IMG/VR virus record: IMGVR_UViG_3300011226_000001
Location: 1-64,000 of that record
Strand: one strand, 5' to 3'
DNA: 64,000 nucleotides
Source: a virus
Lineage: Duplodnaviria > Caudoviricetes
Positions within the stretch are counted from its first letter, which is position 1. Every line of letters starts with the position of its first letter. Below are positions 1 through 64,000 of this stretch, piece after piece. The translations under genes and the position numbers were made by a program. The notes beneath the pieces are model-generated. The model made no database searches. It worked only from the letters and a program-made list of their open reading frames with translations, and was not told where the DNA came from.

Positions 1-50
1 AGACACAAGTAGCAGATGCTAACGGTATTCTTTGCCGTCAGTTTTCGCGT

Positions 51-743
51 GTGCGTAGTCTGATGCCTATAGGCGGGTATGGTCAAGGTCGTATGATGTT
101 TGACCCTGTGACCAAACAAGCTGTGCAGACGTATGCTGTCTATCCCGAGTATTCTCGCTACATACCACAAGCGGGTTGGTCTAAGACTCCTCAGCAGGTA
201 CTGGCAAACATTGCTGCTTGCTCTGACACGACTGTCGGTGTAGGTACTTCTATGGATTCTAACGATATTGTAGAATACGATTATGGTCGTACTCTGCGTT
301 TTCGTTCTATCTTCGTACCTAACGCAAGCGTGATCAATACGGGCAATATTCGTCTTGAGTATCAGGACCCTACTACTCTTGTCTGGACGCGCATTACTGT
401 GGTATCAGGCATGAATGATGGTCTGGATATCGTGGCGCGTAAGCTGCGATTGAGCATGAACGGTACGTCGTCCACCAACCAGTTGACGTTCACACCTTAT
501 GCAGAGAAAGCAAGTGACTTTGTTGTTGCTGCGTTCACGCATGTTGTGCTTGTTCCGCTGACTCTCGCAGTGCCAACTGGCGTTGCTACTTATATGGGTT
601 CTGTGCCGGAAGATTACTACGGCATTGTGCTTGATGTAGGCACTGACATTACTCTTGGTACGTCGTCTATTGGTCAGTATGGAACTATGGCCGTATCTGA
701 TTTAACGATTCGTATCGCAGATAACTTCCTGGAGGGCGTGTAA
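51..743 (+). CDS. putative virion structural protein (true start may lie upstream)
   Basis: Thr/Gly/Val-rich, beta-type sequence; TAATG coupling to the next gene; lies in the + strand late block. Confidence 0.5.
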   Translation: MRSLMPIGGYGQGRMMFDPVTKQAVQTYAVYPEYSRYIPQAGWSKTPQQVLANIAACSDTTVGVGTSMDSNDIVEYDYGRTLRFRSIFVPNASVINTGNIRLEYQDPTTLVWTRITVVSGMNDGLDIVARKLRLSMNGTSSTNQLTFTPYAEKASDFVVAAFTHVVLVPLTLAVPTGVATYMGSVPEDYYGIVLDVGTDITLGTSSIGQYGTMAVSDLTIRIADNFLEGV

Positions 744-1342
744 TGAAAATGCTCCCTGCGACGGCAAACGCAATGATGCGTAACGCGTACAGTAGCCTCG
801 TGAGTGCCTCAGTTCCTACAGCGTTCACCATGACTGCTAACTCAATTCTGTTTTATACTGGCACGATGCCTACTAAAGCAGAAGTTCAGGCTCTGCTTGC
901 AGAATCTACCCAGTTGTCAGGTAACAATGCCGTGTACACTCGTATCGGTCCTCTGTTATCTGCTCGCGTTGCTGATTATGTTGGTGGCGTGACGGGCAAC
1001 AAGGCTGCGATGACGCTTAATGCTGCTAACGTTCCTGTGCTGCTTGCGTCTGCGATGAACATGCGTCTTGCTGTTTCGTACAGTGATAACCGTTCGTGTT
1101 ACTTCCTGAAAGACGCTACGCCTACTTGGTGTATCGTTGTCGGTGCGTACTCGAATACGGTAAACTTGCAGACAGGCAACAACGATGCAGGTGCTGCATT
1201 CCTCGCTATCTGTAGTGTAGGCAATGAGAACTCGAACGCTGATTTGAAACTCGTTGGAGGCAATGTGTATGCAAATAACACTGCACCTACTGACCAGTCG
1301 AAAGCAGTGATCGTCAACGACCTCGTTTTGAAATTCGTATAA
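743..1342 (+). CDS. putative virion structural protein
   Basis: Ala/Asn/Thr-rich; TPTWC...SVG...ADLKL pattern resembles the C-termini of 51..743 and 9421..10422. Confidence 0.5.
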   Translation: MKMLPATANAMMRNAYSSLVSASVPTAFTMTANSILFYTGTMPTKAEVQALLAESTQLSGNNAVYTRIGPLLSARVADYVGGVTGNKAAMTLNAANVPVLLASAMNMRLAVSYSDNRSCYFLKDATPTWCIVVGAYSNTVNLQTGNNDAGAAFLAICSVGNENSNADLKLVGGNVYANNTAPTDQSKAVIVNDLVLKFV

Positions 1343-1377
1343 TAATTTATGCGAGTACACATTAAGAGGACGGTACC

Positions 1378-1617
1378 ATGCAACTGACAGTAGCCCTGAA
1401 AGCGCAGCAGTACATGAGCGTAAGCGCTGACAAATCTCTGCTTCAACAAGAGTACGCGACAACGTTTAACGGTATGTGCGAGAAGTATGGCGTACAGCAA
1501 CCGTTTGAACTTGACGACGACCGTATGAAGGAGTTCTTCTCAGAAGTCTCCTCAGCGTGGAAAACGCGTAAGCGTGAACTGTATCAAGATGGTCAGATTA
1601 CAGCTGATCAACTTTGA
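1378..1617 (+). CDS. hypothetical protein
   Basis: 79 aa ORF with GAGGA RBS, followed by a terminator. Confidence 0.7.
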   Translation: MQLTVALKAQQYMSVSADKSLLQQEYATTFNGMCEKYGVQQPFELDDDRMKEFFSEVSSAWKTRKRELYQDGQITADQL

Positions 1618-1622
1618 TCGAT

Positions 1623-1651
1623 AAGGGCGGCTTCGGCTGCCCTTTCTTTTT
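1623..1651 (+). terminator. Rho-independent terminator
   Basis: AAGGGCGGC-TTCG-GCTGCCCTT hairpin plus T-tract. Confidence 0.85.
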
Positions 1652-1672
1652 GTCTAATAGGGAGTATTAAAC

Positions 1673-1981
1673 ATGGGTGATGTGTTATCACAAATGCCAA
1701 CGATTCAAATCGTAGCCTTCTTTCTTTCATATGTTGGCGGCGTCTTGATGAACTATGTGGTCAAGACCAAGCGAGAAGGCTTAAACTGGAAAGAGTATTG
1801 GACGCTGAATCCAATCTCCTCCATAGCCGCAGTGTTTGTGTCTACAGGTATGTTCATTGGTTTACTGATGAACGGCCAGACAGACCATCTTACCTACTTC
1901 TCTTTGGCGTTCACAGTTGAGAACCTTGTCAACATGCAGACCACCAAAGCTCAGGAGCAGGATAAAGACAAAGCAGAATAG
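1673..1981 (+). CDS. putative holin
   Basis: 102 aa, 2-3 hydrophobic segments, charged C-tail, directly upstream of spanin-like genes. Confidence 0.55.
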   Translation: MGDVLSQMPTIQIVAFFLSYVGGVLMNYVVKTKREGLNWKEYWTLNPISSIAAVFVSTGMFIGLLMNGQTDHLTYFSLAFTVENLVNMQTTKAQEQDKDKAE

Positions 1982-1995
1982 TGGAGTGCGTGATT

Positions 1996-2292
1996 ATGTC
2001 TAAGGCTATTGAGATCGTGAGAAAATACTGGAAGGTTTTCGCATCTGTTATTGTGCTCGTCGTTATGGCGTTGTTGTTTCGTCGCCCTAAGACAAGCCCT
2101 TCAACTACCGCAGGTGAACAGAAAGCCGCTGACAATACGCGTGAAGCAGCAATCGAGAACCAAGTCCAAGACAGCAAGACTGTCAACGAGGCGGTGAAAG
2201 AACTGAACACGCGGAAGCCTGAGACTGACGTTAAGCCTCCGACCAAAGAAGACAGCATGGACGAGCTGGTGGACAGGTACAATAAGCTATGA
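1996..2292 (+). CDS. putative i-spanin (inner-membrane anchored)
   Basis: N-terminal TM (VFASVIVLVVMALLF) then a helical periplasmic region; ATGA-type overlap with the next gene. Confidence 0.55.
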   Translation: MSKAIEIVRKYWKVFASVIVLVVMALLFRRPKTSPSTTAGEQKAADNTREAAIENQVQDSKTVNEAVKELNTRKPETDVKPPTKEDSMDELVDRYNKL

Positions 2293-2753
2293 AAATAATC
2301 ACGTTACTCCTGTGCTTGCTAGTGACTGGTTGTAGTTCGTTGTCTGGCATCGAACCAACCAAGAAAACAACCATGCAAGACATTCAGCAGATCAATCGTG
2401 TTGAGTGGGAAAAGGAAGCCGTTCCTGCCAAGCCTCAAGTCGTTGTCAAAGTTGTAGACGAAAAAAAGGTTGCAGTGCTTGATAACAAGGGAATGGTTGA
2501 TTTGATCAATTTGTATGAGTCAGGCAAGACGCGCACCGAAGAACGAAACAAGTTACTCGATGTGTTGAACCTGACGATTGATGAACGCAACAAACTACTG
2601 CGTTTGGCTCAAGCCGAAGAGGTGAGGGCGAACGGACTATCCGATGACTTAGCGGCAGAGCGCAAGGCACGTATTGAAGATCAGAAGTCTGCCGATTTTC
2701 AATTGTGGTTGACGCGCATTGCAGCAGCTATCGGTATAGGTTTAGCGCTATAA
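2289..2753 (+). CDS. spanin lipoprotein (o-spanin/u-spanin-like)
   Basis: Lipobox LLVTG-C15, coiled-coil body, hydrophobic C-terminus. Confidence 0.6.
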   Translation: MKIITLLLCLLVTGCSSLSGIEPTKKTTMQDIQQINRVEWEKEAVPAKPQVVVKVVDEKKVAVLDNKGMVDLINLYESGKTRTEERNKLLDVLNLTIDERNKLLRLAQAEEVRANGLSDDLAAERKARIEDQKSADFQLWLTRIAAAIGIGLAL

Positions 2754-2755
2754 CG

Positions 2756-2793
2756 AAAAAAGGGCGACTCTCAATTACGAGGGCCGCCCTTTT
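2756..2793. terminator. bidirectional Rho-independent terminator
   Basis: AAAAAAGGGCG...CGCCCTTTT between convergent gene blocks. Confidence 0.8.
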
Positions 2794-2809
2794 CTATTTC
2801 TACAGCAGA

Positions 2810-3706
2810 TTACAGTTGATCGCGCAGCATCTGTGTCAGACTGTCGATGCGAATTACCAGATACTCCAGCATTTCGTCAACGCCACGCACAACATCGAGC
2901 TTGGACAGTTCACCGAAGCCTACGTTGATTTCACCGATTTCTTCTGGTGCTTCACCCAGCAGGCGATTACCTGTTTCGCTAATGTCAGCCTGAATATTGT
3001 TGTAGACAGTCACAATATCCAGAGCGAGCGCACGAATATCTTCATCCGCACGGTTGAGCAGTACGCCAGACTGGGCGCGAGATGCCATATCACCATCAGG
3101 GAATACTTGACCCATCAGGAACTGAGTCAGAGTGATGATCGGCGCGGCGTGCCAGCCCACAACTTTTAACGGAGCCTGAGTGCGTGATTCGAAGTACGCA
3201 GTGTGCATGTACTGGGCCATGCTACGAACATAGTCGTAAGCTGGAATCAGCGCACCTTCCTCACGAATGGTGCCAGCGCTGTCTTCGTTCTGTCCTTCAA
3301 ACAGATCGATGATGCGCGAACGCAGATCGGCAACACAGGCATTGTCAATCGCACCGAACTCGTACAACGCGATAGTCAGATGCGCAATGCTATCCATCAG
3401 ATTGACGGAGCGACGCGCGACACGCGGCCCAACAGGCACGTCTGTATCTGAGCCGCTTTCGAGTGACGGAGGAATGTGTGACAGTTCAACACCTACAGTA
3501 TCAACGTTCTGGAACGATGCGGTTTGGCCGCGGGCAGGACGAACCGCATCTTCGTTCAGTTTGCTGACACGTTTGACGTCCCACTCTTTGTGTGCTTGTT
3601 GTTCAGCATCGTTCAGGTAGCGACGCTTAAACTTACCCTTCTCGCCGCGCTCAACAATATACGGCAGACGGTCTTCATCGAATTTAACAGCAGCGAAATC
3701 GATCAT
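2810..3706 (-). CDS. hypothetical protein
   Basis: 298 aa ORF overlapping the upstream stop. Confidence 0.7.
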   Translation of the reverse strand: MIDFAAVKFDEDRLPYIVERGEKGKFKRRYLNDAEQQAHKEWDVKRVSKLNEDAVRPARGQTASFQNVDTVGVELSHIPPSLESGSDTDVPVGPRVARRSVNLMDSIAHLTIALYEFGAIDNACVADLRSRIIDLFEGQNEDSAGTIREEGALIPAYDYVRSMAQYMHTAYFESRTQAPLKVVGWHAAPIITLTQFLMGQVFPDGDMASRAQSGVLLNRADEDIRALALDIVTVYNNIQADISETGNRLLGEAPEEIGEINVGFGELSKLDVVRGVDEMLEYLVIRIDSLTQMLRDQL

Positions 3707-4410
3707 TCTGAAATAGCTCCCAGCAGGTTGATGGACAGGTCGGAGTTAACGCGATGCAGCGTCGTGACGGTATCGTCGATATGATCCGCCAGATTGCACA
3801 GGCAGTTGTGAACGCTGTCAACTACCTGAGAGGCGCGACAATCAACAGGACCTTCAACGCCGACCAGAGACAGGTTGATGCGATTAGCCATGCTCTGAAT
3901 ACTCAGCAGACGAGCGATAGCTGTCTGTGCGTCGCCGTAAACGCTGCGGCCGAATTGCGTTTTGTGAATAGCGCCTTGAACGTCTTTCTCTTCGTCGCAG
4001 TCTTCGCCTACCTCCTCTTCGTCGCTGCCGTGAACAGACTCAAACAGAACGTTATTGGCGAAACGCATTGCACTGTTCAGGTCTTCGTTGAGCACACGCA
4101 GCACGTTATCGTGCGCGCCTGATGCCAGATCCTCGCCTTTAGCAGGAGCAGGTTCGTACAGACCCAGACGCTGCAACGTATCGGCCAGAGTGGATGTGGC
4201 ATAGCGCAGGCTATCAGCTCGGCTGTAGAGTTGTGCAGCAAGTGACAGACCACCAGCCACTGGGCTACCTGCGGAAGACGCGGCAGAAGCTACGTGCGCA
4301 GAAGTTTGAGTACCGTTATATACGGGCGCAGTGACACGTTTACCAGCACCACCAGCTTTTGCTGATTTGCTTGAATTGTCCACAACACCGCCACGTTCTT
4401 TAGAAGCCAT
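3703..4410 (-). CDS. hypothetical protein
   Basis: 235 aa ORF with GAGGA RBS, downstream of an AATCTGTAAATA motif. Confidence 0.7.
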   Translation of the reverse strand: MASKERGGVVDNSSKSAKAGGAGKRVTAPVYNGTQTSAHVASAASSAGSPVAGGLSLAAQLYSRADSLRYATSTLADTLQRLGLYEPAPAKGEDLASGAHDNVLRVLNEDLNSAMRFANNVLFESVHGSDEEEVGEDCDEEKDVQGAIHKTQFGRSVYGDAQTAIARLLSIQSMANRINLSLVGVEGPVDCRASQVVDSVHNCLCNLADHIDDTVTTLHRVNSDLSINLLGAISE

Positions 4411-4468
4411 GCTTTGTTCCTCTTTTGATGATTGATAGTTAGTTTAGACAGATAACTTTAGCAGTTAG

Positions 4469-4480
4469 TATTTACAGATT
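4469..4480 (-). promoter_or_regulatory. recurrent AATCTGTAAATA motif (candidate phage promoter); exact copies also at 8505, 12903, 42437, 54810
   Basis: Exact 12-mer found 5 times, all on the - strand, mostly shortly upstream of gene starts. Confidence 0.6.
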
Positions 4481-5218
4481 TACTAACTTGCGATAGGCGC
4501 GAAAATGTTCTTGCGTCAAACCGTGATCCCACGGACGAGAGATGAACTTGAATACAGGGGTCATATCAAACAAGTCAGCCGCACAGACAGTGTAGTTGCG
4601 CTCAGGGTCTACCATGTTCACTTTACCGTTGCTGATCAGTAGACGAGCTTTGGCGTCTTTAGCAGTATCACCTGACGCATAGTAGCGCTCATACACAAGC
4701 GCAGAGATTTCCTGACGCATCTGCGTGGCGACATAGCCTTCGACGATACCCATGAAGTCACGCATATTCAGATTGTCGTCAATGCGAACTTCCCACGCAT
4801 CAGGCAGACGCAGATCAGTTTTACCTGTAGCTGTGTCGTGGTTAATCAAGAACGCACGGAGCTTACGCAACGGACCGTAGAACAGGTCTTGCTCCGCTTT
4901 GGACGTAAGCTCTTTGGCCAGTTCCTGATACGTGCTATTTGGATCAGCCATCATGTGACCGAACGTATACGCCAGAGGATGTCTGTTCTCATACGTATAC
5001 TTAGGCGTATAGGTCCAAGTACCGTTGAGTATATCAATACCCAACTCTTTGGTGTTACGCAGCAGCACACTGCTTTGCTTGTGCAAGTCGAGTGTGCTGT
5101 CCAGAATCTCAATGCTACCATCAAGAATCTGTTTGAAGATCAGATCACTGCTGTCCGGCAACGGGCTGCCGATGTTGATTTCCGCTAATGGACTCGCCAT
5201 GTACTTTACCTTCTGCAA
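4472..5218 (-). CDS. hypothetical protein
   Basis: Long ORF in the - strand gene run; start may be 5200. Confidence 0.65.
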   Translation of the reverse strand: MQKVKYMASPLAEINIGSPLPDSSDLIFKQILDGSIEILDSTLDLHKQSSVLLRNTKELGIDILNGTWTYTPKYTYENRHPLAYTFGHMMADPNSTYQELAKELTSKAEQDLFYGPLRKLRAFLINHDTATGKTDLRLPDAWEVRIDDNLNMRDFMGIVEGYVATQMRQEISALVYERYYASGDTAKDAKARLLISNGKVNMVDPERNYTVCAADLFDMTPVFKFISRPWDHGLTQEHFRAYRKLVNL

Positions 5219-5611
5219 CGAGTTTGTTAAGTTCAGTGCGCAGTCTACGACTCAATGACTTCGCTGTGTTGTACTTAGGAAGCAAGTCAGACATGCTATT
5301 TGCTTCTGTCCACGTCAAATGACGACGATAAATATCGTGACACATGCAGGCTATGCTTGTGCTGTGGATGAGGCGCTTGCCTAAGCGTTTAGGACCGTAG
5401 TAGATAGTTTCGACAACACCAACTGCTGTACCCTCTTTGAGATCAACCGTCAGCGTGTGTACGACTGTCTCCGTTGTTATCAACCAATCTTTCAACATTG
5501 TCACTCCCCTGAGCAAGGACAGCATCTACAACACTACTGATACATTCACCTGCTGGTGTCTTTTCATTATTAAGCACATCGAGAAAGACTCCCGTGCGCG
5601 TCGATACCACA

Positions 5612-5992
5612 TCAAGCGGATGCTGTTGTGGCAGAGATAGTGGATTTTTGGTCAACGAATTTCTTCTGCTTGTAATCCCAGCCGACTGCACGATAGAACG
5701 ACCAGAGGTCTTCGTGTATCTGCTTTGGAAGATTAATCCAAATAGGAGAATGACGTAGACGCATCATACGTCGGTCACTCTCCACCAGTTGTTCCCACTC
5801 AAACTTGCGTTTCAGCCAGAAGCGTTTGGCCGTAAGATCGCGAGCACAAATCAAACCCATACGCTTATCGAAAGCGCCCATGCTGACCAGCGCACGGTAA
5901 TCAGATTGCTGCGTGTCTGCTTCCGCCTTGAATACGTGAATACGAGTAGGAATATTGTTCGCGTATTCAATCGCATACATTTCGTGAATCAT
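5612..5992 (-). CDS. hypothetical protein
   Basis: 126 aa ORF with ATGA overlap. Confidence 0.6.
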   Translation of the reverse strand: MIHEMYAIEYANNIPTRIHVFKAEADTQQSDYRALVSMGAFDKRMGLICARDLTAKRFWLKRKFEWEQLVESDRRMMRLRHSPIWINLPKQIHEDLWSFYRAVGWDYKQKKFVDQKSTISATTASA

Positions 5993-6636
5993 CGGCCTCG
6001 GCCTTTGAAGTTCTGACGCTGAGGCTTCGCGCTGAAACGCTGGTTGCCTGAGTGTCTGCCTACACGATTATGCTTCTGACGAACAGCTTTCAGATTAGGG
6101 TCAGGCTCTTTGCGTACACGAGGTGTATCGAGTTCGAAGAAACCCGTCATCTCGGTGCGTCTGATTAGCTTATCGTTCATAGCGCGAGCAGCTTCAATCA
6201 AACCAGAATCACGCACTTCGTAACCTGACTCAAGCGCAAGGCTTCGGGCAAGCGCAGTGTTGTGACCATTAAGCACCAACACGATCTTCTTATCACGCGC
6301 AGCCGCAGACAGGTGAGCCATAGAAAGAATCGTCTTCCCGCCAACTTCGTGTCGATCACTGTCCAGCATCAGAGCGAGCAGCACAACGAAACGTGCTTCA
6401 AGCGTCTGCCCTTCTTCAAACACTGCGTCAGGCAAATCATCGCCTGTATGCGCCGCTTGTTCATCAGCAATAGCAGCACGGCCTTGTTCGAGATAAGGCT
6501 CAATCGCCTGATACGTCATGGTATTAGCAGTCTTGTCATCGTGCGCATCATGAGCCAAACGAGCAGCTTCAATGTACGCACGACCACGCCAGTACGCTTC
6601 AACATCTTTAGCCGTCAACTCAAACTGTTCTGCCAT
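5989..6636 (-). CDS. hypothetical protein
   Basis: 215 aa ORF with AAGGA RBS and a basic C-tail. Confidence 0.65.
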   Translation of the reverse strand: MAEQFELTAKDVEAYWRGRAYIEAARLAHDAHDDKTANTMTYQAIEPYLEQGRAAIADEQAAHTGDDLPDAVFEEGQTLEARFVVLLALMLDSDRHEVGGKTILSMAHLSAAARDKKIVLVLNGHNTALARSLALESGYEVRDSGLIEAARAMNDKLIRRTEMTGFFELDTPRVRKEPDPNLKAVRQKHNRVGRHSGNQRFSAKPQRQNFKGRGR

Positions 6637-6982
6637 GATTCTTCCTTATATGAATAGACAAACGATAGGCCAGCAACTGGCCAAAGTCTTTGAAGTGCAG
6701 ATTGCGCATATCCCGCAGCGTACGGTTCGCCACTTCAAGCACATCGCTATCGCTGCAAACAGGAGCGACCATGTAACCGTCTTCCCATTTAACATACGAT
6801 GCCCATTCAGGTTCTTTGCGTGTTATCTTACGGCAGTTGATAACAATACACAACTCACGCTTCTTGAAGCCCCACCAGCGAGTCTCATTGACTCGCATAA
6901 TAGCAGTGGCTTGTTTGTCTTGAATGGCCATGTGCTCGACGCGGGTGTCACGCGTTTTAAACGGCGGCAGTTTCAGTTCCAT
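6620..6982 (-). CDS. hypothetical protein
   Basis: 120 aa ORF with GGAG RBS. Confidence 0.6.
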   Translation of the reverse strand: MELKLPPFKTRDTRVEHMAIQDKQATAIMRVNETRWWGFKKRELCIVINCRKITRKEPEWASYVKWEDGYMVAPVCSDSDVLEVANRTLRDMRNLHFKDFGQLLAYRLSIHIRKNHGRTV

Positions 6983-7631
6983 GTGAATCTCCGATACGCA
7001 GCGTATAGCCGTTGTAGTTCTGGGCTTCCGCCAGTGCGTTGTGGAAATGGATTAACAGGCTGTCTGGGCATTCACGCTCAAGACGCTGCATATACTCCAG
7101 GCAATAGATACGATGACCGTCAGACATTTTGTTGAAGATATCGGACAGTAGTTGCAGCACTGCGGTGCGAACGTCACCCTGAGCGCGAGTGAACAAACGG
7201 ACCATGAAGAACTTCTCTGCGATGTAACGCGCAGCATACGAAGGGTCAAGATCGTATACGTCTTTGCAGTTGTCATAGACGTCACCGCACTTGAGCGTCT
7301 GGGCCTGATGGCTAGCTTGTAGCAGCTTGATGATGTTGCCCCAGAACTTCTCAACGCGCGGCGTACCTTCTGGGTATTCGTTGTTGGTTACTTCGAGTAC
7401 CAGATCAGCAACCTGAGTGCCGACAGTCAGTTCCAGCGTACCGTGTGTAACCCCAGTGTCTTCGATAACATCGTGACAGATAGCGCCCGCTTCAATCAGT
7501 TCGCCCACGTTAAACTGAGACAACCACTGTGCAACACGCAGCGGGTGATTGATGTAGGGTTCGTTAGTGTACTTACGAACCTGACCTGAGTGAGCTTGTG
7601 TAGCGACGAGGCGAGCAATATTAGTAAGCAT
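6957..7631 (-). CDS. HD-domain RelA/SpoT-type (small alarmone) hydrolase
   Basis: AHSGQVRK..EPYINHP, HDVIEDT, LKCGDVYDN match the HD_4/MESH1 motifs. Confidence 0.8.
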   Translation of the reverse strand: MLTNIARLVATQAHSGQVRKYTNEPYINHPLRVAQWLSQFNVGELIEAGAICHDVIEDTGVTHGTLELTVGTQVADLVLEVTNNEYPEGTPRVEKFWGNIIKLLQASHQAQTLKCGDVYDNCKDVYDLDPSYAARYIAEKFFMVRLFTRAQGDVRTAVLQLLSDIFNKMSDGHRIYCLEYMQRLERECPDSLLIHFHNALAEAQNYNGYTLRIGDSHGTETAAV

Positions 7632-8136
7632 GTTGTACCCACGGATAGAGGTTATAGAGATCACCACGCGCGTATTTGATCTGAGCATGGTTGTTGACTA
7701 CGCGAATTTCGTAGTAGGTTCTGGATGGCGTCTGCGGTTCATCGGACCAGATGTTCGCACGGTCATCATGAATGTCATACAGGTCGTCTTCACCGCGCAT
7801 GATACCGATAACGTCACCGCGATGGTCTATGTACGGCTCCAGCCAGTTGATGAAACCAACAAGACGGTCTGTGCCTTGAGAACGGCGTGAGAAGTTCGCG
7901 CAGGTGCGAATGTAGGACACGACACCGGAACCGTGAATGAAGTTACGTTCAGGCACAACGCCAGCGAAGCCTTCGCTATCACGACAACCCAGCGCGGCAC
8001 CCACGTCAATGCCGATGTGCAGAAAGTCGTCAAAGCGATGCGGATGTTTATGCCACGCTTTCAGCATACTGATAACTTCTTTAGGCGTATCTGCCTTGAG
8101 TCTGATGTTCCACTCAACAACGAAAGAGTAACTCAT
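7621..8136 (-). CDS. hypothetical protein
   Basis: 171 aa ORF in an operon. Confidence 0.6.
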   Translation of the reverse strand: MSYSFVVEWNIRLKADTPKEVISMLKAWHKHPHRFDDFLHIGIDVGAALGCRDSEGFAGVVPERNFIHGSGVVSYIRTCANFSRRSQGTDRLVGFINWLEPYIDHRGDVIGIMRGEDDLYDIHDDRANIWSDEPQTPSRTYYEIRVVNNHAQIKYARGDLYNLYPWVQHAY

Positions 8137-8138
8137 TA

Positions 8139-8465
8139 TTATTCGTCCTCGTCTTCATCTTCTTCGTCTTCACGGAGCACTTGACCATTATCTTTGGCCT
8201 GTTCCATGAGTGCTTTAAATTCATCTGTGCGATCCAGAGCACGAAGCACATCAGGTACGTACTCAAACCCGCGCGTCTTTTCTTCGAGCAGATAGCGAGC
8301 CGCATCAATATCACGCATGTTGCTGTACAGGCGTTCCTCGACTGTCTTGCCTACACCGTCTTTGTGCTCCATACCAAACTGCTGCGCCTCTGTGGCCAGC
8401 AATGCTGCCTCAGTACATTTCTGAGCAAACATGGAAAGAGCAAACTGCAATTCTGTCATTGCCAT
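8139..8465 (-). CDS. hypothetical protein with acidic tail
   Basis: 108 aa, AAGGA RBS, EDEEDEDEDE C-terminus. Confidence 0.65.
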   Translation of the reverse strand: MAMTELQFALSMFAQKCTEAALLATEAQQFGMEHKDGVGKTVEERLYSNMRDIDAARYLLEEKTRGFEYVPDVLRALDRTDEFKALMEQAKDNGQVLREDEEDEDEDE

Positions 8466-8496
8466 AATAGGTCCTTATTCTAGGTATAGTGGTATT

Positions 8497-9063
8497 CTAT
8501 GCTTTATTTACAGATTTCAACATAGCCCGTGTTTCGTTGACTATGCTCATTGTATCAAGCATTGCCTGTTTATGGCGTTCAAGCTCTACACGCAAACGCT
8601 CAAGTGAGGTCTTTAAGTTACGCAGTTTATTGCGCCCAGTAGGTGCTGGGTAGAAACGAATCTTATCCGTACACGAGGCCAATTCAAAATAGATTGTGGC
8701 TTCTTTAGGTGTCACTGAATAGCAGAATGCTACACTGCCTGTAGCTCCTGTCTCAATCGGATTCAACCATTCACGACAATGGCCAGTGTTGGTCGTACCG
8801 AGAAGATCATTGAAAGCACTCAGGCAGTCAATGATCTTCGTCAGCTTGTCGATGTAGAGTTGGTCGCAGTTGTCACGAATCGCAGAGGTCGCATCTAGCG
8901 TGTGGATGACGAGATGGGCTGCACCCCACGCGACTTCGAATTGACCGTAAGCTGTGCCACTAAATGGGCTAACATACACTTCCCAGTTCATGGCTTTCAT
9001 TGACGGACTACTTCCGAGGAACTTTCTTCCTACCTTTTTGACGATTGGCTTTGGCTGCTGCAC
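8497..9063 (-). CDS. hypothetical protein
   Basis: 188 aa ORF. Confidence 0.6.
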   Translation of the reverse strand: MQQPKPIVKKVGRKFLGSSPSMKAMNWEVYVSPFSGTAYGQFEVAWGAAHLVIHTLDATSAIRDNCDQLYIDKLTKIIDCLSAFNDLLGTTNTGHCREWLNPIETGATGSVAFCYSVTPKEATIYFELASCTDKIRFYPAPTGRNKLRNLKTSLERLRVELERHKQAMLDTMSIVNETRAMLKSVNKA

Positions 9064-9412
9064 GACGACGCTTCCTGTAAGTGGCTTCTATACGTTTCCA
9101 TTTACAGTTTGCGTTGTACGCCCATTCTGCTGCTCGCGCTAACGCGTCACCATGACAACGTTTAGGGCTACACCAACAGCCTAGACGTTTGCCATACAGC
9201 TCAAGCAAGTGGCTTATGCGTATCTCCCCGTCGTATATCTTGAGCCATAAATCTATCTCATGTTCATCACACACTCGGTCACGTTCGGCAACAGTCTCAT
9301 TCTTCATGTAGAACTTGTTGCCCCACTTAGTCTCGCGGTCGATACGCACGTCATAGTCTTTGTTGCCGTTACGCATACTGACTACACGCGTCTTAGGTGC
9401 AAAGGGTAACAT
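9008..9412 (-). CDS. DUF4326 domain protein
   Basis: YDVRIDRETKWGNKF ... LYGKRLGCWCSPKRCHGDAL signature. Confidence 0.8.
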   Translation of the reverse strand: MLPFAPKTRVVSMRNGNKDYDVRIDRETKWGNKFYMKNETVAERDRVCDEHEIDLWLKIYDGEIRISHLLELYGKRLGCWCSPKRCHGDALARAAEWAYNANCKWKRIEATYRKRRRAAAKANRQKGRKKVPRK

Positions 9413-9420
9413 AGTGTTCC

Positions 9421-10422
9421 TTATAGATTGATAAACCTCGGTGCTGAAAAGACGACACTATCAGAGTTTACAGTAAGCTGTGCAGGCAGTCCTGGCGTCA
9501 TTGTTACAGGCTCCACATCTGCACCTTCTACAATATCAAACTTGATGAAGACACGTCTATCACCAAAGTATGTTACCATTGCAGACCAAGCTGGAGTTAC
9601 TGTTTCGTCTGCAACACCAGAGGCAGGGATTGAGAGAGGAAAATCTTGGTATGGAGATTTCGTTACACCAAGGACGTCAGTGGTTGTCATCTGCTGCGTA
9701 GAGTTACCAAACCCAATACCTGTAGAATATGTTCCCCATGTTGCCAACGAGAAAGCTGGTCTGAGGAAAGCAACGAATGGCCCCGAGTTCATCGCAGTAG
9801 CTTGAACAATGCCACTTGATTTGTCTGGTGCGCGTATCGTACTGTTTATGTTAGTGTCTGACGATACAACTACTGAGTGCATCACGCAATAGCTATAGCG
9901 CTGTGTGTATGTCCACGTTTGATATTTGCCACCTGGGTTATCTGTGTGACCGTAGTAATACTGGTTAGCATAGCCGCCAGAAAGATGTGCGTACAGGTAG
10001 CCCGCACGATCTGAATAGACCATCAGAGTATTGCCCGGAATACCGTAACCTCCATCGCCGTACTTAGGCATAGTCGCAGTATTTGCACTGACAGTAGAGG
10101 ACTGTGTCCAGTCTACCTCAAGCCCTAAATTCAATAACGATGGTGTAATACTAGCAGTTGTCAATACACCAGGCAGCACAGGATTGACCTGACCAGCTAC
10201 AGCAACGTAGTGTCTATTCCCTTTGTTGCCCTGCACCTGTCCAGTAGTAAGTTTACTGTTCGCATACATGCCACATACAGCACGACACTTCATGGCAACG
10301 TTCTTCCAGTCCGAACGAGCTTGCTCTGGACTAACATTCTGATCAAATATTAACGAACGACTCAGCGCTTTATCTATCGCTTGTTGAACTGACAGCGTGG
10401 ACTTCCCCAAAGTAAAGATCAT
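9421..10422 (-). CDS. putative virion structural protein
   Basis: Thr/Ser/Gly/Tyr-rich 333 aa, AGGAG RBS, separated from upstream genes by a terminator. Confidence 0.45.
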   Translation of the reverse strand: MIFTLGKSTLSVQQAIDKALSRSLIFDQNVSPEQARSDWKNVAMKCRAVCGMYANSKLTTGQVQGNKGNRHYVAVAGQVNPVLPGVLTTASITPSLLNLGLEVDWTQSSTVSANTATMPKYGDGGYGIPGNTLMVYSDRAGYLYAHLSGGYANQYYYGHTDNPGGKYQTWTYTQRYSYCVMHSVVVSSDTNINSTIRAPDKSSGIVQATAMNSGPFVAFLRPAFSLATWGTYSTGIGFGNSTQQMTTTDVLGVTKSPYQDFPLSIPASGVADETVTPAWSAMVTYFGDRRVFIKFDIVEGADVEPVTMTPGLPAQLTVNSDSVVFSAPRFINL

Positions 10423-10458
10423 TATATTTCTCCTATGTCATCCACTGCAAATTAAAAC

Positions 10459-10486
10459 AAAAAGGGCGACCCTGAGGCCACCCTTT
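10459..10486 (-). terminator. Rho-independent terminator
   Basis: AAAGGGTGGCC-TCAG-GGTCGCCCTTTTT on the - strand. Confidence 0.8.
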
Positions 10487-10698
10487 GATTTAATGACGCA
10501 TTTGCTTAACGATTTCATAATCGTCGGCAGTAGGCGAATAGCCATAGAGAAACACAACAGCAGCAACTGGTGCGAGTCCTGTAACGTACATGTTCACGTT
10601 CCGCACTTTTATATGCCGAACAAAGTACACGTCATTGCGATCTTCGTTTACCAGTTGTGCAGGCAGCATTTTGCCTTTATGAACAACCAGTATGGGCC

Positions 10699-11100
10699 TC
10701 ATCGCGGAGACAAGATCACATTACCGCCTACGACACAGTACGGTGTGTTGAAGAAACTGAGAGCGCCTTTGAAACGAACAGGCTCTGTAGCGCGACAGTC
10801 TTTCAGTTGCAGACCAACAGGACCGAAGAAGAATGGATCGTCTGATTGCGTTGTCGTGCCACACAACGTAGCGTAACCAACAATAGCACCGAGTACAAAC
10901 TCATGCTTCTCAGGCAGCTTGATGTGCAGCTTGTCGCAGATCTCTTTAGCGACCTTCATGTCATCGTCACTAGGACGCTTAGAGCTTGCGTGAATCAGGA
11001 AACGTCCGCGCTTCTTTGTGTCCCACGTACGGTTCTCAATCTTCTTGTAGCCTTTAGTGATCAGCCACGCCCATGGCTGGCGAATAGAGAGCGCTTTCAT
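10699..11100 (-). CDS. ASCH domain protein
   Basis: MKALSIRQPWAWLI..GYKKIENRTW..RGRFLIHAS signature. Confidence 0.85.
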   Translation of the reverse strand: MKALSIRQPWAWLITKGYKKIENRTWDTKKRGRFLIHASSKRPSDDDMKVAKEICDKLHIKLPEKHEFVLGAIVGYATLCGTTTQSDDPFFFGPVGLQLKDCRATEPVRFKGALSFFNTPYCVVGGNVILSPR

Positions 11101-11293
11101 TGTGTCAACTCCAGGTAGGTCTTGCAAATCACAACGATTATGAAAATAATCGCACAAGTCATAAATGCCCACCATATCACTAAAGAGCGCTCATGATTAG
11201 TGATTGTTCGAGCACACCAAACATCCACGCGCATCATGCACCAGGTTAAAGCAAAAGCGAAAGCGCTTCCTAGAAATATACCTTCACCCAACG

Positions 11294-11761
11294 TCATTCT
11301 GTCTTCTCCCCTTCCTTGAGCATACGATACGACTGAGGCAACTCTTCTGGTGTTTCGAAGATGCGGTCGACCATAGCGCATGAGTCCCATCCATCTGACA
11401 GTGCGTGGTACTTCAAACGCAGTTGATTATCAGACGACACGCCGGTAATGATGATAGGGTAGATGACCTTGTGCTGGTGGTCAACGAGGAAACGAACAGG
11501 CTCACGCTGTGAACTAAGGCGACGAGCTTTCTTTATGAGGCGACGACGCTCTGCTTTACCCAAACGTTCGTTTTCAAGCATACGCTCAAACGGAGGACGT
11601 AGGTGAGGATTGAAATGTCGCGCGTGTTTTTCGAGTTCTTTCACGGATTTCCCAAAGAAGTTAGCCCCGCAGTCGCGTTCACCGCAGTCTGCGTATTGTA
11701 CAAGAGTGCGGTACACATCAGCGTCTAGTACCACAATCTTTTCGTCAGCGTTACGTTCCAT
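11294..11761 (-). CDS. hypothetical protein
   Basis: 155 aa ORF downstream of an AATCTGTAAACT motif. Confidence 0.6.
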   Translation of the reverse strand: MERNADEKIVVLDADVYRTLVQYADCGERDCGANFFGKSVKELEKHARHFNPHLRPPFERMLENERLGKAERRRLIKKARRLSSQREPVRFLVDHQHKVIYPIIITGVSSDNQLRLKYHALSDGWDSCAMVDRIFETPEELPQSYRMLKEGEKTE

Positions 11762-11792
11762 AGTTTATTCTCGGTATATGTTGATCGTGTTC

Positions 11793-12134
11793 TTAGTTTA
11801 CAGATTCGTTCTTTGGTGCACTGAACGTCTTGCCGTCAAAGTCCACTTCACTGCGAAGATACTTGCGGCGCATAGCTTCACGCCAGTTGTCGATGCCTGT
11901 GTGACATTCATACGGCGTCATGATTTTACCGTTATGAATGTTCAATCGGTTTTCATATCCGAGAGCGCGTGTACGAACATACTCAACAGCTTCTGCTGTT
12001 TGCGGCAGGTCTGCACCGCACCAGTCATACACGTCAGTACAGGCGCGCATCATTGCTTCGTGCTGGCGCAGCTTGCGCTTGTTCTTGTCAGAGATAAGCA
12101 TCAAGCCTATCCAGTTCATCAAACGTTTAATCAC
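11793..12134 (-). CDS. hypothetical protein
   Basis: 113 aa ORF with GGAGG RBS. Confidence 0.6.
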   Translation of the reverse strand: MIKRLMNWIGLMLISDKNKRKLRQHEAMMRACTDVYDWCGADLPQTAEAVEYVRTRALGYENRLNIHNGKIMTPYECHTGIDNWREAMRRKYLRSEVDFDGKTFSAPKNESVN

Positions 12135-12606
12135 AACCGCCTCCTCCGCTGTAACCAGAATCAGAACCGCCCTCGTATGAGGGGCTTGGGTCAGGGTAGC
12201 TATGTCGATAGCTCGGCGTATGATCTACGCGGCAGCTATCATCGTGCGAACGACTCGTTGTATGTGCAACGTAGGTCTGCTGCATCATCACAGCCAGCAT
12301 TAAATCGTCTGTCTGAGCGCGACTAGAAGAAGCATGATTCACTGTCATACCGCGACGAGGTTGACCGTTGAAGTTCTTGCGTTCAGGCATAGGCGTCGGC
12401 TTAGTCTGATAGCGTTTCTTCGGCGTCTCTACGGTAACCGTGACGCGCTCTTTCTTACGCACAGGCTGATGACCAGTGTGCAATACGCGGCGAAGATGTT
12501 CGTCATCTCGACGAATCTGGTCACTTAGGTCATCCAGCTTTTCTTCAAAGGTCTTTTGAACAGGCTTCTTCTTGCGGCAGAACAAGGCTAATAGACGTTT
12601 TAGCAT
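12127..12606 (-). CDS. hypothetical protein with Ser/Gly-rich tail
   Basis: GAGG RBS; ends DSGYSGGGGCD. Confidence 0.6.
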   Translation of the reverse strand: MLKRLLALFCRKKKPVQKTFEEKLDDLSDQIRRDDEHLRRVLHTGHQPVRKKERVTVTVETPKKRYQTKPTPMPERKNFNGQPRRGMTVNHASSSRAQTDDLMLAVMMQQTYVAHTTSRSHDDSCRVDHTPSYRHSYPDPSPSYEGGSDSGYSGGGGCD

Positions 12607-12886
12607 TGTCGTTCCCTCTAAGTATTTGATTGGCCAAACGCGAGTCACTGATCACAATGTCAACTGCCAGAACATTGTTCGCCATCATCTCCTGCGTGTT
12701 GTTGGTGCTGTCACAGGTAATGCTGAAACCGTCAGTACGCATACTGCGTGTGATAGCTCGGATAACGCCACCAGCAATGTCACGAGTACGGCTAAGTACC
12801 ATTTCATCACTCATAACGATATCCTTCGTTTCTTCATCAAGGCGACCTTTGATGAAGTCTCGAATGTCATGCAGATCTTCTTTCAT
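12545..12886 (-). CDS. small protein resembling a tail-sheath C-terminal domain
   Basis: ITCDSTNNTQEMMANNVLAVDIVI resembles the sheath motif VCDxxNNT..I..N.....I; GGAGG RBS. Confidence 0.4.
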   Translation of the reverse strand: MKEDLHDIRDFIKGRLDEETKDIVMSDEMVLSRTRDIAGGVIRAITRSMRTDGFSITCDSTNNTQEMMANNVLAVDIVISDSRLANQILRGNDNAKTSISLVLPQEEACSKDL

Positions 12887-12922
12887 GTTTCCTCCTGACT
12901 GGTATTTACAGATTTTAGATAC

Positions 12923-12949
12923 AAAAATGGGCAGCCGAAGCCACCCATT
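12923..12949 (-). terminator. Rho-independent terminator
   Basis: AATGGGTGGC-TTCG-GCTGCCCATTTTT. Confidence 0.85.
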
Positions 12950-12955
12950 GGTCAA

Positions 12956-13702
12956 TTAGTTGGATCGTGGTACGTTACCTTGATTCTCTACTGCACAGCT
13001 AACGCGCCCAGATACTACACTTGGCATAGTGTTACCACCAATCAAACCATCCAGCGCTTCCCATGTATTAGGCTCAGGCTTTGTCTCAACATGAGACTGC
13101 TCAGGCCAGCCACCTACCGGGTGCATAAAGATGCTGTCGATATGATGCAGACTATCACACACGTTGCGTTCATATACGTTATCCCACGCAGGTGTGTTGC
13201 GATACTTCTCTTGGTCGATTGACACGTCGTAGAAGACTTTACCTTCACGGAAGGTAACTCCCCATACGAGAACAGGCAGCTCCTCAAACATATGATGCAA
13301 ACGAACGTATTGTCCAATCTGCAACTCAGTCTGATTGACGCTAGGGAATGGCGACTCAAGAGGATTCACGATTTGTCCGAACTGGAATGAGCGAGAATCA
13401 GGCCCGCCGACGATAGCCCCGCATGACAGATGCCCAAACTTGAAGCCATAGATATAGCCAGCTTCGTGTACGTACAGACTTGGCATCATGACGTTTGCAT
13501 CACATGGTGACTCAACGATAACAGGTGCTACAGTGTACGTGATACCGTTAACTCCAAACTCAATGGCACTGATGCGCACCATAGGACCAACACTTGTAAC
13601 GTTGTCGAGTTTCATCATTGCATGAGTACCAATACCAAACGCAGTTGATGTGTACTGATGGCGCTCAACTTCTGCTACTACTCCATTGCGTTGTACTTTC
13701 AT
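12956..13702 (-). CDS. hypothetical protein
   Basis: 248 aa ORF with GAGG RBS. Confidence 0.65.
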   Translation of the reverse strand: MKVQRNGVVAEVERHQYTSTAFGIGTHAMMKLDNVTSVGPMVRISAIEFGVNGITYTVAPVIVESPCDANVMMPSLYVHEAGYIYGFKFGHLSCGAIVGGPDSRSFQFGQIVNPLESPFPSVNQTELQIGQYVRLHHMFEELPVLVWGVTFREGKVFYDVSIDQEKYRNTPAWDNVYERNVCDSLHHIDSIFMHPVGGWPEQSHVETKPEPNTWEALDGLIGGNTMPSVVSGRVSCAVENQGNVPRSN

Positions 13703-13759
13703 AACATACCTCTAAGGTAGTGGGTGCAGTCACGTCTGTGCCGCACACCAAGATGCCGA

Positions 13760-14170
13760 TTACTCGGCGGGAGTTTCAACCGGCCAATCAACTGTTGGCT
13801 GATTGAGATAAAACTTTGTATCGACGATGCTAACGTGGTAGTCGGCATACGGAAGGCCGCAAGAAGAATCACGCAGCAACAAGAATGCAGAAGCCAGACG
13901 TGAAAGGTCTTTCTGATCACGCTCAGGGTGCATAGCCATCGAGTGTGCAGAGCCACCGCCAATAAGATCGATATGGACACGGCACACGGTGACGATGCTG
14001 CTGTCTCTTTTGTTGATGCCCTCACCACGATGTATGCTGACTTCACGAATCTCGTCCAGATGAAACTGGAACGATGAAAGATACTCACCGCGAACGATAC
14101 GAATAAATCCACGCTGGTGGTCGAAGCCAAACTCTTTCAGAACGTTGAGAGCGTCTTGGCGCTTACTCAT
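13760..14170 (-). CDS. hypothetical protein
   Basis: 136 aa ORF with GGAG RBS. Confidence 0.6.
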   Translation of the reverse strand: MSKRQDALNVLKEFGFDHQRGFIRIVRGEYLSSFQFHLDEIREVSIHRGEGINKRDSSIVTVCRVHIDLIGGGSAHSMAMHPERDQKDLSRLASAFLLLRDSSCGLPYADYHVSIVDTKFYLNQPTVDWPVETPAE

Positions 14171-14337
14171 TAGCTATTCTCCCTGACGAAGCGCTGCCAT
14201 TTCATTTCAAAGTGTGTGAGTATCGCAGCACTGACGATGCCAATCTTTTCACACCACTCATAAGTAACGTCCACTGTGGATAACGTATACGCCACCAGAA
14301 TCCATGTAGCGAAGAAGATTATCGGGTAGCGTATCAT
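14170..14337 (-). CDS. small membrane protein (55 aa, not in ORF track)
   Basis: MIRYPIIFFATWILVAYTL...; fills the gap exactly with TAATG coupling. Confidence 0.55.
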   Translation of the reverse strand: MIRYPIIFFATWILVAYTLSTVDVTYEWCEKIGIVSAAILTHFEMKWQRFVRENS

Positions 14338-14338
14338 G

Positions 14339-14902
14339 TTACTTACCAACCATTACCATGAGCTTGCTGCTATCGTCATACAACGAGAACATGTTGTTGC
14401 CTAACAGCTTATCGTCTACGTCAAAGTTTTCATCACAAACGACAGGCACGACATTGCGGCCGACATAATCAACGTCAGAGTCCGCGCCCACCAGCAACGT
14501 TTTACCGACCAGTTCTTCTTTGTCTGTCTCCAGAATCTGACAGGCGACTGCGGTAGGTTGCAGCAGATAGAACATGAAACCAACGTCGGCGTCTTTGAAG
14601 CAGTTGACCAGACGACAATTGGTAATGTTGTGTTTTACTGCGAGCTGGACAATACGCGAGAACACGCTGCCTGTACCTTCAAGCACTTTAGCCTGCTTGC
14701 GGTAGTTGAGCGTAGGCAGAACATCACGATCCTGTTCGTCTTCGAGTAGAATGCGTCCATTGTACTCATAGAACACACGCTGCATGAAGTTGAACAGCTC
14801 TGTAGAGTTTGCGCCACCCAGTTTGATCTTGTACTTAGAACAAACCAACTGGCCATCTTGCACATGCGCAATCATCATAGAACGAACTAAACAGTATGCC
14901 AT
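14339..14902 (-). CDS. hypothetical protein
   Basis: 187 aa ORF. Confidence 0.6.
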   Translation of the reverse strand: MAYCLVRSMMIAHVQDGQLVCSKYKIKLGGANSTELFNFMQRVFYEYNGRILLEDEQDRDVLPTLNYRKQAKVLEGTGSVFSRIVQLAVKHNITNCRLVNCFKDADVGFMFYLLQPTAVACQILETDKEELVGKTLLVGADSDVDYVGRNVVPVVCDENFDVDDKLLGNNMFSLYDDSSKLMVMVGK

Positions 14903-15048
14903 TTTAAATCTCCCGGACTTCCTTGTCCTCTTTGGTCACGGTCGAAATATCGTGAAGTCCTTCAGGAAGAAAAACCACAGACAGAATATCGTGAGAACGA
15001 TTCCAATCACGACACCTATCCCTAAGCCTACGTAGAACATAGACGCCC

Positions 15049-17178
15049 TTATTTAAATATATCGCCTGGCTTTTTCTTTTTCTTCTTCGCGTAAGGCAAA
15101 AGAATATGTTCGATGAAAGCCTTCGATGCTGCGTGTGTCATTGCTGGCACACAGACACGACCAAGACGTTCCCACTGCTCCTCGAACTTACCGACCAGCT
15201 TGTAGTCAGACGGCATCCCAGAAACAACCAGCAGTTCGTCGATGGTCAATTTACGGCGATGACCTTTGTTGTCTTCGATAAACCCAGCAGACGAGAAACG
15301 CGCTGTTTCATACGCGATTGCATCAGACGCTGTAATCGTTGGCATCGGTCCGTTGATAGCAGGCAGATACTTGATCAGGTCTTTCTGCGTCGTCTTGTAT
15401 CGTAAGATGTGAGGCAACGCATCGCCCAGAAAGGCTTGCGTATCGCACGGGATAACATCAGGCACAGCGTCACGCGCATTCTTATAGCCAAGCGCATGTG
15501 CTACGTCTTTACGTACACCCATGAAGATGATACGTTCACGAGACTGAGGCACACCTAACCAACAAGCATTCAGCATCGGCGCTCGGACATAATACCCGAG
15601 TTTGTCGAACGTCTTCATGATCTCAAGGAAGTACCCTTTCGAGATTCCCTTCACAAGACCACTAACGTTCTCCGCCGTGAATACTTTCGGCATCATGCCT
15701 TGCAGCATACGACAATACTGATCGAACAGGTCATCTACCTGCTGATACTTATTGTCGCTGTACTTAACTTCTTTGCCCCAGCCTTCTTCTTTCACGCCAG
15801 CCGTCGAGAAGCCTTTGCAGTTGTGAACCACAGTACCATTAGCAACATACGTTTCATCGGTCTCAACCGAGAAGTTATACACGTCACACGTTGCCTGATA
15901 CGCAAGAGTCTCAACAACCACTGTCCAAAGATGCGGGTCTTCTTTGCTGAACTCGTGGAAGAAGTTGTGCTCTTCCTGCAAGAACAAGTACCCGATGTGC
16001 TCACGCGCACTTTGGCGATCACGCGGAGTTAACGAGCTGCCGAAGTAAACATCGCCCCAAATCAGACCGTCGAACAGTGGTCTGTTGAATGCGCTACAGC
16101 ACAGATAGTTAAGCTCAAGCAGGAAGCGTTTGCTGTTCGAAGCGATAGCGATACCAGTACCCATCGCAGTCACATAGTCCATGCCCGCACAACCGAGAAT
16201 GAATTGCTGTTTCAGCTCGACGCTCATGTGGAACATCATTGCAGGCAGACGTCGGGAGAACGTGTTGTTACCCTGACTGATAAAGCGGCGCAAGAACTGC
16301 ACCAGCTCCGCATCAATAACAGTACGGAACGTTTTGCGTTGCGCTGTTTTCACATCAATGCGATTCAGGCTACTGATTTTAAGCGCGTCAAACGCCTGCT
16401 CAATCATCGCGTTTTCAATGCTACTATGCGACTCAAAGCTAACGACTTCAATGCCACTAACTGTTTCGATTGAACCACGATCGCACCAGTGTCCTACCAT
16501 CCACCAGAACTCAGGAATACACACCCACTGTTGAATCATCTTCGGCAGTTGTGCAATCTGATTGTGATACACATCAGCAGGTAGATCAGGCGTAGTACGC
16601 GGCGTGCCGAGCAAGTCACCTTCTTGCACGTCTTTCGCATCACACCAGAACGGCTCAGAGTAACCACCAGACTCCAGCGGGCGACGAACGAAGAACGGAT
16701 GTTCAGGCGTAGCGTTGTTGCTGCTGATCATCGTTTCGATTTTGTGCATCGTACCGACATACGGTCTGACCATAGTGTCGTATACAGGGTAATACTGCCC
16801 GACACTGGTCATTGCTCTGTCGCCGACGTTCATGTCCGAGATGAACTTCATGCCGTCTGCTGTATGAATGATAGTGTCTTCGGTAAAGCATGGAGGACTA
16901 CCGTCAAGTAAATCAAGTTCGCCTTTATCCAGACCGCAATAGCGTAACAGCTTGCCCGGATCTAAACGGCGAATGTCATGAGGCAGCACTTTCGTTGTCG
17001 GGTGGTTAGCTTCGTATGACTCTCTTGCGGGGTCAACAAACTCGTTACTCAGCAAGATGTTGATACCGGCCATCTTGTGGCCGGTAGAAGAACCACCGCA
17101 ACCTGCGAAGAAACTCATACCACGCCAGGGTTTATCCAGCTTGTTGATTTCCTTCATCGTAGGCGGCTTGATGATCAT
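15049..17178 (-). CDS. C5-cytosine DNA methyltransferase-family enzyme with intein; predicted carboxymethyltransferase
   Basis: Motif I FFAGCGG, motif IV GSPP|C, motif VI ENV, motif VIII QSRER; motif X reads LGRVCVP instead of GNS/AV. Confidence 0.9.
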   Translation of the reverse strand: MIIKPPTMKEINKLDKPWRGMSFFAGCGGSSTGHKMAGINILLSNEFVDPARESYEANHPTTKVLPHDIRRLDPGKLLRYCGLDKGELDLLDGSPPCFTEDTIIHTADGMKFISDMNVGDRAMTSVGQYYPVYDTMVRPYVGTMHKIETMISSNNATPEHPFFVRRPLESGGYSEPFWCDAKDVQEGDLLGTPRTTPDLPADVYHNQIAQLPKMIQQWVCIPEFWWMVGHWCDRGSIETVSGIEVVSFESHSSIENAMIEQAFDALKISSLNRIDVKTAQRKTFRTVIDAELVQFLRRFISQGNNTFSRRLPAMMFHMSVELKQQFILGCAGMDYVTAMGTGIAIASNSKRFLLELNYLCCSAFNRPLFDGLIWGDVYFGSSLTPRDRQSAREHIGYLFLQEEHNFFHEFSKEDPHLWTVVVETLAYQATCDVYNFSVETDETYVANGTVVHNCKGFSTAGVKEEGWGKEVKYSDNKYQQVDDLFDQYCRMLQGMMPKVFTAENVSGLVKGISKGYFLEIMKTFDKLGYYVRAPMLNACWLGVPQSRERIIFMGVRKDVAHALGYKNARDAVPDVIPCDTQAFLGDALPHILRYKTTQKDLIKYLPAINGPMPTITASDAIAYETARFSSAGFIEDNKGHRRKLTIDELLVVSGMPSDYKLVGKFEEQWERLGRVCVPAMTHAASKAFIEHILLPYAKKKKKKPGDIFK
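15820..16890 (-). mobile_element. cis intein (357 aa) with degenerate LAGLIDADG domain, inserted before the catalytic Cys
   Basis: Starts CFTEDT, block B ATPEHPF, ends VYNFSVETDETYVANGTVVHN, +1 Cys; splicing restores SPPCKGFS. Confidence 0.92.
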
Positions 17179-17179
17179 A

Positions 17180-17884
17180 TTATCCCTCGAACTTAAATCC
17201 ACAGCGCGGGCAGGTGCAGTTCAGAGTATCGCCAACATCATCAGCGCTGTACTCATTGAACTTACCGGTACTACCGTTCATCTGGCCGGTAGTCTTGCCA
17301 GCACGTTTGTCGTCTACAACAACAGCCTGACTTTTCAGCTTTTGTTGCAGACCGCGAATCTCTAACGGGTCAAGCCCCAGCAACTGAGGTTTGATTGTAT
17401 TGAGATCGAGTTTTTCCACCAGCTTGGCGAGCTTCTTGTTATCGAACTCACCGCCGTGGGCGTTCGCTGCGATGTTCGCTGCGTACTCTGCTTTCTTATC
17501 GGTCCAGTTCACGATACGCAGAGGAATGCTGATCACTTTATCAGACTTCTTCGGATGCGTTGCGTGGATGTAGCCCAGAGCGATAGTACCGTGCTTATCA
17601 ACGGTCTTCTGGATCTCGATACGAGTCTTCCAACCGTCAATAGATTTCAGACGCTGGTGGCCTGAGATCAACACGCCAGATTTGACGTTGTTATTGAACA
17701 CGATACCAGACAAGTCACCGAAGCTACCCAGAGAGCCTTCGAGCGCTTTCAGGCGACTGTCTGTAATGAAGCGCGGGTTGTATTCAGCGCCTTTCAGTTG
17801 AGCGACTGAGTTGAGTTTCTTGAGATCAAACTTCAACCCGTCTTTCTTTTTTCCGTCCTTTGTTTTGATAGCAGTTTTTGCCAT
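17180..17884 (-). CDS. ParB/Srx-like domain protein with C-terminal Cys motif
   Basis: YNPR, LISGHQRL, CPRCG; such proteins often sit directly upstream of phage DNA-modification methylases. Confidence 0.7.
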   Translation of the reverse strand: MAKTAIKTKDGKKKDGLKFDLKKLNSVAQLKGAEYNPRFITDSRLKALEGSLGSFGDLSGIVFNNNVKSGVLISGHQRLKSIDGWKTRIEIQKTVDKHGTIALGYIHATHPKKSDKVISIPLRIVNWTDKKAEYAANIAANAHGGEFDNKKLAKLVEKLDLNTIKPQLLGLDPLEIRGLQQKLKSQAVVVDDKRAGKTTGQMNGSTGKFNEYSADDVGDTLNCTCPRCGFKFEG

Positions 17885-17927
17885 TATCGTATCTCTTATC
17901 GGTTGCTCTTTCTCTGTCTTTACAGAT

Positions 17928-18263
17928 TCAATAGTAATAGTGTCGGGGAGTCGTCTGCCATTCGATTTGAACTTTACCGAACTGCACAACACGACGGTCC
18001 AGCTTAATTACCATTTTCAGACCTGAGACCGAGCATTTCTTAATGTCGATACCTCCGCCCGAGTCTTTAGCTCGAAACGTAACAGTACCTCTGTCCATCT
18101 CATTCATCTGGGCGACAGTGAACTCGAACGTGCATTCATCGCTGCCGATGTTTACGTCGTTCTCTACCAAGTTCACTGTATTGCCTAAGAAGCCTGTGTG
18201 CGGAACTTTAGGCGCACCCAGATACTGGAAGGGATGAAAGTCTTTCTTCGGATCATATTTCAT
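17928..18263 (-). CDS. hypothetical protein
   Basis: 111 aa ORF with AGGAG RBS. Confidence 0.6.
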   Translation of the reverse strand: MKYDPKKDFHPFQYLGAPKVPHTGFLGNTVNLVENDVNIGSDECTFEFTVAQMNEMDRGTVTFRAKDSGGGIDIKKCSVSGLKMVIKLDRRVVQFGKVQIEWQTTPRHYYY

Positions 18264-18313
18264 GTCAGCTCTCCTGTTAGATAATCAAATTACTGACAGG
18301 AGGCCGACGCCGG

Positions 18314-19204
18314 TCAGATGAAACGAATCAGGTTCAGTGCGTGGTTGTAGCCGATACTGGGGCGAGCAGTACGCGTGAAGTCCAGATACTTCTGCGAGAA
18401 GTGCTGATCGATGTTGACGGTAAGATTTAGGTTAGCACCTTCGTCTTTGAAAGTAACGACAGGCATCTGACCGCGAATGGCGATGTGCATGAACTCTGCA
18501 TCATCTACAGGGCGGTGCATGTAGCCACCGTCGTGCGCAACAAACGTGTACTGATAGTTAGGTGCACCGCGATCAGTACCGAACGTGATGTACGCTGCAA
18601 GCAGATCGTTTTCCGCTGCAAGGCGCATCATGTCTTTGTTGTGCTCAAGCAGCCAATGCTGCACACCCTTTTCAGAGATGTGCGCATCGTGGAAGATAAC
18701 ATCACCTTCAGGGTTGCGGGTAACATTCAGATTGCCGTCCACCATCAGGTAGTGTTTGTACAGCATCCAGATATCGTACTTGTTACCTGTCTTAACCGCT
18801 TTCAGTGTGTCGTGCTTAAACGCGACTTCGAGCGTAGGCATCTTCGCTGTCTGAGCTTTCAACCACTCAACGAACTGATCAAACTCCTGCGTGATGTTCG
18901 GCAGAATCGCTTTCAGCTTGTGCGCATTAAGCAAGACTTCGATTGTCGGTGTGTAGCCATTGAACCAGTCCATGTATTCTTTGGTGAACATCGTACTGGT
19001 CAGATCGACACGCCAATCAGTAGGCTCAGGCAACGATAGGATAGCGTGACCAGTATCAATGTCGTGTGACACATCTACGTTAGTGAAAACACAATCGAAC
19101 AGGTCAATACGTTCGTGCGTACCGTCGGTCAGTTTACCATCGTCCTGCACACGCAGAATACGAAAGGGTGTGCCACCACAAGCAGCATAACCTAATAGCT
19201 TCAT
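18314..19204 (-). CDS. hypothetical protein
   Basis: 296 aa ORF with TAATG coupling. Confidence 0.65.
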   Translation of the reverse strand: MKLLGYAACGGTPFRILRVQDDGKLTDGTHERIDLFDCVFTNVDVSHDIDTGHAILSLPEPTDWRVDLTSTMFTKEYMDWFNGYTPTIEVLLNAHKLKAILPNITQEFDQFVEWLKAQTAKMPTLEVAFKHDTLKAVKTGNKYDIWMLYKHYLMVDGNLNVTRNPEGDVIFHDAHISEKGVQHWLLEHNKDMMRLAAENDLLAAYITFGTDRGAPNYQYTFVAHDGGYMHRPVDDAEFMHIAIRGQMPVVTFKDEGANLNLTVNIDQHFSQKYLDFTRTARPSIGYNHALNLIRFI

Positions 19205-19851
19205 TAGCTTACTCCATTTTCTACGAGGCGACGCAACTCAATCAGTTGCTGTTCCTGCGTCATCTCAGAATCGAGAATAGAACGCAGGGCATTGTGCGGG
19301 ATAGTGCGCTTCTGGCTGAACGGCAGATTCTTGAGGAATCGCATTGCCATTGCACCAGTCTGCACCGCTTCGATCTGCATGTTTTCGATCAGGCGCATGT
19401 CACCGTTTTCTTCAAACGTAGCGCAGTCACGCAGCAGCTCACCAGCTTCTTCAACAACGATAGACGCGGCGTGAATACATTCTTCTGGCCACGTCGGATG
19501 ATCAGTTTCTGCATCGCGCAGTTCGTTCATGATCAGTTGCATCGCAGCTTGCTCGCGGCCGTGCACGGACTTCTGGAACAACGCCATGTTGTTTGCACAA
19601 TGCGACTTCATCATAGACTGATACTCAGAAGCCTCTGACTCACCGCCGATGTGCTGCAACAGGAAGCAGTTGTTAGGCAGATGATAGATGCAACGCGCCT
19701 GCATCGAAAGAATAGGGTCGCTGTCACTGTCTTCTGGGTGAGGCACAACAATGTCCAGAATCTCAACACCGCGACGGGGGATTTGACCTTCGTTCTCGCA
19801 GTAGCCTACATACAAGAACGAAGACACACGTTTGATTAGCTGCATAGTCAT
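19204..19851 (-). CDS. MazG-like NTP pyrophosphohydrolase domain protein
   Basis: IVVEEAGELL...EAVQTGAMAMRF (ExxE...E helix pair); next to thyA. Confidence 0.55.
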   Translation of the reverse strand: MTMQLIKRVSSFLYVGYCENEGQIPRRGVEILDIVVPHPEDSDSDPILSMQARCIYHLPNNCFLLQHIGGESEASEYQSMMKSHCANNMALFQKSVHGREQAAMQLIMNELRDAETDHPTWPEECIHAASIVVEEAGELLRDCATFEENGDMRLIENMQIEAVQTGAMAMRFLKNLPFSQKRTIPHNALRSILDSEMTQEQQLIELRRLVENGVS

Positions 19852-22157
19852 TTGGTTACACGTCCTTTAACCATAGGAGCCGGTGAGTAGTCGAGAAGCT
19901 GGAACCACTCTGCGTTAGCGTTGTCTAACAACTCTTCTGGCGTCAGGCCAAGAATGTCGTCAGTGATTTCGAGCAGCGGGTACTGGATAGGCTGGCCCGT
20001 AGTTTTCATCACTTCGCTCAGTGCTGCCCACTGCTTCTTCTGTTGTTCGAACGCTTCGAAGTGGTGCGTGTACAGATGCGTGTTGGTCGTGTTCAGCGTA
20101 AACGAACCAACGTTCAACCCAGCCCACTTCGCAATCAGTTGGTGCATTGCGCTGTAGCCCATGATGTTGAATGGTCGCCCGAGCAGCACATCGTTTGACT
20201 TGGTGTTCACCGGAGTTCGCTAGACTCAGGCCGTTCTCTCGCTCGGACATAAAGAGAACCGCTGCATATCGCTATGCAGAACAGACTATATCACAGACCC
20301 AATCATTGGGCCTCTCGCCATTTCGGCTCACTGTTTCGTGAGGCAGATTGCTCTGCGCCGCTTGGCCCTACTCTACTCACCTGCGTTTGGTCTTTCCTTT
20401 GACCCGCACGTTTTCGATAGTCGTTGCGCGTTTACGTTCCGGCTGTTTCACTTCTGACAGGTAATAGATATTCGCAAATTTTGGATTACTGCTATGTGCT
20501 CTATAAGAAAGCGTAGGACGCGGTATACCGAGTGCGTCAGACGCGGCAGATAAAGATTCGTACACGGCACCTTCAACGCTGATTGCTTTGACTATGTTTT
20601 CTTTCCATGAGTCATCGCGTGTTGCGTTTGCGAGTTTGATTTTCACAATAGCTTCTGGCGTGTGTGTCTTACCGTGAAACGAGTTCTTTTCTCCAGTGCG
20701 CGTTCTCGCATGTGCGCGTAACTTCTCACGACCTTCTTCGGTCAAACACGTACCTTGATTTGGGTGTGTTCTACCTAGATTGACTTCACGCAAGCGCTCA
20801 CGTACTTCTGGAGTATGTGTTCTGCCGTACATAGGGTTGTTCTTACCGCTAATCTTTTCGACTCGATCAGCGTAACGCTCAGGGTCACTTTGGATTTTCT
20901 TCCACAACTTCTTTGCGCTGATACTCTTGCCTTTGGCCAACTCTTTAGCTCTAGGATGATTAGTCAAGTAGTCACCACCAGACGCATAGTGCTTCATATT
21001 GAGTAGCAAAGGCGAACCCCAGTATTTCTTTATCAGTGCATCTTCTCGCTCACGCGCTTCATCCAGAGTATCAAACTCTTTGGACTCAACAACAAATGCT
21101 TTCCATCCTTTCTTGCTTGCGTTAAACAACTCTTGCAATGGAGTGTTAACGTGTTTATTTGCAAGCAGATTGGTCATATGTGTTTTTTGGCGCTTGTCGA
21201 TTGACGCAGCAGAGCCTATATAAAATTTACCTGTCTTCTTGTGTACCAGTCTATATACGAATGCCATTGTAACGATCCTTTCTTCGGTAGGTCGTTTAAA
21301 ATTAGCATTCTCAGAACGATTTAGCACAGGATTGTCTCAAAGAGATATTCCCTGTTTAGACGAGTTATTCGACCAAGATTACTCTTGGAAGGCGCTTAAT
21401 GTAACGAACGCATGGTCACAACGATATGTAAGGATGCGTCGGACGGTGCCATACCACGCGCTTCCATCTGCGCTGTTTCATACGCAGTAGGCTGAGTTAC
21501 GTTGAACTCAAACTCAGTGTGGCACGGCGGCAGACCCTGCATGTTCTGGTACGCAGGGTTGAACGCCTGAACGCGAATACGACGAGAGCGAGAACGCGCC
21601 ATGACCTGATGCAGTGCGTTAGCGAACTGGTCAATCTGACCTTCAAACAGAATACGTCCGTCAGTCAGTTGCGTTTCGATATACCCGTCTTCGCGCATAC
21701 GCAGGATTTCGTTACGCACACGAATCATCTCAGCAGTAGGCTCAGAGTGCTGAGGTTGCGTGTAGTCGTAGTACGCTTTCAGGTCAGGCCAGCGACGCCA
21801 CATCTCACCGTAGATAGGACCGCATTCGCCTTCTTCGTCTGCCCACTCGTCCCAGATTTTAGACTGGAGTGTGCTGATGTTCGTGTCACCACGCATGAAC
21901 CAGCAGGTTTCATCGACAGCGGCAAACCAGTTTTTACGTGCCGATAGCAGCGCAGGGAAAGCGATCAGAGTGTTAGACAACTGGAAGCCTACACCAATCA
22001 GAGTACGCCACGTATCTTCGGTGCGGCCGGGATCTGATTCGTCAGTACCACACGCCAGAATAGCGTTGCCTAGGTTGATGTACTGTTCGTCTACGCAGTG
22101 CAGAGAGTAAACTTCGTATTGATTTGGATCGCGCAGATCAAGAGGTTGCTTGTTCAT
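19848..22157 (-). CDS. thyA: thymidylate synthase, two exons (22157-21408 joined to 20198-19848; 366 aa)
   Basis: IWDEWAD, GPIYG..WR, LPPCH in exon 1; the splice gives MR|SNDVLLGRPFN; HLY in exon 2. Confidence 0.9.
20199..21407 (-). mobile_element. group I intron (1209 nt)
   Basis: 5' exon ends in U, intron ends in G; P1 GCGU/GCGC, P10 UCGUU/AACGA; P AAACAGGGAA, Q AAUCCUGUGC, R CAACGACUA (20418-26), S GAUAUAGUC (20284-92). Confidence 0.9.
20377..21267 (-). CDS. intron-encoded GIY-YIG homing endonuclease with NUMOD3-type repeats
   Basis: FVYRLVHKKTGKFYIGSA..R...H; NPMYGRTHT and NSFHGKTHT repeats; C-terminal HTH. Confidence 0.9.
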   Translation of the reverse strand: MAFVYRLVHKKTGKFYIGSAASIDKRQKTHMTNLLANKHVNTPLQELFNASKKGWKAFVVESKEFDTLDEAREREDALIKKYWGSPLLLNMKHYASGGDYLTNHPRAKELAKGKSISAKKLWKKIQSDPERYADRVEKISGKNNPMYGRTHTPEVRERLREVNLGRTHPNQGTCLTEEGREKLRAHARTRTGEKNSFHGKTHTPEAIVKIKLANATRDDSWKENIVKAISVEGAVYESLSAASDALGIPRPTLSYRAHSSNPKFANIYYLSEVKQPERKRATTIENVRVKGKTKRR

Positions 22158-22507
22158 TAAGAGTTCCGACTGTCTTTGTGGTAGATAATGGGATGAAGGC
22201 CGAACGAGAGCGCAGTCTTCTGGTTATTGCTTACAGAATGATGAATGGTAGGATGAAGGCCGAAGTGCGGGTGCCACTCATACACTTCCATATCTTCGGC
22301 GAGATACAGCTTATCGCCGAAGTCGAGACCCTGTACGTTAGGCACAGTCACGGTGTGAATGCCGTTGTTCAAATAGACACGCTCACCAAAAGGCTTACCG
22401 TCTTCGATGATGCGCTCACGACGCACGACAATGAAAGGTGAATCAATGCCGAAAGTCTTTTTCAGCAGTTCGCGGGTTTGTTCGTTGAAACGAATTACAG
22501 GAGGCAT
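22157..22507 (-). CDS. hypothetical protein
   Basis: 116 aa, TAATG-coupled on both sides. Confidence 0.6.
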   Translation of the reverse strand: MPPVIRFNEQTRELLKKTFGIDSPFIVVRRERIIEDGKPFGERVYLNNGIHTVTVPNVQGLDFGDKLYLAEDMEVYEWHPHFGLHPTIHHSVSNNQKTALSFGLHPIIYHKDSRNS

Positions 22508-22848
22508 TATTTGATCTCGTTATAGCGATAACGTAAGACATAGGCGGGCAATTCAACGTAACGCCCGCTGCTTCTTTGAACCAATACAGACGGTGTGAAC
22601 TTGTCGTTCGGACTGTTCGAGTAATATACAAGGCGACACGTCATTGATGGGAACCACTTGTGACGAAAGCGCGTGTCATTCTGTGGGTCCCAGCCGTCTG
22701 CAAATGCTTTGCGCGACAATCGAAACGTGCGACGCTCAAGGTACTCGGTCAGCACAAAGAAACCAATGATAACAACAGGTGCGACGAACGATGAGGCTGG
22801 GCTATCCCAAAACGGACTGTTCCAGATTGCTTTGAGAATGTCCATCAC
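22507..22848 (-). CDS. hypothetical membrane protein
   Basis: One TM segment (FVAPVVIIGFFVL). Confidence 0.55.
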   Translation of the reverse strand: MMDILKAIWNSPFWDSPASSFVAPVVIIGFFVLTEYLERRTFRLSRKAFADGWDPQNDTRFRHKWFPSMTCRLVYYSNSPNDKFTPSVLVQRSSGRYVELPAYVLRYRYNEIK

Positions 22849-23192
22849 TCGTCAACCTCCGGAGGTGCTTCTGCGCCTTTACCCTGAGTCTTCATGTACT
22901 CGGCAATAATCGCGCTGTCTTCGGGGCGTGATTTCAGTTCCAGAGATTCAGACTCGCCGAAGCATTGAAGCGTCGTTAGGTTAATGAAGCCCGCGGAGAT
23001 TGGCTCGACACGCTGGTGGTAGTGATTGTCTTGATAGCCATTGTGCATACCATAGCCACGAATCGCATCACCCATATCTGAGTGCATGATATGGGTTGGA
23101 AAAATGACAGGCAGGTGAACGCCGTCAGTACGCTCTTTGTTTCGCGTTCGGACGAACATCACATACTTAAACACCAGAGCTGTTTGTTCCAT
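22845..23192 (-). CDS. hypothetical phage protein
   Basis: PVIFP..HSDM..SAGF..CFGESESL.L.SRPED pattern common in phage small proteins. Confidence 0.6.
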   Translation of the reverse strand: MEQTALVFKYVMFVRTRNKERTDGVHLPVIFPTHIMHSDMGDAIRGYGMHNGYQDNHYHQRVEPISAGFINLTTLQCFGESESLELKSRPEDSAIIAEYMKTQGKGAEAPPEVDE

Positions 23193-23808
23193 CAGAGGTA
23201 GCCTCTTTGTGATAGATGAAAATGAATTGCGAAAGCAACATCGCTGTTTGCTTGCTTTCATTTACAGTAAATACGACGATTGGATGCGCTTCACCTAAAC
23301 CGAGCACCATTTCAATACGAGCGCGTAACGGGTAGACTTTTGCGACATGTCCTTGGGCCATTAGTTTTTGTGGAGGCTCGTTGCGTAGAGAACTCTCCAC
23401 CCAAATCTCACCCTCTTTCGGCAGAGTGATTCGCGTGTTGGCTTCCATCTGCATCCATGCAAGAGTGGTATTGAATTGTTCCTTATTTTCACCACGACTG
23501 ATATGCGCAAACTTGTGGCAAAACTCGCTGAATGGCCTGTTGTAGATCTGTTGGAAGTCATTCGTGTAGATGACATTGATTTCCCACCCAGCCTTTGAAG
23601 TACCTGTATTGGTCAGACACAGTACAGTATACGGTCGGCCTGTCTTCAAATGCACCCAGACATTGCCGCGATCAAGACGACCGCAGTTATAGTGCTCCTG
23701 TGCTTTAATCAGGTGGCGGTCACGTTCGACCTTGTTCATGACATAACGCCAGATTAGGTAGCACAGTATGATTGCTGGAATAGCTTTCAGAACATCGTAA
23801 AACATCAC
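23167..23808 (-). CDS. membrane-anchored DUF1653-like protein
   Basis: N-terminal TM; WVHLKTGRPYTV...VIY...RPFSEF. Confidence 0.5.
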   Translation of the reverse strand: MMFYDVLKAIPAIILCYLIWRYVMNKVERDRHLIKAQEHYNCGRLDRGNVWVHLKTGRPYTVLCLTNTGTSKAGWEINVIYTNDFQQIYNRPFSEFCHKFAHISRGENKEQFNTTLAWMQMEANTRITLPKEGEIWVESSLRNEPPQKLMAQGHVAKVYPLRARIEMVLGLGEAHPIVVFTVNESKQTAMLLSQFIFIYHKEATSDGTNSSGV

Positions 23809-24348
23809 TCACTCCTTAGGGTGTTGATAGGTGTCGAATACAGACAGGTCGGTGCCCTGACGAATAGCATCAGCGATGATCGAGATGCGCATATCAGTCT
23901 GAGGTGTAGAACCCTGCACCAGACGCTTACGATGGAAATACTGATAGGTCATGTACAGCGCTTCGAGCATCACAGGGCCAGCCGCAGCCAGAACGCAGTT
24001 AGCTTTGCGGTTGTCTTCGCACATCTTATAGCCTGCGTCAGTGCTGTCCAGACCGCTTTGCATCTGACCAAGATGCGTCCACCAGTAGCGCTCACCTTCA
24101 CGTTTCTCACGCAACTCATAGATGCCGTTGCCATACGTTCCGTTCTTTACGTTGACGTAACGTTGAGCGCGGGAGTGTTTGAGATCTTTGAACGCAGGAA
24201 CTTGCTCCTCGTTCTCAGGCACGTCGATGATTTGCACCAACGTGTATTCAAATTTCTTACTGCCTTGACAGTCACAGCTACTGACTTTACCGATATGAAC
24301 GTACTTGCAGTGCTTACAACGATACGCTGTTTGCATCATGTTCTCCAA
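23809..24348 (-). CDS. hypothetical protein with N-terminal Zn-ribbon
   Basis: CKHC...CDC. Confidence 0.6.
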   Translation of the reverse strand: MENMMQTAYRCKHCKYVHIGKVSSCDCQGSKKFEYTLVQIIDVPENEEQVPAFKDLKHSRAQRYVNVKNGTYGNGIYELREKREGERYWWTHLGQMQSGLDSTDAGYKMCEDNRKANCVLAAAGPVMLEALYMTYQYFHRKRLVQGSTPQTDMRISIIADAIRQGTDLSVFDTYQHPKE

Positions 24349-24351
24349 AAC

Positions 24352-24375
24352 AAAAATGGGGCACTAGGCCCCATG
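24352..24375 (-). terminator. Rho-independent terminator
   Basis: ATGGGGC-CTAGT-GCCCCATTTTT. Confidence 0.8.
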
Positions 24376-24377
24376 AG

Positions 24378-24542
24378 TTAGATTTTACAGGCGCCGCTTT
24401 CGCAACCATCAGCATCTTTATCGTCAACGACTTCGCCGCCTCCGTCACGCATAGCTTCGACACGATCTTCTGCGTCGTCTACGCCTGGGATAACTGCGTC
24501 TGCGTTGAAGTAATCTGCTAATGGATTGTTAGGTTGGCTCAT
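24378..24542 (-). CDS. 54-aa acidic peptide ending in an NrdA-like redox tail (not in ORF track)
   Basis: MSQPNNPLADYF...MRDGGGEVVDDKDADGCESGACKI*; followed immediately by a terminator. Confidence 0.65.
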   Translation of the reverse strand: MSQPNNPLADYFNADAVIPGVDDAEDRVEAMRDGGGEVVDDKDADGCESGACKI

Positions 24543-25017
24543 TGCTTTTCTCGTCGTACAATTGTTGGATTTTCTGACCCATCTCGTTCATGCACGTCAC
24601 AGCAACGAGGCTGGCACGACGAGCGAGGATAGGGTCGGTCAAGACGCCAGTGAGAGTGGCATCATCAAAACCCAGAATGTTCATCAGCATAGCAAGACGA
24701 ACACTACCGAGTGTAGATTTAGTTTCCGCGTCACCTGCTTGCGACAGCTTGTTCACAAGCGAGGCACTCAGATCCTGAAACGCAGTATCTACCAGACGCT
24801 CAGTTTCATCGAGATGGTTCGTCAGTAACTCACAACGAACTTCATCAGGAATTTGGAGCTGCATCAGCGCAAGGCCTACAGCCATCTTGCGACGTTTCTC
24901 TTCGGAGAGACTCTCAACAAAACGCGCAGCGTCTTCGTCTGGTATGAGATTCATAAAATCATCCGGCAGACCAAGAGCGCGATAGCGTTGAATCGCAACT
25001 TCTTTAAGATCAATCAT
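24529..25017 (-). CDS. hypothetical protein
   Basis: 162 aa, AAGGA RBS. Confidence 0.6.
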   Translation of the reverse strand: MIDLKEVAIQRYRALGLPDDFMNLIPDEDAARFVESLSEEKRRKMAVGLALMQLQIPDEVRCELLTNHLDETERLVDTAFQDLSASLVNKLSQAGDAETKSTLGSVRLAMLMNILGFDDATLTGVLTDPILARRASLVAVTCMNEMGQKIQQLYDEKSNEPT

Positions 25018-25026
25018 TGATGTTCC

Positions 25027-25797
25027 TTAACGTTGTTTACGGCGCGCTTTCTTTTGGGCGCGTGTTTTGGCACGGAGCTTCTTGCGATCAGAAGCAGAGG
25101 TCGCAGCACGGTCACGACGTTCAGCAGACCACTTACCTCCAGTCGCTTCGTATGAAACATGAACAGTAGTCGGCTGAGGACCTCTCGGATCGCCAGTTTT
25201 GAAATCGACGATAGGTCCTGTTTCAGATTGCAGATAGTGCAGAGGCAAATGCTTTTCTGGCACAGACTGACCTCCACCAGACTCGGCAGGAATAACGCCG
25301 AGCTGTTCACCACTAAGACCGAAGGCCGTAGCAATCATAGCCATAGACAGATCATCTGTCTTCACATCACCAAGATGAATATCAGTTTGCAGCATACGTT
25401 TCCCTGGTGCTACATCAACTTTAATGCGTCCATCACGCGGCAGATTATCCGACATACGAGGATAACGATGCACAACACCGCGAACTACACCCGACGAATG
25501 TTCAAACGTGTCAGAGAGTTCTTCGATGCTACTGCTAGGTGAAGACATGCGACCCATGACAGCATTAGCCATAACCCTGTCTTCGAGTTTAGAGAAGTCC
25601 AAGCTACCAAACTTCTGCTCATGGTCATAACGACGGGCAGCTTCGTGCTGGGCCCTCAACAAGGGATCAGATTCAATCATCTGCACAAGACGCTCAAGCG
25701 ACTTTTGTTGCTGTCTATCGAACGCACGACACGCCTCGTCCTGTTGTTCTTTAGTCAGAGGGTGGCATTTAAAACCTGATTCGAATTTGCTTTCCAT
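25027..25797 (-). CDS. hypothetical protein
   Basis: 256 aa, GAGG RBS, basic C-tail. Confidence 0.6.
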   Translation of the reverse strand: MESKFESGFKCHPLTKEQQDEACRAFDRQQQKSLERLVQMIESDPLLRAQHEAARRYDHEQKFGSLDFSKLEDRVMANAVMGRMSSPSSSIEELSDTFEHSSGVVRGVVHRYPRMSDNLPRDGRIKVDVAPGKRMLQTDIHLGDVKTDDLSMAMIATAFGLSGEQLGVIPAESGGGQSVPEKHLPLHYLQSETGPIVDFKTGDPRGPQPTTVHVSYEATGGKWSAERRDRAATSASDRKKLRAKTRAQKKARRKQR

Positions 25798-25822
25798 GTT
25801 GAGAGCCTCTCAGTTATTGGTC

Positions 25823-26344
25823 TTAATTAGACGCTGGTGTTGTTGCAATTACATCATTGATGCGGTCGATGCCTTGCTGCATACGTCGGACAACGCTGTC
25901 CATATCGAGACAGAACATTTTGATCTTCGACGCGTCGAGATGATCAGTCAGGCGATACTCACGCGCGTACACAACTGTCTTAACACCCTCAGCTTCGAGA
26001 TCAGCGAGACAGTTCGGACATGGCGAATCGGTGCAGAACAGGATGTCCTCTTCCTCTGCCCACATGCTGTGTTCTTCCATGCGATTGAGGCAATTCACCT
26101 CAGCATGGATAACGGTGTCGAGCGATAACGTCAGGTCTTCGTTCTCCATGACGTTGCTTGCGCCTGGCTCAGTACCGTTAACGCCGCTGCTCACAATGGT
26201 CGGGAAACCATTATGGAAGTGAATCAGCATTGCAGCAGTCGCACGACGTTTTGACTTTGACGCACCAGCCAGAGTAAACACGCTCGCCATGATGTGTTCA
26301 GCCTGAGTGATATTAATCGGTAATTCGTTTAAGGTGCAGCGCAC
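25823..26344 (-). CDS. dCMP deaminase
   Basis: G.NG, HAEVN and PCPNC zinc motifs. Confidence 0.85.
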   Translation of the reverse strand: MRCTLNELPINITQAEHIMASVFTLAGASKSKRRATAAMLIHFHNGFPTIVSSGVNGTEPGASNVMENEDLTLSLDTVIHAEVNCLNRMEEHSMWAEEEDILFCTDSPCPNCLADLEAEGVKTVVYAREYRLTDHLDASKIKMFCLDMDSVVRRMQQGIDRINDVIATTPASN

Positions 26345-27176
26345 GTTCTTTCCTCCGCTTTTCTCTTTTCGACGTTGAGCAACCAGTCAAGATAAGCAAG
26401 CCGCAGATTACGGCCTTTACCTTCAACTGGATTTGCATCGCCCTTGTTGCTGATCTTTACAGATTTCTTGGTGTGGGAAACAAACAGCTTTAGCTCGTCA
26501 ATGCGGTCAGCTATGCCCATTTGCTGTGGGATGCAGTCAGACTTAGTGCCACGACACTTGCCTGTCTCGTCAAAGACAAACTCGCAATCGTCGCAGATGC
26601 CATTATGCCATTCCCAACGCACCGTCCAGCCACGAAGCGACCACACCTGCTGCATGATCGCTTCGGCATCACGATGAATCTGCTCGTAGTACCGGCGGAT
26701 TTCATCGGACGACGCATCATCACTCAGCTGGCGATACATAGACTTTCTCCCGCAGCGCACCGAAGTGGTATAGCTTCCCTTCTACTTTGGATTCGCGCAA
26801 TTGCTTAACACGTTCGGCACGAAGCACGGCCCACGTAAACACGGCAGTAGTCAAATCAGGACCAACAACACGAGGACCATGCTCCAGTCTACGTCCGTAT
26901 TCCTGAGACAGTGTGCGATAGATTGGATTGCGTGACCACACATTGAACTGCCACACAATTCTGTCTTCTTCGCCGGGACGAGGCTTATGATAAGGTGCTA
27001 CGGTACGCTCAACATGCAGACCGTAACGCTCGATCACCAGCAGAATGTTCTCTGCCGATTCAGGACGCCAGTGACTAACCAGACCCATTGGTTTGCCGAT
27101 AGCATCGACGTAACAGGCAGATGGGCCGTCACTTACGACGGACATATCGAGCGCCTTAACCAGACGCTCACGCAAC

Positions 27177-27515
27177 TCAGTGAAGGACGAGTTTTCCACC
27201 AGCCACCTCTGCTTTATCAAAACCACGAAGGGTGACGAAGCTATTGTCGTCACGGAACACAACATAGTCCCCCGGCTTGAGTTCGATATCCACGTCCTGA
27301 TCTCGAATGCCCAGCACCAGATAGTCGTAACCGCCAACGATAGATTCGTCGATGCTGTTAGGGAACAGCTTGTCGCACACAACTTCGCGGACGTACTGAG
27401 GCGCATCGGTTGCCTGACCATCGAAGTAGATGATATCAAACAGCGGACCGTCTTCGAAACGATCACGCAATTGTTCCAGATGACGCATTTTCAACAACGC
27501 TTTGATCTTACGCAT
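27177..27515 (-). CDS. hypothetical protein
   Basis: 112 aa, GAGG RBS; PGDYVV motif. Confidence 0.55.
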   Translation of the reverse strand: MRKIKALLKMRHLEQLRDRFEDGPLFDIIYFDGQATDAPQYVREVVCDKLFPNSIDESIVGGYDYLVLGIRDQDVDIELKPGDYVVFRDDNSFVTLRGFDKAEVAGGKLVLH

Positions 27516-28206
27516 TCTTACCTCTGTTAAAATGTTCAGGATAGACCGTGTACAGGTGACACGATATGGCGTGACGCAGACGATGGATTGTCAGCACATG
27601 GTTGTAATACCAACGGCGGAAGTGAGTGCTACGCGTTTCCTCGTCGGACCCAAGCAGTGCCCGCCACTCGCCGTTCCACACGTACTGCCAGCTTGACTCA
27701 ATGCCACGAACGGACAGCAGCACAGATTCATTGTCGTACAGTTGGGCAGCCTGTCTACGGCCAGCAGCACACAAGAGAATATCCTGTTCTTCCGCAGATC
27801 GCGTCAAGTATTGCAGCGTTTCGTTGCGGAACATGTTCTGGTTTGATTTGCAGATAAGGTGTGACGGACCGTCTTCTGCAAGGAACGCCGTTTCCAGTTC
27901 GGAGCAGATAGTGCTCATACCGTCAATAAGACCTTCGAGAATGATGTGTGCGTTACGGCGGCACTTATCAAGTGAGTCGAAGAGGTCAAACTCACGGTGA
28001 CGAATGACAGGACCTGAGATTGAGATCGTGTGCATCAGATCTGCTGTCTCGTCTTGCGGACGAATGTGATCAATCCAGAACGACTCATCAAGCTCCGCGC
28101 CAAGACGAACAAGGTCAAGCGCGTAGCCAAACAGCGTGGCAGATTTCTTGTTGAACTGGAAGCCGTTGATGATATGCACTGGCATGTCTTGCATGTTCTG
28201 TTCCAT
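27508..28206 (-). CDS. hypothetical protein
   Basis: 232 aa, GGAG RBS. Confidence 0.6.
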   Translation of the reverse strand: MEQNMQDMPVHIINGFQFNKKSATLFGYALDLVRLGAELDESFWIDHIRPQDETADLMHTISISGPVIRHREFDLFDSLDKCRRNAHIILEGLIDGMSTICSELETAFLAEDGPSHLICKSNQNMFRNETLQYLTRSAEEQDILLCAAGRRQAAQLYDNESVLLSVRGIESSWQYVWNGEWRALLGSDEETRSTHFRRWYYNHVLTIHRLRHAISCHLYTVYPEHFNRGKNA

Positions 28207-28208
28207 GA

Positions 28209-28790
28209 TTACTCCACCAGCAGGCTATGGATTTGAACGTACACTTGACCCTGATACTTGTTGTAGTCAGCGCTTACGTTTACGTCGCGGTTGTTTGACA
28301 GGTGCGCACTACCCTTCCAGTAGCCGTCGTATTGTTCTTCCATGTTGTACGCACGAACGCAGGTCACGTTGTTTGCTTTCATGCTATCGAGCGTATCAAG
28401 CACACTGCACACGTCCTGCTCTACCTCAGTGTGATTGTCTTTGTTCATAGCATAGAAGCCACTGCCAAAAGACAGAACACACAGAATCAACCATGCGTAA
28501 CTAATGTTGCGGTTTTTCTTTTGCGTAAGCGTGTCGCGTTTCCACAGATAGACAGGCACGAAGAACAGCCATCCCCATGATGGTGCCGTGTGGCCGCTAT
28601 CCATGATCTTGCGTGTATCAAGGATGATAGCAACCGAATAAACTGCGAAGACAACCAGAACAGGCCAGAGTGCATTGTAGTCAAACAGGAAATCACTTGC
28701 GATTGAGAACGCAGCACCGAAGAACAGCGCAGCCAGTGGCCAGCTATCGTATTCACGCAGGTCAAAATACTTAGACAGAAACTCTTTCAT
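28209..28790 (-). CDS. multi-pass membrane protein
   Basis: About four hydrophobic segments then a soluble C-domain; AAGGA RBS. Confidence 0.65.
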   Translation of the reverse strand: MKEFLSKYFDLREYDSWPLAALFFGAAFSIASDFLFDYNALWPVLVVFAVYSVAIILDTRKIMDSGHTAPSWGWLFFVPVYLWKRDTLTQKKNRNISYAWLILCVLSFGSGFYAMNKDNHTEVEQDVCSVLDTLDSMKANNVTCVRAYNMEEQYDGYWKGSAHLSNNRDVNVSADYNKYQGQVYVQIHSLLVE

Positions 28791-28841
28791 TTTATATCCT
28801 TAATATGTAGTCAAATGGTTGGTACGTTATTGTTTTACAGA

Positions 28842-29153
28842 TTACTTCTTGGAACAGTATTTCTGGTACAGCTCGTCTGCCCTGTATTCTGCCGCACGTT
28901 GATGACTCTCGGCACCGCCATGAAGACCAGCAATGTAGCGCTTACGTTCTTCGATTTGCAGAGTGCGCCGTTCGATTTCCACAATCAGCGCCTCGTCCGA
29001 CCAGTCAGGAATTGACGAAGGACAGATCACACCGCAGGCGTCTTTTTCGTCTTTCGAAACGTACCATGCAACAGCACTAATCTTTTCCAGTTCACGCACG
29101 ATACTAAACAGAACGCGTTTCAGTTTGGGATTTGCTTCATGTTCAGGTGTCAT
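28842..29153 (-). CDS. hypothetical protein
   Basis: 103 aa, GAGG RBS. Confidence 0.55.
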   Translation of the reverse strand: MTPEHEANPKLKRVLFSIVRELEKISAVAWYVSKDEKDACGVICPSSIPDWSDEALIVEIERRTLQIEERKRYIAGLHGGAESHQRAAEYRADELYQKYCSKK

Positions 29154-29160
29154 AGCAGCC

Positions 29161-30003
29161 TCAGTAGTTCATTGCCAGAATTTCAACAGTACCATGCGAG
29201 CCGCTCTGGCCGTTGTTCATCGCATAGCTTTTATTTGGATAGAGCACGGTCGTCGCGTGTTTCTTTAACCAACGCTTTAGCAAGTCATTCGAGAAGTGAC
29301 GGTGCTCAGTAACGTTGCTCAACATCCACGGTACACCTAAGCGATTGAGTTGCTCCAGAGTAGCAAGCAGGTTACGCTCATTCGTTTCAGTCCACTTGCC
29401 GTACTGCATTGCACCGCTCGCCAGATATGGCGGGTCGAAGTAACAGAACGTGTTGCAGTTCAGTTGAGAGCCTAAGCGACTCAGTAACTTACCGTACTTC
29501 ATGTTCGTCAGATGGACGCCTTGCATGTGACTATGGAAAGTAGTGAGTTCGTTCTCCAGCTCGTCGAACTTTCCAATCAGACCACGATCACCAAAGCCTA
29601 CGTTGTACACACCATGCTGGTTGAAACGCAGCATATTCGAGTGCGCATGTCTGTGTGCAACGTAATGCAATATCGGTGTACGCTTCTTCTGGACGACAGT
29701 TCGAAACGCATCGTAGTTCGCTTCGTTGCTGTTTGTCAGGCACCAGTGTTTGACCAGACGCTTGACTTGACCGAGAGTCTTCTTCGGGTCTTGTTCCACC
29801 AGCATCTTAACGATCTCAAATACCTGAGGACTAAGCTCGTTGTACACACGAAACTTCTGTGGCATGTTAGCGCAGACAGTGGCACTACCACCAAACACAT
29901 CGACCATACGCGGACAGTCTTGTACGCTTGGCGTGTGCTCAAGAATAAGAGGGATAAGGCTTCGCTTATTGCCCTGATAACGGATAGGACTGATTACGGT
30001 CAT
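29161..30003 (-). CDS. dam: DNA adenine methyltransferase (Dam/D12 class)
   Basis: PIRYQGNK, DVFGGS, FDPPY motifs. Confidence 0.88.
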   Translation of the reverse strand: MTVISPIRYQGNKRSLIPLILEHTPSVQDCPRMVDVFGGSATVCANMPQKFRVYNELSPQVFEIVKMLVEQDPKKTLGQVKRLVKHWCLTNSNEANYDAFRTVVQKKRTPILHYVAHRHAHSNMLRFNQHGVYNVGFGDRGLIGKFDELENELTTFHSHMQGVHLTNMKYGKLLSRLGSQLNCNTFCYFDPPYLASGAMQYGKWTETNERNLLATLEQLNRLGVPWMLSNVTEHRHFSNDLLKRWLKKHATTVLYPNKSYAMNNGQSGSHGTVEILAMNY

Positions 30004-30155
30004 TTTTCTCTCCTTTATCAGTATTTACAGTTTTTAAGCGCTTCCCATTGCTCAAGAAAAAGGTGGTGTTTCTACGCTGTCTACACATGGTTTTATATGC
30101 CTTACGCATGGTTATTCGCTATCCCTAATGGCTTATTTTACTTGTCTAAGATCAG

Positions 30156-30182
30156 AAAAGGGCAGCCATTAGGCCACCCTTT
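30156..30182 (-). terminator. Rho-independent terminator
   Basis: AAGGGTGGCC-TAAT-GGCTGCCCTTTT. Confidence 0.85.
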
Positions 30183-30188
30183 GAGTTA

Positions 30189-30215
30189 TTACCAGTCGTA
30201 GAACCAATCGTTCAT
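30189..30215 (-). CDS. 8-aa minigene MNDWFYDW (not in ORF track)
   Basis: GGGAGG RBS 5 nt before ATG, tandem TAA TAA, terminator immediately after. Confidence 0.5.
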   Translation of the reverse strand: MNDWFYDW

Positions 30216-30225
30216 GATCGCCTCC

Positions 30226-30354
30226 CTATGAGAAGTAAACCCTACACCCACAATGAGGACACTCTGGTTCTTTGACGCGCAGCCGTTTGGTCTTGGTCAA
30301 AGGTGCTTTCAGAATGTCGTATGTTTTGAGGCAGCGAAAGCACAGTACGATCAT
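30226..30354 (-). CDS. 42-aa Zn-ribbon protein (not in ORF track)
   Basis: MIVLCFRC...ECPHCGCRVYFS; ATGA overlap with the upstream gene. Confidence 0.65.
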   Translation of the reverse strand: MIVLCFRCLKTYDILKAPLTKTKRLRVKEPECPHCGCRVYFS

Positions 30355-30785
30355 TTTGTAACTAACGCACGAACAGCGCAGTCTTTAGCTTCGAGAAGTT
30401 TACGCAGACCCGCAGACTTCTCAGCACCGTCAGGCAGATACTGGTCCATCTCTTGAGCCAGCAGCGCGAACGGTTTACTGACACGTTGCAAATGCGGAGG
30501 CAGATGTGTGTATGCGAAATACTGCATGATCTGATTTTTCGACATAGCGGAGTCGGTGCGAATGCAGGCTTCTTCCAGAACAACTTCTGGAGCAAACTGA
30601 TACAGGTCGGCATGAGCCGAAGCAGCTTCACCTGCATTCTGCAACATGTTCCACGCTTTTTCGTCAGCATGAACAACGGTCGCGCCACTGTCTTTCAACA
30701 TCGCGGCGATACGGCAGTACGCAGCAGATTTACCGCTACCAACATCACCGAGAATACGCACGATGATTTTATGTTTCTTTTCCAT
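30351..30785 (-). CDS. P-loop-like domain fused to an Acb2/Tad1-like helical hairpin
   Basis: GDVGSGKS at the N-terminus; C-domain FAYTHLPPHLQ...PDGAEKSAGLRKLLEAKDCAVRA. Confidence 0.5.
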   Translation of the reverse strand: MEKKHKIIVRILGDVGSGKSAAYCRIAAMLKDSGATVVHADEKAWNMLQNAGEAASAHADLYQFAPEVVLEEACIRTDSAMSKNQIMQYFAYTHLPPHLQRVSKPFALLAQEMDQYLPDGAEKSAGLRKLLEAKDCAVRALVTK

Positions 30786-30955
30786 TATGAACATCCTTTA
30801 ATGAGATAACGAAAGATCATGAAGTTACAGAAACCCACAGCGATAAGTCCAACAATTGATAGATTGCAGGAAGGGTCCCACTTCAACCAAAGGTTCAGTA
30901 CAAGGGTGCCAACTGCAAGCGCAAGAAAGATTATGCAGATGACAAACATTATCAT
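30785..30955 (-). CDS. small membrane protein (56 aa, not in ORF track)
   Basis: Two hydrophobic segments; TAATG coupling. Confidence 0.5.
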   Translation of the reverse strand: MIMFVICIIFLALAVGTLVLNLWLKWDPSCNLSIVGLIAVGFCNFMIFRYLIKGCS

Positions 30956-30972
30956 GCAGAAAGTTTTCAGAG

Positions 30973-31489
30973 CTACTTCCTCACGAAGGGCATTGTTAAA
31001 TCGAGAAGTTCACTGTCAGTCATTTCGTCAAGGTCTTTGCTGGTGGTGCCTAGTCCAAACGTCTGACTAAACTTTTCACCCGCTGCATCGTCGTCGCCAA
31101 GACAAACGAAACGTAGACCGAGAAGACGCAACTGACGATAAAGATGCAGGCTAACATCCGAACCTAGAACGGACCAAGCGTTGAGTCCAAGACGATGTAA
31201 CGCACATGCCTTGAACACAGACTCAGTTAAGAAGACGGTCGACCCGTTCAGGTTTAATTTCTGATCCCCACACCAACTGCTTGCCGCCGAAGGCTCGCGT
31301 GAAGTAACGACACGCTTTCGGGTTAGCGTCATGCTTTGGTGCATTTGGTGTGTAGACCTGTAGCCCGCGCAGTGCTCGGTCAAAGCCAAACAGCGGCACG
31401 GTCATTTGCGTGTCACTTAGCCAGCAATGATAAGAGCCAGGATTTAGGCCTCTCGTCAGTAGATGTTGATACAAGTTCGTTGTGCTCAT
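30973..31489 (-). pseudogene. TOPRIM/primase-like gene with a +1 frameshift near 31258
   Basis: ...VWGSE (frame A) continues as LNLNGSTVFLTESVF...GDDDAAG...KDLDE (frame B) if one A is removed. Confidence 0.65.
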
Positions 31490-31706
31490 GGTATTCTCCT
31501 GAATCGTAACAAGAGAACAGATTGCAGAACACATGGCGCTCAAGAACTAACTTCTTTCCGATTGGAAAACCAGAAGTGTCAGACAGATTAGTGTAGACGA
31601 CCATCTGGAGTTCTTGGTGTTGTCCGTGTGCAGCAATACAGTCCACTTGATAGGGATTGTTGCCCGGGGATTTATAAATGTGACCTTCGATAATGTCACT
31701 AATCAT
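31413..31706 (-). CDS. DUF1653-like protein
   Basis: IYK..GNPYQV...H...MVVY pattern. Confidence 0.5.
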   Translation of the reverse strand: MISDIIEGHIYKSPGNNPYQVDCIAAHGQHQELQMVVYTNLSDTSGFPIGKKLVLERHVFCNLFSCYDSGEYHEHNELVSTSTDERPKSWLLSLLAK

Positions 31707-31734
31707 ACTTGCTCCTCACACGGACATACCGTGA

Positions 31735-32190
31735 TTACTTTTTAGGTTCGACTTCTACCCACTGCATACCGCTAAGTCCCTGTTGCAGTCGATAGAGTTT
31801 GATGCGCTTGCCTTTCGGGGTTACACCGCAAATGAAGTAACCCTTCTTAAACGTCTTCGGCTTGCCGGACATTGCCTTTTCGAGAGTTTTGATATTCTCA
31901 GCAACAGGGCTGTCAAAGTGTTTGAAGTAGATTGCAAACGACACGTACTTGCTGCCTCCCCACTCGTCAATCTTCTCGATCAACTTGTCAGGGTAGCAGG
32001 CTACAGGTTCAGACTGACCGGGCTCGATATAGAAGCAGGTGTTTGCTCCTGTCTTACCGACAATATACATCTGACCTTTGATTTCCACAGAGTAGCGCCA
32101 GTCAAACAAAGCACGAACTTCTGGTTCGTGGTTAGCTTCGGTCGACAGCGCTTTCTTCACTTGCTGCTTTAGAATAGAAAACAGGTTCAT
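31735..32190 (-). CDS. hypothetical protein
   Basis: 151 aa, GAGGA RBS. Confidence 0.6.
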   Translation of the reverse strand: MNLFSILKQQVKKALSTEANHEPEVRALFDWRYSVEIKGQMYIVGKTGANTCFYIEPGQSEPVACYPDKLIEKIDEWGGSKYVSFAIYFKHFDSPVAENIKTLEKAMSGKPKTFKKGYFICGVTPKGKRIKLYRLQQGLSGMQWVEVEPKK

Positions 32191-32197
32191 TTGTTCC

Positions 32198-32464
32198 TCA
32201 ATCCGCCAGTACGTAAAGGTCCATCAATTCTGATGCGGTGATCGCGTCGTATTTACCGTTCTCGTTTTTCACTGCGTAGTTGCCAACTGCCACATTCGCC
32301 AGAGTCGGCTTACCGAATTGGTCTGTTACACCAATCTGAACATAGCGCCCTACAACGTAACCGCTGCCGTTGAGAAAGTTATTCATCTCCTCAACGTTCT
32401 CACCGTTCCACTGACAGGCTTCAATCACTGGAACTCGTTTTAACTGAAAGCGATTAATCATCAT
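32198..32464 (-). CDS. small phage protein (PVIEA.QW.G.N / G.Y..K...G family)
   Basis: VPVIEACQWNGEN...GNYAVKNENGKY. Confidence 0.55.
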   Translation of the reverse strand: MMINRFQLKRVPVIEACQWNGENVEEMNNFLNGSGYVVGRYVQIGVTDQFGKPTLANVAVGNYAVKNENGKYDAITASELMDLYVLAD

Positions 32465-32473
32465 ACCCTCGCG

Positions 32474-33094
32474 TTACTGCTGCTGGCGCTTTTCAAGGAA
32501 CTCTCGCACCAGACCTGCATAGTTGTGATAGACGTTGCGCTTCACACCGAGTTTGTGTGCTGCAACGATCATTGACGGACTCGATAAGAACTTAGGCGTG
32601 TCGTCCAGTTCTTCACGCGCTCCGTGTTCATCGAACTCAGACCCTGCTGCGAATCGCACAGCCTTGTCTGCTACAATGAACTCGTGGTCGAGGTCGAAGT
32701 GCTTCAAACGACCAGCGATGCGCCCGAGTTGTCGTTGCTTCTGATAGACATTTACAGAAATTGAGGAGGCAACGACAGGCGTAGACCCACATTTGAGATC
32801 ATCGCAGTAGATGATGTTATGACTCTGACCGCATTGGTCAATCATGTTGCGAGCCACCAGCGAACCTACATAGCTGCTAATCAAGAACAGACCGCGATAC
32901 GTGCCGAGCACATTACCGATATGCTTCTCAATCTCTTCGGGAGTAAATCCCATAGACAGCGAAGGATAAGTTGCTGCTACTGCGCGGCGTCGTGGATCAC
33001 TAGGAGCGTGAACACGCGCTTTAATGCCGGACTCTAGCAGATTGTGGAATACGTAGCTTCCGCCTACGCCACCGTCAATGATGTGTACTAACAT
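32474..33094 (-). CDS. degenerate glutamate-racemase-like protein
   Basis: IIDGGVGG resembles MurI FDSGVGG; the catalytic Cys motifs are not recognisable. Confidence 0.35.
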   Translation of the reverse strand: MLVHIIDGGVGGSYVFHNLLESGIKARVHAPSDPRRRAVAATYPSLSMGFTPEEIEKHIGNVLGTYRGLFLISSYVGSLVARNMIDQCGQSHNIIYCDDLKCGSTPVVASSISVNVYQKQRQLGRIAGRLKHFDLDHEFIVADKAVRFAAGSEFDEHGAREELDDTPKFLSSPSMIVAAHKLGVKRNVYHNYAGLVREFLEKRQQQ

Positions 33095-33095
33095 A

Positions 33096-33965
33096 TTAAG
33101 TCCTCGTTGACCAATCACGCGCAAGATCCATAACACGCTTGCGACCGTTGAAGTTGATCTCAGGATTATCCAGTAAGCGTTCGAAGTACGCAGGTACTCC
33201 AGCTTCTGTTTGATAGCCGCGGTGAGGACGATGCCCTACCACAGCGATGTGATCAGCCCATGCTTCTGTAATTGGCATTTTTTGCTTAGGCTGATTTAGT
33301 TCTTGCCACGAACGACCGATGAAGTAGTCATGGACTTTCTTCAACAGCCACGGGTTAACGTGAGTCAGGCCGAAAGTGTCGCACAGCATTTCGTGTTGCA
33401 GCATACCACTTGGGTTATAGCCGTCGACGCCGAGAGACTTCTTACCGTTCTTGAACCACGGAGCCCAGTATTCTTTGCGATACTCGTCGAACTTTTCGAG
33501 TACGCTATGCGGGCCGCTGATTTTTGCGATGTGGGTGTTACGCGCAAAGCAGAAGTAAGCGTCAGCAACAAGGCCGCTGAGAACGTACTTGTAACCTGCT
33601 TCTTTGATTGCCTTGTAGCAATACACCATAGGGTAAGCACACTCATAGTCACGCTTTTTGATACAGCGATACTTGGCGTGAAGTGTGCGCCAACCCTGAG
33701 CGATAGCAGTGTCAGACGTAGGAACTTTCACAAGCGTGAACTCCCAACCCATCTTCTCTGCGACTTTACGCGCGTGTTTGCTGTCGAAACTTTCGTTGTC
33801 GCCCATCTGGAAAGTAAAGGCATGTACCTTCTTTCCTAAGTCATGGGCAGCGAGCCCGCTAACAAGTCCGTCAAGACCACTGGATAGCAGCACTGCCACC
33901 TTGTCGTCTTTGACTTCTGCTTTAACGTGCTGTTCAAACAGCTTGCGCAAAACGTGTTTAGCCAT
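33096..33965 (-). CDS. asparagine-synthetase-like ATP-dependent amide ligase lacking the glutaminase domain
   Basis: VAVLLSSGLD PP-loop, VLSGLVADAYF, NPWL, QPKQK; only 289 aa. Confidence 0.75.
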   Translation of the reverse strand: MAKHVLRKLFEQHVKAEVKDDKVAVLLSSGLDGLVSGLAAHDLGKKVHAFTFQMGDNESFDSKHARKVAEKMGWEFTLVKVPTSDTAIAQGWRTLHAKYRCIKKRDYECAYPMVYCYKAIKEAGYKYVLSGLVADAYFCFARNTHIAKISGPHSVLEKFDEYRKEYWAPWFKNGKKSLGVDGYNPSGMLQHEMLCDTFGLTHVNPWLLKKVHDYFIGRSWQELNQPKQKMPITEAWADHIAVVGHRPHRGYQTEAGVPAYFERLLDNPEINFNGRKRVMDLARDWSTRT

Positions 33966-34902
33966 GATTACCCAGCCTTAAAATATTCGCAGTTGTTGTT
34001 CCGTGAAGTTCAGCCAGATAGTCTGCGCGAACGTTAGGACCGAGTAGTTCAATCTCAGAGTCAAACGGTAGCTCAGTATCTGACAATACGAAGGCATGGT
34101 TCATGCTGATTGCGTGGTCAACTCCTGTAAGCAACGTGACTTGCGCATGTGGTGCGTCAGGACAATGCACAGGTGTGTTCTTGGCAGACTGATACAGGTT
34201 ATCGTAGTAACCCACATCAATCGAGTACAGGAACTTGTCTGCGCAGTTAGGTACTAATGCACCGTAACCAAATACTTTACCTGCATCCAGCTTATCGCAG
34301 ATACGAGCAAGCACTGTCTTCGCTACACGCAAATTACCGTTCACAGTTTCATCGCTACTATAACCGGTAAGTGCCATGCCAACACGCGGTTTCAACTTCG
34401 GCGCGTACGGATTAAGCACGTTCATGCTTGAGCCAACAGACAGCATAGACAGCGGTACGTTGTAGCGTTGTGCAATCTCGTTAGCATCGTACTCAGACAC
34501 AGGCACACGGTAATCATCCGAGTGAACAAGAATCAATGCTGGTGGGTGCGTTAAACCTTCAGGCTTGACGTTGATACGACGACAACCCCAATCAGCAAAG
34601 ACAGCGTATCGTCCTTCATACTTGCCTACTTGCTTTGCGTTCAGAACAGGCACTGTATTCCACATGCGCCCGTCTACACCACCGAGAATTAACAGCGTGT
34701 GGTCGAGTTCAAGTTCACGCAGCGCGAGCACGTCACGGTCGCTATGAACAGCGAGCACCTCAAACCCTAAAGAGAATGCTTTCACGCAATCTAAACCATG
34801 CCCGTAGAAATTACCTTTCACAACCGGAATCATGGACGGAGCGAGTGATTTTAAATAGGCCGCATTACTCGCTAACGCGGCATTGTCGATTAAGACTTTC
34901 AT
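33958..34902 (-). CDS. alanine-racemase-family PLP enzyme
   Basis: PVVKGNFYGHG (PLP Lys), RVG..L.G, FGYG (second catalytic Tyr), GYYD, ISMN. Confidence 0.8.
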   Translation of the reverse strand: MKVLIDNAALASNAAYLKSLAPSMIPVVKGNFYGHGLDCVKAFSLGFEVLAVHSDRDVLALRELELDHTLLILGGVDGRMWNTVPVLNAKQVGKYEGRYAVFADWGCRRINVKPEGLTHPPALILVHSDDYRVPVSEYDANEIAQRYNVPLSMLSVGSSMNVLNPYAPKLKPRVGMALTGYSSDETVNGNLRVAKTVLARICDKLDAGKVFGYGALVPNCADKFLYSIDVGYYDNLYQSAKNTPVHCPDAPHAQVTLLTGVDHAISMNHAFVLSDTELPFDSEIELLGPNVRADYLAELHGTTTANILRLGNHG

Positions 34903-35933
34903 CAGCGTTTCAGCGTCGTGATGTAGTGAGCAACACGGTCGAACTCTTCACCGCCCGCTTGTGGATCAAACGCTACGTAACCACTGCTCTTAGAAAGATT
35001 ACGCAGATACACTTCACGCTCTTTCCTTGTCATCTTCACTTCGCAGAAGTTGATACTGATACCGACAACTTTCGGGTACCAGTCGTGCATTGCGGCAGCA
35101 GCGAGATTGGCAGAGATCTCGTCAACGATGTTGATCTCGCGCTCGGTGTTCATCATGAAGTTGCGACCGACAGTGTGGCAGACAACGATAGCGTCAGGCT
35201 GAGAGCCAGCAATCAGGCTCATGCTACCGCCGGTGTAAGCTGGATGACGCAGCGCACCCTGACCTTCAATCAGATAGATAGCTTCTTCGTCAGCAGGTGA
35301 CAGCCACTCAGCAGCACCGGCAAGGAAGTCAGCGACCACAGTGTCGTTGTTGATGCCACGACCGCTAATCAGAAAACCAGTTTGACCGGTAGCACAGAAC
35401 ACAGCTTTCTGTTTCAGCTCGGTCAGCTTCTTGGTCAGTGCGAGTGCAGTAAATTTCTTACCGCACGAACAGTCAGTACCAACAGTAAGAACACGAACAC
35501 CGGCACGAGGCAGACCAGTGCCCAGAGGATATTGCTCAGGGTGGTGGCGGAAGTCATACAGCGATACTCCATGCTCACGAGCTAAAGCGAAGTATTTAGG
35601 GTTGTCAGACAGCTTGACATGCAGAGCAGCAGCAACGTTCAGGCCTCGCTTCAATGCTTCGCAGATGGCGCGATCAATGTCTTCGTTAATCTGACCGCCA
35701 AATGGTGCAAACCCGATGACCAGAGTTTCTGCATCGGTCTTATCGAGGTCACGAATTTCAACGTGAGGCATTTCAGGGAACAGGTTGTTAGCATCGTCAA
35801 CTACACAGCAGACTTTCTCTGACGCCCACTCAACCATACCGGCAGTGATCTTCGCCATTGCTTTCGTCGTGGCGTTACCACAGAACATCGCGTACGGTTG
35901 CGGAATATTATAGATATCACCAATCACGCTCAT
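34902..35933 (-). CDS. DUF1611-family (DgcN-like) P-loop protein
   Basis: VGTDCSCGKK, ATGQTG, DFLAGAAE, IEGQG, GSQPD. Confidence 0.85.
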   Translation of the reverse strand: MSVIGDIYNIPQPYAMFCGNATTKAMAKITAGMVEWASEKVCCVVDDANNLFPEMPHVEIRDLDKTDAETLVIGFAPFGGQINEDIDRAICEALKRGLNVAAALHVKLSDNPKYFALAREHGVSLYDFRHHPEQYPLGTGLPRAGVRVLTVGTDCSCGKKFTALALTKKLTELKQKAVFCATGQTGFLISGRGINNDTVVADFLAGAAEWLSPADEEAIYLIEGQGALRHPAYTGGSMSLIAGSQPDAIVVCHTVGRNFMMNTEREINIVDEISANLAAAAMHDWYPKVVGISINFCEVKMTRKEREVYLRNLSKSSGYVAFDPQAGGEEFDRVAHYITTLKR

Positions 35934-37195
35934 TTCTTCTTCCCTTTCGTTTTGATTTTGGTGCCATCGAACGTCAAGCCCATACGAGCATGACACTTGT
36001 GTATAGCTTTTACAGTACGCATTAACGTCTGCGTCTTCGACCAGTCTACTACGCCTTTTTCTTCGAGTTCTTTCGACAGGTCGGTCTTCATAGGCTTGCC
36101 GTCATCAGGCACGACTGCATTCTTCATGAAGTCAGCCCAGCCTTTGTCTACGCTCTTGCACCAGTTTGTCAGCAGCGTAGCGCGTTCAGCTTTCGTCAGG
36201 TACTTCGTGCAAGCCCAGTAAGCAATCTCATTGCCCAGTTCTTCCACCTCTTTCGCAGTCACACGGTCAACAGTGCGAATGTGGATGTGCTTGTTCTCAG
36301 AGCAGAAGCGCGTATAGTCTCGCGCCCAATCGTACTTAGAAGTTTGCACAACGAACGTCGGGCAGTACGGAATAGTCTCACGTACACCGTTAGCGAATGA
36401 CTCTACTTCGGCACATGACAGCGCTACGGTACATTGTCCAATGAACGCCATCTTCTCGTCGCCGGACAGACCGCTAACGACTTGATAATCTTTCACACCT
36501 GCATCAGCAAGCTCTTTCTCCCAGCTTCTGACTTGACGATCAGAGCCGGTCATCACACGAACAGGCAGACCAGATGCAGCAGCAATACGCGCAGCAAACG
36601 CAGGACGCTTAACCTTCTCGTATCGACAGATAATCAGCAGCGAGGGTTTACGTTTCGCAGGAGGATTGTAGTCTGATACACTGAATGCGTTGTACGCAAC
36701 AGCAGCCTCAGTTTTATAAATCTCAGACAGCACACGCGCAGTTGAGTCACAGTTCGCTAAGATACGCAGACCAGTGACAGGCGCTTGCAGCAGCGCACGG
36801 TGCATCTTCTCAGCGCCAAGCCCGTTCAGGTCTTGCGTCAACAGGAAGCTGTTATGTGAACGGTAGTAAACAGGCATAATCTTAGGCAGCCCGAGACCGA
36901 CAGCAGCTTCGACAGCTTCGTAGGTGCTACAAATGATTGCACGGTACGGAGTGCGGTCGAGCGCTTCGAGCAGAGCACTTTGAATGTGACCAACTTTGTA
37001 CCCGTCACTCAGAGTGGTGTCACCGTAGTTAAACCACTGGCTCTTGGTGACAGAGCTGTTTTCACCGTCAGTGATGAAGTCGCAGAAGCCGTACGCTTCG
37101 AGTCCATCAATGTACGCACCTACACCAGACTTGGTTCTGTCCAGAAGAGTCTTGTGAGGCACGATTGCTAAGATACGCCCGTTTACTTTCATCAT
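35930..37195 (-). CDS. GT-B glycosyltransferase (GT4-like)
   Basis: SGVG, RSH, R...KRP, ESFANGVRE (Ex7E motif). Confidence 0.7.
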   Translation of the reverse strand: MMKVNGRILAIVPHKTLLDRTKSGVGAYIDGLEAYGFCDFITDGENSSVTKSQWFNYGDTTLSDGYKVGHIQSALLEALDRTPYRAIICSTYEAVEAAVGLGLPKIMPVYYRSHNSFLLTQDLNGLGAEKMHRALLQAPVTGLRILANCDSTARVLSEIYKTEAAVAYNAFSVSDYNPPAKRKPSLLIICRYEKVKRPAFAARIAAASGLPVRVMTGSDRQVRSWEKELADAGVKDYQVVSGLSGDEKMAFIGQCTVALSCAEVESFANGVRETIPYCPTFVVQTSKYDWARDYTRFCSENKHIHIRTVDRVTAKEVEELGNEIAYWACTKYLTKAERATLLTNWCKSVDKGWADFMKNAVVPDDGKPMKTDLSKELEEKGVVDWSKTQTLMRTVKAIHKCHARMGLTFDGTKIKTKGKKK

Positions 37196-37202
37196 ACTTC
37201 CC

Positions 37203-37973
37203 TTACTTAATTGCGATCCATCCAGCGAAGTTAAGATCGCGGTAGAAACATTCAACGCGGTCGAAGCCTGCTTTGCGCAGCAGTTCTTCGTTCCACGCGG
37301 CTTTGACAGGTACGAGTACGCCTTCAAGAGCTTTGCGTTTCGTCGCAATGCTCTCTTGCGAATAACCGTTGTCGCCCTTCATGCCGTAGTAAGTATCCAC
37401 CAGCAGACGGTCGAGGAAGTTGTCGTCACCCAACACTTTCTCAACGAGAATGAACGCACCGCCTTTCTGCAACGAGTCGTACACTTTCTCCAGAATGTGC
37501 TGACGATGTTCTATCGGCGTAAACTGGAGAGTAAGTACCGATAGAATAAGCGAACACTCTACCTGCTCGTCGAAGCGGAACGTGTCTACTTCAACCAGCG
37601 ACTCGCTACTGATTTTCGCTTTAGCCGTTTTCAGCACAGGGTTTTCACGCAGACGCTCAAGCATTGCAGGCGCGACTTCGTAGCAGCAATACATGTTGCC
37701 GACTTCACGATCAGGCTCAGGACGATCAGCAGCGTGGAGATACATGTACTCGCCGAACTCAGCACAGAACGGTTCGATAGCACGTCCAAGTGAAGCACCC
37801 AGATCAACGATAGCTGAACCCGGAGTCACGAACTGGCGACCAAGACGATAGGTCAGATCGCGCATACGATCATAGGAAGGAATTGAGTTTTGCAGCATGT
37901 TATCGAACACAGCAGCAACTGGCTCATTGAACTCCCAGCGACCGACAGGCATTGTTTTATCAACGTTGCTCAT
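37203..37973 (-). CDS. cmoA: carboxy-S-adenosyl-L-methionine synthase (CmoA-like)
   Basis: WEFNEPVAAVFDNMLQNSIPSY, DLGASLG, TLQF, LVEKV, KRKALEGV (CmoA signature Arg), NFAGWIAIK. Confidence 0.85.
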   Translation of the reverse strand: MSNVDKTMPVGRWEFNEPVAAVFDNMLQNSIPSYDRMRDLTYRLGRQFVTPGSAIVDLGASLGRAIEPFCAEFGEYMYLHAADRPEPDREVGNMYCCYEVAPAMLERLRENPVLKTAKAKISSESLVEVDTFRFDEQVECSLILSVLTLQFTPIEHRQHILEKVYDSLQKGGAFILVEKVLGDDNFLDRLLVDTYYGMKGDNGYSQESIATKRKALEGVLVPVKAAWNEELLRKAGFDRVECFYRDLNFAGWIAIK

Positions 37974-38023
37974 GTTTAAATTCCGTTATTTGTTTTGACA
38001 GCAGAAATTACCGTTCGCAGATG

Positions 38024-38785
38024 CTAGACGCGAAAACGACGACCGCTAACAGTGCCTCGTGTTTCCGAGGAATCACTAAAGCCGCGCGTCTTATCTGGAG
38101 GCGCAATAGGTCCGTTAAACACAGCAGCCAGATCATTGTACGCACGAGGCTCCGCCAACTTTTTGCCAGCAGCAGCGGCATCAGCTTTTGCTTTCTCACG
38201 CGCTTTCTTTGACGCAACGATACGAGGGTCGGTATATAGAGGCTCGCGTTTCATATCCAGAATGGACATCATGCGATGTGGGTGCGTTTCTGCAATCTGA
38301 CGTATCTTGTCCATCTCACCTTTGCGTACTGCCATGCGCAGGATAGACTGACCTGTTGAGATTTCAGATGTTGTACCGGCGCGGACTAAACGACGACGAC
38401 ACTCACCCAAACCGAACCATGTTCCCGCTGATTTCCACACAGAGTAGTCACCACGAGACAACTGACCGAAGCGTTTAAGCTCAAGGAAACGGAACTGCCA
38501 GTTGCTACCGTAAAGATTAATTGCAGCAGCGATGTAGATAGGTTGAATGTTGAGAGAAAGACCAATCTCTACAGCATTGTACGAAGCAGTACAGAAAGAG
38601 CCGACCTGAGAAAGACAGAACTCGAAATATTCTAACGAGTCGGCACACAGGTCACTCGTAGCTGACTTGCTAAGAATGCGTGTGCGCCCATCTTTCATAA
38701 GTCCCTCAAGCATCTCACGACTAGGCGTGGGCCGAGTATAATCCAGTCTCTTTAAACGGGCTTCAATTTTCTGTACAGTAATCAT
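38024..38785 (-). CDS. hypothetical protein
   Basis: 253 aa, GGAG RBS. Confidence 0.6.
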   Translation of the reverse strand: MITVQKIEARLKRLDYTRPTPSREMLEGLMKDGRTRILSKSATSDLCADSLEYFEFCLSQVGSFCTASYNAVEIGLSLNIQPIYIAAAINLYGSNWQFRFLELKRFGQLSRGDYSVWKSAGTWFGLGECRRRLVRAGTTSEISTGQSILRMAVRKGEMDKIRQIAETHPHRMMSILDMKREPLYTDPRIVASKKAREKAKADAAAAGKKLAEPRAYNDLAAVFNGPIAPPDKTRGFSDSSETRGTVSGRRFRV

Positions 38786-39126
38786 GGCACGTACTCCGAC
38801 ATCTTATCGTGCGTTGTTACGCCTTCCAGATAGTCACATGCAATGAGCTTTAGACGGAAGGTTGTTTTGTCTTTCGGGAAGACGTTAGCGTCCAGATTGC
38901 GGAACGAGCAACTGTATCGTACTCGGTACAAACCGCCTTCTGTCTGAGCGTACAGGACTTCGTTTTCCTGAATCGCTTGAATTACAGGTACGGCGCATCC
39001 CGGCTTCACTTCTACCTGTATTGATTTCGTCGCTTGCTCAACGACGACACTTAAAATTGAGTGTTGGCCACTATCGGTTCCATCTCCGTAAAAGAGCCAA
39101 TCAAATCCGCGTATTGTATTCATCAA
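38782..39126 (-). CDS. hypothetical protein
   Basis: 114 aa ORF. Confidence 0.55.
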   Translation of the reverse strand: MMNTIRGFDWLFYGDGTDSGQHSILSVVVEQATKSIQVEVKPGCAVPVIQAIQENEVLYAQTEGGLYRVRYSCSFRNLDANVFPKDKTTFRLKLIACDYLEGVTTHDKMSEYVP

Positions 39127-39138
39127 TACACCCCAGAG

Positions 39139-39732
39139 TTATTGCGCAACGCCCCGCACAAAGTTAGTGTTGTAGTTGCGTGGAAGATAAGCGTACATGT
39201 TGAACTGATACTTTTCACAAATAGCATCAAGCACTACACATACTTCTTCCCACGAAACCCCGCCGAGTCCGCCATAGAAACGCTGAATAGCGATCTGTCG
39301 GTCAATAGCAATGTTTTGTTTATCGCACTGCTCAAGCAAGTCGTCAAACGCTCGCGTGAGGAACTTCTCACTGAAACGATTGATAGGCTTGTGGAACCCA
39401 GCGGACGAACCGTTGAGACCCAGACCGAAACCGCGCGCAATGTGCATGTTAGCAACAAACAAATTGCGGCGATATTGAGTACCGACACGGACCATGTGCG
39501 TCTTACCGATTGTCAGTTCATGCTCATAGTCGATTGTCTCAACATGACGCAGAACTTCCGGGAAGCGACGTGCAATACTCTTTTGAATAGGACTGCCGTA
39601 AGCACCGCGAGCGTTACACTCAACACCAATAACACGGAACTTACCTTGAATGAAGTCAGTAACGAGATTGCCCTTCTCGACAGGGATTACTCGAAACTGC
39701 TTCGGGGCGTAACCGATAGCAGATAAATCCAT
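39139..39732 (-). CDS. macro-domain-like protein
   Basis: KGNL...CNARGAYGSPI...IARRFP...GGLGGVSWEEV, resembling DarG/Tk.4-type macro domains. Confidence 0.6.
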   Translation of the reverse strand: MDLSAIGYAPKQFRVIPVEKGNLVTDFIQGKFRVIGVECNARGAYGSPIQKSIARRFPEVLRHVETIDYEHELTIGKTHMVRVGTQYRRNLFVANMHIARGFGLGLNGSSAGFHKPINRFSEKFLTRAFDDLLEQCDKQNIAIDRQIAIQRFYGGLGGVSWEEVCVVLDAICEKYQFNMYAYLPRNYNTNFVRGVAQ

Positions 39733-40274
39733 TACTTCTCTCCCGAGCTATACATCTTATTGTACAGGCTATTTACAGTTTCGATATCGTCCACCAGATT
39801 TCCAGTGAGCGCATCGCTGTCCCCTTTCTGAATGCTCCACGTAAGACCGAGAGCATCGTTGGCAGGGAAGCCACTTGGGAGGAAGTTCAGTACCATATCT
39901 TTCAGCGTGTAGCAGCGAGCGAGATACAGGTACGTCATAGCCATAACTGCACTGCCCGGCGTGTCTGACATAAGCGCGATATAGATCTTAACGTCTTCGC
40001 CTACTTTAATGTGCGGGTACAGCTCGGCGTTGAAGCGACGACAGATCAGGTCATACATATCAAGCTCTTTACGCAGGTCTTCAAGGAACTCTGCGATATT
40101 CTGCTTGGCCTGTTCGCGCTCTTTACCTACAGGAGCATCTGCAATCTCTTTGACAAGACGCCCGTAGATAGCGAGCAATATCGCTGCATCTCCATTAGGC
40201 TTCTTGTGTCCCATCTTAAACGCGACTCTCGCCGCGTCATACCATTTCTCCAACTGCGCAATCTTTTCCGTCAT
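39732..40274 (-). CDS. hypothetical protein
   Basis: 180 aa, GAGGA RBS. Confidence 0.6.
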   Translation of the reverse strand: MTEKIAQLEKWYDAARVAFKMGHKKPNGDAAILLAIYGRLVKEIADAPVGKEREQAKQNIAEFLEDLRKELDMYDLICRRFNAELYPHIKVGEDVKIYIALMSDTPGSAVMAMTYLYLARCYTLKDMVLNFLPSGFPANDALGLTWSIQKGDSDALTGNLVDDIETVNSLYNKMYSSGEK

Positions 40275-40285
40275 GCTATCCTCTA

Positions 40286-41314
40286 CTAGACGTGTAATAG
40301 TTGAGGCAGAGCCAGGCGCTTCTTAGTAGCTTTCAGCGCTTTTATATCAGGTCTGCTCGGTGCAAACGCTTCGATGTTACGTGGTAACGACGGAACGTTG
40401 CGGTCGATAGTTACAAGCTCCATTTGCAATTCAATATCCATAGCTGGTACTTGCATGGTCAGTGCTTTAGCCCAGCCGGCATTCGATTTGAGTTTACCAC
40501 TCAGCAGAGCGTCACGAATACCAAGTGCGCCTCCCCACTTATTGATAAGCTCAATCGAAGTCTTCTCGCCGAGTCCAGGAATACCAGGCACGTTATCAAC
40601 ACCGTCACCACACAAGGCAAGCATGTCGATAACACGGTCGGCAGGAACACCGAAGAAGCCTTTTGCTGTTTTGTAATCGAAGCGGCGTTCAGCAGCATTC
40701 GACTGCGCTTGCATGATAAGCTCAACGTTCTTGTGGTCAACAAGTTGCACGTAGTCTTTATCACGCGAATACAGCTTGATCAGGTAGTCGTGCTTGAATC
40801 GATCACACAACGTACCAACAAGGTCATCGCACTCGTAAGGCTTTTTAATGCCCACGTAGTAGCCTGCCATTTGCAGAATCTCTCTGGCGAGTGTCATCTG
40901 CGGACCAAGCTCTACGGTCTGAGTACGGTCACGGTTGCCTTTGTAGTCGCTGGACTTCTTGAACACCTGACGAATGTATTTCTTCTTGTGTTCAGCGGCC
41001 CATTGTTGAATCGCTCGATAGCGCCACGTATCGCTCGAACTTGGGTCGAAGCAGAACGCGAGATACGCACCGTTTGGATCTTTCGAGGCAATATCAATCA
41101 GGTCCTTGACCATATACATGAACTGACGCAGACCATAAGTCGGCGTACCGTCTTTTGCATACGTAGGACTTTTCTGCGTGGCGAAGTAAGCACGACACAT
41201 CCAGTTCGACGCATCAACAACGTGAAGCATCGGCTTCTTACCATACTTGATCTTCATCTTTGGCACAGAGCCAGGCGTCGGTGTTTTACCGATACTGGCA
41301 AACGATCTACTCAT
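40286..41314 (-). CDS. 5'-3' exonuclease / flap endonuclease (Pol I N-domain-like)
   Basis: VVDAS..RAYFA, YKGNR, YECDD, SRDKD, GDGVDNVPGIPGLGEKT. Confidence 0.92.
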   Translation of the reverse strand: MSRSFASIGKTPTPGSVPKMKIKYGKKPMLHVVDASNWMCRAYFATQKSPTYAKDGTPTYGLRQFMYMVKDLIDIASKDPNGAYLAFCFDPSSSDTWRYRAIQQWAAEHKKKYIRQVFKKSSDYKGNRDRTQTVELGPQMTLAREILQMAGYYVGIKKPYECDDLVGTLCDRFKHDYLIKLYSRDKDYVQLVDHKNVELIMQAQSNAAERRFDYKTAKGFFGVPADRVIDMLALCGDGVDNVPGIPGLGEKTSIELINKWGGALGIRDALLSGKLKSNAGWAKALTMQVPAMDIELQMELVTIDRNVPSLPRNIEAFAPSRPDIKALKATKKRLALPQLLHV

Positions 41315-41811
41315 TGTTCCTCCGCGAATACGAGAGAACGACCTCGACCTCGCTCACGTAACGCTTTATGAAACCCTAAGCCGCAACAGAACATATCAAT
41401 CGTGTCTGTTTCGACCTGTGCAATCTTCGTCGTCTGAGCAAGCTCATGCAGATAGCTTTCGCCAGCACAGAAGTAGCGAGCCAGTGGGTCAACGACTGCG
41501 CCACCACGAACGAACTGAAAAACGACCTGACCCGTGAACGTGATTGTCCTGAGGTCAAGTTGCGGAGCTTGTGAATAGAGTTTGAAGTTGCGCTTAAAGA
41601 GGCGTTTCAGGGCGTAAGCAGCGCCGAGACCGTCCGTAAACAAAATGATTTGGCAATGTTCAGGAGCAGCCGATAGGAGAACTTTCAGACCTTCTTTGTT
41701 TGAAGAACGAACGAAAGCTGTATCGAAGGGAGGGACTCGTTTCGGCTGCTTGAAGAATATGCGATGCCTTGCGTTATTAGGACTTTCGTCCACTGAATTT
41801 GTTTCCATCAC
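41311..41811 (-). CDS. hypothetical protein
   Basis: 166 aa, ATGA overlaps. Confidence 0.55.
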   Translation of the reverse strand: MMETNSVDESPNNARHRIFFKQPKRVPPFDTAFVRSSNKEGLKVLLSAAPEHCQIILFTDGLGAAYALKRLFKRNFKLYSQAPQLDLRTITFTGQVVFQFVRGGAVVDPLARYFCAGESYLHELAQTTKIAQVETDTIDMFCCGLGFHKALRERGRGRSLVFAEEQ

Positions 41812-41970
41812 GCCACCAAGAAGTTATAGAGTGATTCTACTTCCTCGTTCTTGAGAGCAGCAAGCAGAGCGCGGGCTTCGTCATCTGTCTTGTTCGTAAG
41901 GAACTTTGCTGCATACGCTGGGTTTACGTCAGTCAAATTCATGAGGACCCGAAGGTCCTCACGACAGACG

Positions 41971-42357
41971 TTAATCGAAGTCTTCTTCGTCGGCTTCAAC
42001 GGAATCATCGTCTTCGTCTTCTTCCTCGTCTTCGAGGTCTTCGCCGGTAAGCATACAGTTAACGATTACCAGACGACCTGCGACAACTACGCTGGTGATT
42101 ACGATCTGATTTGCTTCTTCGCGCTCTGCTTCTTCCAGCAGTTGCGCAACGTCAGCGTAGATCAGTTCGGCTTCTTCCGGGTCTGTCACGTCATCGACGG
42201 TCAGTTCAGAAGGTGCAGTAGGCCACGCTTCTGCGAGGACCTCTTCGACTTCTTTCGCAGCTTCTACCGAGGCAGGATCGTTATCGTCAGCGGGTTGCAC
42301 GATAAAGACGAAACCTTCTTTCTGATCAATAACGCGATGCGGGAATAATACGCTCAC
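41971..42357 (-). CDS. acidic hypothetical protein
   Basis: 128 aa, very Asp/Glu-rich, AGGAG RBS. Confidence 0.6.
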   Translation of the reverse strand: MSVLFPHRVIDQKEGFVFIVQPADDNDPASVEAAKEVEEVLAEAWPTAPSELTVDDVTDPEEAELIYADVAQLLEEAEREEANQIVITSVVVAGRLVIVNCMLTGEDLEDEEEDEDDDSVEADEEDFD

Positions 42358-42689
42358 GATGTACTCTCCTGATTTTGATTGTAATAAACGATGCCCCCGT
42401 TATTCGGGAATGAAGCATCTAATGATAGGCTCTCTCTATTTACAGATTCTCGCAGAGTCGCCATGCACGTAAAACACCACAATTGAACATCTAGTGGGGC
42501 GCTGTGATCTGTGATTGTCTCTAACTTAGACTGACCGTCAATTACGCCCGTGACTATGTTGCATTCCACAATAGTCATTTCGCCGCTGCGATCAATCTTT
42601 AAGCCTAACCCGTAATCGGTAAAGATAGGGTGGCGATACACAACCACCTTCTCAGTACCGTCAATTGGACACGTTGACACGTTGTACAT
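42354..42689 (-). CDS. hypothetical protein
   Basis: 111 aa, TAATG-coupled to the portal gene. Confidence 0.55.
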   Translation of the reverse strand: MYNVSTCPIDGTEKVVVYRHPIFTDYGLGLKIDRSGEMTIVECNIVTGVIDGQSKLETITDHSAPLDVQLWCFTCMATLRESVNRESLSLDASFPNNGGIVYYNQNQESTS

Positions 42690-44629
42690 TAACGGAGTCT
42701 CGACATTGCACGAAGCTCCTGAGGTGTCGGCTGGAATGATACCTTGCCGTTATCAAGAGGCATCGTTTTGTTTGCTTCGTAGTTCTTCGCCGCTTTCCAG
42801 ATTGCATCGTTCGCTTTGTTGTTAGCGACAGACTGACGGATAACGTGCTTCTTCTTACCGGTCTTACCGATTTCGAAGATTTCAGAACGCTCACCAAAGT
42901 CGCGGTTCAACAGCTTGCGTTGCTCCCCGCCCAGAACAGCAGACGACAGGCCGATACCAGCGATGTGACGACGACGGCGCTTCAAGTCAGCAGACATGCT
43001 ACTAACAGAACTAAAGCTGTCACCATCACCACCACCAGCACCCGGTTCAGGCGGAGCGAACTCGGCGTCGATTTCAGACTGACGTTTGCGATACGCCATC
43101 AGCTTACGACGCATTGCAAGGTCTTCATCCTGATCCATAAGAATCTGGTCGAAGTTGTACCCGCCAGCCGCAGCGATAGCACGTAACGGAACCGGAACAC
43201 CCAGCTCAGTCATCGCACGTAAGTTTTCCATCATCGCTTGGTCAACATCAGGACGCAGTTGCTTAGACCAATGCACGTTCGGAATAAACAGTTTGCTACC
43301 GTCATTCAGTTTGTACATTACTTCGGTCAGACCGCCTTCCATGAGATTGTTCTTCTTGATGATCTTACCGTTACGTTGAACAGCAAGGCCGTTCATCATA
43401 CTGATAAGAGGGAAGACTTTCTCGTAGTAGACTTTGCGCGTCAGATGATCACGGAACGCTCGCATTGCTTCGACGAAAATCGTCAGGCCAGCAGCACCTG
43501 AGTCATAGTTCGCTTCACCGCTGAGGAACGCTTCACTGATACCCATAGCTCGCATTTTGAATTGAGCAGTCTGGTCCCAGATATCCGTAATCTTCCAGAA
43601 GTCACCGCCTTGACGGAACTCACTGATGTTCACGCCCAGACGAGTTGTGATGATAGATCCAATCGGGTCACTATCCGCAGACAGAAGAAGGTCGGTCATA
43701 AAGTCCATTTCTTCTTGCGACGGTTCCCACTGATCACCATCACCCAGCTGGGCATGTAAGATACCGCGTTGACGACGCCCAGACTCAATCAGCGTACCAC
43801 GATACAGGTTCTTTTCGATCAACCAGATTGGTAGCACACGGCGTAACACCGAGATACCTTCACCAAAGCTGAATGTCTTACGTGGAATGTAGATTGTGCC
43901 GATAGGGTCGAGTTCCATCGTCACGTCGTTCATCAACTTATCAACGAAACCAGAACCGAGTTCTTTTTTCAGCGCGTCAATACGTTTACCTTCTTTAGCG
44001 AAAGCAGACTTCACGTACTGAGGAATGCGCAGCTCGAACATCGGGTCTTGACTGATAAACGGCAGTGGCGTTACGTCGATATTGTCGTAACGGTGCGTCA
44101 TCAGGTCGATGAACTTCTTACGGTCTTTGTTGTAGATCATACTGCCGACGAACGCGCCAGTAACCTGAATATCGGTAGTGATGTTCGGCATACTGGTCGT
44201 CAGTGACAGACGTTCGTTCACTTCGTAATACGGCTCAAGCACACTGTCCTTAGCGCCACTGAAACTCACATCTGAGAAGGGCAGCGTTGAGAACAAGTCC
44301 ACGTATGAACCGCAGATTGGGTCGAAGTGATACATATCGCGGTAGACGTTGAATAGCTGTCGGTCGTCAGCATCATAGTCCATACCTTCCATCATCGGCT
44401 CTAAGTCGATATCAAGAGGGACAGTACCAATTTGCATATTACCGGCAGACATTCCTGCGCCACCCGCAGATTGAGATACGAAGTCACTGTGACGACGTGA
44501 ACTCTCACTGCGGATTGCTTTGCCTATCTCGCGTGGTAAAGAGGCTGCTCCGAGAGAACTTTGTTTTTTCTTCTTCGCAGGCTCTTGGGGTTCGGCGCCC
44601 AATTGACGACGACCTACCTGAATACCCAT
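42689..44629 (-). CDS. putative portal protein
   Basis: 646 aa, just downstream of the terminase; portal-like segments (DPI...V, AMGISEAFLSGEANY). Confidence 0.65.
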   Translation of the reverse strand: MGIQVGRRQLGAEPQEPAKKKKQSSLGAASLPREIGKAIRSESSRRHSDFVSQSAGGAGMSAGNMQIGTVPLDIDLEPMMEGMDYDADDRQLFNVYRDMYHFDPICGSYVDLFSTLPFSDVSFSGAKDSVLEPYYEVNERLSLTTSMPNITTDIQVTGAFVGSMIYNKDRKKFIDLMTHRYDNIDVTPLPFISQDPMFELRIPQYVKSAFAKEGKRIDALKKELGSGFVDKLMNDVTMELDPIGTIYIPRKTFSFGEGISVLRRVLPIWLIEKNLYRGTLIESGRRQRGILHAQLGDGDQWEPSQEEMDFMTDLLLSADSDPIGSIITTRLGVNISEFRQGGDFWKITDIWDQTAQFKMRAMGISEAFLSGEANYDSGAAGLTIFVEAMRAFRDHLTRKVYYEKVFPLISMMNGLAVQRNGKIIKKNNLMEGGLTEVMYKLNDGSKLFIPNVHWSKQLRPDVDQAMMENLRAMTELGVPVPLRAIAAAGGYNFDQILMDQDEDLAMRRKLMAYRKRQSEIDAEFAPPEPGAGGGDGDSFSSVSSMSADLKRRRRHIAGIGLSSAVLGGEQRKLLNRDFGERSEIFEIGKTGKKKHVIRQSVANNKANDAIWKAAKNYEANKTMPLDNGKVSFQPTPQELRAMSRLR

Positions 44630-44636
44630 CTTTACC

Positions 44637-44852
44637 TCACTTCAAAGGGATTGCGAGACTCACACGGCAGCCAGTGCAGAACATAACACCCTCACCTGAG
44701 AGCAATTGTGTCGGCACTGTAGACGAACCACACTTCGGACACACGTTAGCGCTTTCGACGACGAACGCACCGCTCGTGCTTTCCATTTGTGTGGTCTTCG
44801 ACTCTGACTTTACAGAGTTGTTGTTCAGCAACGGGTTGTAGTGCTTACTCAT
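44637..44852 (-). CDS. small Zn-ribbon protein
   Basis: CPKC...CTGC. Confidence 0.65.
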   Translation of the reverse strand: MSKHYNPLLNNNSVKSESKTTQMESTSGAFVVESANVCPKCGSSTVPTQLLSGEGVMFCTGCRVSLAIPLK

Positions 44853-44896
44853 GATCTTATTCCCTTGTAATAACTAGACTCGTCTAAATTAGCTTT

Positions 44897-47725
44897 TTAT
44901 TTCCGGCCAATCATTCGAGTACGAGCACTACCAAGAACACGACCACTAGGCAGAGCAACGCGCGAGCTACTAGCAGTGCCTGAGTTGAGTCGATGCGCTA
45001 CGCGACCCAAGCGATTCGGGTCACGGTTGATTGATACTTCTGGTGCTTTCGTCAGATACTCGTCGTACTCGCCACACTCGAAGCCATACACCATGAGTGC
45101 CATTGCTCGCCACAGGTCATCGGTTGCCCCTGTGTTCTTGATTACGCTGCGGCCTGTATCTTGCACAGTCTGCAATTGCATGATCAAGTGCTCTGTTGGT
45201 TTGTTCTCGAAGCACTGAGGATATTCGTCACCGTCGTATTTCAACGTGTCAGCAATCTTGTCAGCGTGAGTCATTCGCGGTAGACTAATGCGTGACGGCG
45301 TTGATTCGAACATCGTCTTAACTGTCCACATGTCCTGATACTTCAAGCTGTACTGGTCGGACTCCTCGATGGAATCCACTTTCAGTTTCGCATCCTGCAA
45401 CAACTTGAGTGACTGCCACTGGTCAGCAAGCATTACGCGAACGTTACGCGCTTTGCACAGCGGAATAAGCAGTTCATCAAATATCAAGGTGTAGTTCAGA
45501 GGGATGCCTGGCTTCGGTACGATCTCAACAAGACAATCGACACTGATAATCCCTGCATCGTCGCGTGAGCCTGTAACGAGTGCGAAGCTGTTGTTCGAGA
45601 AGCCTGCGTCAATTGCAAGTATCGACGCTTTGGTTGTCGTTGCCGCTTTGACGAGACTGCCATAGCGCTGGCGTTCACCGTCTTTGTGTCGAATGATGTG
45701 ATGGGCATATGTACACATCGAACGACCTTTCTCACGTATTGCATCCTGAATGAAGGTTGGTTGCGTGATGAATGGGTTAGCAGACAACGGTGCTTCTGCT
45801 CCGTAATCTCGGGCTGCACCTACCGGGTCACGACGAAACGCTTCTACAAGGAACTCAGAGGTACGCGGCATTGTCGGGTTCATCTTCCACGTAGGAGCAT
45901 GAATACCGAGCAGCTTCTCAGAGCCTACTGACATACGAAGCAATTCGTTAATCTTATCACGGGCGTGAACCGGACTACTGATGTTACAGAAATATCCCGT
46001 GAATGCTTCATCATAACCGGATTCGACTTGCCGCATCTCGGCAGAACGAACAGTTGCGAGTGAACGGTCAAGTGCACCGTAGACTGCACCAGCACTGACT
46101 TTGATCTTCTTGGATTGGGCGTCGTTGTCGAAATACGCCACTTCGTCGATTACCGCCAGTACGCGGGTTCGACCACGAAGAATACGACCATCAGGTCCGG
46201 CAGGGTAGATAACGAAGTTCCTGTGTCCGTACAGTACGAACGTGTCACGAATCTTCATCACTTCGATGCCGTAACGGCGCTCGTGTTTGCGAATCAAATC
46301 GTGATAGGCTTGGAACCACGGACTACCCATGATGTAGTTGAAGTACGGAGTCCACAATGTATCAGACGCTTGCTTCTGGGTAAGCGCAACGAACGTACCG
46401 TGCAATACGGTTGTGCTGTCGATGCCCAAGATACCAGTAGGCGACTGCGACATAAGCAGTCTGTGCGTCAGATAGGTAGAGATCATCGCTACTACAACTG
46501 ACTTACCGCTGTTGTGATGCAGAATGCCTGACGCAACGAATTGAGGCAGACCTTCCATCTGCAAGTCATACGTGACCTGCGGAGTACCGTCATCAACGGA
46601 CATTACTTCGATGTGAATCGAACGACACTGAGGCTGCTCAGTCAAGTCATAGACTAAGCTCCACATGCGCGTACCGTGAACGATTTGCGGCAAGTGTCCT
46701 GCGTTGATCAGAATCGACCACACCATTTGAAGTGCGTCAACATCATCGGTAACGTACTGCATCTTTTCGCCCAGAGGCACACTGCGTTCAGCGATATAAC
46801 GCAGCGCTTCTTCACGCGTAGACAGACCAGCATCATAGATACTTACAGGACGCTGTATCTTGCCCCATGAGTTCGTACCGAGTTTGACTTCGATACGCTC
46901 ACCGCCGCGCAGCTTCGACACTTTCTTAAAGCCTTGCTCAGTACGCACAGGGTGCTCATGAGTTGCTTCAATCCACATACCGTTTGCGAGCGTGACGACT
47001 TTGGTAGGCGCTACGTCTGACACATAGACTTGACTGACGTTCTTGATCTCACGGCCGTTGTGCGCGTTGAAGTTACGCTGCGGCTTGTGGAACCCAGGCA
47101 CATCATGACCAATCATCATGTGACCGATAGGCATAACACCACGAGAGGTCAGCACAGGAGTTGAGGCAATCACACAACGCTGTCCGGCGTTCACCGCCAG
47201 TTCGTTGTAGAAGTTCATCTCTTTCTTGCGAATCATCTCAGAACGACGAGAGCCGCAATGGGGGCACACACCATTGTGAAGCAGGTGTAAATGTGTCTCT
47301 ATTGCGGCTGTCGTTTCTTGAGGCTCGTGGTTTTCAGTGTACATCCATTGCAAGTTTGGTGAGCACTTAACGCAGATCTCACCAAACAAGCGCAGACCAA
47401 TCATGGCCTGTTCGAGATAAGGGTCGGCTTTTAAGAAGTCAGGACTCGTACACCACTCAAGGAAATTCTTGGCGCGTGGCATCGCACTATCATCAAACTT
47501 CAAATCGCGTGGCACAAGTGTGCGCTGCTCTAAAGCCCCTTCAACGAGATCGACAATGTTGACCTCGCCCTTTTCGAGAAAGTTAATCCCACTCGAACTA
47601 TTATCCGACAAGAAATCCATATCGGATGAGGCATCCGCCTGAACGTCATCACCAAGTAGTGCATCGAATGCAGCTATTCGCTTAGGACGTATCGTGAATG
47701 CTGGGCCCTTTTTAGGCTTGGCCAT
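44897..47725 (-). CDS. terL: terminase large subunit with intein
   Basis: Walker A GQR|SGKS after splicing, RGRT..VIDEVA Walker B, ISS, nuclease AIDAG and DDL. Confidence 0.9.
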   Translation of the reverse strand: MAKPKKGPAFTIRPKRIAAFDALLGDDVQADASSDMDFLSDNSSSGINFLEKGEVNIVDLVEGALEQRTLVPRDLKFDDSAMPRAKNFLEWCTSPDFLKADPYLEQAMIGLRLFGEICVKCSPNLQWMYTENHEPQETTAAIETHLHLLHNGVCPHCGSRRSEMIRKKEMNFYNELAVNAGQRCVIASTPVLTSRGVMPIGHMMIGHDVPGFHKPQRNFNAHNGREIKNVSQVYVSDVAPTKVVTLANGMWIEATHEHPVRTEQGFKKVSKLRGGERIEVKLGTNSWGKIQRPVSIYDAGLSTREEALRYIAERSVPLGEKMQYVTDDVDALQMVWSILINAGHLPQIVHGTRMWSLVYDLTEQPQCRSIHIEVMSVDDGTPQVTYDLQMEGLPQFVASGILHHNSGKSVVVAMISTYLTHRLLMSQSPTGILGIDSTTVLHGTFVALTQKQASDTLWTPYFNYIMGSPWFQAYHDLIRKHERRYGIEVMKIRDTFVLYGHRNFVIYPAGPDGRILRGRTRVLAVIDEVAYFDNDAQSKKIKVSAGAVYGALDRSLATVRSAEMRQVESGYDEAFTGYFCNISSPVHARDKINELLRMSVGSEKLLGIHAPTWKMNPTMPRTSEFLVEAFRRDPVGAARDYGAEAPLSANPFITQPTFIQDAIREKGRSMCTYAHHIIRHKDGERQRYGSLVKAATTTKASILAIDAGFSNNSFALVTGSRDDAGIISVDCLVEIVPKPGIPLNYTLIFDELLIPLCKARNVRVMLADQWQSLKLLQDAKLKVDSIEESDQYSLKYQDMWTVKTMFESTPSRISLPRMTHADKIADTLKYDGDEYPQCFENKPTEHLIMQLQTVQDTGRSVIKNTGATDDLWRAMALMVYGFECGEYDEYLTKAPEVSINRDPNRLGRVAHRLNSGTASSSRVALPSGRVLGSARTRMIGRK
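46511..47176 (-). mobile_element. cis intein (222 aa) in the terminase Walker A
   Basis: Starts CVIASTPV, block B ATHEHPV, ends TYDL...FVASGILHHN, +1 Ser. Confidence 0.9.
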
Positions 47726-48512
47726 TCTCGTTCTGCTTCTTCCTGTATTCAGTAAACCCGCGCGTTGTTCCTATACCTGTACCTTTAGCAACCAGCTCGT
47801 CGTTACCGTGCATCAAGCGTCGAATCTGGGCACGTAATGAATTGTTCCCTAGCTTCGCTTTGTGCTCTGCTCGCACGTCATCGAACGATTTGATTAACCA
47901 GTCTTTCAGGACGTCTGCACGTACTGATTCAGGTACTGACTGTGACTTCGAAAGCATAACGCCGATGATGTTCGCAAGCCCTACGCGCTCTATATAAGGC
48001 ACAAGCTCACTATCAATCTCTAAGTCTGTTTTGAGACAGTCTTTCGAGATCGCTTCTACTTCACCGGCTGCGATATCAAACCCAAGTATTGGGCTAAACA
48101 CCTGATGCAGCAGATAGTCACGGAATGTTTGCGCGTGTTCGTCAACACTGTCCAGCGTACCGTCAATTACTTCGGCGCTGACTGTGAAGACGTTCTCTGG
48201 ACCAACGTGGTCTTTGTTTTTACGGGAACGGACTTCATTGAGTCGAGGCTTGATAAGAAGTCGGGACTCAGTTTTTGAGATCGCTGCGGCTTCTTCGTCG
48301 AGGTCGAGAGTGTCGTCATCGTGTTCCTCTACAGGTATACTGTGGATTGCATGAATGTCATTCACCATACGCACACGCATAGTGGTGTTTGGCATCTTAT
48401 CAAGTTCCCACGCTTCTACTCGGCGCACCTGCCCATGCTTAACAGGGTACGTCCAGCGAGGAACCATGTGATCAGACTCAACAAGTCCGTATGGGCCTTC
48501 GAACTTAGCCAC
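47712..48512 (-). CDS. hypothetical protein (at the usual position of a small terminase)
   Basis: Overlaps the terL start; no motif recognised. Confidence 0.5.
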   Translation of the reverse strand: MAKFEGPYGLVESDHMVPRWTYPVKHGQVRRVEAWELDKMPNTTMRVRMVNDIHAIHSIPVEEHDDDTLDLDEEAAAISKTESRLLIKPRLNEVRSRKNKDHVGPENVFTVSAEVIDGTLDSVDEHAQTFRDYLLHQVFSPILGFDIAAGEVEAISKDCLKTDLEIDSELVPYIERVGLANIIGVMLSKSQSVPESVRADVLKDWLIKSFDDVRAEHKAKLGNNSLRAQIRRLMHGNDELVAKGTGIGTTRGFTEYRKKQNENGQA

Positions 48513-48747
48513 GGTTGAATACGTACTTATCGGCGTGATCGTCGAACGTCATCTGCACTGCGTAATGAGTAACGTCGCTCATATCAGTACGATTCGGTTC
48601 ACCGGGATTCTGACAGTGGAACCCATTATAGTTCGGGTACATGCCAGAGAGTTCAGCACCCTCCTTGGTGCGAATGTGATAGACATAATCCTTGTCTATG
48701 TTGTTGCGGGCTTCGTCATCAAAGACGAGCCAGTCGATATTGTCCAT
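48505..48747 (-). CDS. hypothetical protein
   Basis: 80 aa, AGGAG RBS. Confidence 0.55.
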   Translation of the reverse strand: MDNIDWLVFDDEARNNIDKDYVYHIRTKEGAELSGMYPNYNGFHCQNPGEPNRTDMSDVTHYAVQMTFDDHADKYVFNRG

Positions 48748-48755
48748 GAAGACTC

Positions 48756-50264
48756 CTAAGCTACGTCATACGATTTACGCTTCTTCTTTTTCTTCGGCAA
48801 ATCGTCATCGTCGTCATCATCGCTATCGTTACCTGAATTGAGGAACGCAGCAGCACCACGACGAGACTTCTTAATCTCAATCTTATCCTTCTTCTTGAAA
48901 TTACCTTTTCCGAATTTCTTCTTGGACGCTCCGCCGCCTTCCATATCATCAGCAGAGATTGCTTTCGACTTCGGAACTTCTGTGCCCTCTTCTGCATCTT
49001 CAACACGCATTTTCTCAAACACGTCTTTCAGAGGCATTTCGAACAGTTCACCATCACGCGCTTTCATTACCTGAACAGGAATGATTTTACCTTCACGCAC
49101 TTCTGGGTCAGAGTAGTTCCATGCCCACACAACGTCGGCGTGCTCACGCATACCTCCAGAGTAACGAATACGTCCAGACTGATCATCAAGCTGACACAGG
49201 ATAACAACAAGCTGACCTGTTGCGGACGCGTGTACTTTCGCTTTACGAACAACGGTAGACAGTTCTCGCCACTGGTTGTCGTTGTCGATACCTTCAAGCA
49301 GACCAACGTAGTCAATGAACGTTACGTGTACGCCATATGGAATCGACATATACAGAACGTCATCAATCGACATGCCCCGCTCAGGTGAAGTGAACGAGTT
49401 ACGTCCCTTCGACTTGCTCATGAGCTTGTCATACTTCTTCGCGGCTTTCAGCAGTTCTTTCTGCTCACGCTGCGAGAGTTTACCCTGCTTGATCTTCCAG
49501 AAGTCGATGCCACTGATCATGGACAGCATACGCTTCATTTCCTGCTCGGCGGTCATTTCGAGAGTGACCTTGAGACAGTGAATGCCATTGATCTTTGCCA
49601 TACGGTCTGCGATGTTCATTGACAACACAGACTTACCGCCGGACGTTGAACCAGCTAACAACACTACACCAGTCGTCGGCCAACCGCCGTTCTTCTTGTC
49701 GTAGCTTGTGAAACCGGTCTTGTACATCACTTCTTTCGGGTTAGTGATTACCTGCTTCGCTAACTTGGTCGCGTTCGACTTCTTGCCACCAAACGTCCAG
49801 ACTTTCTCTGTCGTTCGTGTGCCACGCTGCGCTTGCCCGAGCTTATCTGCCAGCTCTTGCATATACGTCTGCTCGTCGAACTCTTCCGGGTCAGCCTCAC
49901 CGAAGTCTTTGGCAATCATCTTACCCAGGTTCATGATATCACGACGCTGGCGATACTTTTCCAGACTGTCGTAAATCTTATCAAACCCTTTCATGGTCTT
50001 CGCTGGCATTTCCTCTGCTTCACGCAGACTGTCCCTGAACTCCTCGCTCAGGTTAGGATCTTCCAGCAAGTCATCCCATTCAATTATTTCGCTTTTGACT
50101 TCCACCAGCTTAGTTATGCGGCGGAATGCCTTGCGAGTGACTTCCGAACTAAAGTGAGAAACGCCAAGACGGCCCATCATGGCCGTCCTGTATGCTTCCT
50201 TAATCTTTGGGTTCGTGACAGTTCGAATGGCCCTAACTTCAAGGCCAAGCGAAAACATTTCCAT
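48756..50264 (-). CDS. dnaB: DnaB-like replicative helicase
   Basis: GSTSGGKS, TLEM, FIDYVGL, LCQL, YSG..EHAD, KARDG. Confidence 0.9.
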   Translation of the reverse strand: MEMFSLGLEVRAIRTVTNPKIKEAYRTAMMGRLGVSHFSSEVTRKAFRRITKLVEVKSEIIEWDDLLEDPNLSEEFRDSLREAEEMPAKTMKGFDKIYDSLEKYRQRRDIMNLGKMIAKDFGEADPEEFDEQTYMQELADKLGQAQRGTRTTEKVWTFGGKKSNATKLAKQVITNPKEVMYKTGFTSYDKKNGGWPTTGVVLLAGSTSGGKSVLSMNIADRMAKINGIHCLKVTLEMTAEQEMKRMLSMISGIDFWKIKQGKLSQREQKELLKAAKKYDKLMSKSKGRNSFTSPERGMSIDDVLYMSIPYGVHVTFIDYVGLLEGIDNDNQWRELSTVVRKAKVHASATGQLVVILCQLDDQSGRIRYSGGMREHADVVWAWNYSDPEVREGKIIPVQVMKARDGELFEMPLKDVFEKMRVEDAEEGTEVPKSKAISADDMEGGGASKKKFGKGNFKKKDKIEIKKSRRGAAAFLNSGNDSDDDDDDDLPKKKKKRKSYDVA

Positions 50265-50272
50265 TTACGCCC

Positions 50273-50665
50273 CTACTGCAACAAGCGGGTGATATGAGGT
50301 CGAGTCGATTCTACTTCTGCGATCCAATTATCCATCGCTTCGTTTGAATTAACGCGACATACGCGATTTGCTTTCAAGTCTGCACGAGGCACGAACACAG
50401 AGAGCGAGTTGAATGCTGCCGGTGCTTTGAGCGCACTGATAGCAGACTTCACATCTTCTTTGTTCAGTCCATACTTCTGGCTCAGTTCAAACACCAGACG
50501 ATTAACTTGCATCATGCCATTACGATTTACAGTCTTATACACGAGATACAACACGGTACGCTTATAGTCCTCGTCCAGCTGAGGGCGAGTGAACAGGGCG
50601 AGAGCACAACGCTCTACGTCAGTGTTAATGATTGCAGCTTGCATAACTATATGGTGACCTCTCAT
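50273..50665 (-). CDS. hypothetical protein (possible winged helix)
   Basis: 130 aa between the helicase and the sigma-like gene. Confidence 0.55.
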   Translation of the reverse strand: MRGHHIVMQAAIINTDVERCALALFTRPQLDEDYKRTVLYLVYKTVNRNGMMQVNRLVFELSQKYGLNKEDVKSAISALKAPAAFNSLSVFVPRADLKANRVCRVNSNEAMDNWIAEVESTRPHITRLLQ

Positions 50666-51801
50666 GCTACCTGTAATGAACTACGTAATGTTTCCAGACC
50701 GCCTGTTACAGCGTCAACGCTAACCTCAAGCCACTTGGCCAGAGTCTTGCGTATGAACTTCGTAGGCTTAGCCATGATCCACTGGGTGGCACATGTCATG
50801 GTCTGTTTCAGCATTCCGTTCTCACGCAGATATTCGGTGAACTCGACACAATCACGACCGAGTACCGTTTGATACAGCTTGTGGCGTTTCGTTCCCTCCG
50901 AATCTTCCAGCAGACGATTGATGGTCAGATTGTTTTCCATCTGCTCGGTGTGTACGCGAGCATCCTCACCCAACATGTCTTCGTAAGTGTTCGCCGAGTC
51001 ATCTTCTGGATTGTGCCACATCTGATTATCAGACATAACGACAATCTCATACTTGTCCTCGCCTACTTTCTTCATACGCTTGCGCTTCTCAGCACCGTAG
51101 TAGTTGTTCATGTTGTTAATGCGGTTCGTCAGTGACGCACGAAGATAGTTAAGCTGGTGGCCCTCGCTAAAGCGATTTGGCAAGGATTGATAATACGACA
51201 ACAACACCTTGCACATAATGTCACACGTCAGGTCTGCCATCGGGATGTTGTGGCTTACTGACACCCACTGCAAATTCTTACGGCATAAACGCTTCGCGCT
51301 GCGGTGAATCTCACCGAACAGGCTTGCGGTTTGATCGAGGCGAAGACGCAACTCACGGCTACTGACCATAGTGATATCAAGACCACCTTTGGACTTCGCT
51401 CGCGCTTTCGCACAACGACGAATCTGTGAGCGTTGCGTGTCGTGCTTGAGAATCAGATTCCACGCCAACACTGCTTCACGCTTTGACAGACCGTATGCTG
51501 CATACTGCTGAATGATATCTCGCGGTGACTTATGTAGACAAACAGCGAGAACAAAGAAACGCATCTTCAACGTGAAACGACAAATCGAAGATAGTTCAAT
51601 ACGCAAGTCAGGTGCAGTAAATTCAAACTGCTTAAAATCGACGGCTGCTTGCAAGTCGCGGTGATAACCCGCGATAGATTTATACCCGCTGCCCACGTAA
51701 CGAATCGTCGCAGCGTATACTCGTTGGAACGCCTCTGAGGTTTCCTCAATACCCAGACGCTGTGCCAGATAAGCATTAAGACCTAATTCTTCTGTGATCA
51801 T
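50662..51801 (-). CDS. putative phage sigma-like transcription factor
   Basis: Region-2-like DL...I...Y...NYLRASLTNRINN and C-terminal HTH LAKWLEVSVDAV. Confidence 0.4.
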   Translation of the reverse strand: MITEELGLNAYLAQRLGIEETSEAFQRVYAATIRYVGSGYKSIAGYHRDLQAAVDFKQFEFTAPDLRIELSSICRFTLKMRFFVLAVCLHKSPRDIIQQYAAYGLSKREAVLAWNLILKHDTQRSQIRRCAKARAKSKGGLDITMVSSRELRLRLDQTASLFGEIHRSAKRLCRKNLQWVSVSHNIPMADLTCDIMCKVLLSYYQSLPNRFSEGHQLNYLRASLTNRINNMNNYYGAEKRKRMKKVGEDKYEIVVMSDNQMWHNPEDDSANTYEDMLGEDARVHTEQMENNLTINRLLEDSEGTKRHKLYQTVLGRDCVEFTEYLRENGMLKQTMTCATQWIMAKPTKFIRKTLAKWLEVSVDAVTGGLETLRSSLQVA

Positions 51802-51855
51802 GTTTTCCGAGATCCTGTTCGTATAGTTTGAAGTTATGCTGTGCTTAGATCTTAA

Positions 51856-52728
51856 TTACAGGTCGCCGAGTTCGACAACGCCGTTCTTACCGACACGGAG
51901 TTTCTTCTTCTTATCTTTCGACTTGTAGGAGTTACCACCGAGGCTCATAACACCAGACTCGTCTTGCTCTGCACCCATGTCATGACCGTTCTCGATCATC
52001 GACACGATATCCACCAGCGTCTGAGTCTTACGACCTTTACGCTTACCGCCACGGCCTTTCGTCACATCTTCCATCAGAGGAATTGAGAAGCCATCGAGTG
52101 AACTTGGTGCGGAGAAGTTAACGTTATCTTCTTGCGGAAGATTACGTTTAGCGGTTTTGATCTCTTGCTCAGGGTCGATCAGCTTGCCAGCTTTGATCAT
52201 CTCTGCGCGTAACTTAGCAAATTGCTTCTTCGTATATACGGACGGACCATTGAAGCCGTTGTTCGCATACGTCAGAACGATATCGCCTTTCTCGGAAATA
52301 AGACGAATCGAATCTGCGTCTACGTCAAGCACACGCGCTGCCATGAAGTTGTTCAGGTAGTTGCGTGTCTCACGACCACGATAACGCACAAATACAGCTT
52401 GTCCCATCTTCACGCCATGACGACGTGTTTTAGATTCTGACAGCAACATACCAGCAACGACTCGCAGGTCTTTGTCAGACATTTTACGGAACGTGTTAAA
52501 CAGAGCAACCAGCGTATCACCGTGTTCGGTCATCAACTCAGTCAGCGATTGGCTGTCAGAACGATAGTGTTTGCAGATCTTAGAATCTGCTAACTGACCT
52601 TGTGTAGCACACGGCTTTTCGGCAGTCGGCAACAGAGCATCACGAGTCAGACCTCGGCAGTCACCACAGGTGAGTTCGCTTTTTACGAGTGCTTTGATGT
52701 CCAGAGTGCGTACTTTTTGATTCGCCAT
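51856..52728 (-). CDS. hypothetical Cys-motif protein
   Basis: CGDC...C...C at the N-terminus, 290 aa. Confidence 0.6.
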   Translation of the reverse strand: MANQKVRTLDIKALVKSELTCGDCRGLTRDALLPTAEKPCATQGQLADSKICKHYRSDSQSLTELMTEHGDTLVALFNTFRKMSDKDLRVVAGMLLSESKTRRHGVKMGQAVFVRYRGRETRNYLNNFMAARVLDVDADSIRLISEKGDIVLTYANNGFNGPSVYTKKQFAKLRAEMIKAGKLIDPEQEIKTAKRNLPQEDNVNFSAPSSLDGFSIPLMEDVTKGRGGKRKGRKTQTLVDIVSMIENGHDMGAEQDESGVMSLGGNSYKSKDKKKKLRVGKNGVVELGDL

Positions 52729-53203
52729 TTTTTAACCCCTTTGTTTTCAATGTTGTCTCAATGCAGAGGCGTAACACTTGGCTCATATTAGTAATGCCAG
52801 GTGTATCACGCTTCAAGAGTTCGAGAGCATGTCTGGTTTCCATGTCAACTTTAATCATCGGCAACAGCACTTCTTTCTGTCCAGGCTGTACCGGTGGGTT
52901 GAGCATCGCATCTACCAGAATGCTTAGCCATGGTTGTGCTCTATTTTCTGCTTCGGGGTCATCCCAAAACGTACCGATAGGTTGCTTACGGTTACCTGCT
53001 AACTTCGCTACCACTGCTTCGGCTTTTGCGTGAAGCGTTGTGTGGCAGTCACCGTCTATTGGGATTTGAAGCGAAAGCTCGCCTCCCAGTGAGCGGGGCA
53101 CTGTGTGGTGATAGTGAATCGCTCTGCTGAATTTACCGCAGATGATACACTGTGTCAAATCACCTTTCGTAGCCGCCGGCAGTCGGTTTTCGTTGTTAGC
53201 CAT
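52661..53203 (-). CDS. HNH-motif protein
   Basis: CIICG..HYHHTVPRSLGG..DCHTTLH. Confidence 0.65.
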   Translation of the reverse strand: MANNENRLPAATKGDLTQCIICGKFSRAIHYHHTVPRSLGGELSLQIPIDGDCHTTLHAKAEAVVAKLAGNRKQPIGTFWDDPEAENRAQPWLSILVDAMLNPPVQPGQKEVLLPMIKVDMETRHALELLKRDTPGITNMSQVLRLCIETTLKTKGLKNGESKSTHSGHQSTRKKRTHLW

Positions 53204-54470
53204 TAGTCCACGGTAGGAACCAGTTCTGCAACTTCACGTCGCCGCCTGTATGGCGCAGCAACAAGTTGATCGCTGATTTCTCCATAAGCCAAGCACAATG
53301 CACGTCACTGTCTTTCATCACGCCACGTAACGGCATCGTGGTGAATAGACCGAGTGTGCTACTGCTTTTCTCGTTGAGCATATCGACAATGGGGTTTAGA
53401 TAGTCAAGCATCGCGTGGTCGTTGCTCGTCTTCATCTGACGGAACACGCGCTCTTTGGAATTGCTCAGACGAACTTTGCTTTCCATCGCTTCCAGCTTCG
53501 CTGTGATTTCGTCAATGTTTTCCTGCGACTCTGCGATCTGTTCGCGGATAGCACGACGAGCTTTAAGCGATTTCGCCTGCTCCAAAAGCTGATTCAGCTT
53601 CTTGAGTTCACGGCGTTCTGTGTTGCGTTCTTTCTGGAGGCGTTTGCGTTCGACGAGAGTACCATCAAGCATCTTGTGATCTTTCACGGCTTCTTCTGCT
53701 ACGCCTTTCGCGTCGGACATGCGGAAGAACAACAGAAGCTGGTTTTCAAAAATGATGCCGAGGTCGGAGCTTGGGGTTGAGTGCAGACCGGCAGTTTCGA
53801 TTTTGAAACCCATGCGTGTTAACGATTCAGGACTCATGGCGAGTGTTCCGAACCGAGCCATCACAGGAAGTTGAACTATCTGAATTGAGTGTTTGAACGT
53901 TCTCGGTACTTTGTGGCTGTACGCGTCCTTGAGTCGCTTGAGTACACGACTGGTCTTCGCAGTCGCTGCGTCTTCGCGTTGCTCACGACGAACAGCTTTG
54001 TCGGTCGATTCCTGCTCGTAGATTTCCTCTGCTACCTTCTGGAATGAATCCAAGTCGGTGCTACCATCTGCGTTCTTCTTCACATCATCGAGCGTTACGA
54101 CTTTGCGAGACTCAGGCAGATAGCCGAGACAGGACTTAGCTAACGATACGTCAGCTTCAAACGACTTCACAATTTCACCGAGCTTTTCCATCAGTTCGCG
54201 GGGCTTGATGCGTTTAGCCACCACTTGTTCTGACAGGCTGAGGCAGGTGGTGCAAGTTGCGCGGACAGAATCACGCAGTTGCAGTACATCTGGGTATGAC
54301 TTATAAGTATTACTCTTTAATGCCTTTGTAAGATCCGCTAAAACAGACGACGGATGTCCTAATGAATCAACAACATGCTGGCGTTTCAAATTGAGACCTG
54401 AACGGAGCTTAGTCAGTGTTCCAATGACCTGCTCTAAACCAGCTTTAAGGTTGCTTACCTGATTTTTCAT
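53196..54470 (-). CDS. hypothetical coiled-coil protein
   Basis: 424 aa with long heptad regions. Confidence 0.65.
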   Translation of the reverse strand: MKNQVSNLKAGLEQVIGTLTKLRSGLNLKRQHVVDSLGHPSSVLADLTKALKSNTYKSYPDVLQLRDSVRATCTTCLSLSEQVVAKRIKPRELMEKLGEIVKSFEADVSLAKSCLGYLPESRKVVTLDDVKKNADGSTDLDSFQKVAEEIYEQESTDKAVRREQREDAATAKTSRVLKRLKDAYSHKVPRTFKHSIQIVQLPVMARFGTLAMSPESLTRMGFKIETAGLHSTPSSDLGIIFENQLLLFFRMSDAKGVAEEAVKDHKMLDGTLVERKRLQKERNTERRELKKLNQLLEQAKSLKARRAIREQIAESQENIDEITAKLEAMESKVRLSNSKERVFRQMKTSNDHAMLDYLNPIVDMLNEKSSSTLGLFTTMPLRGVMKDSDVHCAWLMEKSAINLLLRHTGGDVKLQNWFLPWTNG

Positions 54471-54750
54471 CTATGGATTTCCAAACTTCACTAAGAGTTG
54501 AGGACCATTGCTGCTGGTCCTAGCGACACTTCGAATGCCAATGTTGCATAAGCATATTAGCATTACGTGGGTCGATTATAGTATAGGTCGAGGGGCTCTC
54601 CCAGAGAATGCCTCGCCAGAATTGGCCTTTTTTAGGCTCAGTTTATTTTACCCTTGAGTTTCCAAATTGCTGCGTTGCGCTACGCTACCCTCCTGTTGTG
54701 TTTCGAGTAGCTCGATAATCTCCCAATTATCGTAGCTACCCATCTAGATC

Positions 54751-54779
54751 ATTATATCATAATCTGCTTTCAAATACAA
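54751..54779 (-). promoter_or_regulatory. sigma70-type promoter
   Basis: TTGTAT-17 nt-TATAAT with an extended TGn. Confidence 0.6.
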
Positions 54780-54823
54780 CCGCATTTCGTCCAAGAATAT
54801 GCTGAGTTGTATTTACAGATTTC

Positions 54824-56479
54824 TCAAAGACTTACCGGCAGCTTGTCGTCAGGTGATTTCAGATAAGCCTTAACTTTCGCGGCAGTACCATTAGCAGCAT
54901 ACTTGCCTGGCTCTTTCAGACCACATTTATACTCTGCAATCTCGGCCTTGATTTCTTTAATCTTGGCGACGAGTCCTGCACGTTCGAGTTTAGCCAGCTT
55001 ACGCACTTGACGGTCGAGAATGATCTTCGCATCGTCAACAGGAATCTTGCAGGCTTTCGCAAGAGCAGCATCAGGGTCTGCGGCTACCAGCACTTTAGGC
55101 AGCGCTTTGAGTAACTTGTCCATGTTGTCTACTGCCCACAAGTAAACCTCTTGCAGATGTAGGGCTTTCTCTGCTTTGGCCATCTTGTTTTTGAGCATCG
55201 CTATTTCTAGCTTAATGCGATACGCAACCCACGCTTTGAAGTAGTTCACATACGACAGATACATAAACTTGTTCGAGGCATCAGCACGGCGAACTGTCAC
55301 ACCCAGCGAGTAGTTGATCGCGGAGGTAACTTCACGCTGCACCTTAGTTGCGAGTTCATACAGCACATCGTCACTACCACGACACTTGATAGCGAACGCT
55401 GCGCCCCACGGACCGGCATCTTTGTTCTTCTTCGAGCTGGCGTTTGACGCAGACACAACACCAGGCCACTCTGCAATCTTCTCCAGCTTCTTGGTGATAG
55501 TTGCGTTGTTAGACATACCGCCTGGCACATACGTTTGAATCGTGATCGTCTTCGTCTTCTCGTCGATCTTCATCTGCGGTTCGTATGTGACTTTACCGCG
55601 GCCTGTAGACATGAGCGCGAGGAAGTCTTCATCAGAGCTTACGTCGAGACAGCCATACTCATGATTGACTTTGAGCGTGTCCGCGAGTTTCTTCGCGCTG
55701 TACTCTTTGCCATTGAGCATATCACACACGACTTTCGCAACTGACGTAAAGCTGAACGATGGGTTACCGCACTTAACGCCGTACGCAGGCGCTGGCACAC
55801 TACCGTTGAACAACATGTACGGTAACAGTGCAGGCAGATACAGAGGTATCTTCATATCGTTCGAGAAGTTGTCCACCATCGGTGTTACTTCGAGATAGTC
55901 AGGGTCGAGCAAGAAGCTACCCGCGAACTTACTCATTTTCGCTTCGGTATAACGCATCGCAGCAGCAGGCGCTACAGGGTCACCCCAGTTACCTTGACCC
56001 GCTACAGCAGGAGGCACTGTGTTTGCAATCGTTACCATCGCACCGTAGCAAGCAGCATCGCCGTGTGGGTGATACTTACCTAACGCATCACCAACAGTAC
56101 GCGCAGCTTTCTTGAAAGCACCGCCAGGGCGTAACCCCAAGTCTGACAGCGACCAGAGTAATGCACGGTGAACGGGCTTGAGGCCGTCACGATAGTCAGC
56201 GATAGCACGGTCCTCAACAACGTATGAACCGTACTGGAAGAGAGCGCGTCGCGTGTAGTCAGCAAGGTTCTCGTCACGAATGAGGGACTCGTCTTGACCA
56301 ATCATCGGGTACAGCGAAGTACCTGTAGCAGTCTCAACTACTTCGCCTTTCTTCTTTTTCTTTTTCGGCAAGTCATCGGCAGCTACTGCTTTCGATTTTG
56401 ACTTCAACTTAACCTTTGCAGGTTTCGCTACCGCAGTCGATTTCTTTTCGACTTTAACTTTCTTCGGCTTAACTGCCAT
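54824..56479 (-). CDS. gyrA: type IIA topoisomerase subunit A (GyrA/ParC-like, no CTD pinwheel)
   Basis: DGLKPVHR, GKYHPHGD, AAAMRYTE. Confidence 0.93.
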   Translation of the reverse strand: MAVKPKKVKVEKKSTAVAKPAKVKLKSKSKAVAADDLPKKKKKKGEVVETATGTSLYPMIGQDESLIRDENLADYTRRALFQYGSYVVEDRAIADYRDGLKPVHRALLWSLSDLGLRPGGAFKKAARTVGDALGKYHPHGDAACYGAMVTIANTVPPAVAGQGNWGDPVAPAAAMRYTEAKMSKFAGSFLLDPDYLEVTPMVDNFSNDMKIPLYLPALLPYMLFNGSVPAPAYGVKCGNPSFSFTSVAKVVCDMLNGKEYSAKKLADTLKVNHEYGCLDVSSDEDFLALMSTGRGKVTYEPQMKIDEKTKTITIQTYVPGGMSNNATITKKLEKIAEWPGVVSASNASSKKNKDAGPWGAAFAIKCRGSDDVLYELATKVQREVTSAINYSLGVTVRRADASNKFMYLSYVNYFKAWVAYRIKLEIAMLKNKMAKAEKALHLQEVYLWAVDNMDKLLKALPKVLVAADPDAALAKACKIPVDDAKIILDRQVRKLAKLERAGLVAKIKEIKAEIAEYKCGLKEPGKYAANGTAAKVKAYLKSPDDKLPVSL

Positions 56480-56480
56480 G

Positions 56481-57230
56481 TTATTCCTCCAGACCCAGCA
56501 GACGACGACGATGGACTGCATCTTCTGCAAGTACACCTCGGAAGAAACGCTCCTGCTCAACGCTAGTGAACGGGTTCACGCGAATCAAGCGGCGAGTCTT
56601 CGGATTGAATGAGATCGCTTCGAGCACGTCAGGTTCAACTTCACCCCAACCTTTTGCACGAACGATTTCTTTATCTTTTACAGCAGCAGGAGCTTTCGCT
56701 CGGCATTCTTCAAATGTCATGCCACCGTAGTGAATGCCTTTGTGCATCACGTTATACAGAGGCGCATCGACGATCCACACACGACCCTCTTTCATCAGGT
56801 CAGGCAGCAGTCGATAGATAACGCCGAGGAACAACGTTGCGATGTGGAATCCATCAGGGTCAGCATCCATCAGGAACAACAGGTTGCCGATACGCAGATT
56901 CTTCGTGCTCAACTTCGGCGCTTCTGCTTTCGGGTCTAACGATTTCAGGTCAGCACCCACAGACACTAACATGCCCTGCACTTCTTTGTGCTTGAGTACG
57001 TCAGCGAGACTTGCTTTCAGACCGTTAAGCGGCTTACCACCAGCGAGCATAACTTCCTGATAGTCAGGGTTACGTGCGTGTTTGGCCGTGTTATGCACAA
57101 CGACGCCATTACCTAGCACGAAGTTATGATGCACAGGCATAGTCGCATCGTACACGGGAACTGGTGTGTCTAACTTCACGCGACGGACAGCTTTAACTGT
57201 CAAATTCGTCGTAGTAGAAGATGATTCCAT
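56481..57230 (-). CDS. gyrB: split-intein C fragment (47 aa, 57090-57230) fused to the GyrB C-terminal (TOPRIM) part
   Basis: AAGGAG RBS; VYDAT..HNFVLGNGVVVHN|TAKHARN; GKPLN, MDADPDG.HI, KGWGE. Confidence 0.9.
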   Translation of the reverse strand: MESSSTTTNLTVKAVRRVKLDTPVPVYDATMPVHHNFVLGNGVVVHNTAKHARNPDYQEVMLAGGKPLNGLKASLADVLKHKEVQGMLVSVGADLKSLDPKAEAPKLSTKNLRIGNLLFLMDADPDGFHIATLFLGVIYRLLPDLMKEGRVWIVDAPLYNVMHKGIHYGGMTFEECRAKAPAAVKDKEIVRAKGWGEVEPDVLEAISFNPKTRRLIRVNPFTSVEQERFFRGVLAEDAVHRRRLLGLEE

Positions 57231-57279
57231 TTTAGCTGTCTCCTTCGACAACAATGATAATTTAATCACATCAGAATCA

Positions 57280-57441
57280 TTAGTCAGGATTCTGGTTTTG
57301 TTCGTTCATGCGCTCGTTTTCTTCACGCTCGCGTTCATCTTCTTCCTCCTGACGCTCACGATATACTCGTTTGTCAGGGTCTTCGATAGATGGTGATTTG
57401 GTGCTGTCAGTATCGACGCTTAACGAAACATAAATCTTCAT
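57280..57441 (-). CDS. 53-aa charged peptide (not in ORF track)
   Basis: AAGGA RBS, CTGTAAATA motif upstream; MKIYVSLS...ERQEEEDEREREENER. Confidence 0.55.
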   Translation of the reverse strand: MKIYVSLSVDTDSTKSPSIEDPDKRVYRERQEEEDEREREENERMNEQNQNPD

Positions 57442-57468
57442 AGCTATTCCTTATTTACAGAGGTCTGT

Positions 57469-58677
57469 ATGAGCCTAATAAAAGCACACAAACGCTTGAG
57501 CAAGAAGTTTAGCAAAGAGTTCAAATCCCTAATGCCAATCTTCTTTGAGCAACGCGACAAGAAACAATGCAACGCACTTGTACGCGACTCATACCCAAAA
57601 CTGTTTGACGCTATCGAACAGGCAACAGGTTGCACTGTCTTTAAATTAGACCCAGCAGCGTTTCACACCTTACTTACTGGTGAGGTTGCTGCACAGTGCC
57701 ACAATAAAGGTTGCACGAATATGTGTGGCTACGATAAAGGCAAACGCAAGTACAAAGAGTTTTGCTCCAAGCAATGTGCCAACGCTAGCGGTGCTATCAA
57801 AGAACGGCGCGAAGCAACAATGCTCAAAAAGTACGGCGTTAAAAATGCGTATGCGGCACCAGAGATTCAAGCTAAGATTGCAAGCAAGAATATCGAGAAG
57901 TACGGAACAGCCAACGCATCGTCAAGCGACAAGGTAAAGCAGAAGCGCCGCAAGACTTTTCAAAAACGCTACGGCATCAATTCTCCTATGGAGAGTTCAG
58001 AGTTTCGTGGACGTCTGAAAGATTCCATACGTACTCGCTACGGTGTAGACAACGTAGCACAAAGTCCTGTAGTTCAAGCGAAGACAGAAGCAACGTGTAT
58101 TGAACGTTACGGTGTCTCTCGCGTTATGCACGACCCTGAGATCGCAGCGTACACACATAAGCGGTCAGTAGAAGGCAGCATGATGAAGTACGGTGTACCG
58201 AATGCGATGCTTCATCCAGACGTGCTAGCCAGGTGGCAAGACTCTCTGGGACGCAGAACTGAAATGACAATCTGCGGCAAGACAGTCTACGTTCAGGGCT
58301 ATGAGCGTTTCGTATTCGAACGTCTGCACCAACTCAAACCGTTTAAATCAATTACCACTCGTATGCCGCAGTCAGCAATGGTGCCTTATACTTTCAAAGG
58401 CAAGCAACGCAGATATGTTCCTGACGCTGCAATCAAACTGCCTGACGGCTCAGTACGCGTGGTCGAGGTAAAGAGCTGGTTCACGCTACGCAACGAAGCA
58501 AACGTAGAGAAGTTTAAGGCGGCAACCAAACACTTCAACGCTCGTGGTATAGACTTCGTAGTTATCATAGCGGAACCAGAATACGATTACATTCGCGTAA
58601 TAGTTAACCCGAAGAAAGGGCTCAAGTCACTTGTACGCACGGCACATCTTTTCAGTAGTGGCCGTCGAACTTGGTAA
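57469..58677 (+). CDS. free-standing putative homing endonuclease (KYG repeats plus PD-(D/E)XK domain)
   Basis: Zn motif, about six (K/R)YG(V/T/I) repeats, YVPD...VEVK; opposite strand inside the fractured gyrB. Confidence 0.75.
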   Translation: MSLIKAHKRLSKKFSKEFKSLMPIFFEQRDKKQCNALVRDSYPKLFDAIEQATGCTVFKLDPAAFHTLLTGEVAAQCHNKGCTNMCGYDKGKRKYKEFCSKQCANASGAIKERREATMLKKYGVKNAYAAPEIQAKIASKNIEKYGTANASSSDKVKQKRRKTFQKRYGINSPMESSEFRGRLKDSIRTRYGVDNVAQSPVVQAKTEATCIERYGVSRVMHDPEIAAYTHKRSVEGSMMKYGVPNAMLHPDVLARWQDSLGRRTEMTICGKTVYVQGYERFVFERLHQLKPFKSITTRMPQSAMVPYTFKGKQRRYVPDAAIKLPDGSVRVVEVKSWFTLRNEANVEKFKAATKHFNARGIDFVVIIAEPEYDYIRVIVNPKKGLKSLVRTAHLFSSGRRTW

Positions 58678-60391
58678 GCTGATCACCTGGCTGTAGGTCG
58701 GCGGCTGCAACATAGCGGCTGCCGTCTACTAACCACGGATGGTCTAACGTACATACATAAACAGTACCGTCAGACATTTCAACTTCCACCAGCTCGTCAA
58801 CATATTTGGTCAGACGCGGCTCGTCAAACACATGACGCTCGAACGACTGCTTTTCAATGTTGAAACTAATCCCTTCAAATACTTCACCCTGCTTTGTGCG
58901 CTCGGCAAGTTCTTCGAATGAGAAGACGCTACCATCTGCCAATCGAACAGGCGTGGTACCAATGAAACAACCACCAGCAGAGTCGCCTTCTACAACGATA
59001 AGCTCACGCTCATGAGGCTTACACTTGAGCGCAGAGATCAGGTCAGCAGGGAGTGAGTTGCCTTTCAGCTTCTTCTTCGTGTCTGCCATTGACTTAACAA
59101 CAGCGGACAGTTCTTCACGCCCCTTGTTCATCGCTTCGGCGCGTTTGATGATCGTCGTTGCGACTTTCTTATTGTCCTTGAAGTATTTCACGAATGCTTC
59201 TTTCAGCATCTCGTATACTTCTTTCTCAACACGACTCGCCAGCTTGTCTTTAACCTGTGAGGTGTATTGAGCGCCGTGCATACGCCAGTCGAACATACCT
59301 GTCAGGCCGATAAGCAAATCTTCTTGTTTGAAGTTCTGCTTCTTCTTGCCTTTGCCTTTCGATTCTTTCATGAAAGGTTTGATTGCTTCGAACAGCGCGT
59401 CACGGAAACCTACAACGTGCCACCCGCCGTCAATTGTCGGGCTGGTGTTAACGAAACTGAGGAAGTTGTCAGTGTCAGGATGATCTGTCCACGTCAGCGC
59501 AGCGGTGATGTTGTCGTTCTTGAAGATGAACGGTTTGCCAACTGAACCGAGTTCGCGTTCTTCAACCATCGTCTTAACAACGTGCGCGAGATCTTTCTTG
59601 TTATGGAAAGTGAACTCTTTGCGCTTGCCTTTCTTGATCAACGTCAGGCGAACTTCGAGGCCCGGGTTGAGCATAGACATGTTACGCAGCCAGCGGCCTA
59701 AATGATCAGGAAGCGGAGCGGCGTGACGATAGTTCTTCGGCAGCTTCTTACCACGCATAACGTCAGCAGACACAACAGTCTGGTCGAGCGTCCACGCAAC
59801 AATCGTACCATACTTGGTGTGCTTCTTATCTTTTAAGAGAGCCATAACATCTTTATCGACGCCTTTGACTTTCTTAGGGTCTTTACCAGATTGGGCTTCA
59901 CCTTTCTGCCACATCTGATACGCACAACCGCCTTTATACATTGACCAGACACGAAGTTGGTCAGACACTGCGTTCAATGCTGCAACGCCTACACCGTGAG
60001 TACCAGCAGAGGTCTTATATGCTTTATCATCGAACTTACCGCCGGCGTGTGTGCGACTGAACGCTGCGGTCATGATCGTTTCTTTGGTGCCGTTCTTCAA
60101 TTTCTTGAAGTCTGTCGGGATACCACCAGCATGGTCAGCTACAACGTTCAGGTCGTTGTCGTAGTCGATGACAACTTCGATGACTTTGTTCCTGTTGGCG
60201 ATGTACTCGTCATAGGCGTTATCCACCGCCTCTTTGACTGTACGGTATGCCATATCAGTACCGCGTTCACCTAAGTACATCCCTGGGTTGGCACGAAGTC
60301 CCGATAGGCCTTCATGAATGACGAAGCCTTCCTGCTCACCGCCGTCACCCGTTTTCTTTTTAACTTTTGCAGCTTTTGGCGTCTTAGCCAT
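58652..60391 (-). CDS. gyrB: GyrB N-terminal part (GHKL ATPase) fused to the split-intein N fragment (105 aa, 58652-58969)
   Basis: PGMYLG, EAVDNAYDE, HAGGKF, GTHGVG, VEGDSAGG|CFIGTTPV...CTLDHPW. Confidence 0.92.
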   Translation of the reverse strand: MAKTPKAAKVKKKTGDGGEQEGFVIHEGLSGLRANPGMYLGERGTDMAYRTVKEAVDNAYDEYIANRNKVIEVVIDYDNDLNVVADHAGGIPTDFKKLKNGTKETIMTAAFSRTHAGGKFDDKAYKTSAGTHGVGVAALNAVSDQLRVWSMYKGGCAYQMWQKGEAQSGKDPKKVKGVDKDVMALLKDKKHTKYGTIVAWTLDQTVVSADVMRGKKLPKNYRHAAPLPDHLGRWLRNMSMLNPGLEVRLTLIKKGKRKEFTFHNKKDLAHVVKTMVEERELGSVGKPFIFKNDNITAALTWTDHPDTDNFLSFVNTSPTIDGGWHVVGFRDALFEAIKPFMKESKGKGKKKQNFKQEDLLIGLTGMFDWRMHGAQYTSQVKDKLASRVEKEVYEMLKEAFVKYFKDNKKVATTIIKRAEAMNKGREELSAVVKSMADTKKKLKGNSLPADLISALKCKPHERELIVVEGDSAGGCFIGTTPVRLADGSVFSFEELAERTKQGEVFEGISFNIEKQSFERHVFDEPRLTKYVDELVEVEMSDGTVYVCTLDHPWLVDGSRYVAAADLQPGDQLTKFDGHY

Positions 60392-60421
60392 TGTAAGTTT
60401 CTCCGAATGAAAACACGATTG

Positions 60422-61420
60422 TTATTTACACTTACGTTTGTCGTAGGCGTCAACAATCTGTTCAACCGTATACTTGCCGTAATAGTCGTCAAATATATCG
60501 CCATGCTTTTTCTCAAACGCTGCAATGCGCTTGAGCAAGTCGTCCAACTCAATATGATTCATACTGTGCTTAATCATATTAGTTCTTGCAGCCATCAATT
60601 TCAAATTGCACGGATGACAAATAACAGACAGAGCTACAGGCTGCTTGCGCGGCACATAGTCTTTTCCGTTGAACTCGTAATAACCGTTCGTCTTCGAGAA
60701 CTGATGATCAAGATGAATGTCTTTCGACTCACCAGACAACCATCTGTCTATACGATGCGTACCCTCAGGGAACAAGTGTGGGAAACGCGATACCACCATG
60801 TACGTGAAGCGGTGAACGATTCGTTTGTATTGAACGAACGTTATACCGCACAGGCTTCGGTCTAAGTTATTCTCCCATGCTTGAATCGCAGTCTTTGAGA
60901 AAAGGATTGTACCTTTCTTTATCTTGTGGCGTCTACCATGCTTCGTTGCTTCGGCTATCGCTTCTGCATGGGTCCGTCGTTCAATGCCGACTGACTCAAA
61001 GTAACGAGACAGCATACAGGTCTTAAACGGAAGCCCTGTCTTCTCACGTATGACCTCTGCTATTGAGCTTCTGGTCATTCCCTTATCCTGATACATGCTC
61101 ACCAGCAATGAGTGGTTCTTCGCACAAAACGCATTGGCGTCTTCGTCACTCATAGTCTTTTTCTTTCGTGTCAGAGAAAACGCGTTAAGAGCTTTCTGCA
61201 CCGACGAGTGAGGTATACCTGTCTTCTCGGTAATCCCTCTAAGAGTCAATTGCTGGTCAACATACAGTTCAGTGAGCAACTGGCGCAAGGCTTTATTCTG
61301 CACCAGTGCCCATCCACCGTTTGTCTGTTTCTTGTAGGTTAGACCTTTCTTTTTGAGAATGTCGCCCACATTACCTACAGACCTCGGAATTGCAACATAC
61401 ATAAAACACCCCGAATACAT
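60422..61420 (-). CDS. putative HNH-type homing endonuclease with HTH domains
   Basis: HTH-like LY...LTLRGI repeats; HLDH...HPCNL...N..K. Confidence 0.55.
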   Translation of the reverse strand: MYSGCFMYVAIPRSVGNVGDILKKKGLTYKKQTNGGWALVQNKALRQLLTELYVDQQLTLRGITEKTGIPHSSVQKALNAFSLTRKKKTMSDEDANAFCAKNHSLLVSMYQDKGMTRSSIAEVIREKTGLPFKTCMLSRYFESVGIERRTHAEAIAEATKHGRRHKIKKGTILFSKTAIQAWENNLDRSLCGITFVQYKRIVHRFTYMVVSRFPHLFPEGTHRIDRWLSGESKDIHLDHQFSKTNGYYEFNGKDYVPRKQPVALSVICHPCNLKLMAARTNMIKHSMNHIELDDLLKRIAAFEKKHGDIFDDYYGKYTVEQIVDAYDKRKCK

Positions 61421-61564
61421 CGTCTGAAATACATACTATAAATTAGTGTATTTTGGCTTTTGTACACGGGTTTTCTCTACAGCTATTATATCACACTTTA
61501 GTATTAGACGCTACCCTCGTTCTGTCCAACAATATGCAGAGTTCGAGTTAAGTCAACTATAGGG

Positions 61565-61903
61565 CTATTCTTCGTTTCGTGTCAGACTGCGGTACTCTGC
61601 GTACACGTCAGCGTCTTGACGTAGTGGGTATTCAGCTTGCATACCACCAGCAACCCAGTCTTCAACTAGTTTGGTTATCGTGCCATAGCGAACCAGTTCA
61701 TCGCCTGTCAGGCCCTCTAACAGTTTGGTTGGCATCAGACTTTCTTTGTTGACGAGATCGCACATCATAGCCTGATGGCTTGTGCTGAAACTGACAATGC
61801 ACAGGTAGCGATCAGAGATCGGCAGAACGCGAAACAGTTGCTCACGGATTGTTTCCATGAGATTGAAGTAGCGGTGGATTTGTTCAGACAGTTTCTGAGC
61901 CAT
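61565..61903 (-). CDS. hypothetical protein
   Basis: GGAG RBS before MAQKL. Confidence 0.55.
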   Translation of the reverse strand: MAQKLSEQIHRYFNLMETIREQLFRVLPISDRYLCIVSFSTSHQAMMCDLVNKESLMPTKLLEGLTGDELVRYGTITKLVEDWVAGGMQAEYPLRQDADVYAEYRSLTRNEE

Positions 61904-62378
61904 GATCGCATTCTCCGTTACAGACGTGTTTGTTTTCGAGGTGCAGCACTTGAGGCTGAGTGAGAATCTTGAAGCCGTTACCGTCAGCAATCATGTTGCG
62001 ACACTCACGCTCAAGGGCTTCACGTTGAGCATGTTCCATAACAACAATACGAAACGCTTCGACACATGCAGGGAGATCTTCGCGCATTGTGATTGTAGAC
62101 ACGTCAGTACCGCTTCGGACTGGAACGATACCCATGCAGATATCAGCGAAGTAGCGTTCGGCGATTTCTAGTGCAGCAGCGAGAGAGGTTGGGTTAGAGC
62201 CAGATGCAGGGAGAACGTTAGCGTCGCGCAACGTTTTGAGAGAGCGAGCAAGACGTGCACCAGCTTCTAAGCGCATAGACATTAGCTCATAGTAGCTCGG
62301 CTTATCTTGTTTGGGGGATGTTTTGACAGGGAGAGTATCGTCGGGCAGGTCGTCATTAAGCAGATGTTCGGCGGACAT
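61884..62378 (-). CDS. hypothetical protein
   Basis: GAGG RBS before MSAEH. Confidence 0.55.
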   Translation of the reverse strand: MSAEHLLNDDLPDDTLPVKTSPKQDKPSYYELMSMRLEAGARLARSLKTLRDANVLPASGSNPTSLAAALEIAERYFADICMGIVPVRSGTDVSTITMREDLPACVEAFRIVVMEHAQREALERECRNMIADGNGFKILTQPQVLHLENKHVCNGECDHGSETV

Positions 62379-62411
62379 AAAGAATACCTCAAAAAATCGT
62401 ATAGATATGAC

Positions 62412-62443
62412 AAAAGGGCAAACGCTCGTCAGCGCTGCCCTTT
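62412..62443 (-). terminator. Rho-independent terminator
   Basis: AAAGGGCAGCGC...GCGTTTGCCCTTTT. Confidence 0.6.
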
Positions 62444-62476
62444 CGATCAAGTGACCGCTAGTGCGCGATTACTTGC

Positions 62477-63001
62477 TTATTCCATTTCGAAGTCGAAGTC
62501 TTCGGATTCTTTTTTCTGCTTACCAGCTTTCGCTTTTTTGTCGCCTTTCACTTTCTTGGCGGCTTTGTCTGCTTTAGCAGGCTTGGCAGCTTTTTCGCCT
62601 TTAGCTTTTTTATCAGCTTTGGCCGGCTTTTCAGCTTTTGCTTTTTTGTCTGCTTTAGCAGGCTTTTCAGCTTTTGCTTTCTTTTCGCCTTTCTCAGCTT
62701 TAGCAGGTTTTTCTGCTTTAGCTTTCTTGCCAGCTTTTTCAGCTTTGGCCGGCTTTTCAGCTTTTGCTTTTTTGTCTGCTTTAGCAGGCTTTTCAGCTTT
62801 TGCTTTAGCAGCTTTCGGCGCTTTAGCCGGAGCAGCAGTTTCGCCAGACAGCGCTTCAACCTGAGCGGTGATACCTTCGCGGCGTGCAGCCAGGTTAGCT
62901 TTCTCAGCAGTCAGAGATGCGATGGTTTTGTCCAGAGCGTTCTCAGATTTAGAGATGGCTTTAACTTCTTTGTTCAGGCCGCTAATGATTTTCTTAGTCA
63001 T
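62477..63001 (-). CDS. histone H1-like Lys/Ala-rich DNA-binding protein
   Basis: N-terminal coiled coil then KAKAEKPAKA(D/E)K repeats; acidic tip DFDFEME. Confidence 0.75.
   Translation of the reverse strand: MTKKIISGLNKEVKAISKSENALDKTIASLTAEKANLAARREGITAQVEALSGETAAPAKAPKAAKAKAEKPAKADKKAKAEKPAKAEKAGKKAKAEKPAKAEKGEKKAKAEKPAKADKKAKAEKPAKADKKAKGEKAAKPAKADKAAKKVKGDKKAKAGKQKKESEDFDFEME
62513..62830 (-). repeat. coding tandem repeat (~36-45 nt units, AKAEKPAKADKK)
   Basis: Repeated GGCTTTTCAGCTTTTGCTTT units visible in the DNA. Confidence 0.8.
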
Positions 63002-63217
63002 GGTAGATCCTTACTTTATATTTGATGCGGCGTTTTCACCGCTGGATGAAAAGATAAATTTGTTCAGGTTTGATTTCCTGTAGACGTACATTATTATAAT
63101 CAACATACGTCTGCAAGAAATTTTGAAACTTTTTACAAAAATATTCGAAAGTTTTTATCGAATATTTGCCCCTCGCTCATTCATCAGAACTAGAGGGGCG
63201 CGCCGGATCAGAAGCTA

Positions 63218-64000
63218 TTACTCGTCGTCTTCGTCTTCGTCTTCATCGTCGAAGTCTTCGTCGTCTTCATCTTCGTCTTCGTCGTCTTCGTCGTCTTCAC
63301 CGCCGAAGTGTTCTTCGCAGAGTTCGCGCAGTTCATCTTCGTCCATTTTCTTCGCCTTTTTAGCGGCGGCCAGCTTGTGTTCGATTACCAGGGCGCGAAG
63401 TTCGTCTTCGTCGAGGGCGTCGAGATCGAGGTCTTCATCATCCTCGTCTTCATCTTCGTCCTCGTCTTCATCTTCGTCTTCGTCGTCCTCTTCTTCATCG
63501 TCGCCGTCTTCGTCGTCTTCGTCGTCCTCTTCTTCATCATCAGAGTCTTCGTCGTCTTCGTCGTCGTCGCCGTCTTCATCTTCGTCGTCGGACTCTTCGT
63601 CCTCGTCTTCGTCCTCTTCTTCTTCGTCTTCGTCCTCTTCGGACTCGCCGCCCAGGTTGTCGTTCAGCAGTTCGCGCAGTTCGTCTTCATCCAGCGCTTT
63701 AGCTTTCTTAGCGGTAGACAGTTTGGCTTTGACAACCGCTTCGCGCAGGGTGTCTTCGTCAACGCCGGAAATGTCCAATTCTTCTTCGTCCTTCACAGCA
63801 GCGACGATTTCAGCGACGGTAGGTGCTTTGGCCTTTTTGCCTTTAGCAGCTTTACCGCCTTTGTCAGCTTTAACAACTTTACCACCAGACACGGTCAGAC
63901 CGGCAGATGCGAGCAGCGCAGCGATTTCTTTGTCGGTTGCGTTCTCTACTACGACACCCAGCATTTTAGCCAGAACCAGAGATGCGGTGTTAACGGTTGC
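63218..64000 (-). CDS. hyper-acidic protein with duplicated LDEDELR module (5' end outside the window)
   Basis: Frame is open to the window edge; long poly-D/E tracts; KL..AKKAK.(L/M)DEDELREL occurs twice. Confidence 0.75.
   Translation of the reverse strand, partial: ATVNTASLVLAKMLGVVVENATDKEIAALLASAGLTVSGGKVVKADKGGKAAKGKKAKAPTVAEIVAAVKDEEELDISGVDEDTLREAVVKAKLSTAKKAKALDEDELRELLNDNLGGESEEDEDEEEEDEDEDEESDDEDEDGDDDEDDEDSDDEEEDDEDDEDGDDEEEDDEDEDEDEDEDEDEDDEDLDLDALDEDELRALVIEHKLAAAKKAKKMDEDELRELCEEHFGGEDDEDDEDEDEDDEDFDDEDEDEDDE

Follow-up and report, generated by a model that had tools for sequence, protein, structure and literature searches.

The gene at positions 15049..17178 on the minus strand of the phage DNA analyzed here (a stretch of 64,000 nucleotides, hereafter the window) probably belongs to the CmoX family and, judging from its sequence and context, would encode a DNA cytosine-C5 carboxymethyltransferase that uses carboxy-SAM (Cx-SAM) instead of SAM. 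The direct observations behind this reading are homology in sequence, fold, and genomic context, the correspondence of residues, conservation, and purifying selection. An initial annotation of the locus had already proposed a natural DNA carboxymethyltransferase, and that proposal is supported by the Arg column, the structure 8YF3, the CmoA and CmoY homologues, and the pairing with a ParB-like gene. Although the inference itself was right, its novelty did not survive, because a December 2025 paper (PMC12783734) had described the enzyme class, together with the Arg-for-Asn logic, the parallel with M.MpeI N374K, and the associations with CmoA and ParBc proteins. The existence of a natural CmoX-type enzyme is therefore no longer a discovery. 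What is particular to the window locus is a conserved intein with a degenerate LAGLIDADG domain and a CmoA operon that contains DUF1611, racemase-like, and GT4-like genes. The window phage is an Erwinia-type jumbo phage with a genome of 268 kb.

The transferase gene

Translation from the ATG at 17178 to the stop codon at 15049-15051 yields a precursor of 709 aa. An upstream in-frame GTG at 17202 would extend the open reading frame to 717 aa (15049-17202, minus strand); the ATG is the likely start, and 709 aa is also the length of the annotated orthologues. The sequence matches Pfam PF00145 (2e-36) in two pieces, with HINT/intein matches between them, and it is the sole PF00145 gene of the 268-kb genome. 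The N-extein (16891..17178, minus strand) carries motifs I-III and the GSPP of motif IV and aligns with residues 22-99 of SpCmoX, the enzyme of Synechococcus phage S-B43 characterized by Yang et al. (Nat Commun 2025; PMC12783734). The C-extein (15052..15819, minus strand) carries the catalytic Cys462, which is the +1 residue of the intein, motifs VI, VIII, and IX, the target-recognition region, and motif X. FFAGCGG (I), NEF (E54), GSPP|C (IV), ENV (E511-V513), QSRER (VIII), RKLTIDEL...PSDY (IX), and ERLGRVCVP (X) can all be read in the protein; this reading and the PF00145 match bear out the earlier statement that all C5-MTase motifs are intact. C462, E511-V513, R555, R557, and G681 are invariant columns in the C-extein alignments, and these include the cytosine-binding Glu and Arg residues (E511 of ENV, R555/R557 of QSRER). 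The Cys that follows SPP in the family described by Yang et al. is Cys1 of the intein in the precursor and would be Cys462 after the predicted splicing. A scan of 14300-18400 for promoters and terminators gave nothing exceeding shuffled expectation.

The closest solved relative in a PDB sequence search was 8YF3 (E 3.4e-52), which is the crystal structure of SpCmoX, and the next was M.HaeIII (1.4e-14). A Foldseek search with an AF2 model (pLDDT 82) also placed 8YF3 first (TM on the target, 0.75), with the M.HhaI family next.

The motif X arginine

The canonical Gly-Asn of motif X, as in M.HhaI, is replaced by Gly-Arg. The codon of Arg682 (CGT at 15157..15159, minus strand) was read directly from the DNA and agrees with the initial annotation of an Arg within ERLGRVCVP. 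The alignment position, on which the earlier argument depended, is also right, as this Arg falls on the column occupied by the motif X Asn in E. coli Dcm and in the MTase of phage A4, the preceding Gly being invariant, and on R350 of SpCmoX/8YF3 (HMMER; MAFFT with the S-B43 gene). In the structure, R350 contacts the carboxylate/carboxymethyl group of Cx-SAM, and structural superposition identifies N304 of HhaI as its counterpart (PMC12783734). Arg682 is accordingly labeled here as a predicted carboxylate-binding residue. All of the Cx-SAM contacts named by Yang et al. (F25, E47, F48, D69, and C98) are conserved in the window enzyme, and the first four correspond to F32, E54, F55, and D76.

Arg occupies this column in 89 of the best 150 among 4,884 homologues, including all 13 of the closest. 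The residue state is clustered on the homologue tree (11 changes versus 42 in shuffles), and the window enzyme lies in an all-Arg clade of a tree whose backbone is poorly resolved; a sister clade carries Asp. As some phage enzymes have Met, Leu, or Asp here, the loss of Asn alone is not diagnostic. A small control covered 12 phage enzymes, the window enzyme included; Arg was found in 5/5 enzymes from genomes that encode CmoA versus 1/7 from genomes without it. This distribution speaks against chance. Mutation of this residue has been reported for SpCmoX, where R350N is inactive with SAM and with Cx-SAM alike (PMC12783734). Therefore, an R-to-N mutant of the window enzyme may be simply inactive rather than 5mC-making.

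The CmoA operon and the ParB-like partner

According to Yang et al., 5,615 CmoX candidates co-occur with CmoA, with an Asn-synthetase-like ligase (CmoY), and with ParBc proteins (PMC12783734). The association with a ParBc-domain protein is common but is no requirement. The window contains a homologue of the Cx-SAM synthase CmoA at 37203..37973 (minus strand), 20 kb from the CmoX gene, and matches to TIGR00740 (1e-42) and to its best PDB relative, E. coli CmoA 4GEK (2e-30), confirm the phage-encoded CmoA that had been noted at about this distance. It also matches PHROG 4752 (2e-80) and is 30% identical to the CmoA region of S-B43. This predicted cofactor supplier is single-copy and is the only cofactor-making enzyme found in the genome. 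In the same operon, an Asn-synthetase-like AMP-forming ligase without a glutaminase domain (33096..33965, minus strand; PF00733, 1.9e-15) aligns over its full length with SpCmoY of S-B43 at 34% identity (E 7e-54). Between the CmoY-like gene and CmoA lies an accessory block (33958..37192, minus strand) composed of an alanine-racemase-like gene (33958-34902), a DUF1611/DgcN-like gene (34902-35996), and a 420-aa GT4-like candidate (35930-37192), all on the minus strand; the last comes from a language-model look-alike search only (score 0.98) and is a lead. The accessory gene module varies between sister phages, and Dickeya phage AD1 is without the racemase-like and 420-aa genes. Phage pEa_SNUABM_17, like the window phage, has the racemase-like and GT4-like genes. 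An Rfam scan of the whole 64-kb window gave nothing at gathering score, which leaves a putative thyA intron unsupported. The genomic context of the closest intein-free metagenomic homologue (P0003) includes thyA, dCMP deaminase, and Dam-type genes, and no CmoA was seen within 15 kb of it.

Directly upstream of the transferase gene is a ParB-like gene of 234 aa (17180..17884, minus strand), which matches PHROG 620, 'ParB-like partition protein' (1.7e-31), and PHROG 498, which contains ParB-MTase fusions (1.9e-18). Pfam ParBc (PF02195) gave no match to this protein even at E 10, and a PDB sequence search gave none. Its TAA stop (17180-17182) ends 1 nt before the ATG of the transferase at 17178, with GAGG just upstream, and this arrangement, with the PHROG 620 match, upholds the coupling read by the initial annotation: by its sequence layout, the gene is predicted to be translationally coupled to the transferase gene. 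The pairing is conserved in other phages; for example, the protein directly upstream of the CmoX of phage PaBG is 43% identical to the window protein (8e-51).

These neighbors bear on the possibility that the gene encodes an ordinary SAM-dependent 5mC methyltransferase that tolerates an Arg in motif X, while CmoA serves tRNA modification or SAM depletion. The intact catalytic motifs are compatible with such an enzyme, and the Met or Leu at the same column in phage enzymes from genomes without CmoA indicates that Asn is not strictly required for the C5-MTase fold. Moreover, the TIGR00740 score of the phage CmoA (146 bits) is below the curated cut-off of 193 bits. However, wild-type SpCmoX shares this Arg and took no cofactor but Cx-SAM (PMC12783734), and the association of Arg with CmoA-encoding genomes described above also argues against this alternative. 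Each of the tblastn searches, with CmoX, CmoA, or the ligase as query, gave 46 records from Erwinia phages and 2 from Dickeya phages, an agreement in counts only. Furthermore, the sole known substrate of CmoY, a homologue of which is encoded here, is 5cxmC in DNA, and no CmoB-type tRNA partner occurs among the scanned ORFs near both loci. We therefore regard an ordinary methyltransferase as quite unlikely and retain the assignment to CmoX.

The intein

The two exteins are separated by an intein of 357 aa (C105...HN461; 15820..16890, minus strand) that combines a HINT splicing domain with an endonuclease domain of degenerate LAGLIDADG type and is inserted exactly before the catalytic Cys of motif IV. 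Alignment with the intein-free PaBG homologue leaves one clean gap over exactly C105-N461, and a gap is also present relative to SpCmoX. The predicted spliced product is thus 352 aa, the length that had been given for the intein-free enzyme. The matches to Pfam Intein_splicing, Hint_2, and PT-HINT are all below their curated cut-offs; the intein is consequently identified by its fold match, by the clean gap, and by the conservation of the junction residues. In the AF2 model, the fold matches the TliVMA, PhoVMA, and PI-SceI inteins (Foldseek; TM on the target, 0.5-0.68). An intein at this same site is present in 18 of the closest 150 homologue clusters; in same-site inteins, the LAGLIDADG positions read G(R)FLGDGW and GYxxADGH. 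The corresponding window sequences, GHWCDRGS and GCAGMDYV, do not form two LAGLIDADG motifs with the catalytic Asp ahead of the last Gly, and Pfam LAGLIDADG gave no match on the intein. This catalytic Asp is degenerate in the Erwinia-phage lineage and canonical in the same-site inteins of phage A4 and of metagenomic homologues; both Asp residues are gone in the Yoloswag intein.

Such a sequence could be taken for a relic in which the intein splices poorly or not at all and no active transferase is made, as the canonical Asp-Gly has been lost from the LAGLIDADG motifs and the catalytic Cys would be unavailable before splicing. However, fixed inteins commonly have a degenerate endonuclease, and splicing is not impaired by it. 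More than 40 phage genomes, the most distant at 57% identity, carry the ORF intact. Six phages show no variation in the junctions SPP|CF and VHN|C or in the splicing residues C1 (CFTEDT...), block B His (...EHPFF), terminal HN, and +1 Cys, and dN/dS is 0.02-0.12 in the exteins and 0.08-0.14 in the intein. The intein is conserved and under purifying selection, and a non-functional relic is highly improbable. A literature search for inteins in cytosine methyltransferases found nothing relevant; the window gene represents a natural case in which the +1 nucleophile of an intein doubles as the catalytic Cys of the host enzyme.

Proposed mechanism and implications

From these observations, we infer splicing, cofactor use, product, target motif, and the role of the ParB-like protein in the CmoX reading as follows. 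The precursor, in which the 357-aa intein separates the GSPP of motif IV from the catalytic Cys, would be inactive until protein splicing ligates GSPP to Cys462 and releases the 352-aa enzyme. The phage CmoA would convert SAM and prephenate into Cx-SAM, a supply to which the host CmoA can add. The spliced enzyme would then flip the target cytosine, Cys462 would attack C6, and the carboxymethyl group would pass to C5 while Arg682 holds the carboxylate, with 5-carboxymethylcytosine as the predicted product. The CmoY-like ligase probably amidates the carboxylate of 5cxmC afterward, further changes to the product may come from the extra operon genes, and the coupled ParB-like protein probably aids engagement of the DNA. 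Derivation of a target motif from the target-recognition region was rejected, as this region has no alignable characterized relative. It is extremely unlikely that the enzyme transfers another group from another SAM-derived cofactor, or that it acts not on phage dsDNA but on, for example, host DNA alone or RNA: the target-recognition region does differ from that of SpCmoX and the Asp sister clade hints that the column tunes cofactor choice in more than one way, but the window enzyme agrees with SpCmoX in the Arg and in every named Cx-SAM contact, CmoA is the only cofactor-making enzyme found, and the ParB-like partner and Dcm-type fold point to DNA.

The modification in S-B43 is a glycine amide. 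It is possible, although we advance this only tentatively, that in the window lineage CmoX opens a yet-undescribed cytosine hypermodification unlike that glycine amide. Such a modification might be an amide of 5cxmC with a D-amino acid, a glycosylated derivative, or both, produced by the racemase-like, DUF1611, GT4-like, and diverged CmoY genes. The intein on the catalytic Cys might in addition serve as a post-translational switch that sets the timing of, or conditions for, genome modification. The searchable literature yielded no biochemical or DNA-composition data for the window phage or any Alexandravirus and nothing relevant on DNA modification in Alexandravirus, AD1, or Y3, and the available part of the supplement text of PMC12783734 does not mention Erwinia, Dickeya, Alexandravirus, or inteins.

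The present case adds jumbo phages (Alexandravirus, Sasquatchvirus, Yoloswagvirus, and Baikalvirus) to the predicted range of the 5-carboxymethylcytosine pathway newly described in a marine cyanophage. The prediction for the DNA of these phages is therefore a cytosine that is bulky and either charged or amidated, which would alter sensitivity to restriction and CRISPR as well as sequencing and cloning. New derivatives of 5cxmC, amide or glycosyl, could come to light through the variable accessory gene set. Several of these jumbo phages have been used or proposed for the biocontrol of fire blight.

Comparison with known systems

The intein resembles the PI-SceI/VMA-type inteins in its HINT and LAGLIDADG-type architecture, as judged by fold, and in Cys1, the terminal His-Asn, and the +1 Cys; it differs in that it sits in a DNA-modifying enzyme whose catalytic Cys is the +1 nucleophile. 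M.HhaI, M.HaeIII, and E. coli Dcm share the fold, the catalytic Cys mechanism, and motifs I-IX with the window enzyme, whereas they have GN rather than GR in motif X, use SAM, and produce 5mC. M.MpeI N374K likewise has a basic residue in place of the motif X Asn that enables the use of Cx-SAM (PMC12783734), but it is engineered, has Lys instead of Arg, is CpG-specific, and is a distant relative (4DKJ, E 2e-4).

The window enzyme shares with SpCmoX the C5-MTase fold, the SPPC sequence, the ERxGR motif X with the Arg that binds the carboxylate in SpCmoX, and the Cx-SAM contacts. The two are 39% identical over the exteins, and SpCmoX has no intein. Because their target-recognition regions cannot be aligned, the GC specificity of SpCmoX is not transferable to the window enzyme. 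Both phages encode CmoA and a CmoY-type ligase; however, the CmoX, CmoA, and CmoY genes of S-B43 are adjacent, whereas the window CmoX is paired with the ParB-like gene 20 kb from CmoA and CmoY, and the window operon adds the DUF1611, racemase-like, and GT4-like genes. The uncharacterized 'DNA cytosine methylase' gp309 of the Pseudomonas jumbo phage PaBG is 48% identical to the window enzyme and has the ERLGR motif, the ParB-like gene directly upstream, and CmoA and Asn synthase in the same genome. In contrast to the window protein, it is intein-free, at 335 aa. The ParB-like, CmoX, CmoA, one further, and Asn synthase genes of PaBG are contiguous, whereas the window genes are split, and the PaBG cluster is without the DUF1611, racemase-like, and GT4-like genes.

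Results

The CmoX ORF lies at 15049-17202 on the minus strand as a stop-free translation of 717 aa, and the annotated orthologues of 709 aa fit a start at the ATG at 17178. The C5-MTase family of Pfam was matched in two pieces (E 2e-36), with intein/HINT matches between them. The initial annotation had read motif X as ERLGRVCVP with an arginine codon at 15157-15159, and a direct read of the minus strand gave exactly this motif, with the codon CGT. It had also placed this Arg at the position of the motif X Asn, and four routes agree on this placement. In a HMMER alignment to 8YF3, the structure of SpCmoX, the query ERLGRVCVP falls on ERVGRMVPP, with R682 over R350; C98 of SPPC keeps its expected number in it, which shows the numbering to be consistent. 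A MAFFT alignment to the S-B43 gene (GenBank MN018232) puts R682 in the R350 column again, a second one, to E. coli Dcm and the MTase of phage A4, sets their Gly-Asn over G681-R682 with the Gly invariant, and R350 of SpCmoX corresponds to N304 of HhaI by published superposition (PMC12783734). The Lys-rich C-terminal tail of the enzyme, KKKKKKPGDIFK (15052-15090, minus strand), is conserved among the Erwinia and Dickeya phage enzymes, reads QPGEIFR in Yoloswag and is absent from the PaBG and SpCmoX enzymes.

The best solved relative is 8YF3 by a wide margin (E 3.4e-52 vs 1.4e-14 for M.HaeIII). Furthermore, when the precursor was modelled with AF2 from a 33-sequence alignment (mean pLDDT 82), the model retrieved 8YF3 first in Foldseek (TM 0.75 on target), followed by the VMA and PI-SceI homing-endonuclease inteins and then M.HhaI. 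The cofactor contacts F25, E47, F48 and D69 of SpCmoX are kept as F32, E54, F55 and D76, and conservation extends to the Glu of ENV and the arginines of QxRxR. The target-recognition region is dissimilar from its SpCmoX counterpart. When the C-extein was used for an exhaustive HMMER search, 4,884 homologues were returned, and of the best 150 cluster representatives 89 have Arg, 47 Asn and 9 Asp in the motif X column, with Arg in all 13 homologues closest to the window CmoX. On a FastTree phylogeny the residue states cluster strongly (11 changes vs 42 in shuffles), and the window CmoX sits inside a starred five-member all-Arg clade, on a weak backbone that establishes no single Arg origin. The nine Asp clusters (QWERLGD; metagenomic homologues P0036, P0045, P0066, P0079, P0086, P0093, P0102, P0122 and P0145) include eight placed on the tree, which form one group. 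A negatively charged Asp at the cofactor-group position might reflect either an inactive enzyme or the use of another cofactor; the genomic context of one such homologue was uninformative.

In a small control of 12 aligned phage enzymes, the window's included, whose lineages are not all independent, ERxGR was present in 5/5 enzymes from CmoA-encoding genomes (window, S-B43, PaBG, S-CRM01 and TurkishDelight) vs Arg in 1/7 from CmoA-less genomes, the other six carrying Met, Leu or Asn. The single case is the ERMGR-type CmoX-like enzyme of Mcat8, a 40-kb Moraxella catarrhalis phage with no CmoA of its own (record L017, 898-1968); if CmoX-like, it would need Cx-SAM from the host, the source that SpCmoX used in E. 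coli. Many phage C5-MTase homologues from CmoA-less genomes replace the motif X Gly-Asn with Gly-Met or Gly-Leu, including those of phage records L016 (FpV9), L022 (phi18:3), L023 (LoVEphage), L024 (BMBtp14) and L021 (Melnitz-2). Therefore, the motif X Asn varies more among phage enzymes than one would expect from textbook alignments.

The ParB-like gene that had been reported as coupled directly upstream (17180-17884, minus strand) is indeed there, its TAA stop lying 1 nt ahead of the CmoX ATG, with GAGG upstream. Its product matches PHROG 620 (1.7e-31) as well as a PHROG that groups ParB-MTase fusions, and is 43% identical to the PaBG protein in the same position; a search against Pfam ParBc gave no match, and a sequence search gave no solved relative. 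CmoA is encoded at 37203-37973 (minus strand), matching E. coli CmoA 4GEK (2e-30) and TIGR00740 (1e-42, under the curated cut-off). The same operon (33096-37973, minus strand) contains a 289-aa Asn-synthetase-like CmoY homologue that is without a glutaminase domain and 34% identical to SpCmoY over its full length (E 7e-54), an alanine-racemase-like gene, a DUF1611/DgcN-like gene and a gene for a 420-aa protein, for which a GT4 glycosyltransferase look-alike is the sole lead. The operon is modular among the sister phages. That of Dickeya phage AD1 consists of CmoA, DUF1611 and the ligase only, the racemase-like gene and the 420-aa GT4-like candidate being additions in the window phage and pEa_SNUABM_17, and the ligase of some other Erwinia sister phages is only ~25% identical to that of the window. 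Thus, the decoration step seems to vary among sister phages, while CmoX remains at least 85% identical. Used in turn as tblastn queries, CmoX, CmoA and the ligase all gave the same tally of phage records, 46 from Erwinia and 2 from Dickeya, an agreement at the level of counts.

Alignment with the intein-free PaBG homologue (335 aa, 48% identical, from a Pseudomonas jumbo phage) leaves one clean gap over residues 105-461, which therefore delimits a 357-aa intein, C105...HN461 (nt 15820-16890, minus strand). At the +1 position, Cys462 is the catalytic Cys of motif IV (GSPP|C-KGFSTAG). With one residue serving as both +1 nucleophile and catalytic Cys, the enzyme would be inoperative before splicing; a use of this position for regulation is speculation. 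The intein is present in every Erwinia/Dickeya phage orthologue, down to 57% identity. Six phages representing four genera share the junctions SPP|CF and VHN|C and the EHPF of block B without change, and measured against the window the exteins have a dN/dS of 0.02-0.12 and the intein one of 0.08-0.14; on this sequence evidence, the gene is judged functional and the intein maintained. Inteins of 171-391 aa occupy the same site in 18 of the 150 closest homologue clusters, in Arg-type and Asn-type enzymes alike, including that of E. coli phage A4. Their LAGLIDADG motifs are canonical, whereas those of the Erwinia-phage lineage are degenerate, which points to an intein that has become fixed, is inherited vertically and has lost endonuclease activity.

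The window covers the first quarter of a virus record that is complete at 268,224 bp and has terminal repeats; this record contains one PF00145 gene and one CmoA gene. The DNA identity of the window is 90-93% to Erwinia phages pEa_SNUABM_17 and pEa_SNUABM_1 and ~85% to Dickeya phage vB_DsoM_AD1 (genus Alexandravirus). A literature search for experiments on these phages found none. The thymidylate synthase gene is also split (19848-22157, minus strand), into an N-part (21396-22157; Pfam positions 1-168) and a C-part (19848-20210; Pfam positions 166-264), with a GIY-YIG/NUMOD3/I-TevI-like homing endonuclease ORF between them (20377-21327), whereas the 1107-nt thyA of AD1 is uninterrupted. The interruption looks like a candidate td-type group I intron; Rfam gave no match to it.

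Discussion

According to Yang et al. (Nat Commun, 7 December 2025, PMC12783734), SpCmoX of Synechococcus phage S-B43 produces 5-carboxymethylcytosine with Cx-SAM made by a phage CmoA, and CmoY, an Asn-synthetase-like ligase, adds glycine to this product. In the 1.9-Å structure R350 contacts the carboxymethyl group; the wild-type enzyme is restricted to Cx-SAM, and R350N abolishes activity with both cofactors (PMC12783734). SPPC together with Arg is carried by 5,615 database proteins, with CmoA (4,257), ligases (2,251) and ParBc proteins (1,660) as frequent partners (PMC12783734). Such partners recur in other phages. In PaBG the genes for the ParB-like protein, CmoX, CmoA, a hypothetical protein and Asn synthase are contiguous. 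In Streptomyces phage TurkishDelight (L018), two ParB-like nuclease-domain genes are followed first by a CmoX-type methyltransferase and then by a protein with a glutamine-amidotransferase domain, and CmoA is nearby; the amidotransferase-domain protein looks like the glutaminase-containing ligase variant of Yang et al.

The initial annotation had proposed a natural DNA carboxymethyltransferase, and the Arg alignment, the relation to 8YF3, and the CmoA and CmoY homologues support that reading. For the window CmoX, splicing, cofactor use and the final base are inferred. Because both the class and the parallel with M.MpeI N374K had already been described (PMC12783734), the proposal amounts to an independent rediscovery, and the evidence supports the window gene as a further member of the published CmoX class, one whose intein is unusual and whose accessory operon is expanded.

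Follow-up and report, generated by a model that had tools for sequence, protein, structure and literature searches.

The gene and its surroundings

The window, that is, the whole stretch of DNA analysed in this work, covers the initial 64 kb of a virus record of 268 kb, which is complete and has terminal repeats. Around the gene of interest the DNA is ~90% identical to that of Dickeya phage AD1 and 94% identical to that of Erwinia phage pEa_SNUABM_17, both belonging to the genus Alexandravirus. The gene (24378..24542, minus strand, stop codon included) starts with ATG and encodes a peptide of 54 residues which ends in RDGGGEVVDDKDADGCESGACKI*. The product has a mass of 5.6 kDa and is strongly acidic (pI ~4.05, with 14 D/E against 4 K/R), and no match was found for it in Pfam.

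Three parts can be distinguished in the peptide. The acidic N-half (residues 1-33, 24444..24542, minus strand), delimited in the family alignments A1-A3, contains an acidic/hydrophobic motif, which reads ADYFNADAV in the window peptide and D-F-D-h-x-x-L in most relatives, as well as a short helix-prone stretch, DAEDRVEAMRD; residues 21-33, VDDAEDRVEAMRD, form an acidic helix-prone segment ahead of the second part. This is the GGGE motif (residues 34-37, 24432..24443, minus strand), a signature of the family, at whose place NrdA, the large subunit of class Ia ribonucleotide reductase (RNR), has GAED. The third part, residues 43-54 (DADGCESGACKI, 24381..24416, minus strand), is that of the redox tail, with Cys47 and Cys52 in a CX4C arrangement and a terminal K-I.

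An intrinsic-terminator-like element (24346..24374, minus strand) begins 3 nt past the stop codon: a G+C-rich hairpin of 7 bp, ATGGGGC-CTAGT-GCCCCAT, occupies 24374..24356 and is followed by a T-run, TTTTGTTTTG. In Klebsiella phage Miami and Yersinia phage phiR1-37, too, a terminator is annotated immediately 3' of the homologue. At the other end of the gene, the Shine-Dalgarno sequence is reduced to a bare GAG located 7 nt 5' of the ATG, and the start overlaps the last 14 nt of the preceding ORF (24529..25017, minus strand). Translational coupling between both is plausible, since the ATG sits inside the end of that ORF. Past the terminator, a gene at 23809-24348 (minus strand) encodes a protein of 179 residues with an N-terminal Cys-rich, zinc-ribbon-like stretch (C-x2-C ... 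C-x-C), which matches phrog_1273, a family of unknown function.

The preceding ORF encodes a protein of 162 residues, with neither a Pfam nor a PHROG match, whose AlphaFold2 (AF2) model is all-alpha with a mean pLDDT of 66, too weak for a structure search. It is kept beside the peptide gene only in Alexandravirus, Sasquatchvirus and Snuvirus. A relationship between this protein and the N-terminal part of the fused Yoloswag-type proteins described below was considered and rejected (BLASTP E 38, hhalign probability 1.8%).

Two genes of nucleotide metabolism lie on the same strand as the peptide gene. A dCMP deaminase gene (25823..26344, minus strand; PF00383, E 3e-10) is located 1.3 kb upstream, and a thymidylate synthase gene (19848..22157, minus strand; PF00303) is present in two pieces, with profile positions 1-168 matching 21396..22157 and positions 166-264 matching 19848..20210. 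The ~1.2 kb between the pieces harbours an I-TevI-like GIY-YIG endonuclease ORF (20377..21327) with matches to GIY-YIG, NUMOD3 and I-TevI_DNA-bd, and the homologous gene of Dickeya phage AD1 is uninterrupted (1107 nt). The interruption resembles a group I intron of the td type that carries its endonuclease, but an Rfam search over 19700-25200 returned neither a group I intron nor any other RNA. Thus, the features that the initial annotation had read from the letters, namely a stand-alone ORF of 54 codons ending in the RNR redox tail, a terminator directly after it, a weak ribosome-binding site and the proximity of dCMP deaminase and thyA genes, were all confirmed.

Conservation of the peptide gene

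The identical protein of 54 residues is encoded by a separate CDS in Dickeya phage AD1 (gp037) and in Erwinia phage pEa_SNUABM_17. Copies in other Alexandraviruses are 91-96% identical, those in pEa_SNUABM_3, Y3 and Snuvirus 59-65% identical, and remoter copies are found in Klebsiella phage Miami, Serratia phage PCH45, Yoloswag and JA11. In Alexandravirus, Y3, Snuvirus, Miami and PCH45 the peptide has a CDS annotation to itself, and every database copy is labelled 'hypothetical protein' (GenBank examples are AD1 gp037, Y3 gp038, Miami gp244 and phiR1-37 g117).

The close copies differ far more often by synonymous changes than by replacements, with dN/dS values mostly between 0.04 and 0.19 (Nei-Gojobori, in those pairs with enough change). 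Moreover, the ORF stays intact at identities from 37 to 100% over many lineages, with its non-NrdA motifs also kept, and the module has been found in at least 12 jumbo-phage lineages. The peptide gene is therefore real, conserved and under purifying selection, and the proposal that its conservation as an independent ORF be examined has received a positive answer, with separate CDS in many jumbo phages and low dN/dS. No nrdA-like sequence lies upstream of the gene, so that a decayed nrdA of which it would be the 3' remainder is ruled out.

Anatomy and fusions of the module family

A family profile was built from nine sequences and searched against 1.84 billion cluster representatives. The search returned 40 clusters (at 50% identity) at E <= 1e-3, 16 of which reached E <= 1e-10, and in every one of the 40 matches the module, of ~45 residues, forms the very end of the protein. 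Stand-alone proteins of 44-71 residues make up about 25 of these clusters, and the remainder, of 84-296 residues, carry the module behind other sequence. At least three recurrent and mutually unrelated N-terminal domains are found in such fusions (P0009/13/14/39, P0005/11/19/22 and P0006/30/34/38), and some fusions have unique extensions. An initial homologue search for longer proteins gave no scoring fused form; the fusions were found later by the exhaustive profile search.

In phage records, further fused or divergent members were detected in SA002, SPLA10, phiR1-37 and FBKp24. Natural fusions with differing N-terminal sequences include Yoloswag gp34 (L023:2210-2650), JA11 gp019 (L026:2384-2638), SA002_0950 (L126:1138-1629) and SPLA10_103 (L128:793-1641). 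Nothing above the Pfam cut-off was found in 10 fused members. The SPLA10-type N-terminal domain, of ~200 residues, is predicted as a moderate-confidence fold which matched no known fold, and for the folded N-domain of the fused relative P0014 neither Foldseek against the PDB nor the ESM Atlas gave a match, feature searches of the Atlas being blank as well. In the AF2 model of one fused member, the N-domain is folded and a disordered linker joins it to the module, whose N-half forms two short helices; the last 20 residues are disordered (pLDDT < 50), with no confident placement of the tail against the N-domain. Such predicted disorder is what would be expected of a flexible arm.

Regarding the module itself, Cys47 and Cys52 are invariant across the 41 family sequences of alignment A3, and the terminal Ile (I54) is at least 90% conserved, the family end being -K-I. 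The GGGE motif is invariant in alignments A1 and A2; in A3 the same is true of G35 and E37, with conservation of at least 90% at G34 and G36, and the motif is absent from the most divergent members, those of phiR1-37 and FBKp24. It sits 9-13 residues before the first Cys, preceded by the acidic, helix-prone segment and followed by a short acidic linker. The proteins end either in C-(E/D)-(G/S)-G-(A/G)-C-K-I, with CX4C spacing, or in C-(E/D)-G-C-K-I, with CX2C spacing. In the phages of a single host, Erwinia amylovora, five lineages display five tail variants (CESGACKI, CEGGGCKI, CEGGACKI, CDGCKI and CEGCKI), and thus exact mimicry of the host tail is not required. What is kept family-wide, as judged from the alignments, is an RNR-type dithiol at an acidic, flexible end terminated by -K-I.

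The module is shared by four PHROG families (phrog_10239, phrog_24014, phrog_38753 and phrog_14561), all of them listed as 'unknown function'. The window peptide itself reaches no better than E 0.042 on phrog_24014 and 0.57 on phrog_38753, and the Yoloswag-type relatives, which belong to the same alignment as the window peptide, match phrog_10239 at E 1e-10 to 1e-11. The genomic neighbours of the module genes differ from lineage to lineage, and in the neighbourhoods of six stand-alone members no partner, whether nrdB, trx, grx or another, recurred. One member of 46 residues, P0025, has its gene immediately 3' of that for a family A DNA polymerase in three contigs (L114, L115 and L116, ~6001-6141); these phage contigs, of up to ~105 kb, also encode a class III NrdD and its radical-SAM activase, and the module is therefore not restricted to jumbo phages or to genomes lacking every class of RNR. 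A tblastn search of P0025 against phages gave no match.

Resemblance to the C-terminal tail of NrdA

The last 10 residues of the peptide, DGCESGACKI, are identical to residues 752-761 of E. coli NrdA (10/10), and in Erwinia and most other Enterobacterales NrdA ends in the same residues, the tail variant CEGGACKI being that of Pectobacterium and Brenneria. When the family was compared with 22 NrdA C-termini by hhalign, the probability was 95.8% and the E-value 7.5e-9, the alignment covering the last 13 columns only. The claim that the peptide carries the NrdA redox tail is thus borne out. The 10/10 identity is a feature of the window lineage and not a requirement of the family, as the variants of the alignment indicate. 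At the nucleotide level, the tail codons are identical to those of host nrdA at 29-33 of 36 positions.

The resemblance ends ahead of these columns. Nothing in NrdA, where YYQNTRDGAED precedes the tail, corresponds to the GGGE motif or to the N-half, and the Tyr-Tyr dyad (Y730/Y731, in NrdA TLYYQNTRDG) is absent from the peptide, the family having (R/Q)xGGGE there. The catalytic ten-stranded barrel of NrdA (PF02867 / PF00317) is likewise absent from the peptide. Two further relationships were discarded. Homology between the 'RDG' of the peptide and the 'TRDG' of NrdA is unsupported family-wide, since hhalign aligns the last 13 columns only, and a reading of the acidic N-half as an NrdB/NrdF docking tail (...DDLSNFQL, ...EDEDWDF) was rejected (hhalign probability < 1% with enterobacterial tails). 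The NrdA tail by itself makes up a solved chain of the PDB, 1QFN_B (25 residues, E. coli NrdA 737-761); the entry, 1QFN, is reportedly the mixed disulfide of the tail peptide with glutaredoxin-1.

Ribonucleotide reductase genes in the module-bearing phages

The initial annotation had left open whether the phage has its own nrdA, with or without a tail. The complete 268-kb genome gave no match to the profiles of the class I/II large subunit (PF02867), the small subunit (PF00268) or the class III enzyme (PF13597), nor to those of glutaredoxin and thioredoxin, with positive controls that worked in all these searches. Accordingly, the option that the peptide complements a tail-less phage RNR does not hold. 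The original interpretation is otherwise partly supported, in that the gene is stand-alone, conserved and under selection and carries the NrdA redox tail, with a boosting or hijacking of host RNR re-reduction and a titration of thioredoxin/glutaredoxin as candidate roles. Because none of these enzymes is encoded by the phage, the partners of the peptide must be host proteins.

The same absence extends to related phages. PF02867 was missing from all of the 16 module-bearing jumbo genomes tested (the window phage and 15 others, from at least 12 lineages), which are not phylogenetically independent, so that the RNR-less pattern may partly reflect shared ancestry. PF02867-type large subunits are common in large phages, with at least 5000 among 50,697 records, including one phiKZ-like phage. 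The RNR-less pattern among the module-bearing jumbo phages is therefore regarded as suggestive. Furthermore, Serratia phage PCH45 (W01), whose tail module lies at 111024-111173, has an orphan nrdB at 124876-125754 (PF00268, E 1e-50, in a frame of 374 residues) and no nrdA. This phage evidently relies on the NrdA of its host and adds to its activity.

The tail peptide as a possible partner of host ribonucleotide reductase

DNA precursors are made de novo by RNR alone, and the recharging of its active site via the C-terminal tail is a poorly understood and possibly rate-limiting half of the catalytic cycle. In yeast, as Zhang et al. are said to have found in 2007, the R1 tail regenerates the active site of the neighbouring monomer in trans, and Sml1 reportedly interferes at that step. 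After each turnover, the active-site disulfide of NrdA is reduced by the Cys pair on the flexible tail of the alpha subunit, which is in turn reduced by thioredoxin or glutaredoxin, and this tail competes with nucleotides and substrate for one active-site pocket (PMC11903788). A CX2C spacing occurs in the natural RNR tail of B. subtilis (C695/C698; PMC11903788) and in that of eukaryotic R1 (PMC6382339); in the latter paper, Zhang et al. 2007 is cited for the importance of the R1 tail and for Sml1.

On these grounds, the peptide may be viewed as a small, largely disordered, detached and diffusible copy of the redox tail of class Ia RNR alpha. Host thioredoxin or glutaredoxin would reduce Cys47/Cys52, as they do with Cys754/Cys759 of NrdA, and the reduced peptide would exchange with the active-site disulfide of NrdA in trans, adding recharging capacity to the host RNR during replication of the 268-kb phage genome. 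The acidic N-half and the GGGE hinge would serve as a docking or spacer element and, in the fused proteins, the tail may target the attached domains to the same host partner. Since the fused domains lack conserved Cys pairs, the tail is not their private redox arm. That the peptide acts in trans as a tail supporting the host thioredoxin/glutaredoxin-NrdA relay is the interpretation we favour, at somewhat under an even chance, with both the partners and the sign of the effect deduced from sequence. The broader proposal, in which phages that gave up their own RNR adjust that of the host by filling the cell with a diffusible copy of its electron-relay arm, is more doubtful, and so is its mechanistic detail, according to which the peptide takes electrons from thioredoxin or glutaredoxin and recharges NrdA, or gates this step.

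Support of the enzyme is favoured over its inhibition because host RNR is all that these phages have for making deoxyribonucleotides de novo, because PCH45 adds an NrdB for the host NrdA, and because both Cys are invariant. The invariant Cys pair, its strict C-terminal position and the K-I end, as in NrdA, would favour the relay, and CX4C and CX2C are the spacings used by natural RNR tails, which points to retained thiol-disulfide chemistry rather than mere shape. The dCMP deaminase and thyA context also counts for it. Against the relay count the short span of the NrdA likeness (13 columns) and the occurrence of P0025 in ~105-kb contigs which encode class III NrdD; furthermore, a free tail would have to compete with the tethered tail of NrdA and with substrate, so that inhibition could occur just as well. 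The tolerance of two Cys spacings fits promiscuous thioredoxin or glutaredoxin better than a tight fit in the active site.

Two readings can be put aside. In one, the gene would be a relic, without function, of a captured nrdA 3' end or else an ORF that arose by chance, and the shortness of the ORF, its weak Shine-Dalgarno sequence and the nucleotide identity of its tail codons to host nrdA would agree with this. This is very improbable: the low dN/dS and the persistence of an intact frame with non-NrdA motifs speak against it, as do the lack of nrdA upstream, the overlap of the start with the preceding gene and the terminator after the stop. The decayed nrdA remnant raised by the initial annotation is thus ruled out, also by the family-wide N-half and GGGE, the latter absent from NrdA. 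The other is the detached tail of a split or tail-less phage RNR, split phage nrdA genes, such as that of Aeromonas phage Aeh1, being known; with no PF02867, PF00268 or PF13597 in the 268-kb genome, and no PF02867 in the 15 other module-bearing genomes, its probability is negligible.

Two other readings carry more weight. The peptide could be an inhibitor or decoy, the free tail competing for thioredoxin/glutaredoxin or filling the NrdA pocket, which would throttle host dNTP synthesis or divert these reductants and, for instance, stop host replication, the phage living meanwhile on host-DNA breakdown products. Jumbo phages often have small bursts, which means that host DNA could cover much of their demand, and phages of one host tolerate both CX2C and CX4C. 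The pocket shared by the alpha tail and nucleotides (PMC11903788) and the case of yeast Sml1, a small disordered protein that blocks R1 regeneration (PMC6382339), point the same way. Phages lacking RNR (16/16 tested), however, depend on host RNR or salvage, the orphan NrdB of PCH45 points to raised and not lowered RNR activity, and a pure steric blocker would not need two invariant Cys; inhibition is thus judged unlikely, if worth keeping in mind. Slightly less probable still would be a portable C-terminal tag or generic thiol peptide, an adaptor to some thiol-disulfide or other partner, not necessarily RNR and possibly involved in phage assembly or a redox step, of which the stand-alone form would be the minimal version and whose likeness to the NrdA tail would reflect a shared solution for recognition by thioredoxin/glutaredoxin. 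Such a role would account for the fusion to at least three unrelated recurrent N-domains and to unique extensions, for the variable gene neighbours and for a likeness limited to 13 columns. It sits less well with fused N-domains devoid of a conserved Cys pair that could be a redox client, with the AF2 model of a fused relative, whose disordered tail has no confident position relative to the N-domain, and with two traits specific to the NrdA tail, namely the strict -C-K-I terminus and a stretch of acidic residues ahead of the Cys pair; moreover, it leaves the RNR-less pattern and the orphan nrdB unexplained.

Relation to known systems and significance

The proposed trans-acting relay tail can be set against several known systems. 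With the NrdA tail itself (E. coli 737-761, Cys754/Cys759) the peptide shares the acidic run, the C-E-S-G-A-C-K-I end, the flexibility and the RNR-type spacing; it differs in being encoded alone, with no catalytic domain and in a genome without RNR, and in having the acidic N-half and GGGE in place of the YY radical-transfer dyad. With the proteins of phrog_10239, phrog_24014, phrog_38753 and phrog_14561 it shares the C-terminal module, the AD1 protein being 100% identical; in the literature searched, none of these proteins has been given a function or connected with RNR. To our knowledge, there is no sequence relation between yeast Sml1 and the phage peptide. Both would be alike in their proposed role, that of a small unstructured protein at the step of R1-tail regeneration (PMC6382339, which cites Zhang et al. 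2007), whereas Sml1 lacks a Cys-pair tail and is an inhibitor. Finally, poxviruses that encode only R2 pair their viral small subunit with host R1 (PMC2900304), and with such orphan small subunits, including the PCH45 nrdB, the peptide has in common that the virus supplies a part of RNR and borrows the large subunit of the host; here, the part is a functional arm of ~12 residues on a 54-residue carrier and not a subunit.

A search of the full-text literature gave no description of a tail peptide of this kind, of a jumbo-phage RNR tail or of phage small proteins acting on host NrdA. What appears to be new, then, is the RNR redox tail as a free or portable protein, the window gene being one member of the family. 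If the broader proposal is true, the peptide, whose portable module is also grafted onto other phage proteins, would be the first case of a virus mimicking the flexible redox arm of an enzyme, and bacterial RNR would have a new class of small effectors. The peptide would show how large phages without RNR secure or control their supply of precursors, and would give a function to a family annotated as 'hypothetical protein' in dozens of jumbo phages, whose hosts include Erwinia, Dickeya, Klebsiella, Serratia, Salmonella and Yersinia. A natural and widespread free tail of 44-71 residues would, in addition, be a ready probe for the recharging of RNR, with which it could be asked whether a tail works in trans and what its docking partner is. 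If the peptide were instead an inhibitor, it would be the analogue of Sml1 in the bacterial world and a lead for antibacterial peptides.

Distribution of the module and unusual records

Within what was searched, the module family is mostly phage-borne. When 301 sampled Enterobacterales genomes were scanned with the profile, one stand-alone chromosomal copy and one short tail-only match were found. The chromosomal member (L139:1501-1653, plus strand, in Enterobacterales genome G115) has 50 residues and lies beside a UbiK/YqiC-like gene; it starts with MDDFDLDLDHLDFD, ends in DEDDCAGGACKI and has an Ala-rich middle, without GGGE.

In a curated phage collection, all matches of a Miami-type query fell in records of 210-307 kb, with Enterobacterales as hosts in every case except one. 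The exception is a record labelled Stenotrophomonas phage BUCTxx100 (L024, OR529409.1), to be compared with L025 (NC_070950.1). Its locus is laid out as in Klebsiella phage Miami, the peptide being 97.8% identical and the upstream protein differing in one residue, a closeness that is odd given the very different host label.

Follow-up and report, generated by a model that had tools for sequence, protein, structure and literature searches.

A six-gene operon of a giant Erwinia phage as a candidate pathway for cytosine hypermodification of phage DNA

That the base 5-carboxymethylcytosine (5cxmC) occurs naturally was first demonstrated at the end of 2025, and a single compound derived from it, a glycine amide, is known (PMC12783734; Nat Commun, Dec 2025). 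In the published pathway, CmoA makes Cx-SAM, CmoX makes 5cxmC and CmoY makes the glycine amide; the enzymes, from the Synechococcus phage S-B43, act on DNA and yield 5-glycylcarboxymethylcytosine. This is the report of phage carboxymethyl-C formation and amidation that an earlier note on the DNA described here had mentioned; the wholly new hypermodification proposed in that note holds in part, the core pathway being published and its extension by additional genes being new. The available text of the paper and its supplements makes no mention of DUF1611, a racemase or a glycosyltransferase.

The window analysed here (64,000 nucleotides from the 268-kb genome of a giant Erwinia phage) resembles S-B43 in that the three core enzymes are homologous, the ligase has no glutaminase domain and CmoB is absent. 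It differs in the location of CmoX, 15 kb from the operon and with an intein at the catalytic Cys; in the ligase, a member of a distinct clade with high conservation; and in four additional genes, for a GT4-like, a DgcN-like, an Alr-like and a MurI-fold protein. The DgcN-like protein shares both DUF1611 domains and the GTDCSxGK, ATGQTG and IEGQG blocks with DgcN of the DgcN-DgcA system for D-glutamate catabolism of marine bacteria (7XRJ), whereas its gene lies within a DNA-modification operon. The same logic of a C5 handle followed by tailoring is found in the hydroxymethyl-pyrimidine hypermodifications of phages (5hmdU/5hmdC glycosylation, amino-acid and polyamine adducts), in which modular tailoring enzymes, glycosyltransferases included, also differ between close relatives. 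In the Erwinia phage, in contrast, the handle would be a carboxylate that a methyltransferase homologue puts on replicated DNA with Cx-SAM as donor, tailoring would start with an amide, and neither a kinase nor a pyrophosphoryl activation step was recognised in the pathway.

The operon and its core enzymes

Six tightly packed ORFs, all on the minus strand, were found between positions 32474 and 37973 (Table 1). Intergenic spacing, from the CmoA end onward, was 10, -4, -1, -8 and +1 nt (the first gap shrinks to 7 nt with the in-frame ATG at 37195 as GT start), and the closely spaced six-gene operon described in the earlier note was confirmed. The families assigned there were also borne out, by HMM, PDB and profile matches and, for the last of them, by an AlphaFold fold: a CmoA with the signature Arg of the KR pair, a putative GT-B glycosyltransferase, a DUF1611 P-loop protein with a tie to D-Glu metabolism, an alanine racemase homologue keeping the PLP Lys and the catalytic Tyr, an Asn-synthetase-like ligase without glutaminase domain, and a degenerate MurI-like protein. 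The absence of cmoB, claimed for the window, held across the whole 268-kb genome, in which a single C5 methyltransferase gene was present. No chorismate mutase, DAHP synthase or sugar-nucleotidyltransferase was found in the phage's own genome, so that prephenate and the sugar donor must be host-derived. A promoter and terminator scan gave signal at or below background.

Table 1. Operon genes, methyltransferase gene and intein (positions in the window)
Feature	Position	Strand	Length	Matches or evidence
CmoA, carboxy-SAM synthase	37203..37973	-	256 aa	TIGR00740, PDB 4GEK, phrog_4752
GT4-like (GT-B) glycosyltransferase (GT), putative	35930..37192 (alternative ATG 37195)	-	420 aa	Profile, EX7E, Atlas scores
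DUF1611/DgcN-like P-loop protein	34902..35933	-	343 aa	PF17396 + PF07755, DgcN, 7XRJ
Alanine-racemase-like (Alr-like) fold-type III PLP enzyme	33958..34902	-	314 aa	PF01168, alr/VanT/DadX models
CmoY-like amide ligase, putatively ATP-dependent (Asn-synthetase domain alone)	33096..33965	-	289 aa	PF00733, S-B43 CmoY
Glutamate-racemase-fold (MurI-fold) protein, Ser at both catalytic Cys positions	32474..33094	-	206 aa	AlphaFold, Foldseek
CmoX homologue, putative DNA cytosine-C5 carboxymethyltransferase	15049..17178	-		PDB 8YF3, SPP/C, ERLGR
Intein between SPP and catalytic Cys of CmoX	15820..16890	-	357 aa	Weak Hint_2 and Intein_splicing Pfam matches

The Arg of the CmoA KR pair is required for prephenate use. 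In the phage protein this pair (atKRkaLEgV) was aligned to that of E. coli CmoA (sqKRsmLEnV) in the match to 4GEK (E 2e-30). The protein also matched phrog_4752 (E 2e-80) and TIGR00740 (E 1e-42), the latter with 146 bits, under the 193-bit equivalog cut-off, the score being lowered by an insertion near residues 63-98; identity to the experimentally active CmoA of S-B43 was 34%. Public annotations label the protein as a “tRNA methyltransferase”.

The C5 enzyme had SpCmoX (8YF3, E 3e-52) as its top PDB match, and its ERLGRVCVP segment was aligned to ERVGRMVPP of that structure, with an Arg coinciding with R350 of SpCmoX, a position occupied by Asn in ordinary C5 methyltransferases. The Arg-variant enzyme of the earlier note is a CmoX homologue, with the correction that its gene is interrupted by an intein: the intein begins at a Cys (CFTEDT...) and ends with ...VVHN followed by a +1 Cys, matches to PF00145 were confined to its two flanks, and the catalytic motif reads GSPP, intein, C-KGFS, so that SPPC would be restored only after the predicted protein splicing. 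We consider CmoX to be the partner enzyme that acts with the operon.

The ligase matched PF00733 (E 2e-15) and, in tblastn, the S-B43 CmoY gene (E 8e-36), with 33-38% identity to SpCmoY; phmmer against PDB sequences gave no match. It belongs to a tight clade (64-85% identity across phage lineages) that appears to be phage-only, since it was missing from 185,579 prokaryote species genomes, and that carries an insert of ~15 residues and a GHRPHRGYQTEA motif absent from SpCmoY. The PP-loop of the clade is an invariant SSGLDG, against SGGVDS in SpCmoY and SGGxDS canonically, a deviation that counts against the pathway reading.

The four additional proteins

Three distinct D-amino-acid-related folds (DgcN-like, Alr-like and MurI-like) are united in this one operon. 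Both Pfam domains of the DUF1611 protein were detected (PF17396, E 3e-18; PF07755, E 1e-48), together with a P-loop, GTDCSCGKK, and matches to 7XRJ (E 8e-58) and to the NCBIfam model for DgcN (NF041892, E 2e-88). DgcN is, by its NCBIfam name, a D-Glu N-acetyltransferase, which acetylates the alpha-amine with acetyl-CoA. The score of the phage protein (296.7 bits, cut-off 480) makes it a homologue, not an equivalog, and its gene has no DgcA partner beside it; both facts count against assigning the DgcN substrate to it.

The Alr-like protein scored 34.8 bits on the N-terminal domain model PF01168 (cut-off 24.1) and weakly on PF00842, and matched the alr, VanT and DadX models, that is, racemase models and no decarboxylase models. 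By alignment to Alr structures, K29 (VVKGNFYGHG) would be the PLP Lys, R173 (RVGMALTGY) the pyridine-N Arg and Y213 (FGYG) the second catalytic base, and all three were invariant in six relatives. The protein reached 36 bits on the alr equivalog model TIGR00492 (cut-off 168); this distance and the partial recognition of the barrel domain count against a racemase step.

The 206-aa protein was undetected by HMMs, including PF01177, and its family profile gave no match to PDB sequences. An AlphaFold model based on 16 close homologues was unusable (pLDDT 43), and one based on a trimmed alignment of 11 sequences, including four relatives of 25-49% identity from an exhaustive HMMER search, had a pLDDT of 92.3. 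With this model, the top 50 Foldseek matches in the PDB were all Glu/Asp racemases (E 2e-5, TM 0.60-0.63), VIA-align superposed it on 5W16 with a Z of 13.6 (rmsd 3.7, 182/206 residues), and hhalign gave a probability of 97.6% for relatedness to a phage MurI-like paralogue. The two-domain fold and the N-terminal Asp of the FDSG motif are shared with the MurI / Asp-Glu racemase superfamily, from which the protein differs in being ~50 residues shorter, in having Ser for both catalytic Cys (S74 and S172) and in a change of the GCTH His to Ser. S74 and S172 were invariant in 11 family members, and D7 was also invariant. A small alpha/beta hydrolase, suggested by Atlas language-model features, was rejected, as both structural searches gave racemases and there was no Ser-His-Asp triad.

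The GT protein had no Pfam match. A homologue of 39% identity (P0028) weakly matched PF00534, the family profile matched the GT-B glucosyltransferase 9V0L (E 0.007) over the EX7E region, in which the pair E264/E272 was invariant, and Atlas feature scores to GT4 clusters were 0.97-0.98; the Atlas scores and the P0028 match lend indirect support to a putative GT-B fold.

Conservation and modularity of the gene cluster

The genes GT-DUF1611-(Alr)-ligase were found beside CmoA in no fewer than five distinct lineages of phages, and in three metagenomic or IMG/VR lineages an Arg-type CmoX directly adjoined the module. Gene orders were CmoX-GT-DUF1611-ligase-CmoA (L010-L012), CmoX-DUF1611-Alr-ligase-CmoA (L018/L019), CmoX-DUF1611-ligase-CmoA (L028), CmoA-GT-DUF1611-Alr-ligase-DAHP synthase (L007) and GT-DUF1611-ligase (L038). 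The C5 methyltransferases of L012 and L018 carried SPPC and ER.GR, and the DAHP synthase of L007 fits the need for prephenate. The order was kept between CmoX and CmoA though the proteins were only 37-57% identical. Synteny is evidence of association and not of the sequence of reactions, and two exceptions count against the pathway: in L028, DUF1611 was paired with a different type of ligase, and in L038 neither CmoA nor CmoX was present in the 8 kb flanking the ligase on each side.

The earlier note had tied the operon to the Arg-variant methyltransferase. In a search for operons lacking that enzyme, which did not refute this tie, CmoX was found in 32/32 DUF1611 records of a collection of 50,697 phage records (identity at least 82%). 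The P0005-type ligase (at least 82% identity) was likewise present in 32/32, and the ligase clade co-varied with DUF1611. GT (19 records) and Alr (10 records) occurred only alongside DUF1611, and homologues of the three proteins were, three remote GT-like tblastn matches apart, restricted to CmoX genomes.

The Alexandravirus locus was modular, with five architectures in which each additional gene was missing somewhere, and these five gene-set variants are carried by Erwinia and Dickeya phages that are closely related and available in culture. AD1-type, SNUABM_46-type, L011 and L028 clusters contained DUF1611 and lacked Alr. No remnant of the 206-aa gene was found in SNUABM_46. SNUABM_46 and L007 each have an 84-aa ORF, and the two are unrelated.

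Proposed pathway and alternative explanations

We propose, with a probability of about 0.7, that the six genes and the intein-bearing CmoX form a pathway hypermodifying cytosine of the phage's own DNA beyond the published glycine amide. CmoA would very probably convert SAM and host prephenate to carboxy-SAM, as judged from homology to the tested phage enzyme, and spliced CmoX would, on the strength of homology and the Arg signature, be expected with the same high confidence to write 5cxmC into DNA. The CmoY-like ligase is likely to adenylate the carboxymethyl group and form an amide with an amine; published precedent exists for the steps up to this point. Its synteny suggests that the DgcN-like protein probably acts within the same pathway, and because DgcN N-acetylates D-Glu and 5cxmC is cytosin-5-yl-acetic acid, two readings of this step are economical: the protein may help to form an N-(cytosinylacetyl)-D-amino acid, or it may N-acetylate a free amine remaining on the attached residue. 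The chances that the GT4-like enzyme puts a sugar on the adduct appear evenly balanced, and those that the Alr-like enzyme provides a D-amino acid where host pools are insufficient fall slightly short of even. The Ser/Ser MurI-fold protein would be a ligase-associated accessory, probably for binding of an amino-acid-like ligand and not for racemisation.

The modification would most likely shield phage DNA from host nucleases, and the five alternative gene sets in one genus would reflect diversifying selection on the adduct. To our knowledge, the enzymes of the module have so far been linked to DNA by nobody. The carboxyl handle would be elaborated by a recurring, phage-only enzyme module, whose DgcN-type acyltransferase, racemase and glycosyltransferase point to cytosine chemistry of the amino-acyl (possibly D-), acetyl and glycosyl types. 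Amide-linked adducts of this kind would be relevant to restriction and CRISPR evasion, to biocontrol with fire blight phages and to tools for site-specific DNA functionalisation, and the five variants in cultured phages constitute a natural knock-in/knock-out series for assigning gene functions.

D-amino-acyl, acetyl and glycosyl groups are each possible on the adduct, and the literature searched gave no chemical data for these phages. Conserved synteny strengthens the suggestions that a D-amino acid may be the amine, supplied by the racemase, that DUF1611 may take part in ligation and that the GT may act on the base. Acidic D-amino acids, the DgcN substrates, have no hydroxyl for a glycosyltransferase, so that no single adduct explains all four additional enzymes. 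It is possible, if doubtful, that the product is the first D-amino-acid DNA base, 5cxmC amide-linked to a racemase-supplied D-amino acid, installed or capped by the DgcN-type enzyme and glycosylated in some lineages; the five variants would then represent a graded series of adducts.

A DNA pathway without a D-amino acid can be put forward only tentatively: the ligase would attach either a diamine or a diamino acid through its side-chain amine, DUF1611 would N-acetylate the free amine, and the Alr-like and MurI-fold proteins would not be racemases and might act as a PLP enzyme with a different specificity and as a ligand-binding accessory, respectively. The chemistry of DgcN fits this, given that an amide-bound amine cannot be acetylated, as do the loss of both catalytic Cys in the MurI-fold protein and the clusters with DUF1611 and without Alr, whereas the racemase-specific second base Tyr retained with the PLP Lys and Arg, the matches of the Alr-like protein to racemase and never to decarboxylase models, and the D-specificity of DgcN-family enzymes argue for a D-amino acid.

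It is unlikely that the enzymes acting on DNA are limited to CmoA, CmoX and the ligase, with a 5cxmC amide like the published one (of glycine or another simple amine) as their product, and that the other genes are merely co-located and serve host D-amino-acid or peptidoglycan metabolism or glycosylation of the virion or host envelope. DgcN, Alr and MurI families do usually handle free amino acids tied to cell-wall turnover, any additional gene of the modular cluster can be missing, and no result here placed the additional proteins on DNA; however, the module is wedged between CmoX and CmoA despite its sequence divergence, its DUF1611, GT and Alr-like members are limited to CmoX genomes with the exceptions given above, and the ligase clade co-varies with DUF1611, which favours the extended DNA pathway.

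A target other than DNA, with carboxy-SAM passed to tRNA (cmo5U-type) or to a small-molecule or natural-product route and the other enzymes tailoring the product, is very improbable: the classical role of CmoA is in tRNA modification, as its public annotation reflects, and Cx-SAM also serves natural-product biosynthesis, but CmoB is absent from the genome, an Arg-type CmoX is encoded there and in three lineages adjoins the module, and the homologous S-B43 enzymes were demonstrated to act on DNA.

The published pathway and the core enzymes of the phage

A cytosine modification pathway had been described from Synechococcus phage S-B43 (Yang et al., Nat Commun, Dec 2025; PMC12783734): phage CmoA produces carboxy-SAM (Cx-SAM), CmoX writes 5-carboxymethylcytosine (5cxmC) at GC sites and CmoY, an Asn-synthetase-like enzyme, ligates glycine to give 5gcxmC. 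This is the report of carboxymethyl-C formation and amidation to which the earlier note refers, and since the window ligase is homologous to SpCmoY (Sp, S-B43 enzymes), the core of that interpretation belongs to chemistry already published. The interpretation as a whole is supported in part: its extension with further enzymes is unreported and was much strengthened by comparative genomics. In the main text of PMC12783734 and the supplements searched, neither Erwinia nor Dickeya is named, nor does DUF1611, a racemase, a glycosyltransferase or an intein appear, and literature searches retrieved neither a further paper with the name CmoX in this sense nor one combining DNA hypermodification with a racemase. 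The module beyond CmoA, CmoX and CmoY is new.

At the DNA level, the region shared 93% identity with Erwinia phage pEa_SNUABM_17, a member of Alexandravirus (jumbo myoviruses of ~265 kb), and the window is the opening 64 kb of a 268,224-bp record with terminal repeats. The six-gene operon was confirmed, with inter-ORF gaps of 10 nt (7 nt if translation starts from the ATG at 37195), -4, -1, -8 and +1 nt, and its family assignments largely held. CmoA matched TIGR00740 (E 1e-42; 146 bits, under the 193-bit cut-off) and PDB 4GEK (E 2e-30, KR pair aligned); the DUF1611 protein had both Pfam domains and matched PDB 7XRJ (E 8e-58) and NCBIfam DgcN, a D-Glu N-acetyltransferase family (297 bits, under the 480-bit cut-off). 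The alanine racemase (Alr)-like protein scored above the cut-off of the Pfam N-domain, and its K29 (PLP Lys), R173 (Arg) and Y213 (second-base Tyr) aligned to Alr structures and were invariant in six relatives with identities down to 40%. The ligase (289 aa), which is of the Asn-synthetase/PP-loop type and lacks a glutaminase domain, was 33-38% identical to SpCmoY. The glycosyltransferase (GT, 420 aa) itself had no Pfam match; a 39%-identical homologue matched Glycos_transf_1 weakly, the EX7E region of the family profile (E264/E272, invariant) aligned to a GT-B glucosyltransferase (E 0.007), and Atlas feature scores to GT4 clusters were 0.97-0.98.

The best PDB match of the CmoX ORF was the S-B43 CmoX crystal structure 8YF3 (E 3e-52 vs. 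1e-14 or weaker for ordinary C5 methyltransferases), and the Arg of its ERLGR motif aligned with SpCmoX R350, which touches the Cx-SAM carboxylate (PMC12783734). The gene was interrupted by an intein (first residue Cys, terminal HN) placed so exactly before the catalytic Cys that the +1 residue of the intein serves as the CmoX nucleophile. Every related jumbo phage (Alexandravirus, Y3, Yoloswag, Rivsvirus and the Yersinia phage) had this intein at the identical site (34-89% identity), and a different one occupied it in metagenomic contig L010. A D12-class methyltransferase gene ~2.5 kb downstream of the operon kept its syntenic position in all relatives; the phage DNA therefore probably also carries 6mA.

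Positions of the features discussed (coordinates without a handle refer to the window)
Feature	Position	Strand	Details
CmoX ORF	15049-17178		sole C5 methyltransferase in the genome
Intein in the CmoX gene	15820-16890	-	357 aa; splits SPPC exactly into SPP and the catalytic Cys
D12-class N6-adenine DNA methyltransferase	29161-30003	-	PF02086, E 5e-23
Six-ORF operon	32474-37973	-	
Annotated 2OG-Fe(II) oxygenase, Erwinia phage Y3	L005:3595-4233	+	between ligase and MurI-fold gene
Second MurI-like gene, Yersinia phage fHe-Yen9-02	L014:4404-4976	+	TIGR00067, E 2e-6 (given jointly with L016)
Second MurI-like gene, related contig	L016:5399-5989	+	TIGR00067, E 2e-6 (given jointly with L014)
AroFGH-type DAHP synthase	L007:14162-15025	+	TIGR00034, 180 bits (cut-off 173); N-terminally short, 287 aa
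GNAT acetyltransferase	L038:9523-10431	+	302 aa
Acb1-family (anti-CBASS) gene	L018:11495-12004	+	

Exchange of tailoring genes and the MurI-fold protein

Alexandravirus and its neighbours carried five architectures at one syntenic locus: type A (pEa_SNUABM_2 and _30), CmoA-ligase-MurI-fold, with a ligase just 25-29% identical to that of the window; type B (Y3), which adds a 2OG-Fe(II) oxygenase to the type A set; type C (AD1, Alexandra), CmoA-DUF1611-ligase-MurI-fold; type D (pEa_SNUABM_46, _7 and others), CmoA-GT-DUF1611-ligase-84 aa; and type E (the window phage, pEa_SNUABM_17, _1 and _3), the complete six-gene set. Among the types, CmoA (87-97%) and CmoX (80-99%) were near-constant while the tailoring genes were exchanged, as would be expected if diversifying selection acts on a DNA adduct. 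The Y3 oxygenase, which had no NCBIfam match, suggests yet another, possibly hydroxylated adduct. The cultured phages of these types constitute a ready-made genetic series for LC-MS.

The sixth protein (206 aa) had no HMM match, and its fold was modelled from an alignment enlarged with distant relatives from an exhaustive search (pLDDT 92). Foldseek retrieved Glu/Asp racemases exclusively (E 2e-5, TM ~0.6), a second, independent alignment program scored Thermus MurI at Z 13.6 (background 7-8), and hhalign of the family against a more MurI-like paralogue (Yersinia phage fHe-Yen9-02, contig L016) gave a probability of 97.6%. This last alignment put S74 and S172, both invariant, where the two catalytic Cys would stand, and D7 where the FDSG motif has its Asp. 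Its description as a degenerate MurI-like protein was therefore correct. The paralogue gene, located between the ligase and Ser/Ser protein genes in L014 and L016, kept the first catalytic Cys (ACNT) and had Ser at the second (GSTH). In types A, B, C and E, and also in jumbo phages more distantly related, the ligase gene was accompanied by the Ser/Ser gene, which did not follow it in the other lineages; for its product, a role as an accessory that binds a ligand is more likely than racemase activity.

Candidate adducts

By homology to tested enzymes, CmoA would produce Cx-SAM, CmoX would convert cytosine to 5cxmC in DNA and the ligase would catalyze ATP-dependent amidation of 5cxmC. Everything past these steps is what we infer from the remaining genes. 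Three independent folds related to D-amino acids stand together in the operon, DgcN-like, MurI-fold and an Alr-like one whose racemase residues are intact. They point to D-amino-acid chemistry, and we give a D-amino-acid adduct a probability of about 0.45. The product of DgcN is N-acetyl-D-Glu, and 5cxmC is cytosin-5-yl-acetic acid, so its amide with a D-amino acid can be drawn as an N-acetyl-D-amino acid whose methyl group bears a substituent; this likeness suggests that DUF1611 may take part in amide formation or cap a free amine. Sequence blocks shared by 7XRJ and the phage protein argue that DgcN-type chemistry is kept. Capping would also suit an acetylated diamine or diamino-acid adduct on DNA with no D-amino acid, a rival that we regard as rather unlikely. 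Since DUF1611 occurred without Alr in types C and D and in L011 and L028, host D-Ala or D-Glu pools may suffice there. GT4 enzymes depend on a hydroxyl group as acceptor and acidic D-amino acids have none, so no single adduct explains every gene; the chances of a sugar on the base are about even.

The extension module in other phage lineages

Distant homologues of the GT, Alr-like protein, DUF1611 and ligase led to separate phage lineages that share this gene order, as CmoX-GT-DUF1611-ligase-CmoA (L010-L012), CmoX-DUF1611-Alr-ligase-CmoA (L018/L019), CmoX-DUF1611-ligase-CmoA (L028, IMG/VR contig), CmoA-84 aa-GT-DUF1611-Alr-ligase followed by a DAHP synthase (L007) and GT-DUF1611-ligase (L038, JGI metagenome contig). 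SPPC and the Arg of ER.GR were present in the adjoining methyltransferases of L012 and L018. With identities to their window counterparts of 37-48% (GT), 41-57% (DUF1611), 43-51% (Alr) and 48-62% (CmoA), the module is not a single cassette that was transferred recently. By far the most conserved module protein was the ligase (64-85% vs. 37-62% for its neighbours; 64-79% in these lineages). Its clade was recognizable from ~15 inserted residues, the motif GHRPHRGYQTEA and an aberrant PP-loop, invariantly SSGLDG in place of SGGxDS; a search of 185,579 prokaryote species genomes found no member of it.

The co-occurrence with CmoX raised in the earlier note was complete for DUF1611 in a collection of 50,697 phage records, where 32 of 32 records with a homologue carried CmoX (at least 82% identity) and the window-type ligase clade (at least 82%). 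The 19 close GT records and the 10 Alr-like records were subsets of these, three remote GT-like matches lying outside. No CmoA or CmoX was found in L038 within 8 kb of the ligase on either side. That the extra genes act off DNA is improbable, as the module's placement between CmoX and CmoA is conserved; a tRNA or small-molecule target is most improbable of all, CmoX being present and CmoB absent from the whole 268,224-bp genome.

The L007 synthase gene comes right after the ligase and, as DAHP synthase is the first step of the shikimate pathway, would probably raise the prephenate supply for CmoA; none was found in the window's own genome. In L038, a GNAT acetyltransferase was encoded two genes downstream of the module. 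An Acb1-family gene was located ~1 kb downstream of the L018 operon, which would put DNA modification beside another counter-defence gene.

Follow-up and report, generated by a model that had tools for sequence, protein, structure and literature searches.

How might a phage obtain an intact topoisomerase subunit from a gene that lies in two pieces, with a nuclease gene reading in the opposite direction between them? In the window analyzed here (the whole stretch of viral DNA, 64,000 nucleotides in length), the ATPase subunit of the topoisomerase of an Erwinia-type giant phage is encoded, as judged from the sequence, as two genes, each of which carries half of an intein. The features of the locus are as follows.

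60422..61420, minus strand: second free-standing HNH-like endonuclease-type gene (phrog_8446, annotated HNH endonuclease, E 1e-7)
58970..60391, minus strand: N-extein, residues 1-474 of the topoisomerase II large subunit (PF02518, PF00204; phrog_543, E 2e-97)
58652..58969, minus strand: predicted IntN, 105 codons, CFIGT...CTLDH...DGHY, followed by TGA at 58654..58652 (TIGR01445, 23.8 bits)
57469..58677, plus strand: putative homing-endonuclease-like gene, free-standing, 402 aa (PF24308, PF08722, phrog_3339, phrog_12131)
57452..57460, minus strand: CTGTAAATA promoter-like motif, inside the insertion, facing the small ORF and the C-half (motif enrichment)
57280..57441, minus strand: acidic ORF of 53 aa, gene status uncertain (AAGGA ribosome-binding site)
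57240..57245, minus strand: AAGGAG ribosome-binding site, 9 nt 5' of the IntC ATG (read off the sequence)
57090..57230, minus strand: predicted IntC, 47 codons, M...VKAVRRVKL...VPVYDATMPVHHNF...VVHN, ATG at 57230 (TIGR01443, 24.9 bits)
56481..57089, minus strand: C-extein, residues 475-676 of the predicted spliced protein, from Thr+1 to a TAA stop (PF00986, PF01751, phrog_543)
54824..56479, minus strand: topoisomerase II small subunit gene, GyrA/ParC/gp52-like (PF00521, E 9e-57; phrog_551, E 3e-106)

The N-half ORF (60391..58652, minus strand) encodes 579 aa, with residues 1-474 belonging to the extein and residues 475-579 to IntN. An earlier note had described a GyrB that stops at EGDSAGG followed by a 105-aa acidic IntN (C1, TLDH) and a stop codon, a new ORF about 1.4 kb further on with its own AAGGAG ribosome-binding site and a 47-aa IntC (KAVRRVK...VVHN) ahead of TAKHARN, and a plus-strand endonuclease in the gap whose end overlaps IntN. 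All of these elements were found, with 1,421 nt separating the IntN stop from the IntC ATG and the last 26 nt of the nuclease ORF lying tail to tail over the end of that for IntN. Because the topoisomerase gene occupies the minus strand, the nuclease was correctly called both “opposite-strand” and “+ strand”. The two topoisomerase halves retain their original order and orientation at a single locus, and the ATG of the small-subunit gene, read off the sequence, lies 1 nt past the C-half stop. The comparison with intact relatives that the note had proposed places the junction exactly to the residue, as the orthologue in Erwinia phage pEa_SNUABM_1 (gp331) reads EGDSAGG|TAKHARNPDYQEV, the same EGDSAGG|TAKHARN boundary, and the intact orthologues of Alexandraviruses also run uninterrupted through this break point. 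This anatomy is directly observed, and chance is excluded as its source by the intein HMM scores and by its recurrence in independent assemblies.

By its profile matches, the host protein is the large subunit of a phage type IIA topoisomerase (GyrB/T4 gp39 type). The name gyrB used in the earlier note therefore holds for the protein type, but not in the sense of a cellular gyrase B. The GHKL ATPase, the transducer, and the first Toprim motif (to EGDSAGG) reside in the N-half, with matches to PF02518 and PF00204, while DADPDG, the remainder of the Toprim domain, and the GyrB C-terminal domain (PF00986) reside in the C-half. The PF01751 match on the C-half (19.9 bits) falls under the cut-off because the Toprim domain is split, and phrog_543 spans both halves end to end, with its positions 448-635 matching the C-half. 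At the protein level, the C-extein is ~99% identical to the pEa_SNUABM_1 orthologue. Thr+1, which the earlier note had correctly read, is the residue that phage topoisomerase II natively carries here, where cells have Ser.

On its motifs, the intein is of class 1 with a HINT fold, and the catalytic positions Cys1, TxxH, HN, and Thr+1 are all present. Cys1, which is Cys475 of the N-half and directly follows EGDSAGG, is invariant in an IntN alignment of 16 sequences (43-97% identity), as are the T and H of block B (C-T-L-D-H-P-W). Block G reads VVHN|T here, and VHN|T is kept in P0149-152, L004, L005, and the contiguous intein of P0007, all of which are among the 8 sequences in which the IntC core is conserved. 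TIGR01443 scores 24.9 bits on IntC, above its 15.6-bit cut-off, and TIGR01445 scores 23.8 bits on IntN, 0.7 bit under its 24.5-bit cut-off. PF14890 remains under the Pfam gathering cut-off on each half alone (23.1 vs 35.8 bits for the C-half), as half-domains would be expected to do; all three models are built for a whole domain. The split point lies between motifs N4/B and C2/F, leaving one intein half per host half; P0007 carries a ~12-aa linker where the window has a stop codon, a nuclease gene, and a new start. IntN has a net charge of -11 (pI 4.5), and IntC one of +1, which becomes +2 when just the conserved 35-aa core is counted. This weakly positive charge of IntC was counted against the splicing proposal, though the charges of the two halves are complementary, as was Thr+1, with which characterized inteins generally splice more slowly than with Cys or Ser.

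The gene between the halves encodes a predicted TnsA-like PD-(D/E)xK enzyme, rather than a nuclease of the GIY-YIG or Vsr-like type found in published loci. Its architecture comprises a Cys4 finger, approximately five KYG repeats (DUF7487; PF24308 match, E 9e-37), and a C-terminal TnsA-like domain, for which PF08722 scores 37.4 bits (cut-off 26.5 bits), and the two matching PHROG families, phrog_3339 and phrog_12131, are both annotated “homing endonuclease”. Residues E279, D319, and E333-V-K335, forming the motif E...PD...ExK, are invariant in 20 nuclease sequences, and C77, C82, C99, and C103 are also invariant in the alignment of relatives. In an AF2 model with a mean pLDDT of 88.7, the best fold match was TnsA (Z 8.8, rmsd 4.0 over 125 residues), compared with Z 5.1 each for I-Ssp6803I and I-Bth0305I, neither of which matches the nuclease in sequence. 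A domain profile search of this ORF yielded no match to GIY-YIG, Vsr, or DUF559.

The same three-gene layout is present on two divergent viral contigs, L004 (286 kb) and L005 (47 kb), in which the opposite-strand nuclease overlaps the end of IntN by 15 nt and 12 nt, respectively; the reversed orientation of the nuclease with a convergent overlap is a conserved feature. Protein databases clustered at 90% identity contain 13 N-half, 14 full-length nuclease, and 4 C-half clusters, linked pairwise by contigs of equal length. Clustering at 50% identity yields 22 representatives with a length of 526-588 aa and IntN at the C-terminus, along with 8 longer ones that likewise finish in IntN; all ten of the IntN-ending representatives sampled (8 from the 526-588 aa group and 2 from the longer group) are GyrB-type. 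The layout is real and widespread: besides these two contigs, at least 22 protein clusters from metagenomes show it.

The intein also appears to have moved independently of its host gene. P0001 carries an IntN that is 97% identical to that of the window next to an extein only 48% identical, and P0007, the closest intein-bearing host gene, has an extein 81% identical but a contiguous mini-intein that is 62% identical. A tree of the exteins places the window with the intein-less Alexandraviruses (support 100/98), and an AU test rejects an extein clade of the window and P0001 (p 2.6e-5), a clade that was chosen for testing after the identities had been seen. Intein and extein phylogenies are discordant, a sign of mobility.

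Taken on its sequence, the locus very probably represents a gene fractured by a composite selfish element, made up of a split class-1 intein and a reversed nuclease gene, whose product would be restored by trans-splicing, as the earlier note had proposed. A class-1 intein would have settled at the conserved Toprim site EGDSAGG|T and the reversed free-standing PD-(D/E)xK gene would in turn have broken it between blocks B and F, in the loop where endonucleases are canonically inserted. Two chains would then be made, one of 579 aa comprising the N-extein and IntN and one of 249 aa comprising IntC and the C-extein, and the acidic IntN and the basic IntC strand would associate into a HINT fold. An N-S acyl shift at Cys1, transesterification to Thr+1, and cyclization of the terminal Asn would release a 676-aa subunit with the junction of the intact orthologues, and this subunit would pair with the GyrA-like subunit encoded directly downstream. 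Because the predicted nuclease would cut alleles that lack the element, intein and nuclease would be copied in together, and the insertion would also bring a copy of the promoter-like motif and a ribosome-binding site able to serve the C-half.

The two chains could instead work together without splicing, with the intein halves acting as high-affinity association domains in a non-covalent three-chain enzyme comparable to T4 gp39/gp60/gp52 or Aeh1 NrdA. The same subunit does tolerate a Toprim break in T4, ~70 aa downstream of the present site, and a fragmented phage NrdA is reported to assemble by means of interaction domains that a mobile element left behind (PMC3045599). We nevertheless consider this improbable, as the 152-aa intein complex, if unspliced, would occupy the Toprim catalytic loop EGDSAGG, and as Cys1, T..H, HN, and Thr+1 are invariant though the inteins have diverged to about 45% identity, a conservation that selection for binding alone would not demand. 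Slightly less probable still is that insertion of the nuclease killed both intein and gene, leaving a decaying pseudogene in a phage that relies on host gyrase or topoisomerase IV. Genes can be inactivated by the insertion of selfish elements, and many phages have no topoisomerase of their own, but both halves here are open over their full length and free of frameshifts, the C-extein has kept its near-identity (~99%, protein) to that of the intein-less relative, and the GyrA-like gene downstream is intact. In addition, the split layout persists across lineages whose exteins are just 35-66% identical, and long-term purifying selection on both halves therefore follows.

That the source record comes from a metagenome-derived virus collection raises the question of a chimeric assembly, and the translational bypass in T4 gene 60, which affects the same subunit, that of RNA-level joining, whether through an intron or through bypass. 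Repetition of the layout in independent assemblies from several sources argues against an artefact. Against RNA-level joining, no Rfam intron was matched within positions 56000-61600, the intervening gene lies on the opposite strand, and IntN terminates at a stop codon; IntC is furthermore provided with a ribosome-binding site and an ATG of its own, the latter also chosen by gene callers in four other assemblies. The chance that either explanation holds appears close to negligible, and a trans-spliced subunit remains the reading preferred here.

Within this preferred reading, the empty site, the contiguous mini-intein, and the split intein may tentatively be arranged as an evolutionary series within one phage lineage, though we are inclined to doubt it. 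In such a series, entry of a nuclease gene backwards into a mini-intein would have made the split, the convergent overlap would have tied nuclease and IntN into a single mobile unit, and the resulting family might splice efficiently and be orthogonal to the DnaE- and gp41-type tools. If so, the clusters at 50% identity would amount to at least 22 untapped Cys1/Thr+1 split inteins.

The earlier note had likened the layout to known fractured genes, and the two halves, the split intein, and the free-standing nuclease do match the pattern reported by Dassa 2009 from marine metagenomes for gp41-1, gp41-8, NrdJ-1, IMPDH-1, NrdA-2, DnaE, ligase, and TerL (PMC2677866). In those loci, as here, a phage DNA-metabolism gene is divided into two co-oriented ORFs at one locus, the intein is split between B/N4 and F/C2, a nuclease in the gap overlaps one intein-half ORF, and promoter-like elements arrive with the insert. 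Unlike in those loci, the host is a topoisomerase II large subunit, a protein that is absent, along with gyrase, from the eight reported there (PMC2677866); the nuclease is TnsA-like PD-(D/E)xK with DUF7487 repeats instead of GIY-YIG or Vsr-like EDxHD; it is inverted, with its 3' end over the 3' end of IntN, whereas the published nucleases are co-oriented and lie over the 5' end of IntC; and the +1 residue is Thr. The window IntN has marginal similarity to NrdJ-1 (E 0.02). That the note was aware of no GyrB example agrees with the absence of one from Dassa 2009 and with further literature searches, in which no paper on a natural split GyrB or topoisomerase intein was found. The locus is apparently an undescribed variant of the fractured-gene layout, set apart by the protein it interrupts and by the family and orientation of its nuclease.

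Contiguous GyrB inteins occur in bacteria and archaea at Toprim EGDSAGG|S, one example being the mini-intein of Ssp GyrB, which has been split artificially for engineering purposes (PMC11766414). Those compared here (P0019-P0026) share the insertion point, Cys1, and the terminal HN with the window and are 26-40% identical to its IntN, but they are single-chain inteins (mini or endonuclease-containing) with Ser+1 in cellular gyrase, whereas the window has a split intein with Thr+1 in a phage enzyme. The cyanobacterial split DnaE inteins (Ssp, Npu), in which IntN (~102-123 aa) is acidic and IntC (36 aa) basic (PMC11766414), resemble the present one in their natural canonical split and paired charges; their halves, however, lie far apart with no nuclease between them, and they have Cys+1 and a cellular host.

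In T4 gp39/gp60, the Toprim domain of the same subunit is likewise interrupted by a homing-endonuclease-carrying insertion (the mobA cassette), and intact relatives exist. T4 has no intein, however, and its pieces remain separate; its break falls ~70 aa further downstream, in the stretch from EGDSA to DxDxD, the nuclease it carries is of the HNH type and on the same strand, and its gene 60 adds translational bypass. As for the nuclease, I-Ssp6803I and I-Bth0305I (EDxHD family) also have a core with a restriction-endonuclease-like fold, and I-Bth0305I also places a DNA-binding region N-terminal to the nuclease. The window enzyme, in contrast, has the classical E...PD...ExK motif rather than EDxHD, a Cys4 finger and KYG repeats rather than NUMOD/HTH, and TnsA as its best structural match. 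A helicase locus in Vibrio phage vB_VcorM_GR11A (MT366761; GR11A_00006 and 00005, “hypothetical protein”; 00004, “helicase ATP-binding domain-containing protein”) is also fractured at a split intein, and the 3' end of an opposite-strand ORF there overlaps the 3' end of IntN by 35 nt. It differs from the window in its DECH-box helicase host, its phrog_559 HNH-like middle ORF, and Cys+1. We know of no publication describing this helicase locus.

Finally, the promoter-like motif and the small ORF within the insertion were considered. The window contains the CTGTAAATA motif 8 times, always on the minus strand, vs 0.46 expected, and all but one of these copies (7/8) precede an ORF start by 10-79 nt, a distribution that points to a phage promoter-like motif and a possible promoter function. 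The 53-aa ORF yielded no family match in profile searches; in L004 and L005 the matching gap is just 52 and 12 nt, respectively, and the ORF is, from this comparison, specific to the window's lineage of insertion. No Rfam family was matched across positions 56000-61600. Outside the intein, the second HNH-like gene lies directly 5' of the N-half as part of its neighboring context; the ORF in the corresponding place in L004 is its homologue (32% identity, E 2e-32), and pEa_SNUABM_1 has an unrelated gene there.

The earlier note had read this locus (56481-60391) as a gyrB gene fractured by a natural split intein around an opposite-strand endonuclease. Its description of GyrB stopping at EGDSAGG ahead of an acidic 105-aa IntN (the N-terminal intein half, with Cys1 and TLDH) and a stop codon was confirmed by reading of the open reading frames, as were the separate AAGGAG-preceded ORF with a 47-aa IntC (the C-terminal half) ending in VVHN before TAKHARN, the + strand endonuclease whose end overlaps IntN, and the Thr at the +1 position. 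The features are as follows.

60391..58652, - strand: N-half ORF of the topoisomerase II large-subunit gene, 579 aa, ending with a TGA stop
N-half residues 1-474: N-extein (host-protein part), with GHKL ATPase and GyrB transducer domains and the C-terminal Toprim motif EGDSAGG
N-half residues 475-579: IntN, 105 aa, starting with Cys, with C-T-L-D-H-P-W inside and a net charge of -11
57469..58677, + strand: nuclease ORF, 402 aa, its last 26 nt overlapping the IntN ORF tail to tail
Between the nuclease ORF and the 53-aa ORF: divergent 27-nt spacer with CTGTAAATA
57441..57280, - strand: 53-aa ORF within the insertion, with its own ribosome-binding site and a highly acidic C-terminal half
57230, - strand: ATG of the C-half, a 249-aa ORF, preceded by AAGGAG and a 9-nt spacer
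C-half residues 1-47: IntC, with the basic strand VKAVRRVKL, then VPVYDATMPVHHNF, and VVHN at the end
Directly after IntC: C-extein, Thr-Ala-Lys-His-Ala-Arg-Asn, then the remaining Toprim (DADPDG) and the GyrB C-terminal domain
One nucleotide past the C-half stop: start of the GyrA/gp52-like subunit gene

Against the phage family "DNA topoisomerase II large subunit", the N-extein aligns to model positions 9-452. Comparison with a relative carrying an intact gene, as the earlier note had proposed, places the junction exactly: the 675-aa, intein-less orthologue of Erwinia phage pEa_SNUABM_1 (gp331) reads EGDSAGG|TAKHARNPDYQEV, and in the alignment each half covers one side of that bond, the intein parts being the only extra sequence, so splicing would yield a protein of 676 aa. 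The class-1 intein residues are all in place (Cys1, block B T..H, the terminal His-Asn and the +1 Thr). Cys1, the block B T and H, and about 20 further positions are invariant in 16 aligned IntN relatives (43-97% identity), and the IntC core with VHN|T is kept in eight sequences. IntC scores above the cut-off of the curated intein C-terminal model, and IntN falls 0.7 bit under that of the N-terminal model. The closest solved inteins are marginal matches only (Pho RadA, E 0.01; NrdJ-1, E 0.02), and its sequence is remote from those of the characterised split inteins. A match to PF14890 within the same genome, running from IntC through a TGA into 57309-57416, was dismissed as an alignment extension, as its translation contains multiple stops and no intein motifs.

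The reading in the earlier note is supported. Protein trans-splicing, as the most likely mechanism and with high confidence, would rebuild the topoisomerase subunit from its two halves, and the nuclease would drive the spread of the composite intein-nuclease element. Joining of the halves at the RNA level was considered, and a search of 56000-61600 against Rfam, with E up to 1 allowed, gave no match. A profile scan of IMG/VR retrieved two divergent viral contigs, L004 (286 kb) and L005 (47 kb), with the same three genes in unchanged relative orientations, IntN identities to the window of 57% and 51%, and an inverted nuclease gene overlapping the IntN 3' end by 15 nt and 12 nt, respectively. 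Both contigs lack the 53-aa ORF, which is without homologues; the corresponding gap there is 52 and 12 nt. A single-protein pattern scan of IMG/VR yielded no close IntN relatives, and the only additions from a JGI metagenome scan were a second copy of L005 and some GyrB inteins of the contiguous, cellular type; P0001-P0006, which are the closest relatives, originate from other sources.

In the 90%-clustered protein database, 13 N-half clusters (544-588 aa) end in IntN, accompanied by 14 full-length nuclease clusters (401-402 aa) and four further C-half clusters (246-249 aa) with the same starting Met. Several clusters are linked by identical longest-contig size (P0004/P0030, P0005/P0031, P0006/P0034, P0014/P0040, P0011/P0152 and P0032/P0151). 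An exhaustive search of 50%-identity representatives found 22 proteins of 526-588 aa whose IntN match ends within 17 residues of the C-terminus, and eight longer proteins that likewise end in the match; all ten representatives sampled are GyrB-type N-halves, two with an extra intein in the ATPase domain. With such recurrence across divergent contigs and protein clusters, an assembly artefact is ruled out and a decaying pseudogene is strongly disfavoured. Dozens of divergent phage lineages carry this version of the layout, which no paper found describes; in present annotation, these halves go under "DNA gyrase subunit B" or "hypothetical protein".

The nuclease matches DUF7487 in Pfam (E 9e-37) and, over the cut-off, a TnsA-like endonuclease N-terminal domain, and its PHROGs families are annotated "homing endonuclease". 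Across twenty homologues, four Cys (a finger) and the classical PD-(D/E)xK residues E279, D319 and E333-x-K335 are invariant, and all have helical KYG-x-N units in repeats. Its sequence has no significant match in the PDB. In the AlphaFold model (mean pLDDT 88.7), residues 245-376 best match TnsA (Z 8.8, rmsd 4.0 over 125 residues), followed by archaeal Hjc and tRNA-splicing endonucleases (Z 6-7) and by I-Ssp6803I and I-Bth0305I (Z 5.1); these Z-scores come from a second structural comparison, as Foldseek E-values are weak for the multi-domain model. With these residues and a TnsA-like predicted fold, the nuclease falls outside the GIY-YIG and Vsr-like EDxHD families of published fractured genes. 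Remoter DUF7487 proteins join the same repeats to different nuclease domains (Vsr and DUF559 among them), and cultured phages hold relatives of the repeat region only, such as the LIMEstone-type "F-LimVIII". The combination of Cys4 finger, KYG repeats and TnsA-like core is an uncharacterised modular architecture that may recognise a long target site.

Compared with known fractured genes, the locus differs in its host protein, its nuclease family, and the orientation and overlap of the nuclease gene. The eight host types described by Dassa 2009 (PMC2677866) include no gyrase or topoisomerase, and the nucleases there are co-oriented and overlap the start of the IntC gene, whereas the nuclease here is inverted and overlaps the end of IntN. 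In T4, the same subunit is broken approximately 70 aa further on by an HNH cassette without an intein. Ssp GyrB has a contiguous intein at the homologous site that has been split only artificially (PMC11766414). The open-access literature searched yielded no natural split intein in GyrB or topoisomerase II, in agreement with the earlier note, which was aware of no GyrB example. Fractured genes with an inverted nuclease are not unique to the topoisomerase host, as Vibrio phage vB_VcorM_GR11A (L027, MT366761) has the same tail-to-tail layout in a DECH-box helicase gene fractured by a split intein (1476-5655). There, a 271-aa HNH-like ORF on the opposite strand shares 35 nt with the 3' end of IntN, and the N-half additionally holds a contiguous intein; the N-half and middle ORF are annotated "hypothetical protein" and the C-half "helicase ATP-binding domain-containing protein". 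A type II topoisomerase, with splicing predicted here, joins the short list of natural trans-splicing products, and the family contains numerous Cys1/Thr+1 split-intein pairs of divergent sequence that could be screened for speed and orthogonality.

Other intein forms occupy the same site. In the database protein P0007 (830 aa, on a 98-kb contig), the N-extein is 81% identical to that of the window and is followed by a contiguous mini-intein, in which a linker of approximately 12 aa takes the position of the stop, nuclease gene and new start. Three topoisomerase N-halves (P0008, P0009 and P0017) have an IntN running in frame into an HNH domain, no IntC, and ends at homologous positions, suggesting an intein that may be split after its nuclease domain; a P0017-based search for DNA of these forms returned only intein-less relatives. 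In two of them, P0008 and P0009, the ATPase domain bears a further intein, contiguous and HNH-containing. Contiguous inteins of cellular GyrB (P0019-P0026) lie at EGDSAGG|S and are 26-40% identical to the window IntN. Closely related phages present the empty site (Alexandravirus isolates), the contiguous mini-intein (P0007) and the split form. Because the nuclease gene is inverted, the split, as judged from gene arrangement, cannot derive from simply cutting a bifunctional intein, and would have to reflect a free-standing nuclease gene invading a mini-intein. This series provides a direct test of the gene-breaking model proposed in 2009.

By identities and trees, the histories of intein and host gene disagree. 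The relative P0001 pairs an IntN 97% identical to that of the window with an N-extein of just 48% identity; in P0007 the relation is the opposite (intein 62%, N-extein 81%). In the extein tree, the window joins intein-less phages (support 100/98) and then P0007, with P0001 outside an 11-row clade, whereas in the IntN tree P0001 and the window are almost identical. An AU test on the exteins rejected a window-P0001 clade (lnL difference 41.7, p 2.6e-5), this pair having been picked after the identities were seen. Nuclease identity follows IntN identity across linked pairs (92/97, 66/77, 65/77, 50/62 and 40/55%), so intein and nuclease travel together.

The window covers the first 64 kb of a virus record that is complete at 268,224 bp and carries direct terminal repeats; its nearest named relatives are Erwinia and Dickeya jumbo phages belonging to the genus Alexandravirus. 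Alexandravirus matches to a 4.1-kb query have 84-89% nucleotide identity over the host-gene parts only, leaving about half of the query without a counterpart, and the site is empty in GenBank Alexandraviruses. The host gene is mosaic (58970-60391 compared with the relatives L001 and L002): identity to pEa_SNUABM_1 is 89-99% in nucleotides over approximately 720 nt before and 540 nt after the insertion site, and only 71-80% in the 5' third. Within 20 nt of the junction there are only three silent differences (GGC/GGT, ACG/ACT and GCC/GCG). An imported flanking tract was sought as proof of homing, and no clear tract is evident because the flanks are closer to intein-less relatives than is the 5' third of the gene.

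The motif CTGTAAATA is a candidate phage promoter and is reminiscent of the T4 late TATAAATA. It occurs eight times in the window (4477, 8513, 12911, 30030, 39778, 42445, 54818 and 57460), where 0.46 would be expected (approximately 17-fold over-represented), each time on the coding (-) strand, and seven copies precede an ORF start by 10-79 nt. [quoted passage not shown] Scans for sigma-70 promoters and intrinsic terminators gave counts not above shuffled expectation.

Three inteins are present in the 64 kb. A terminase-large-subunit-like ORF of 942 aa (44897-47725, - strand) is interrupted at its Walker A site by a contiguous intein (NAGQR|CVIAST ... GILHHN|SGKS), with a weak PF14890 match (E 3e-4). 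A C5 cytosine DNA methyltransferase (15049-17202, - strand; PF00145, E 2e-36) contains an intein of approximately 355 aa at catalytic motif IV (GSPP|CFTEDT ... TVVHN|CKGFS), so that the +1 Cys would be the catalytic cysteine. In addition, a free-standing HNH-like ORF adjoins the topoisomerase N-half upstream in both the window (60422-61420, - strand) and L004 (2834-3703, + strand). The two are 32% identical (E 2e-32), the pEa_SNUABM_1 gene at that position is unrelated, and this ORF may be a second selfish nuclease tied to the topoisomerase gene.
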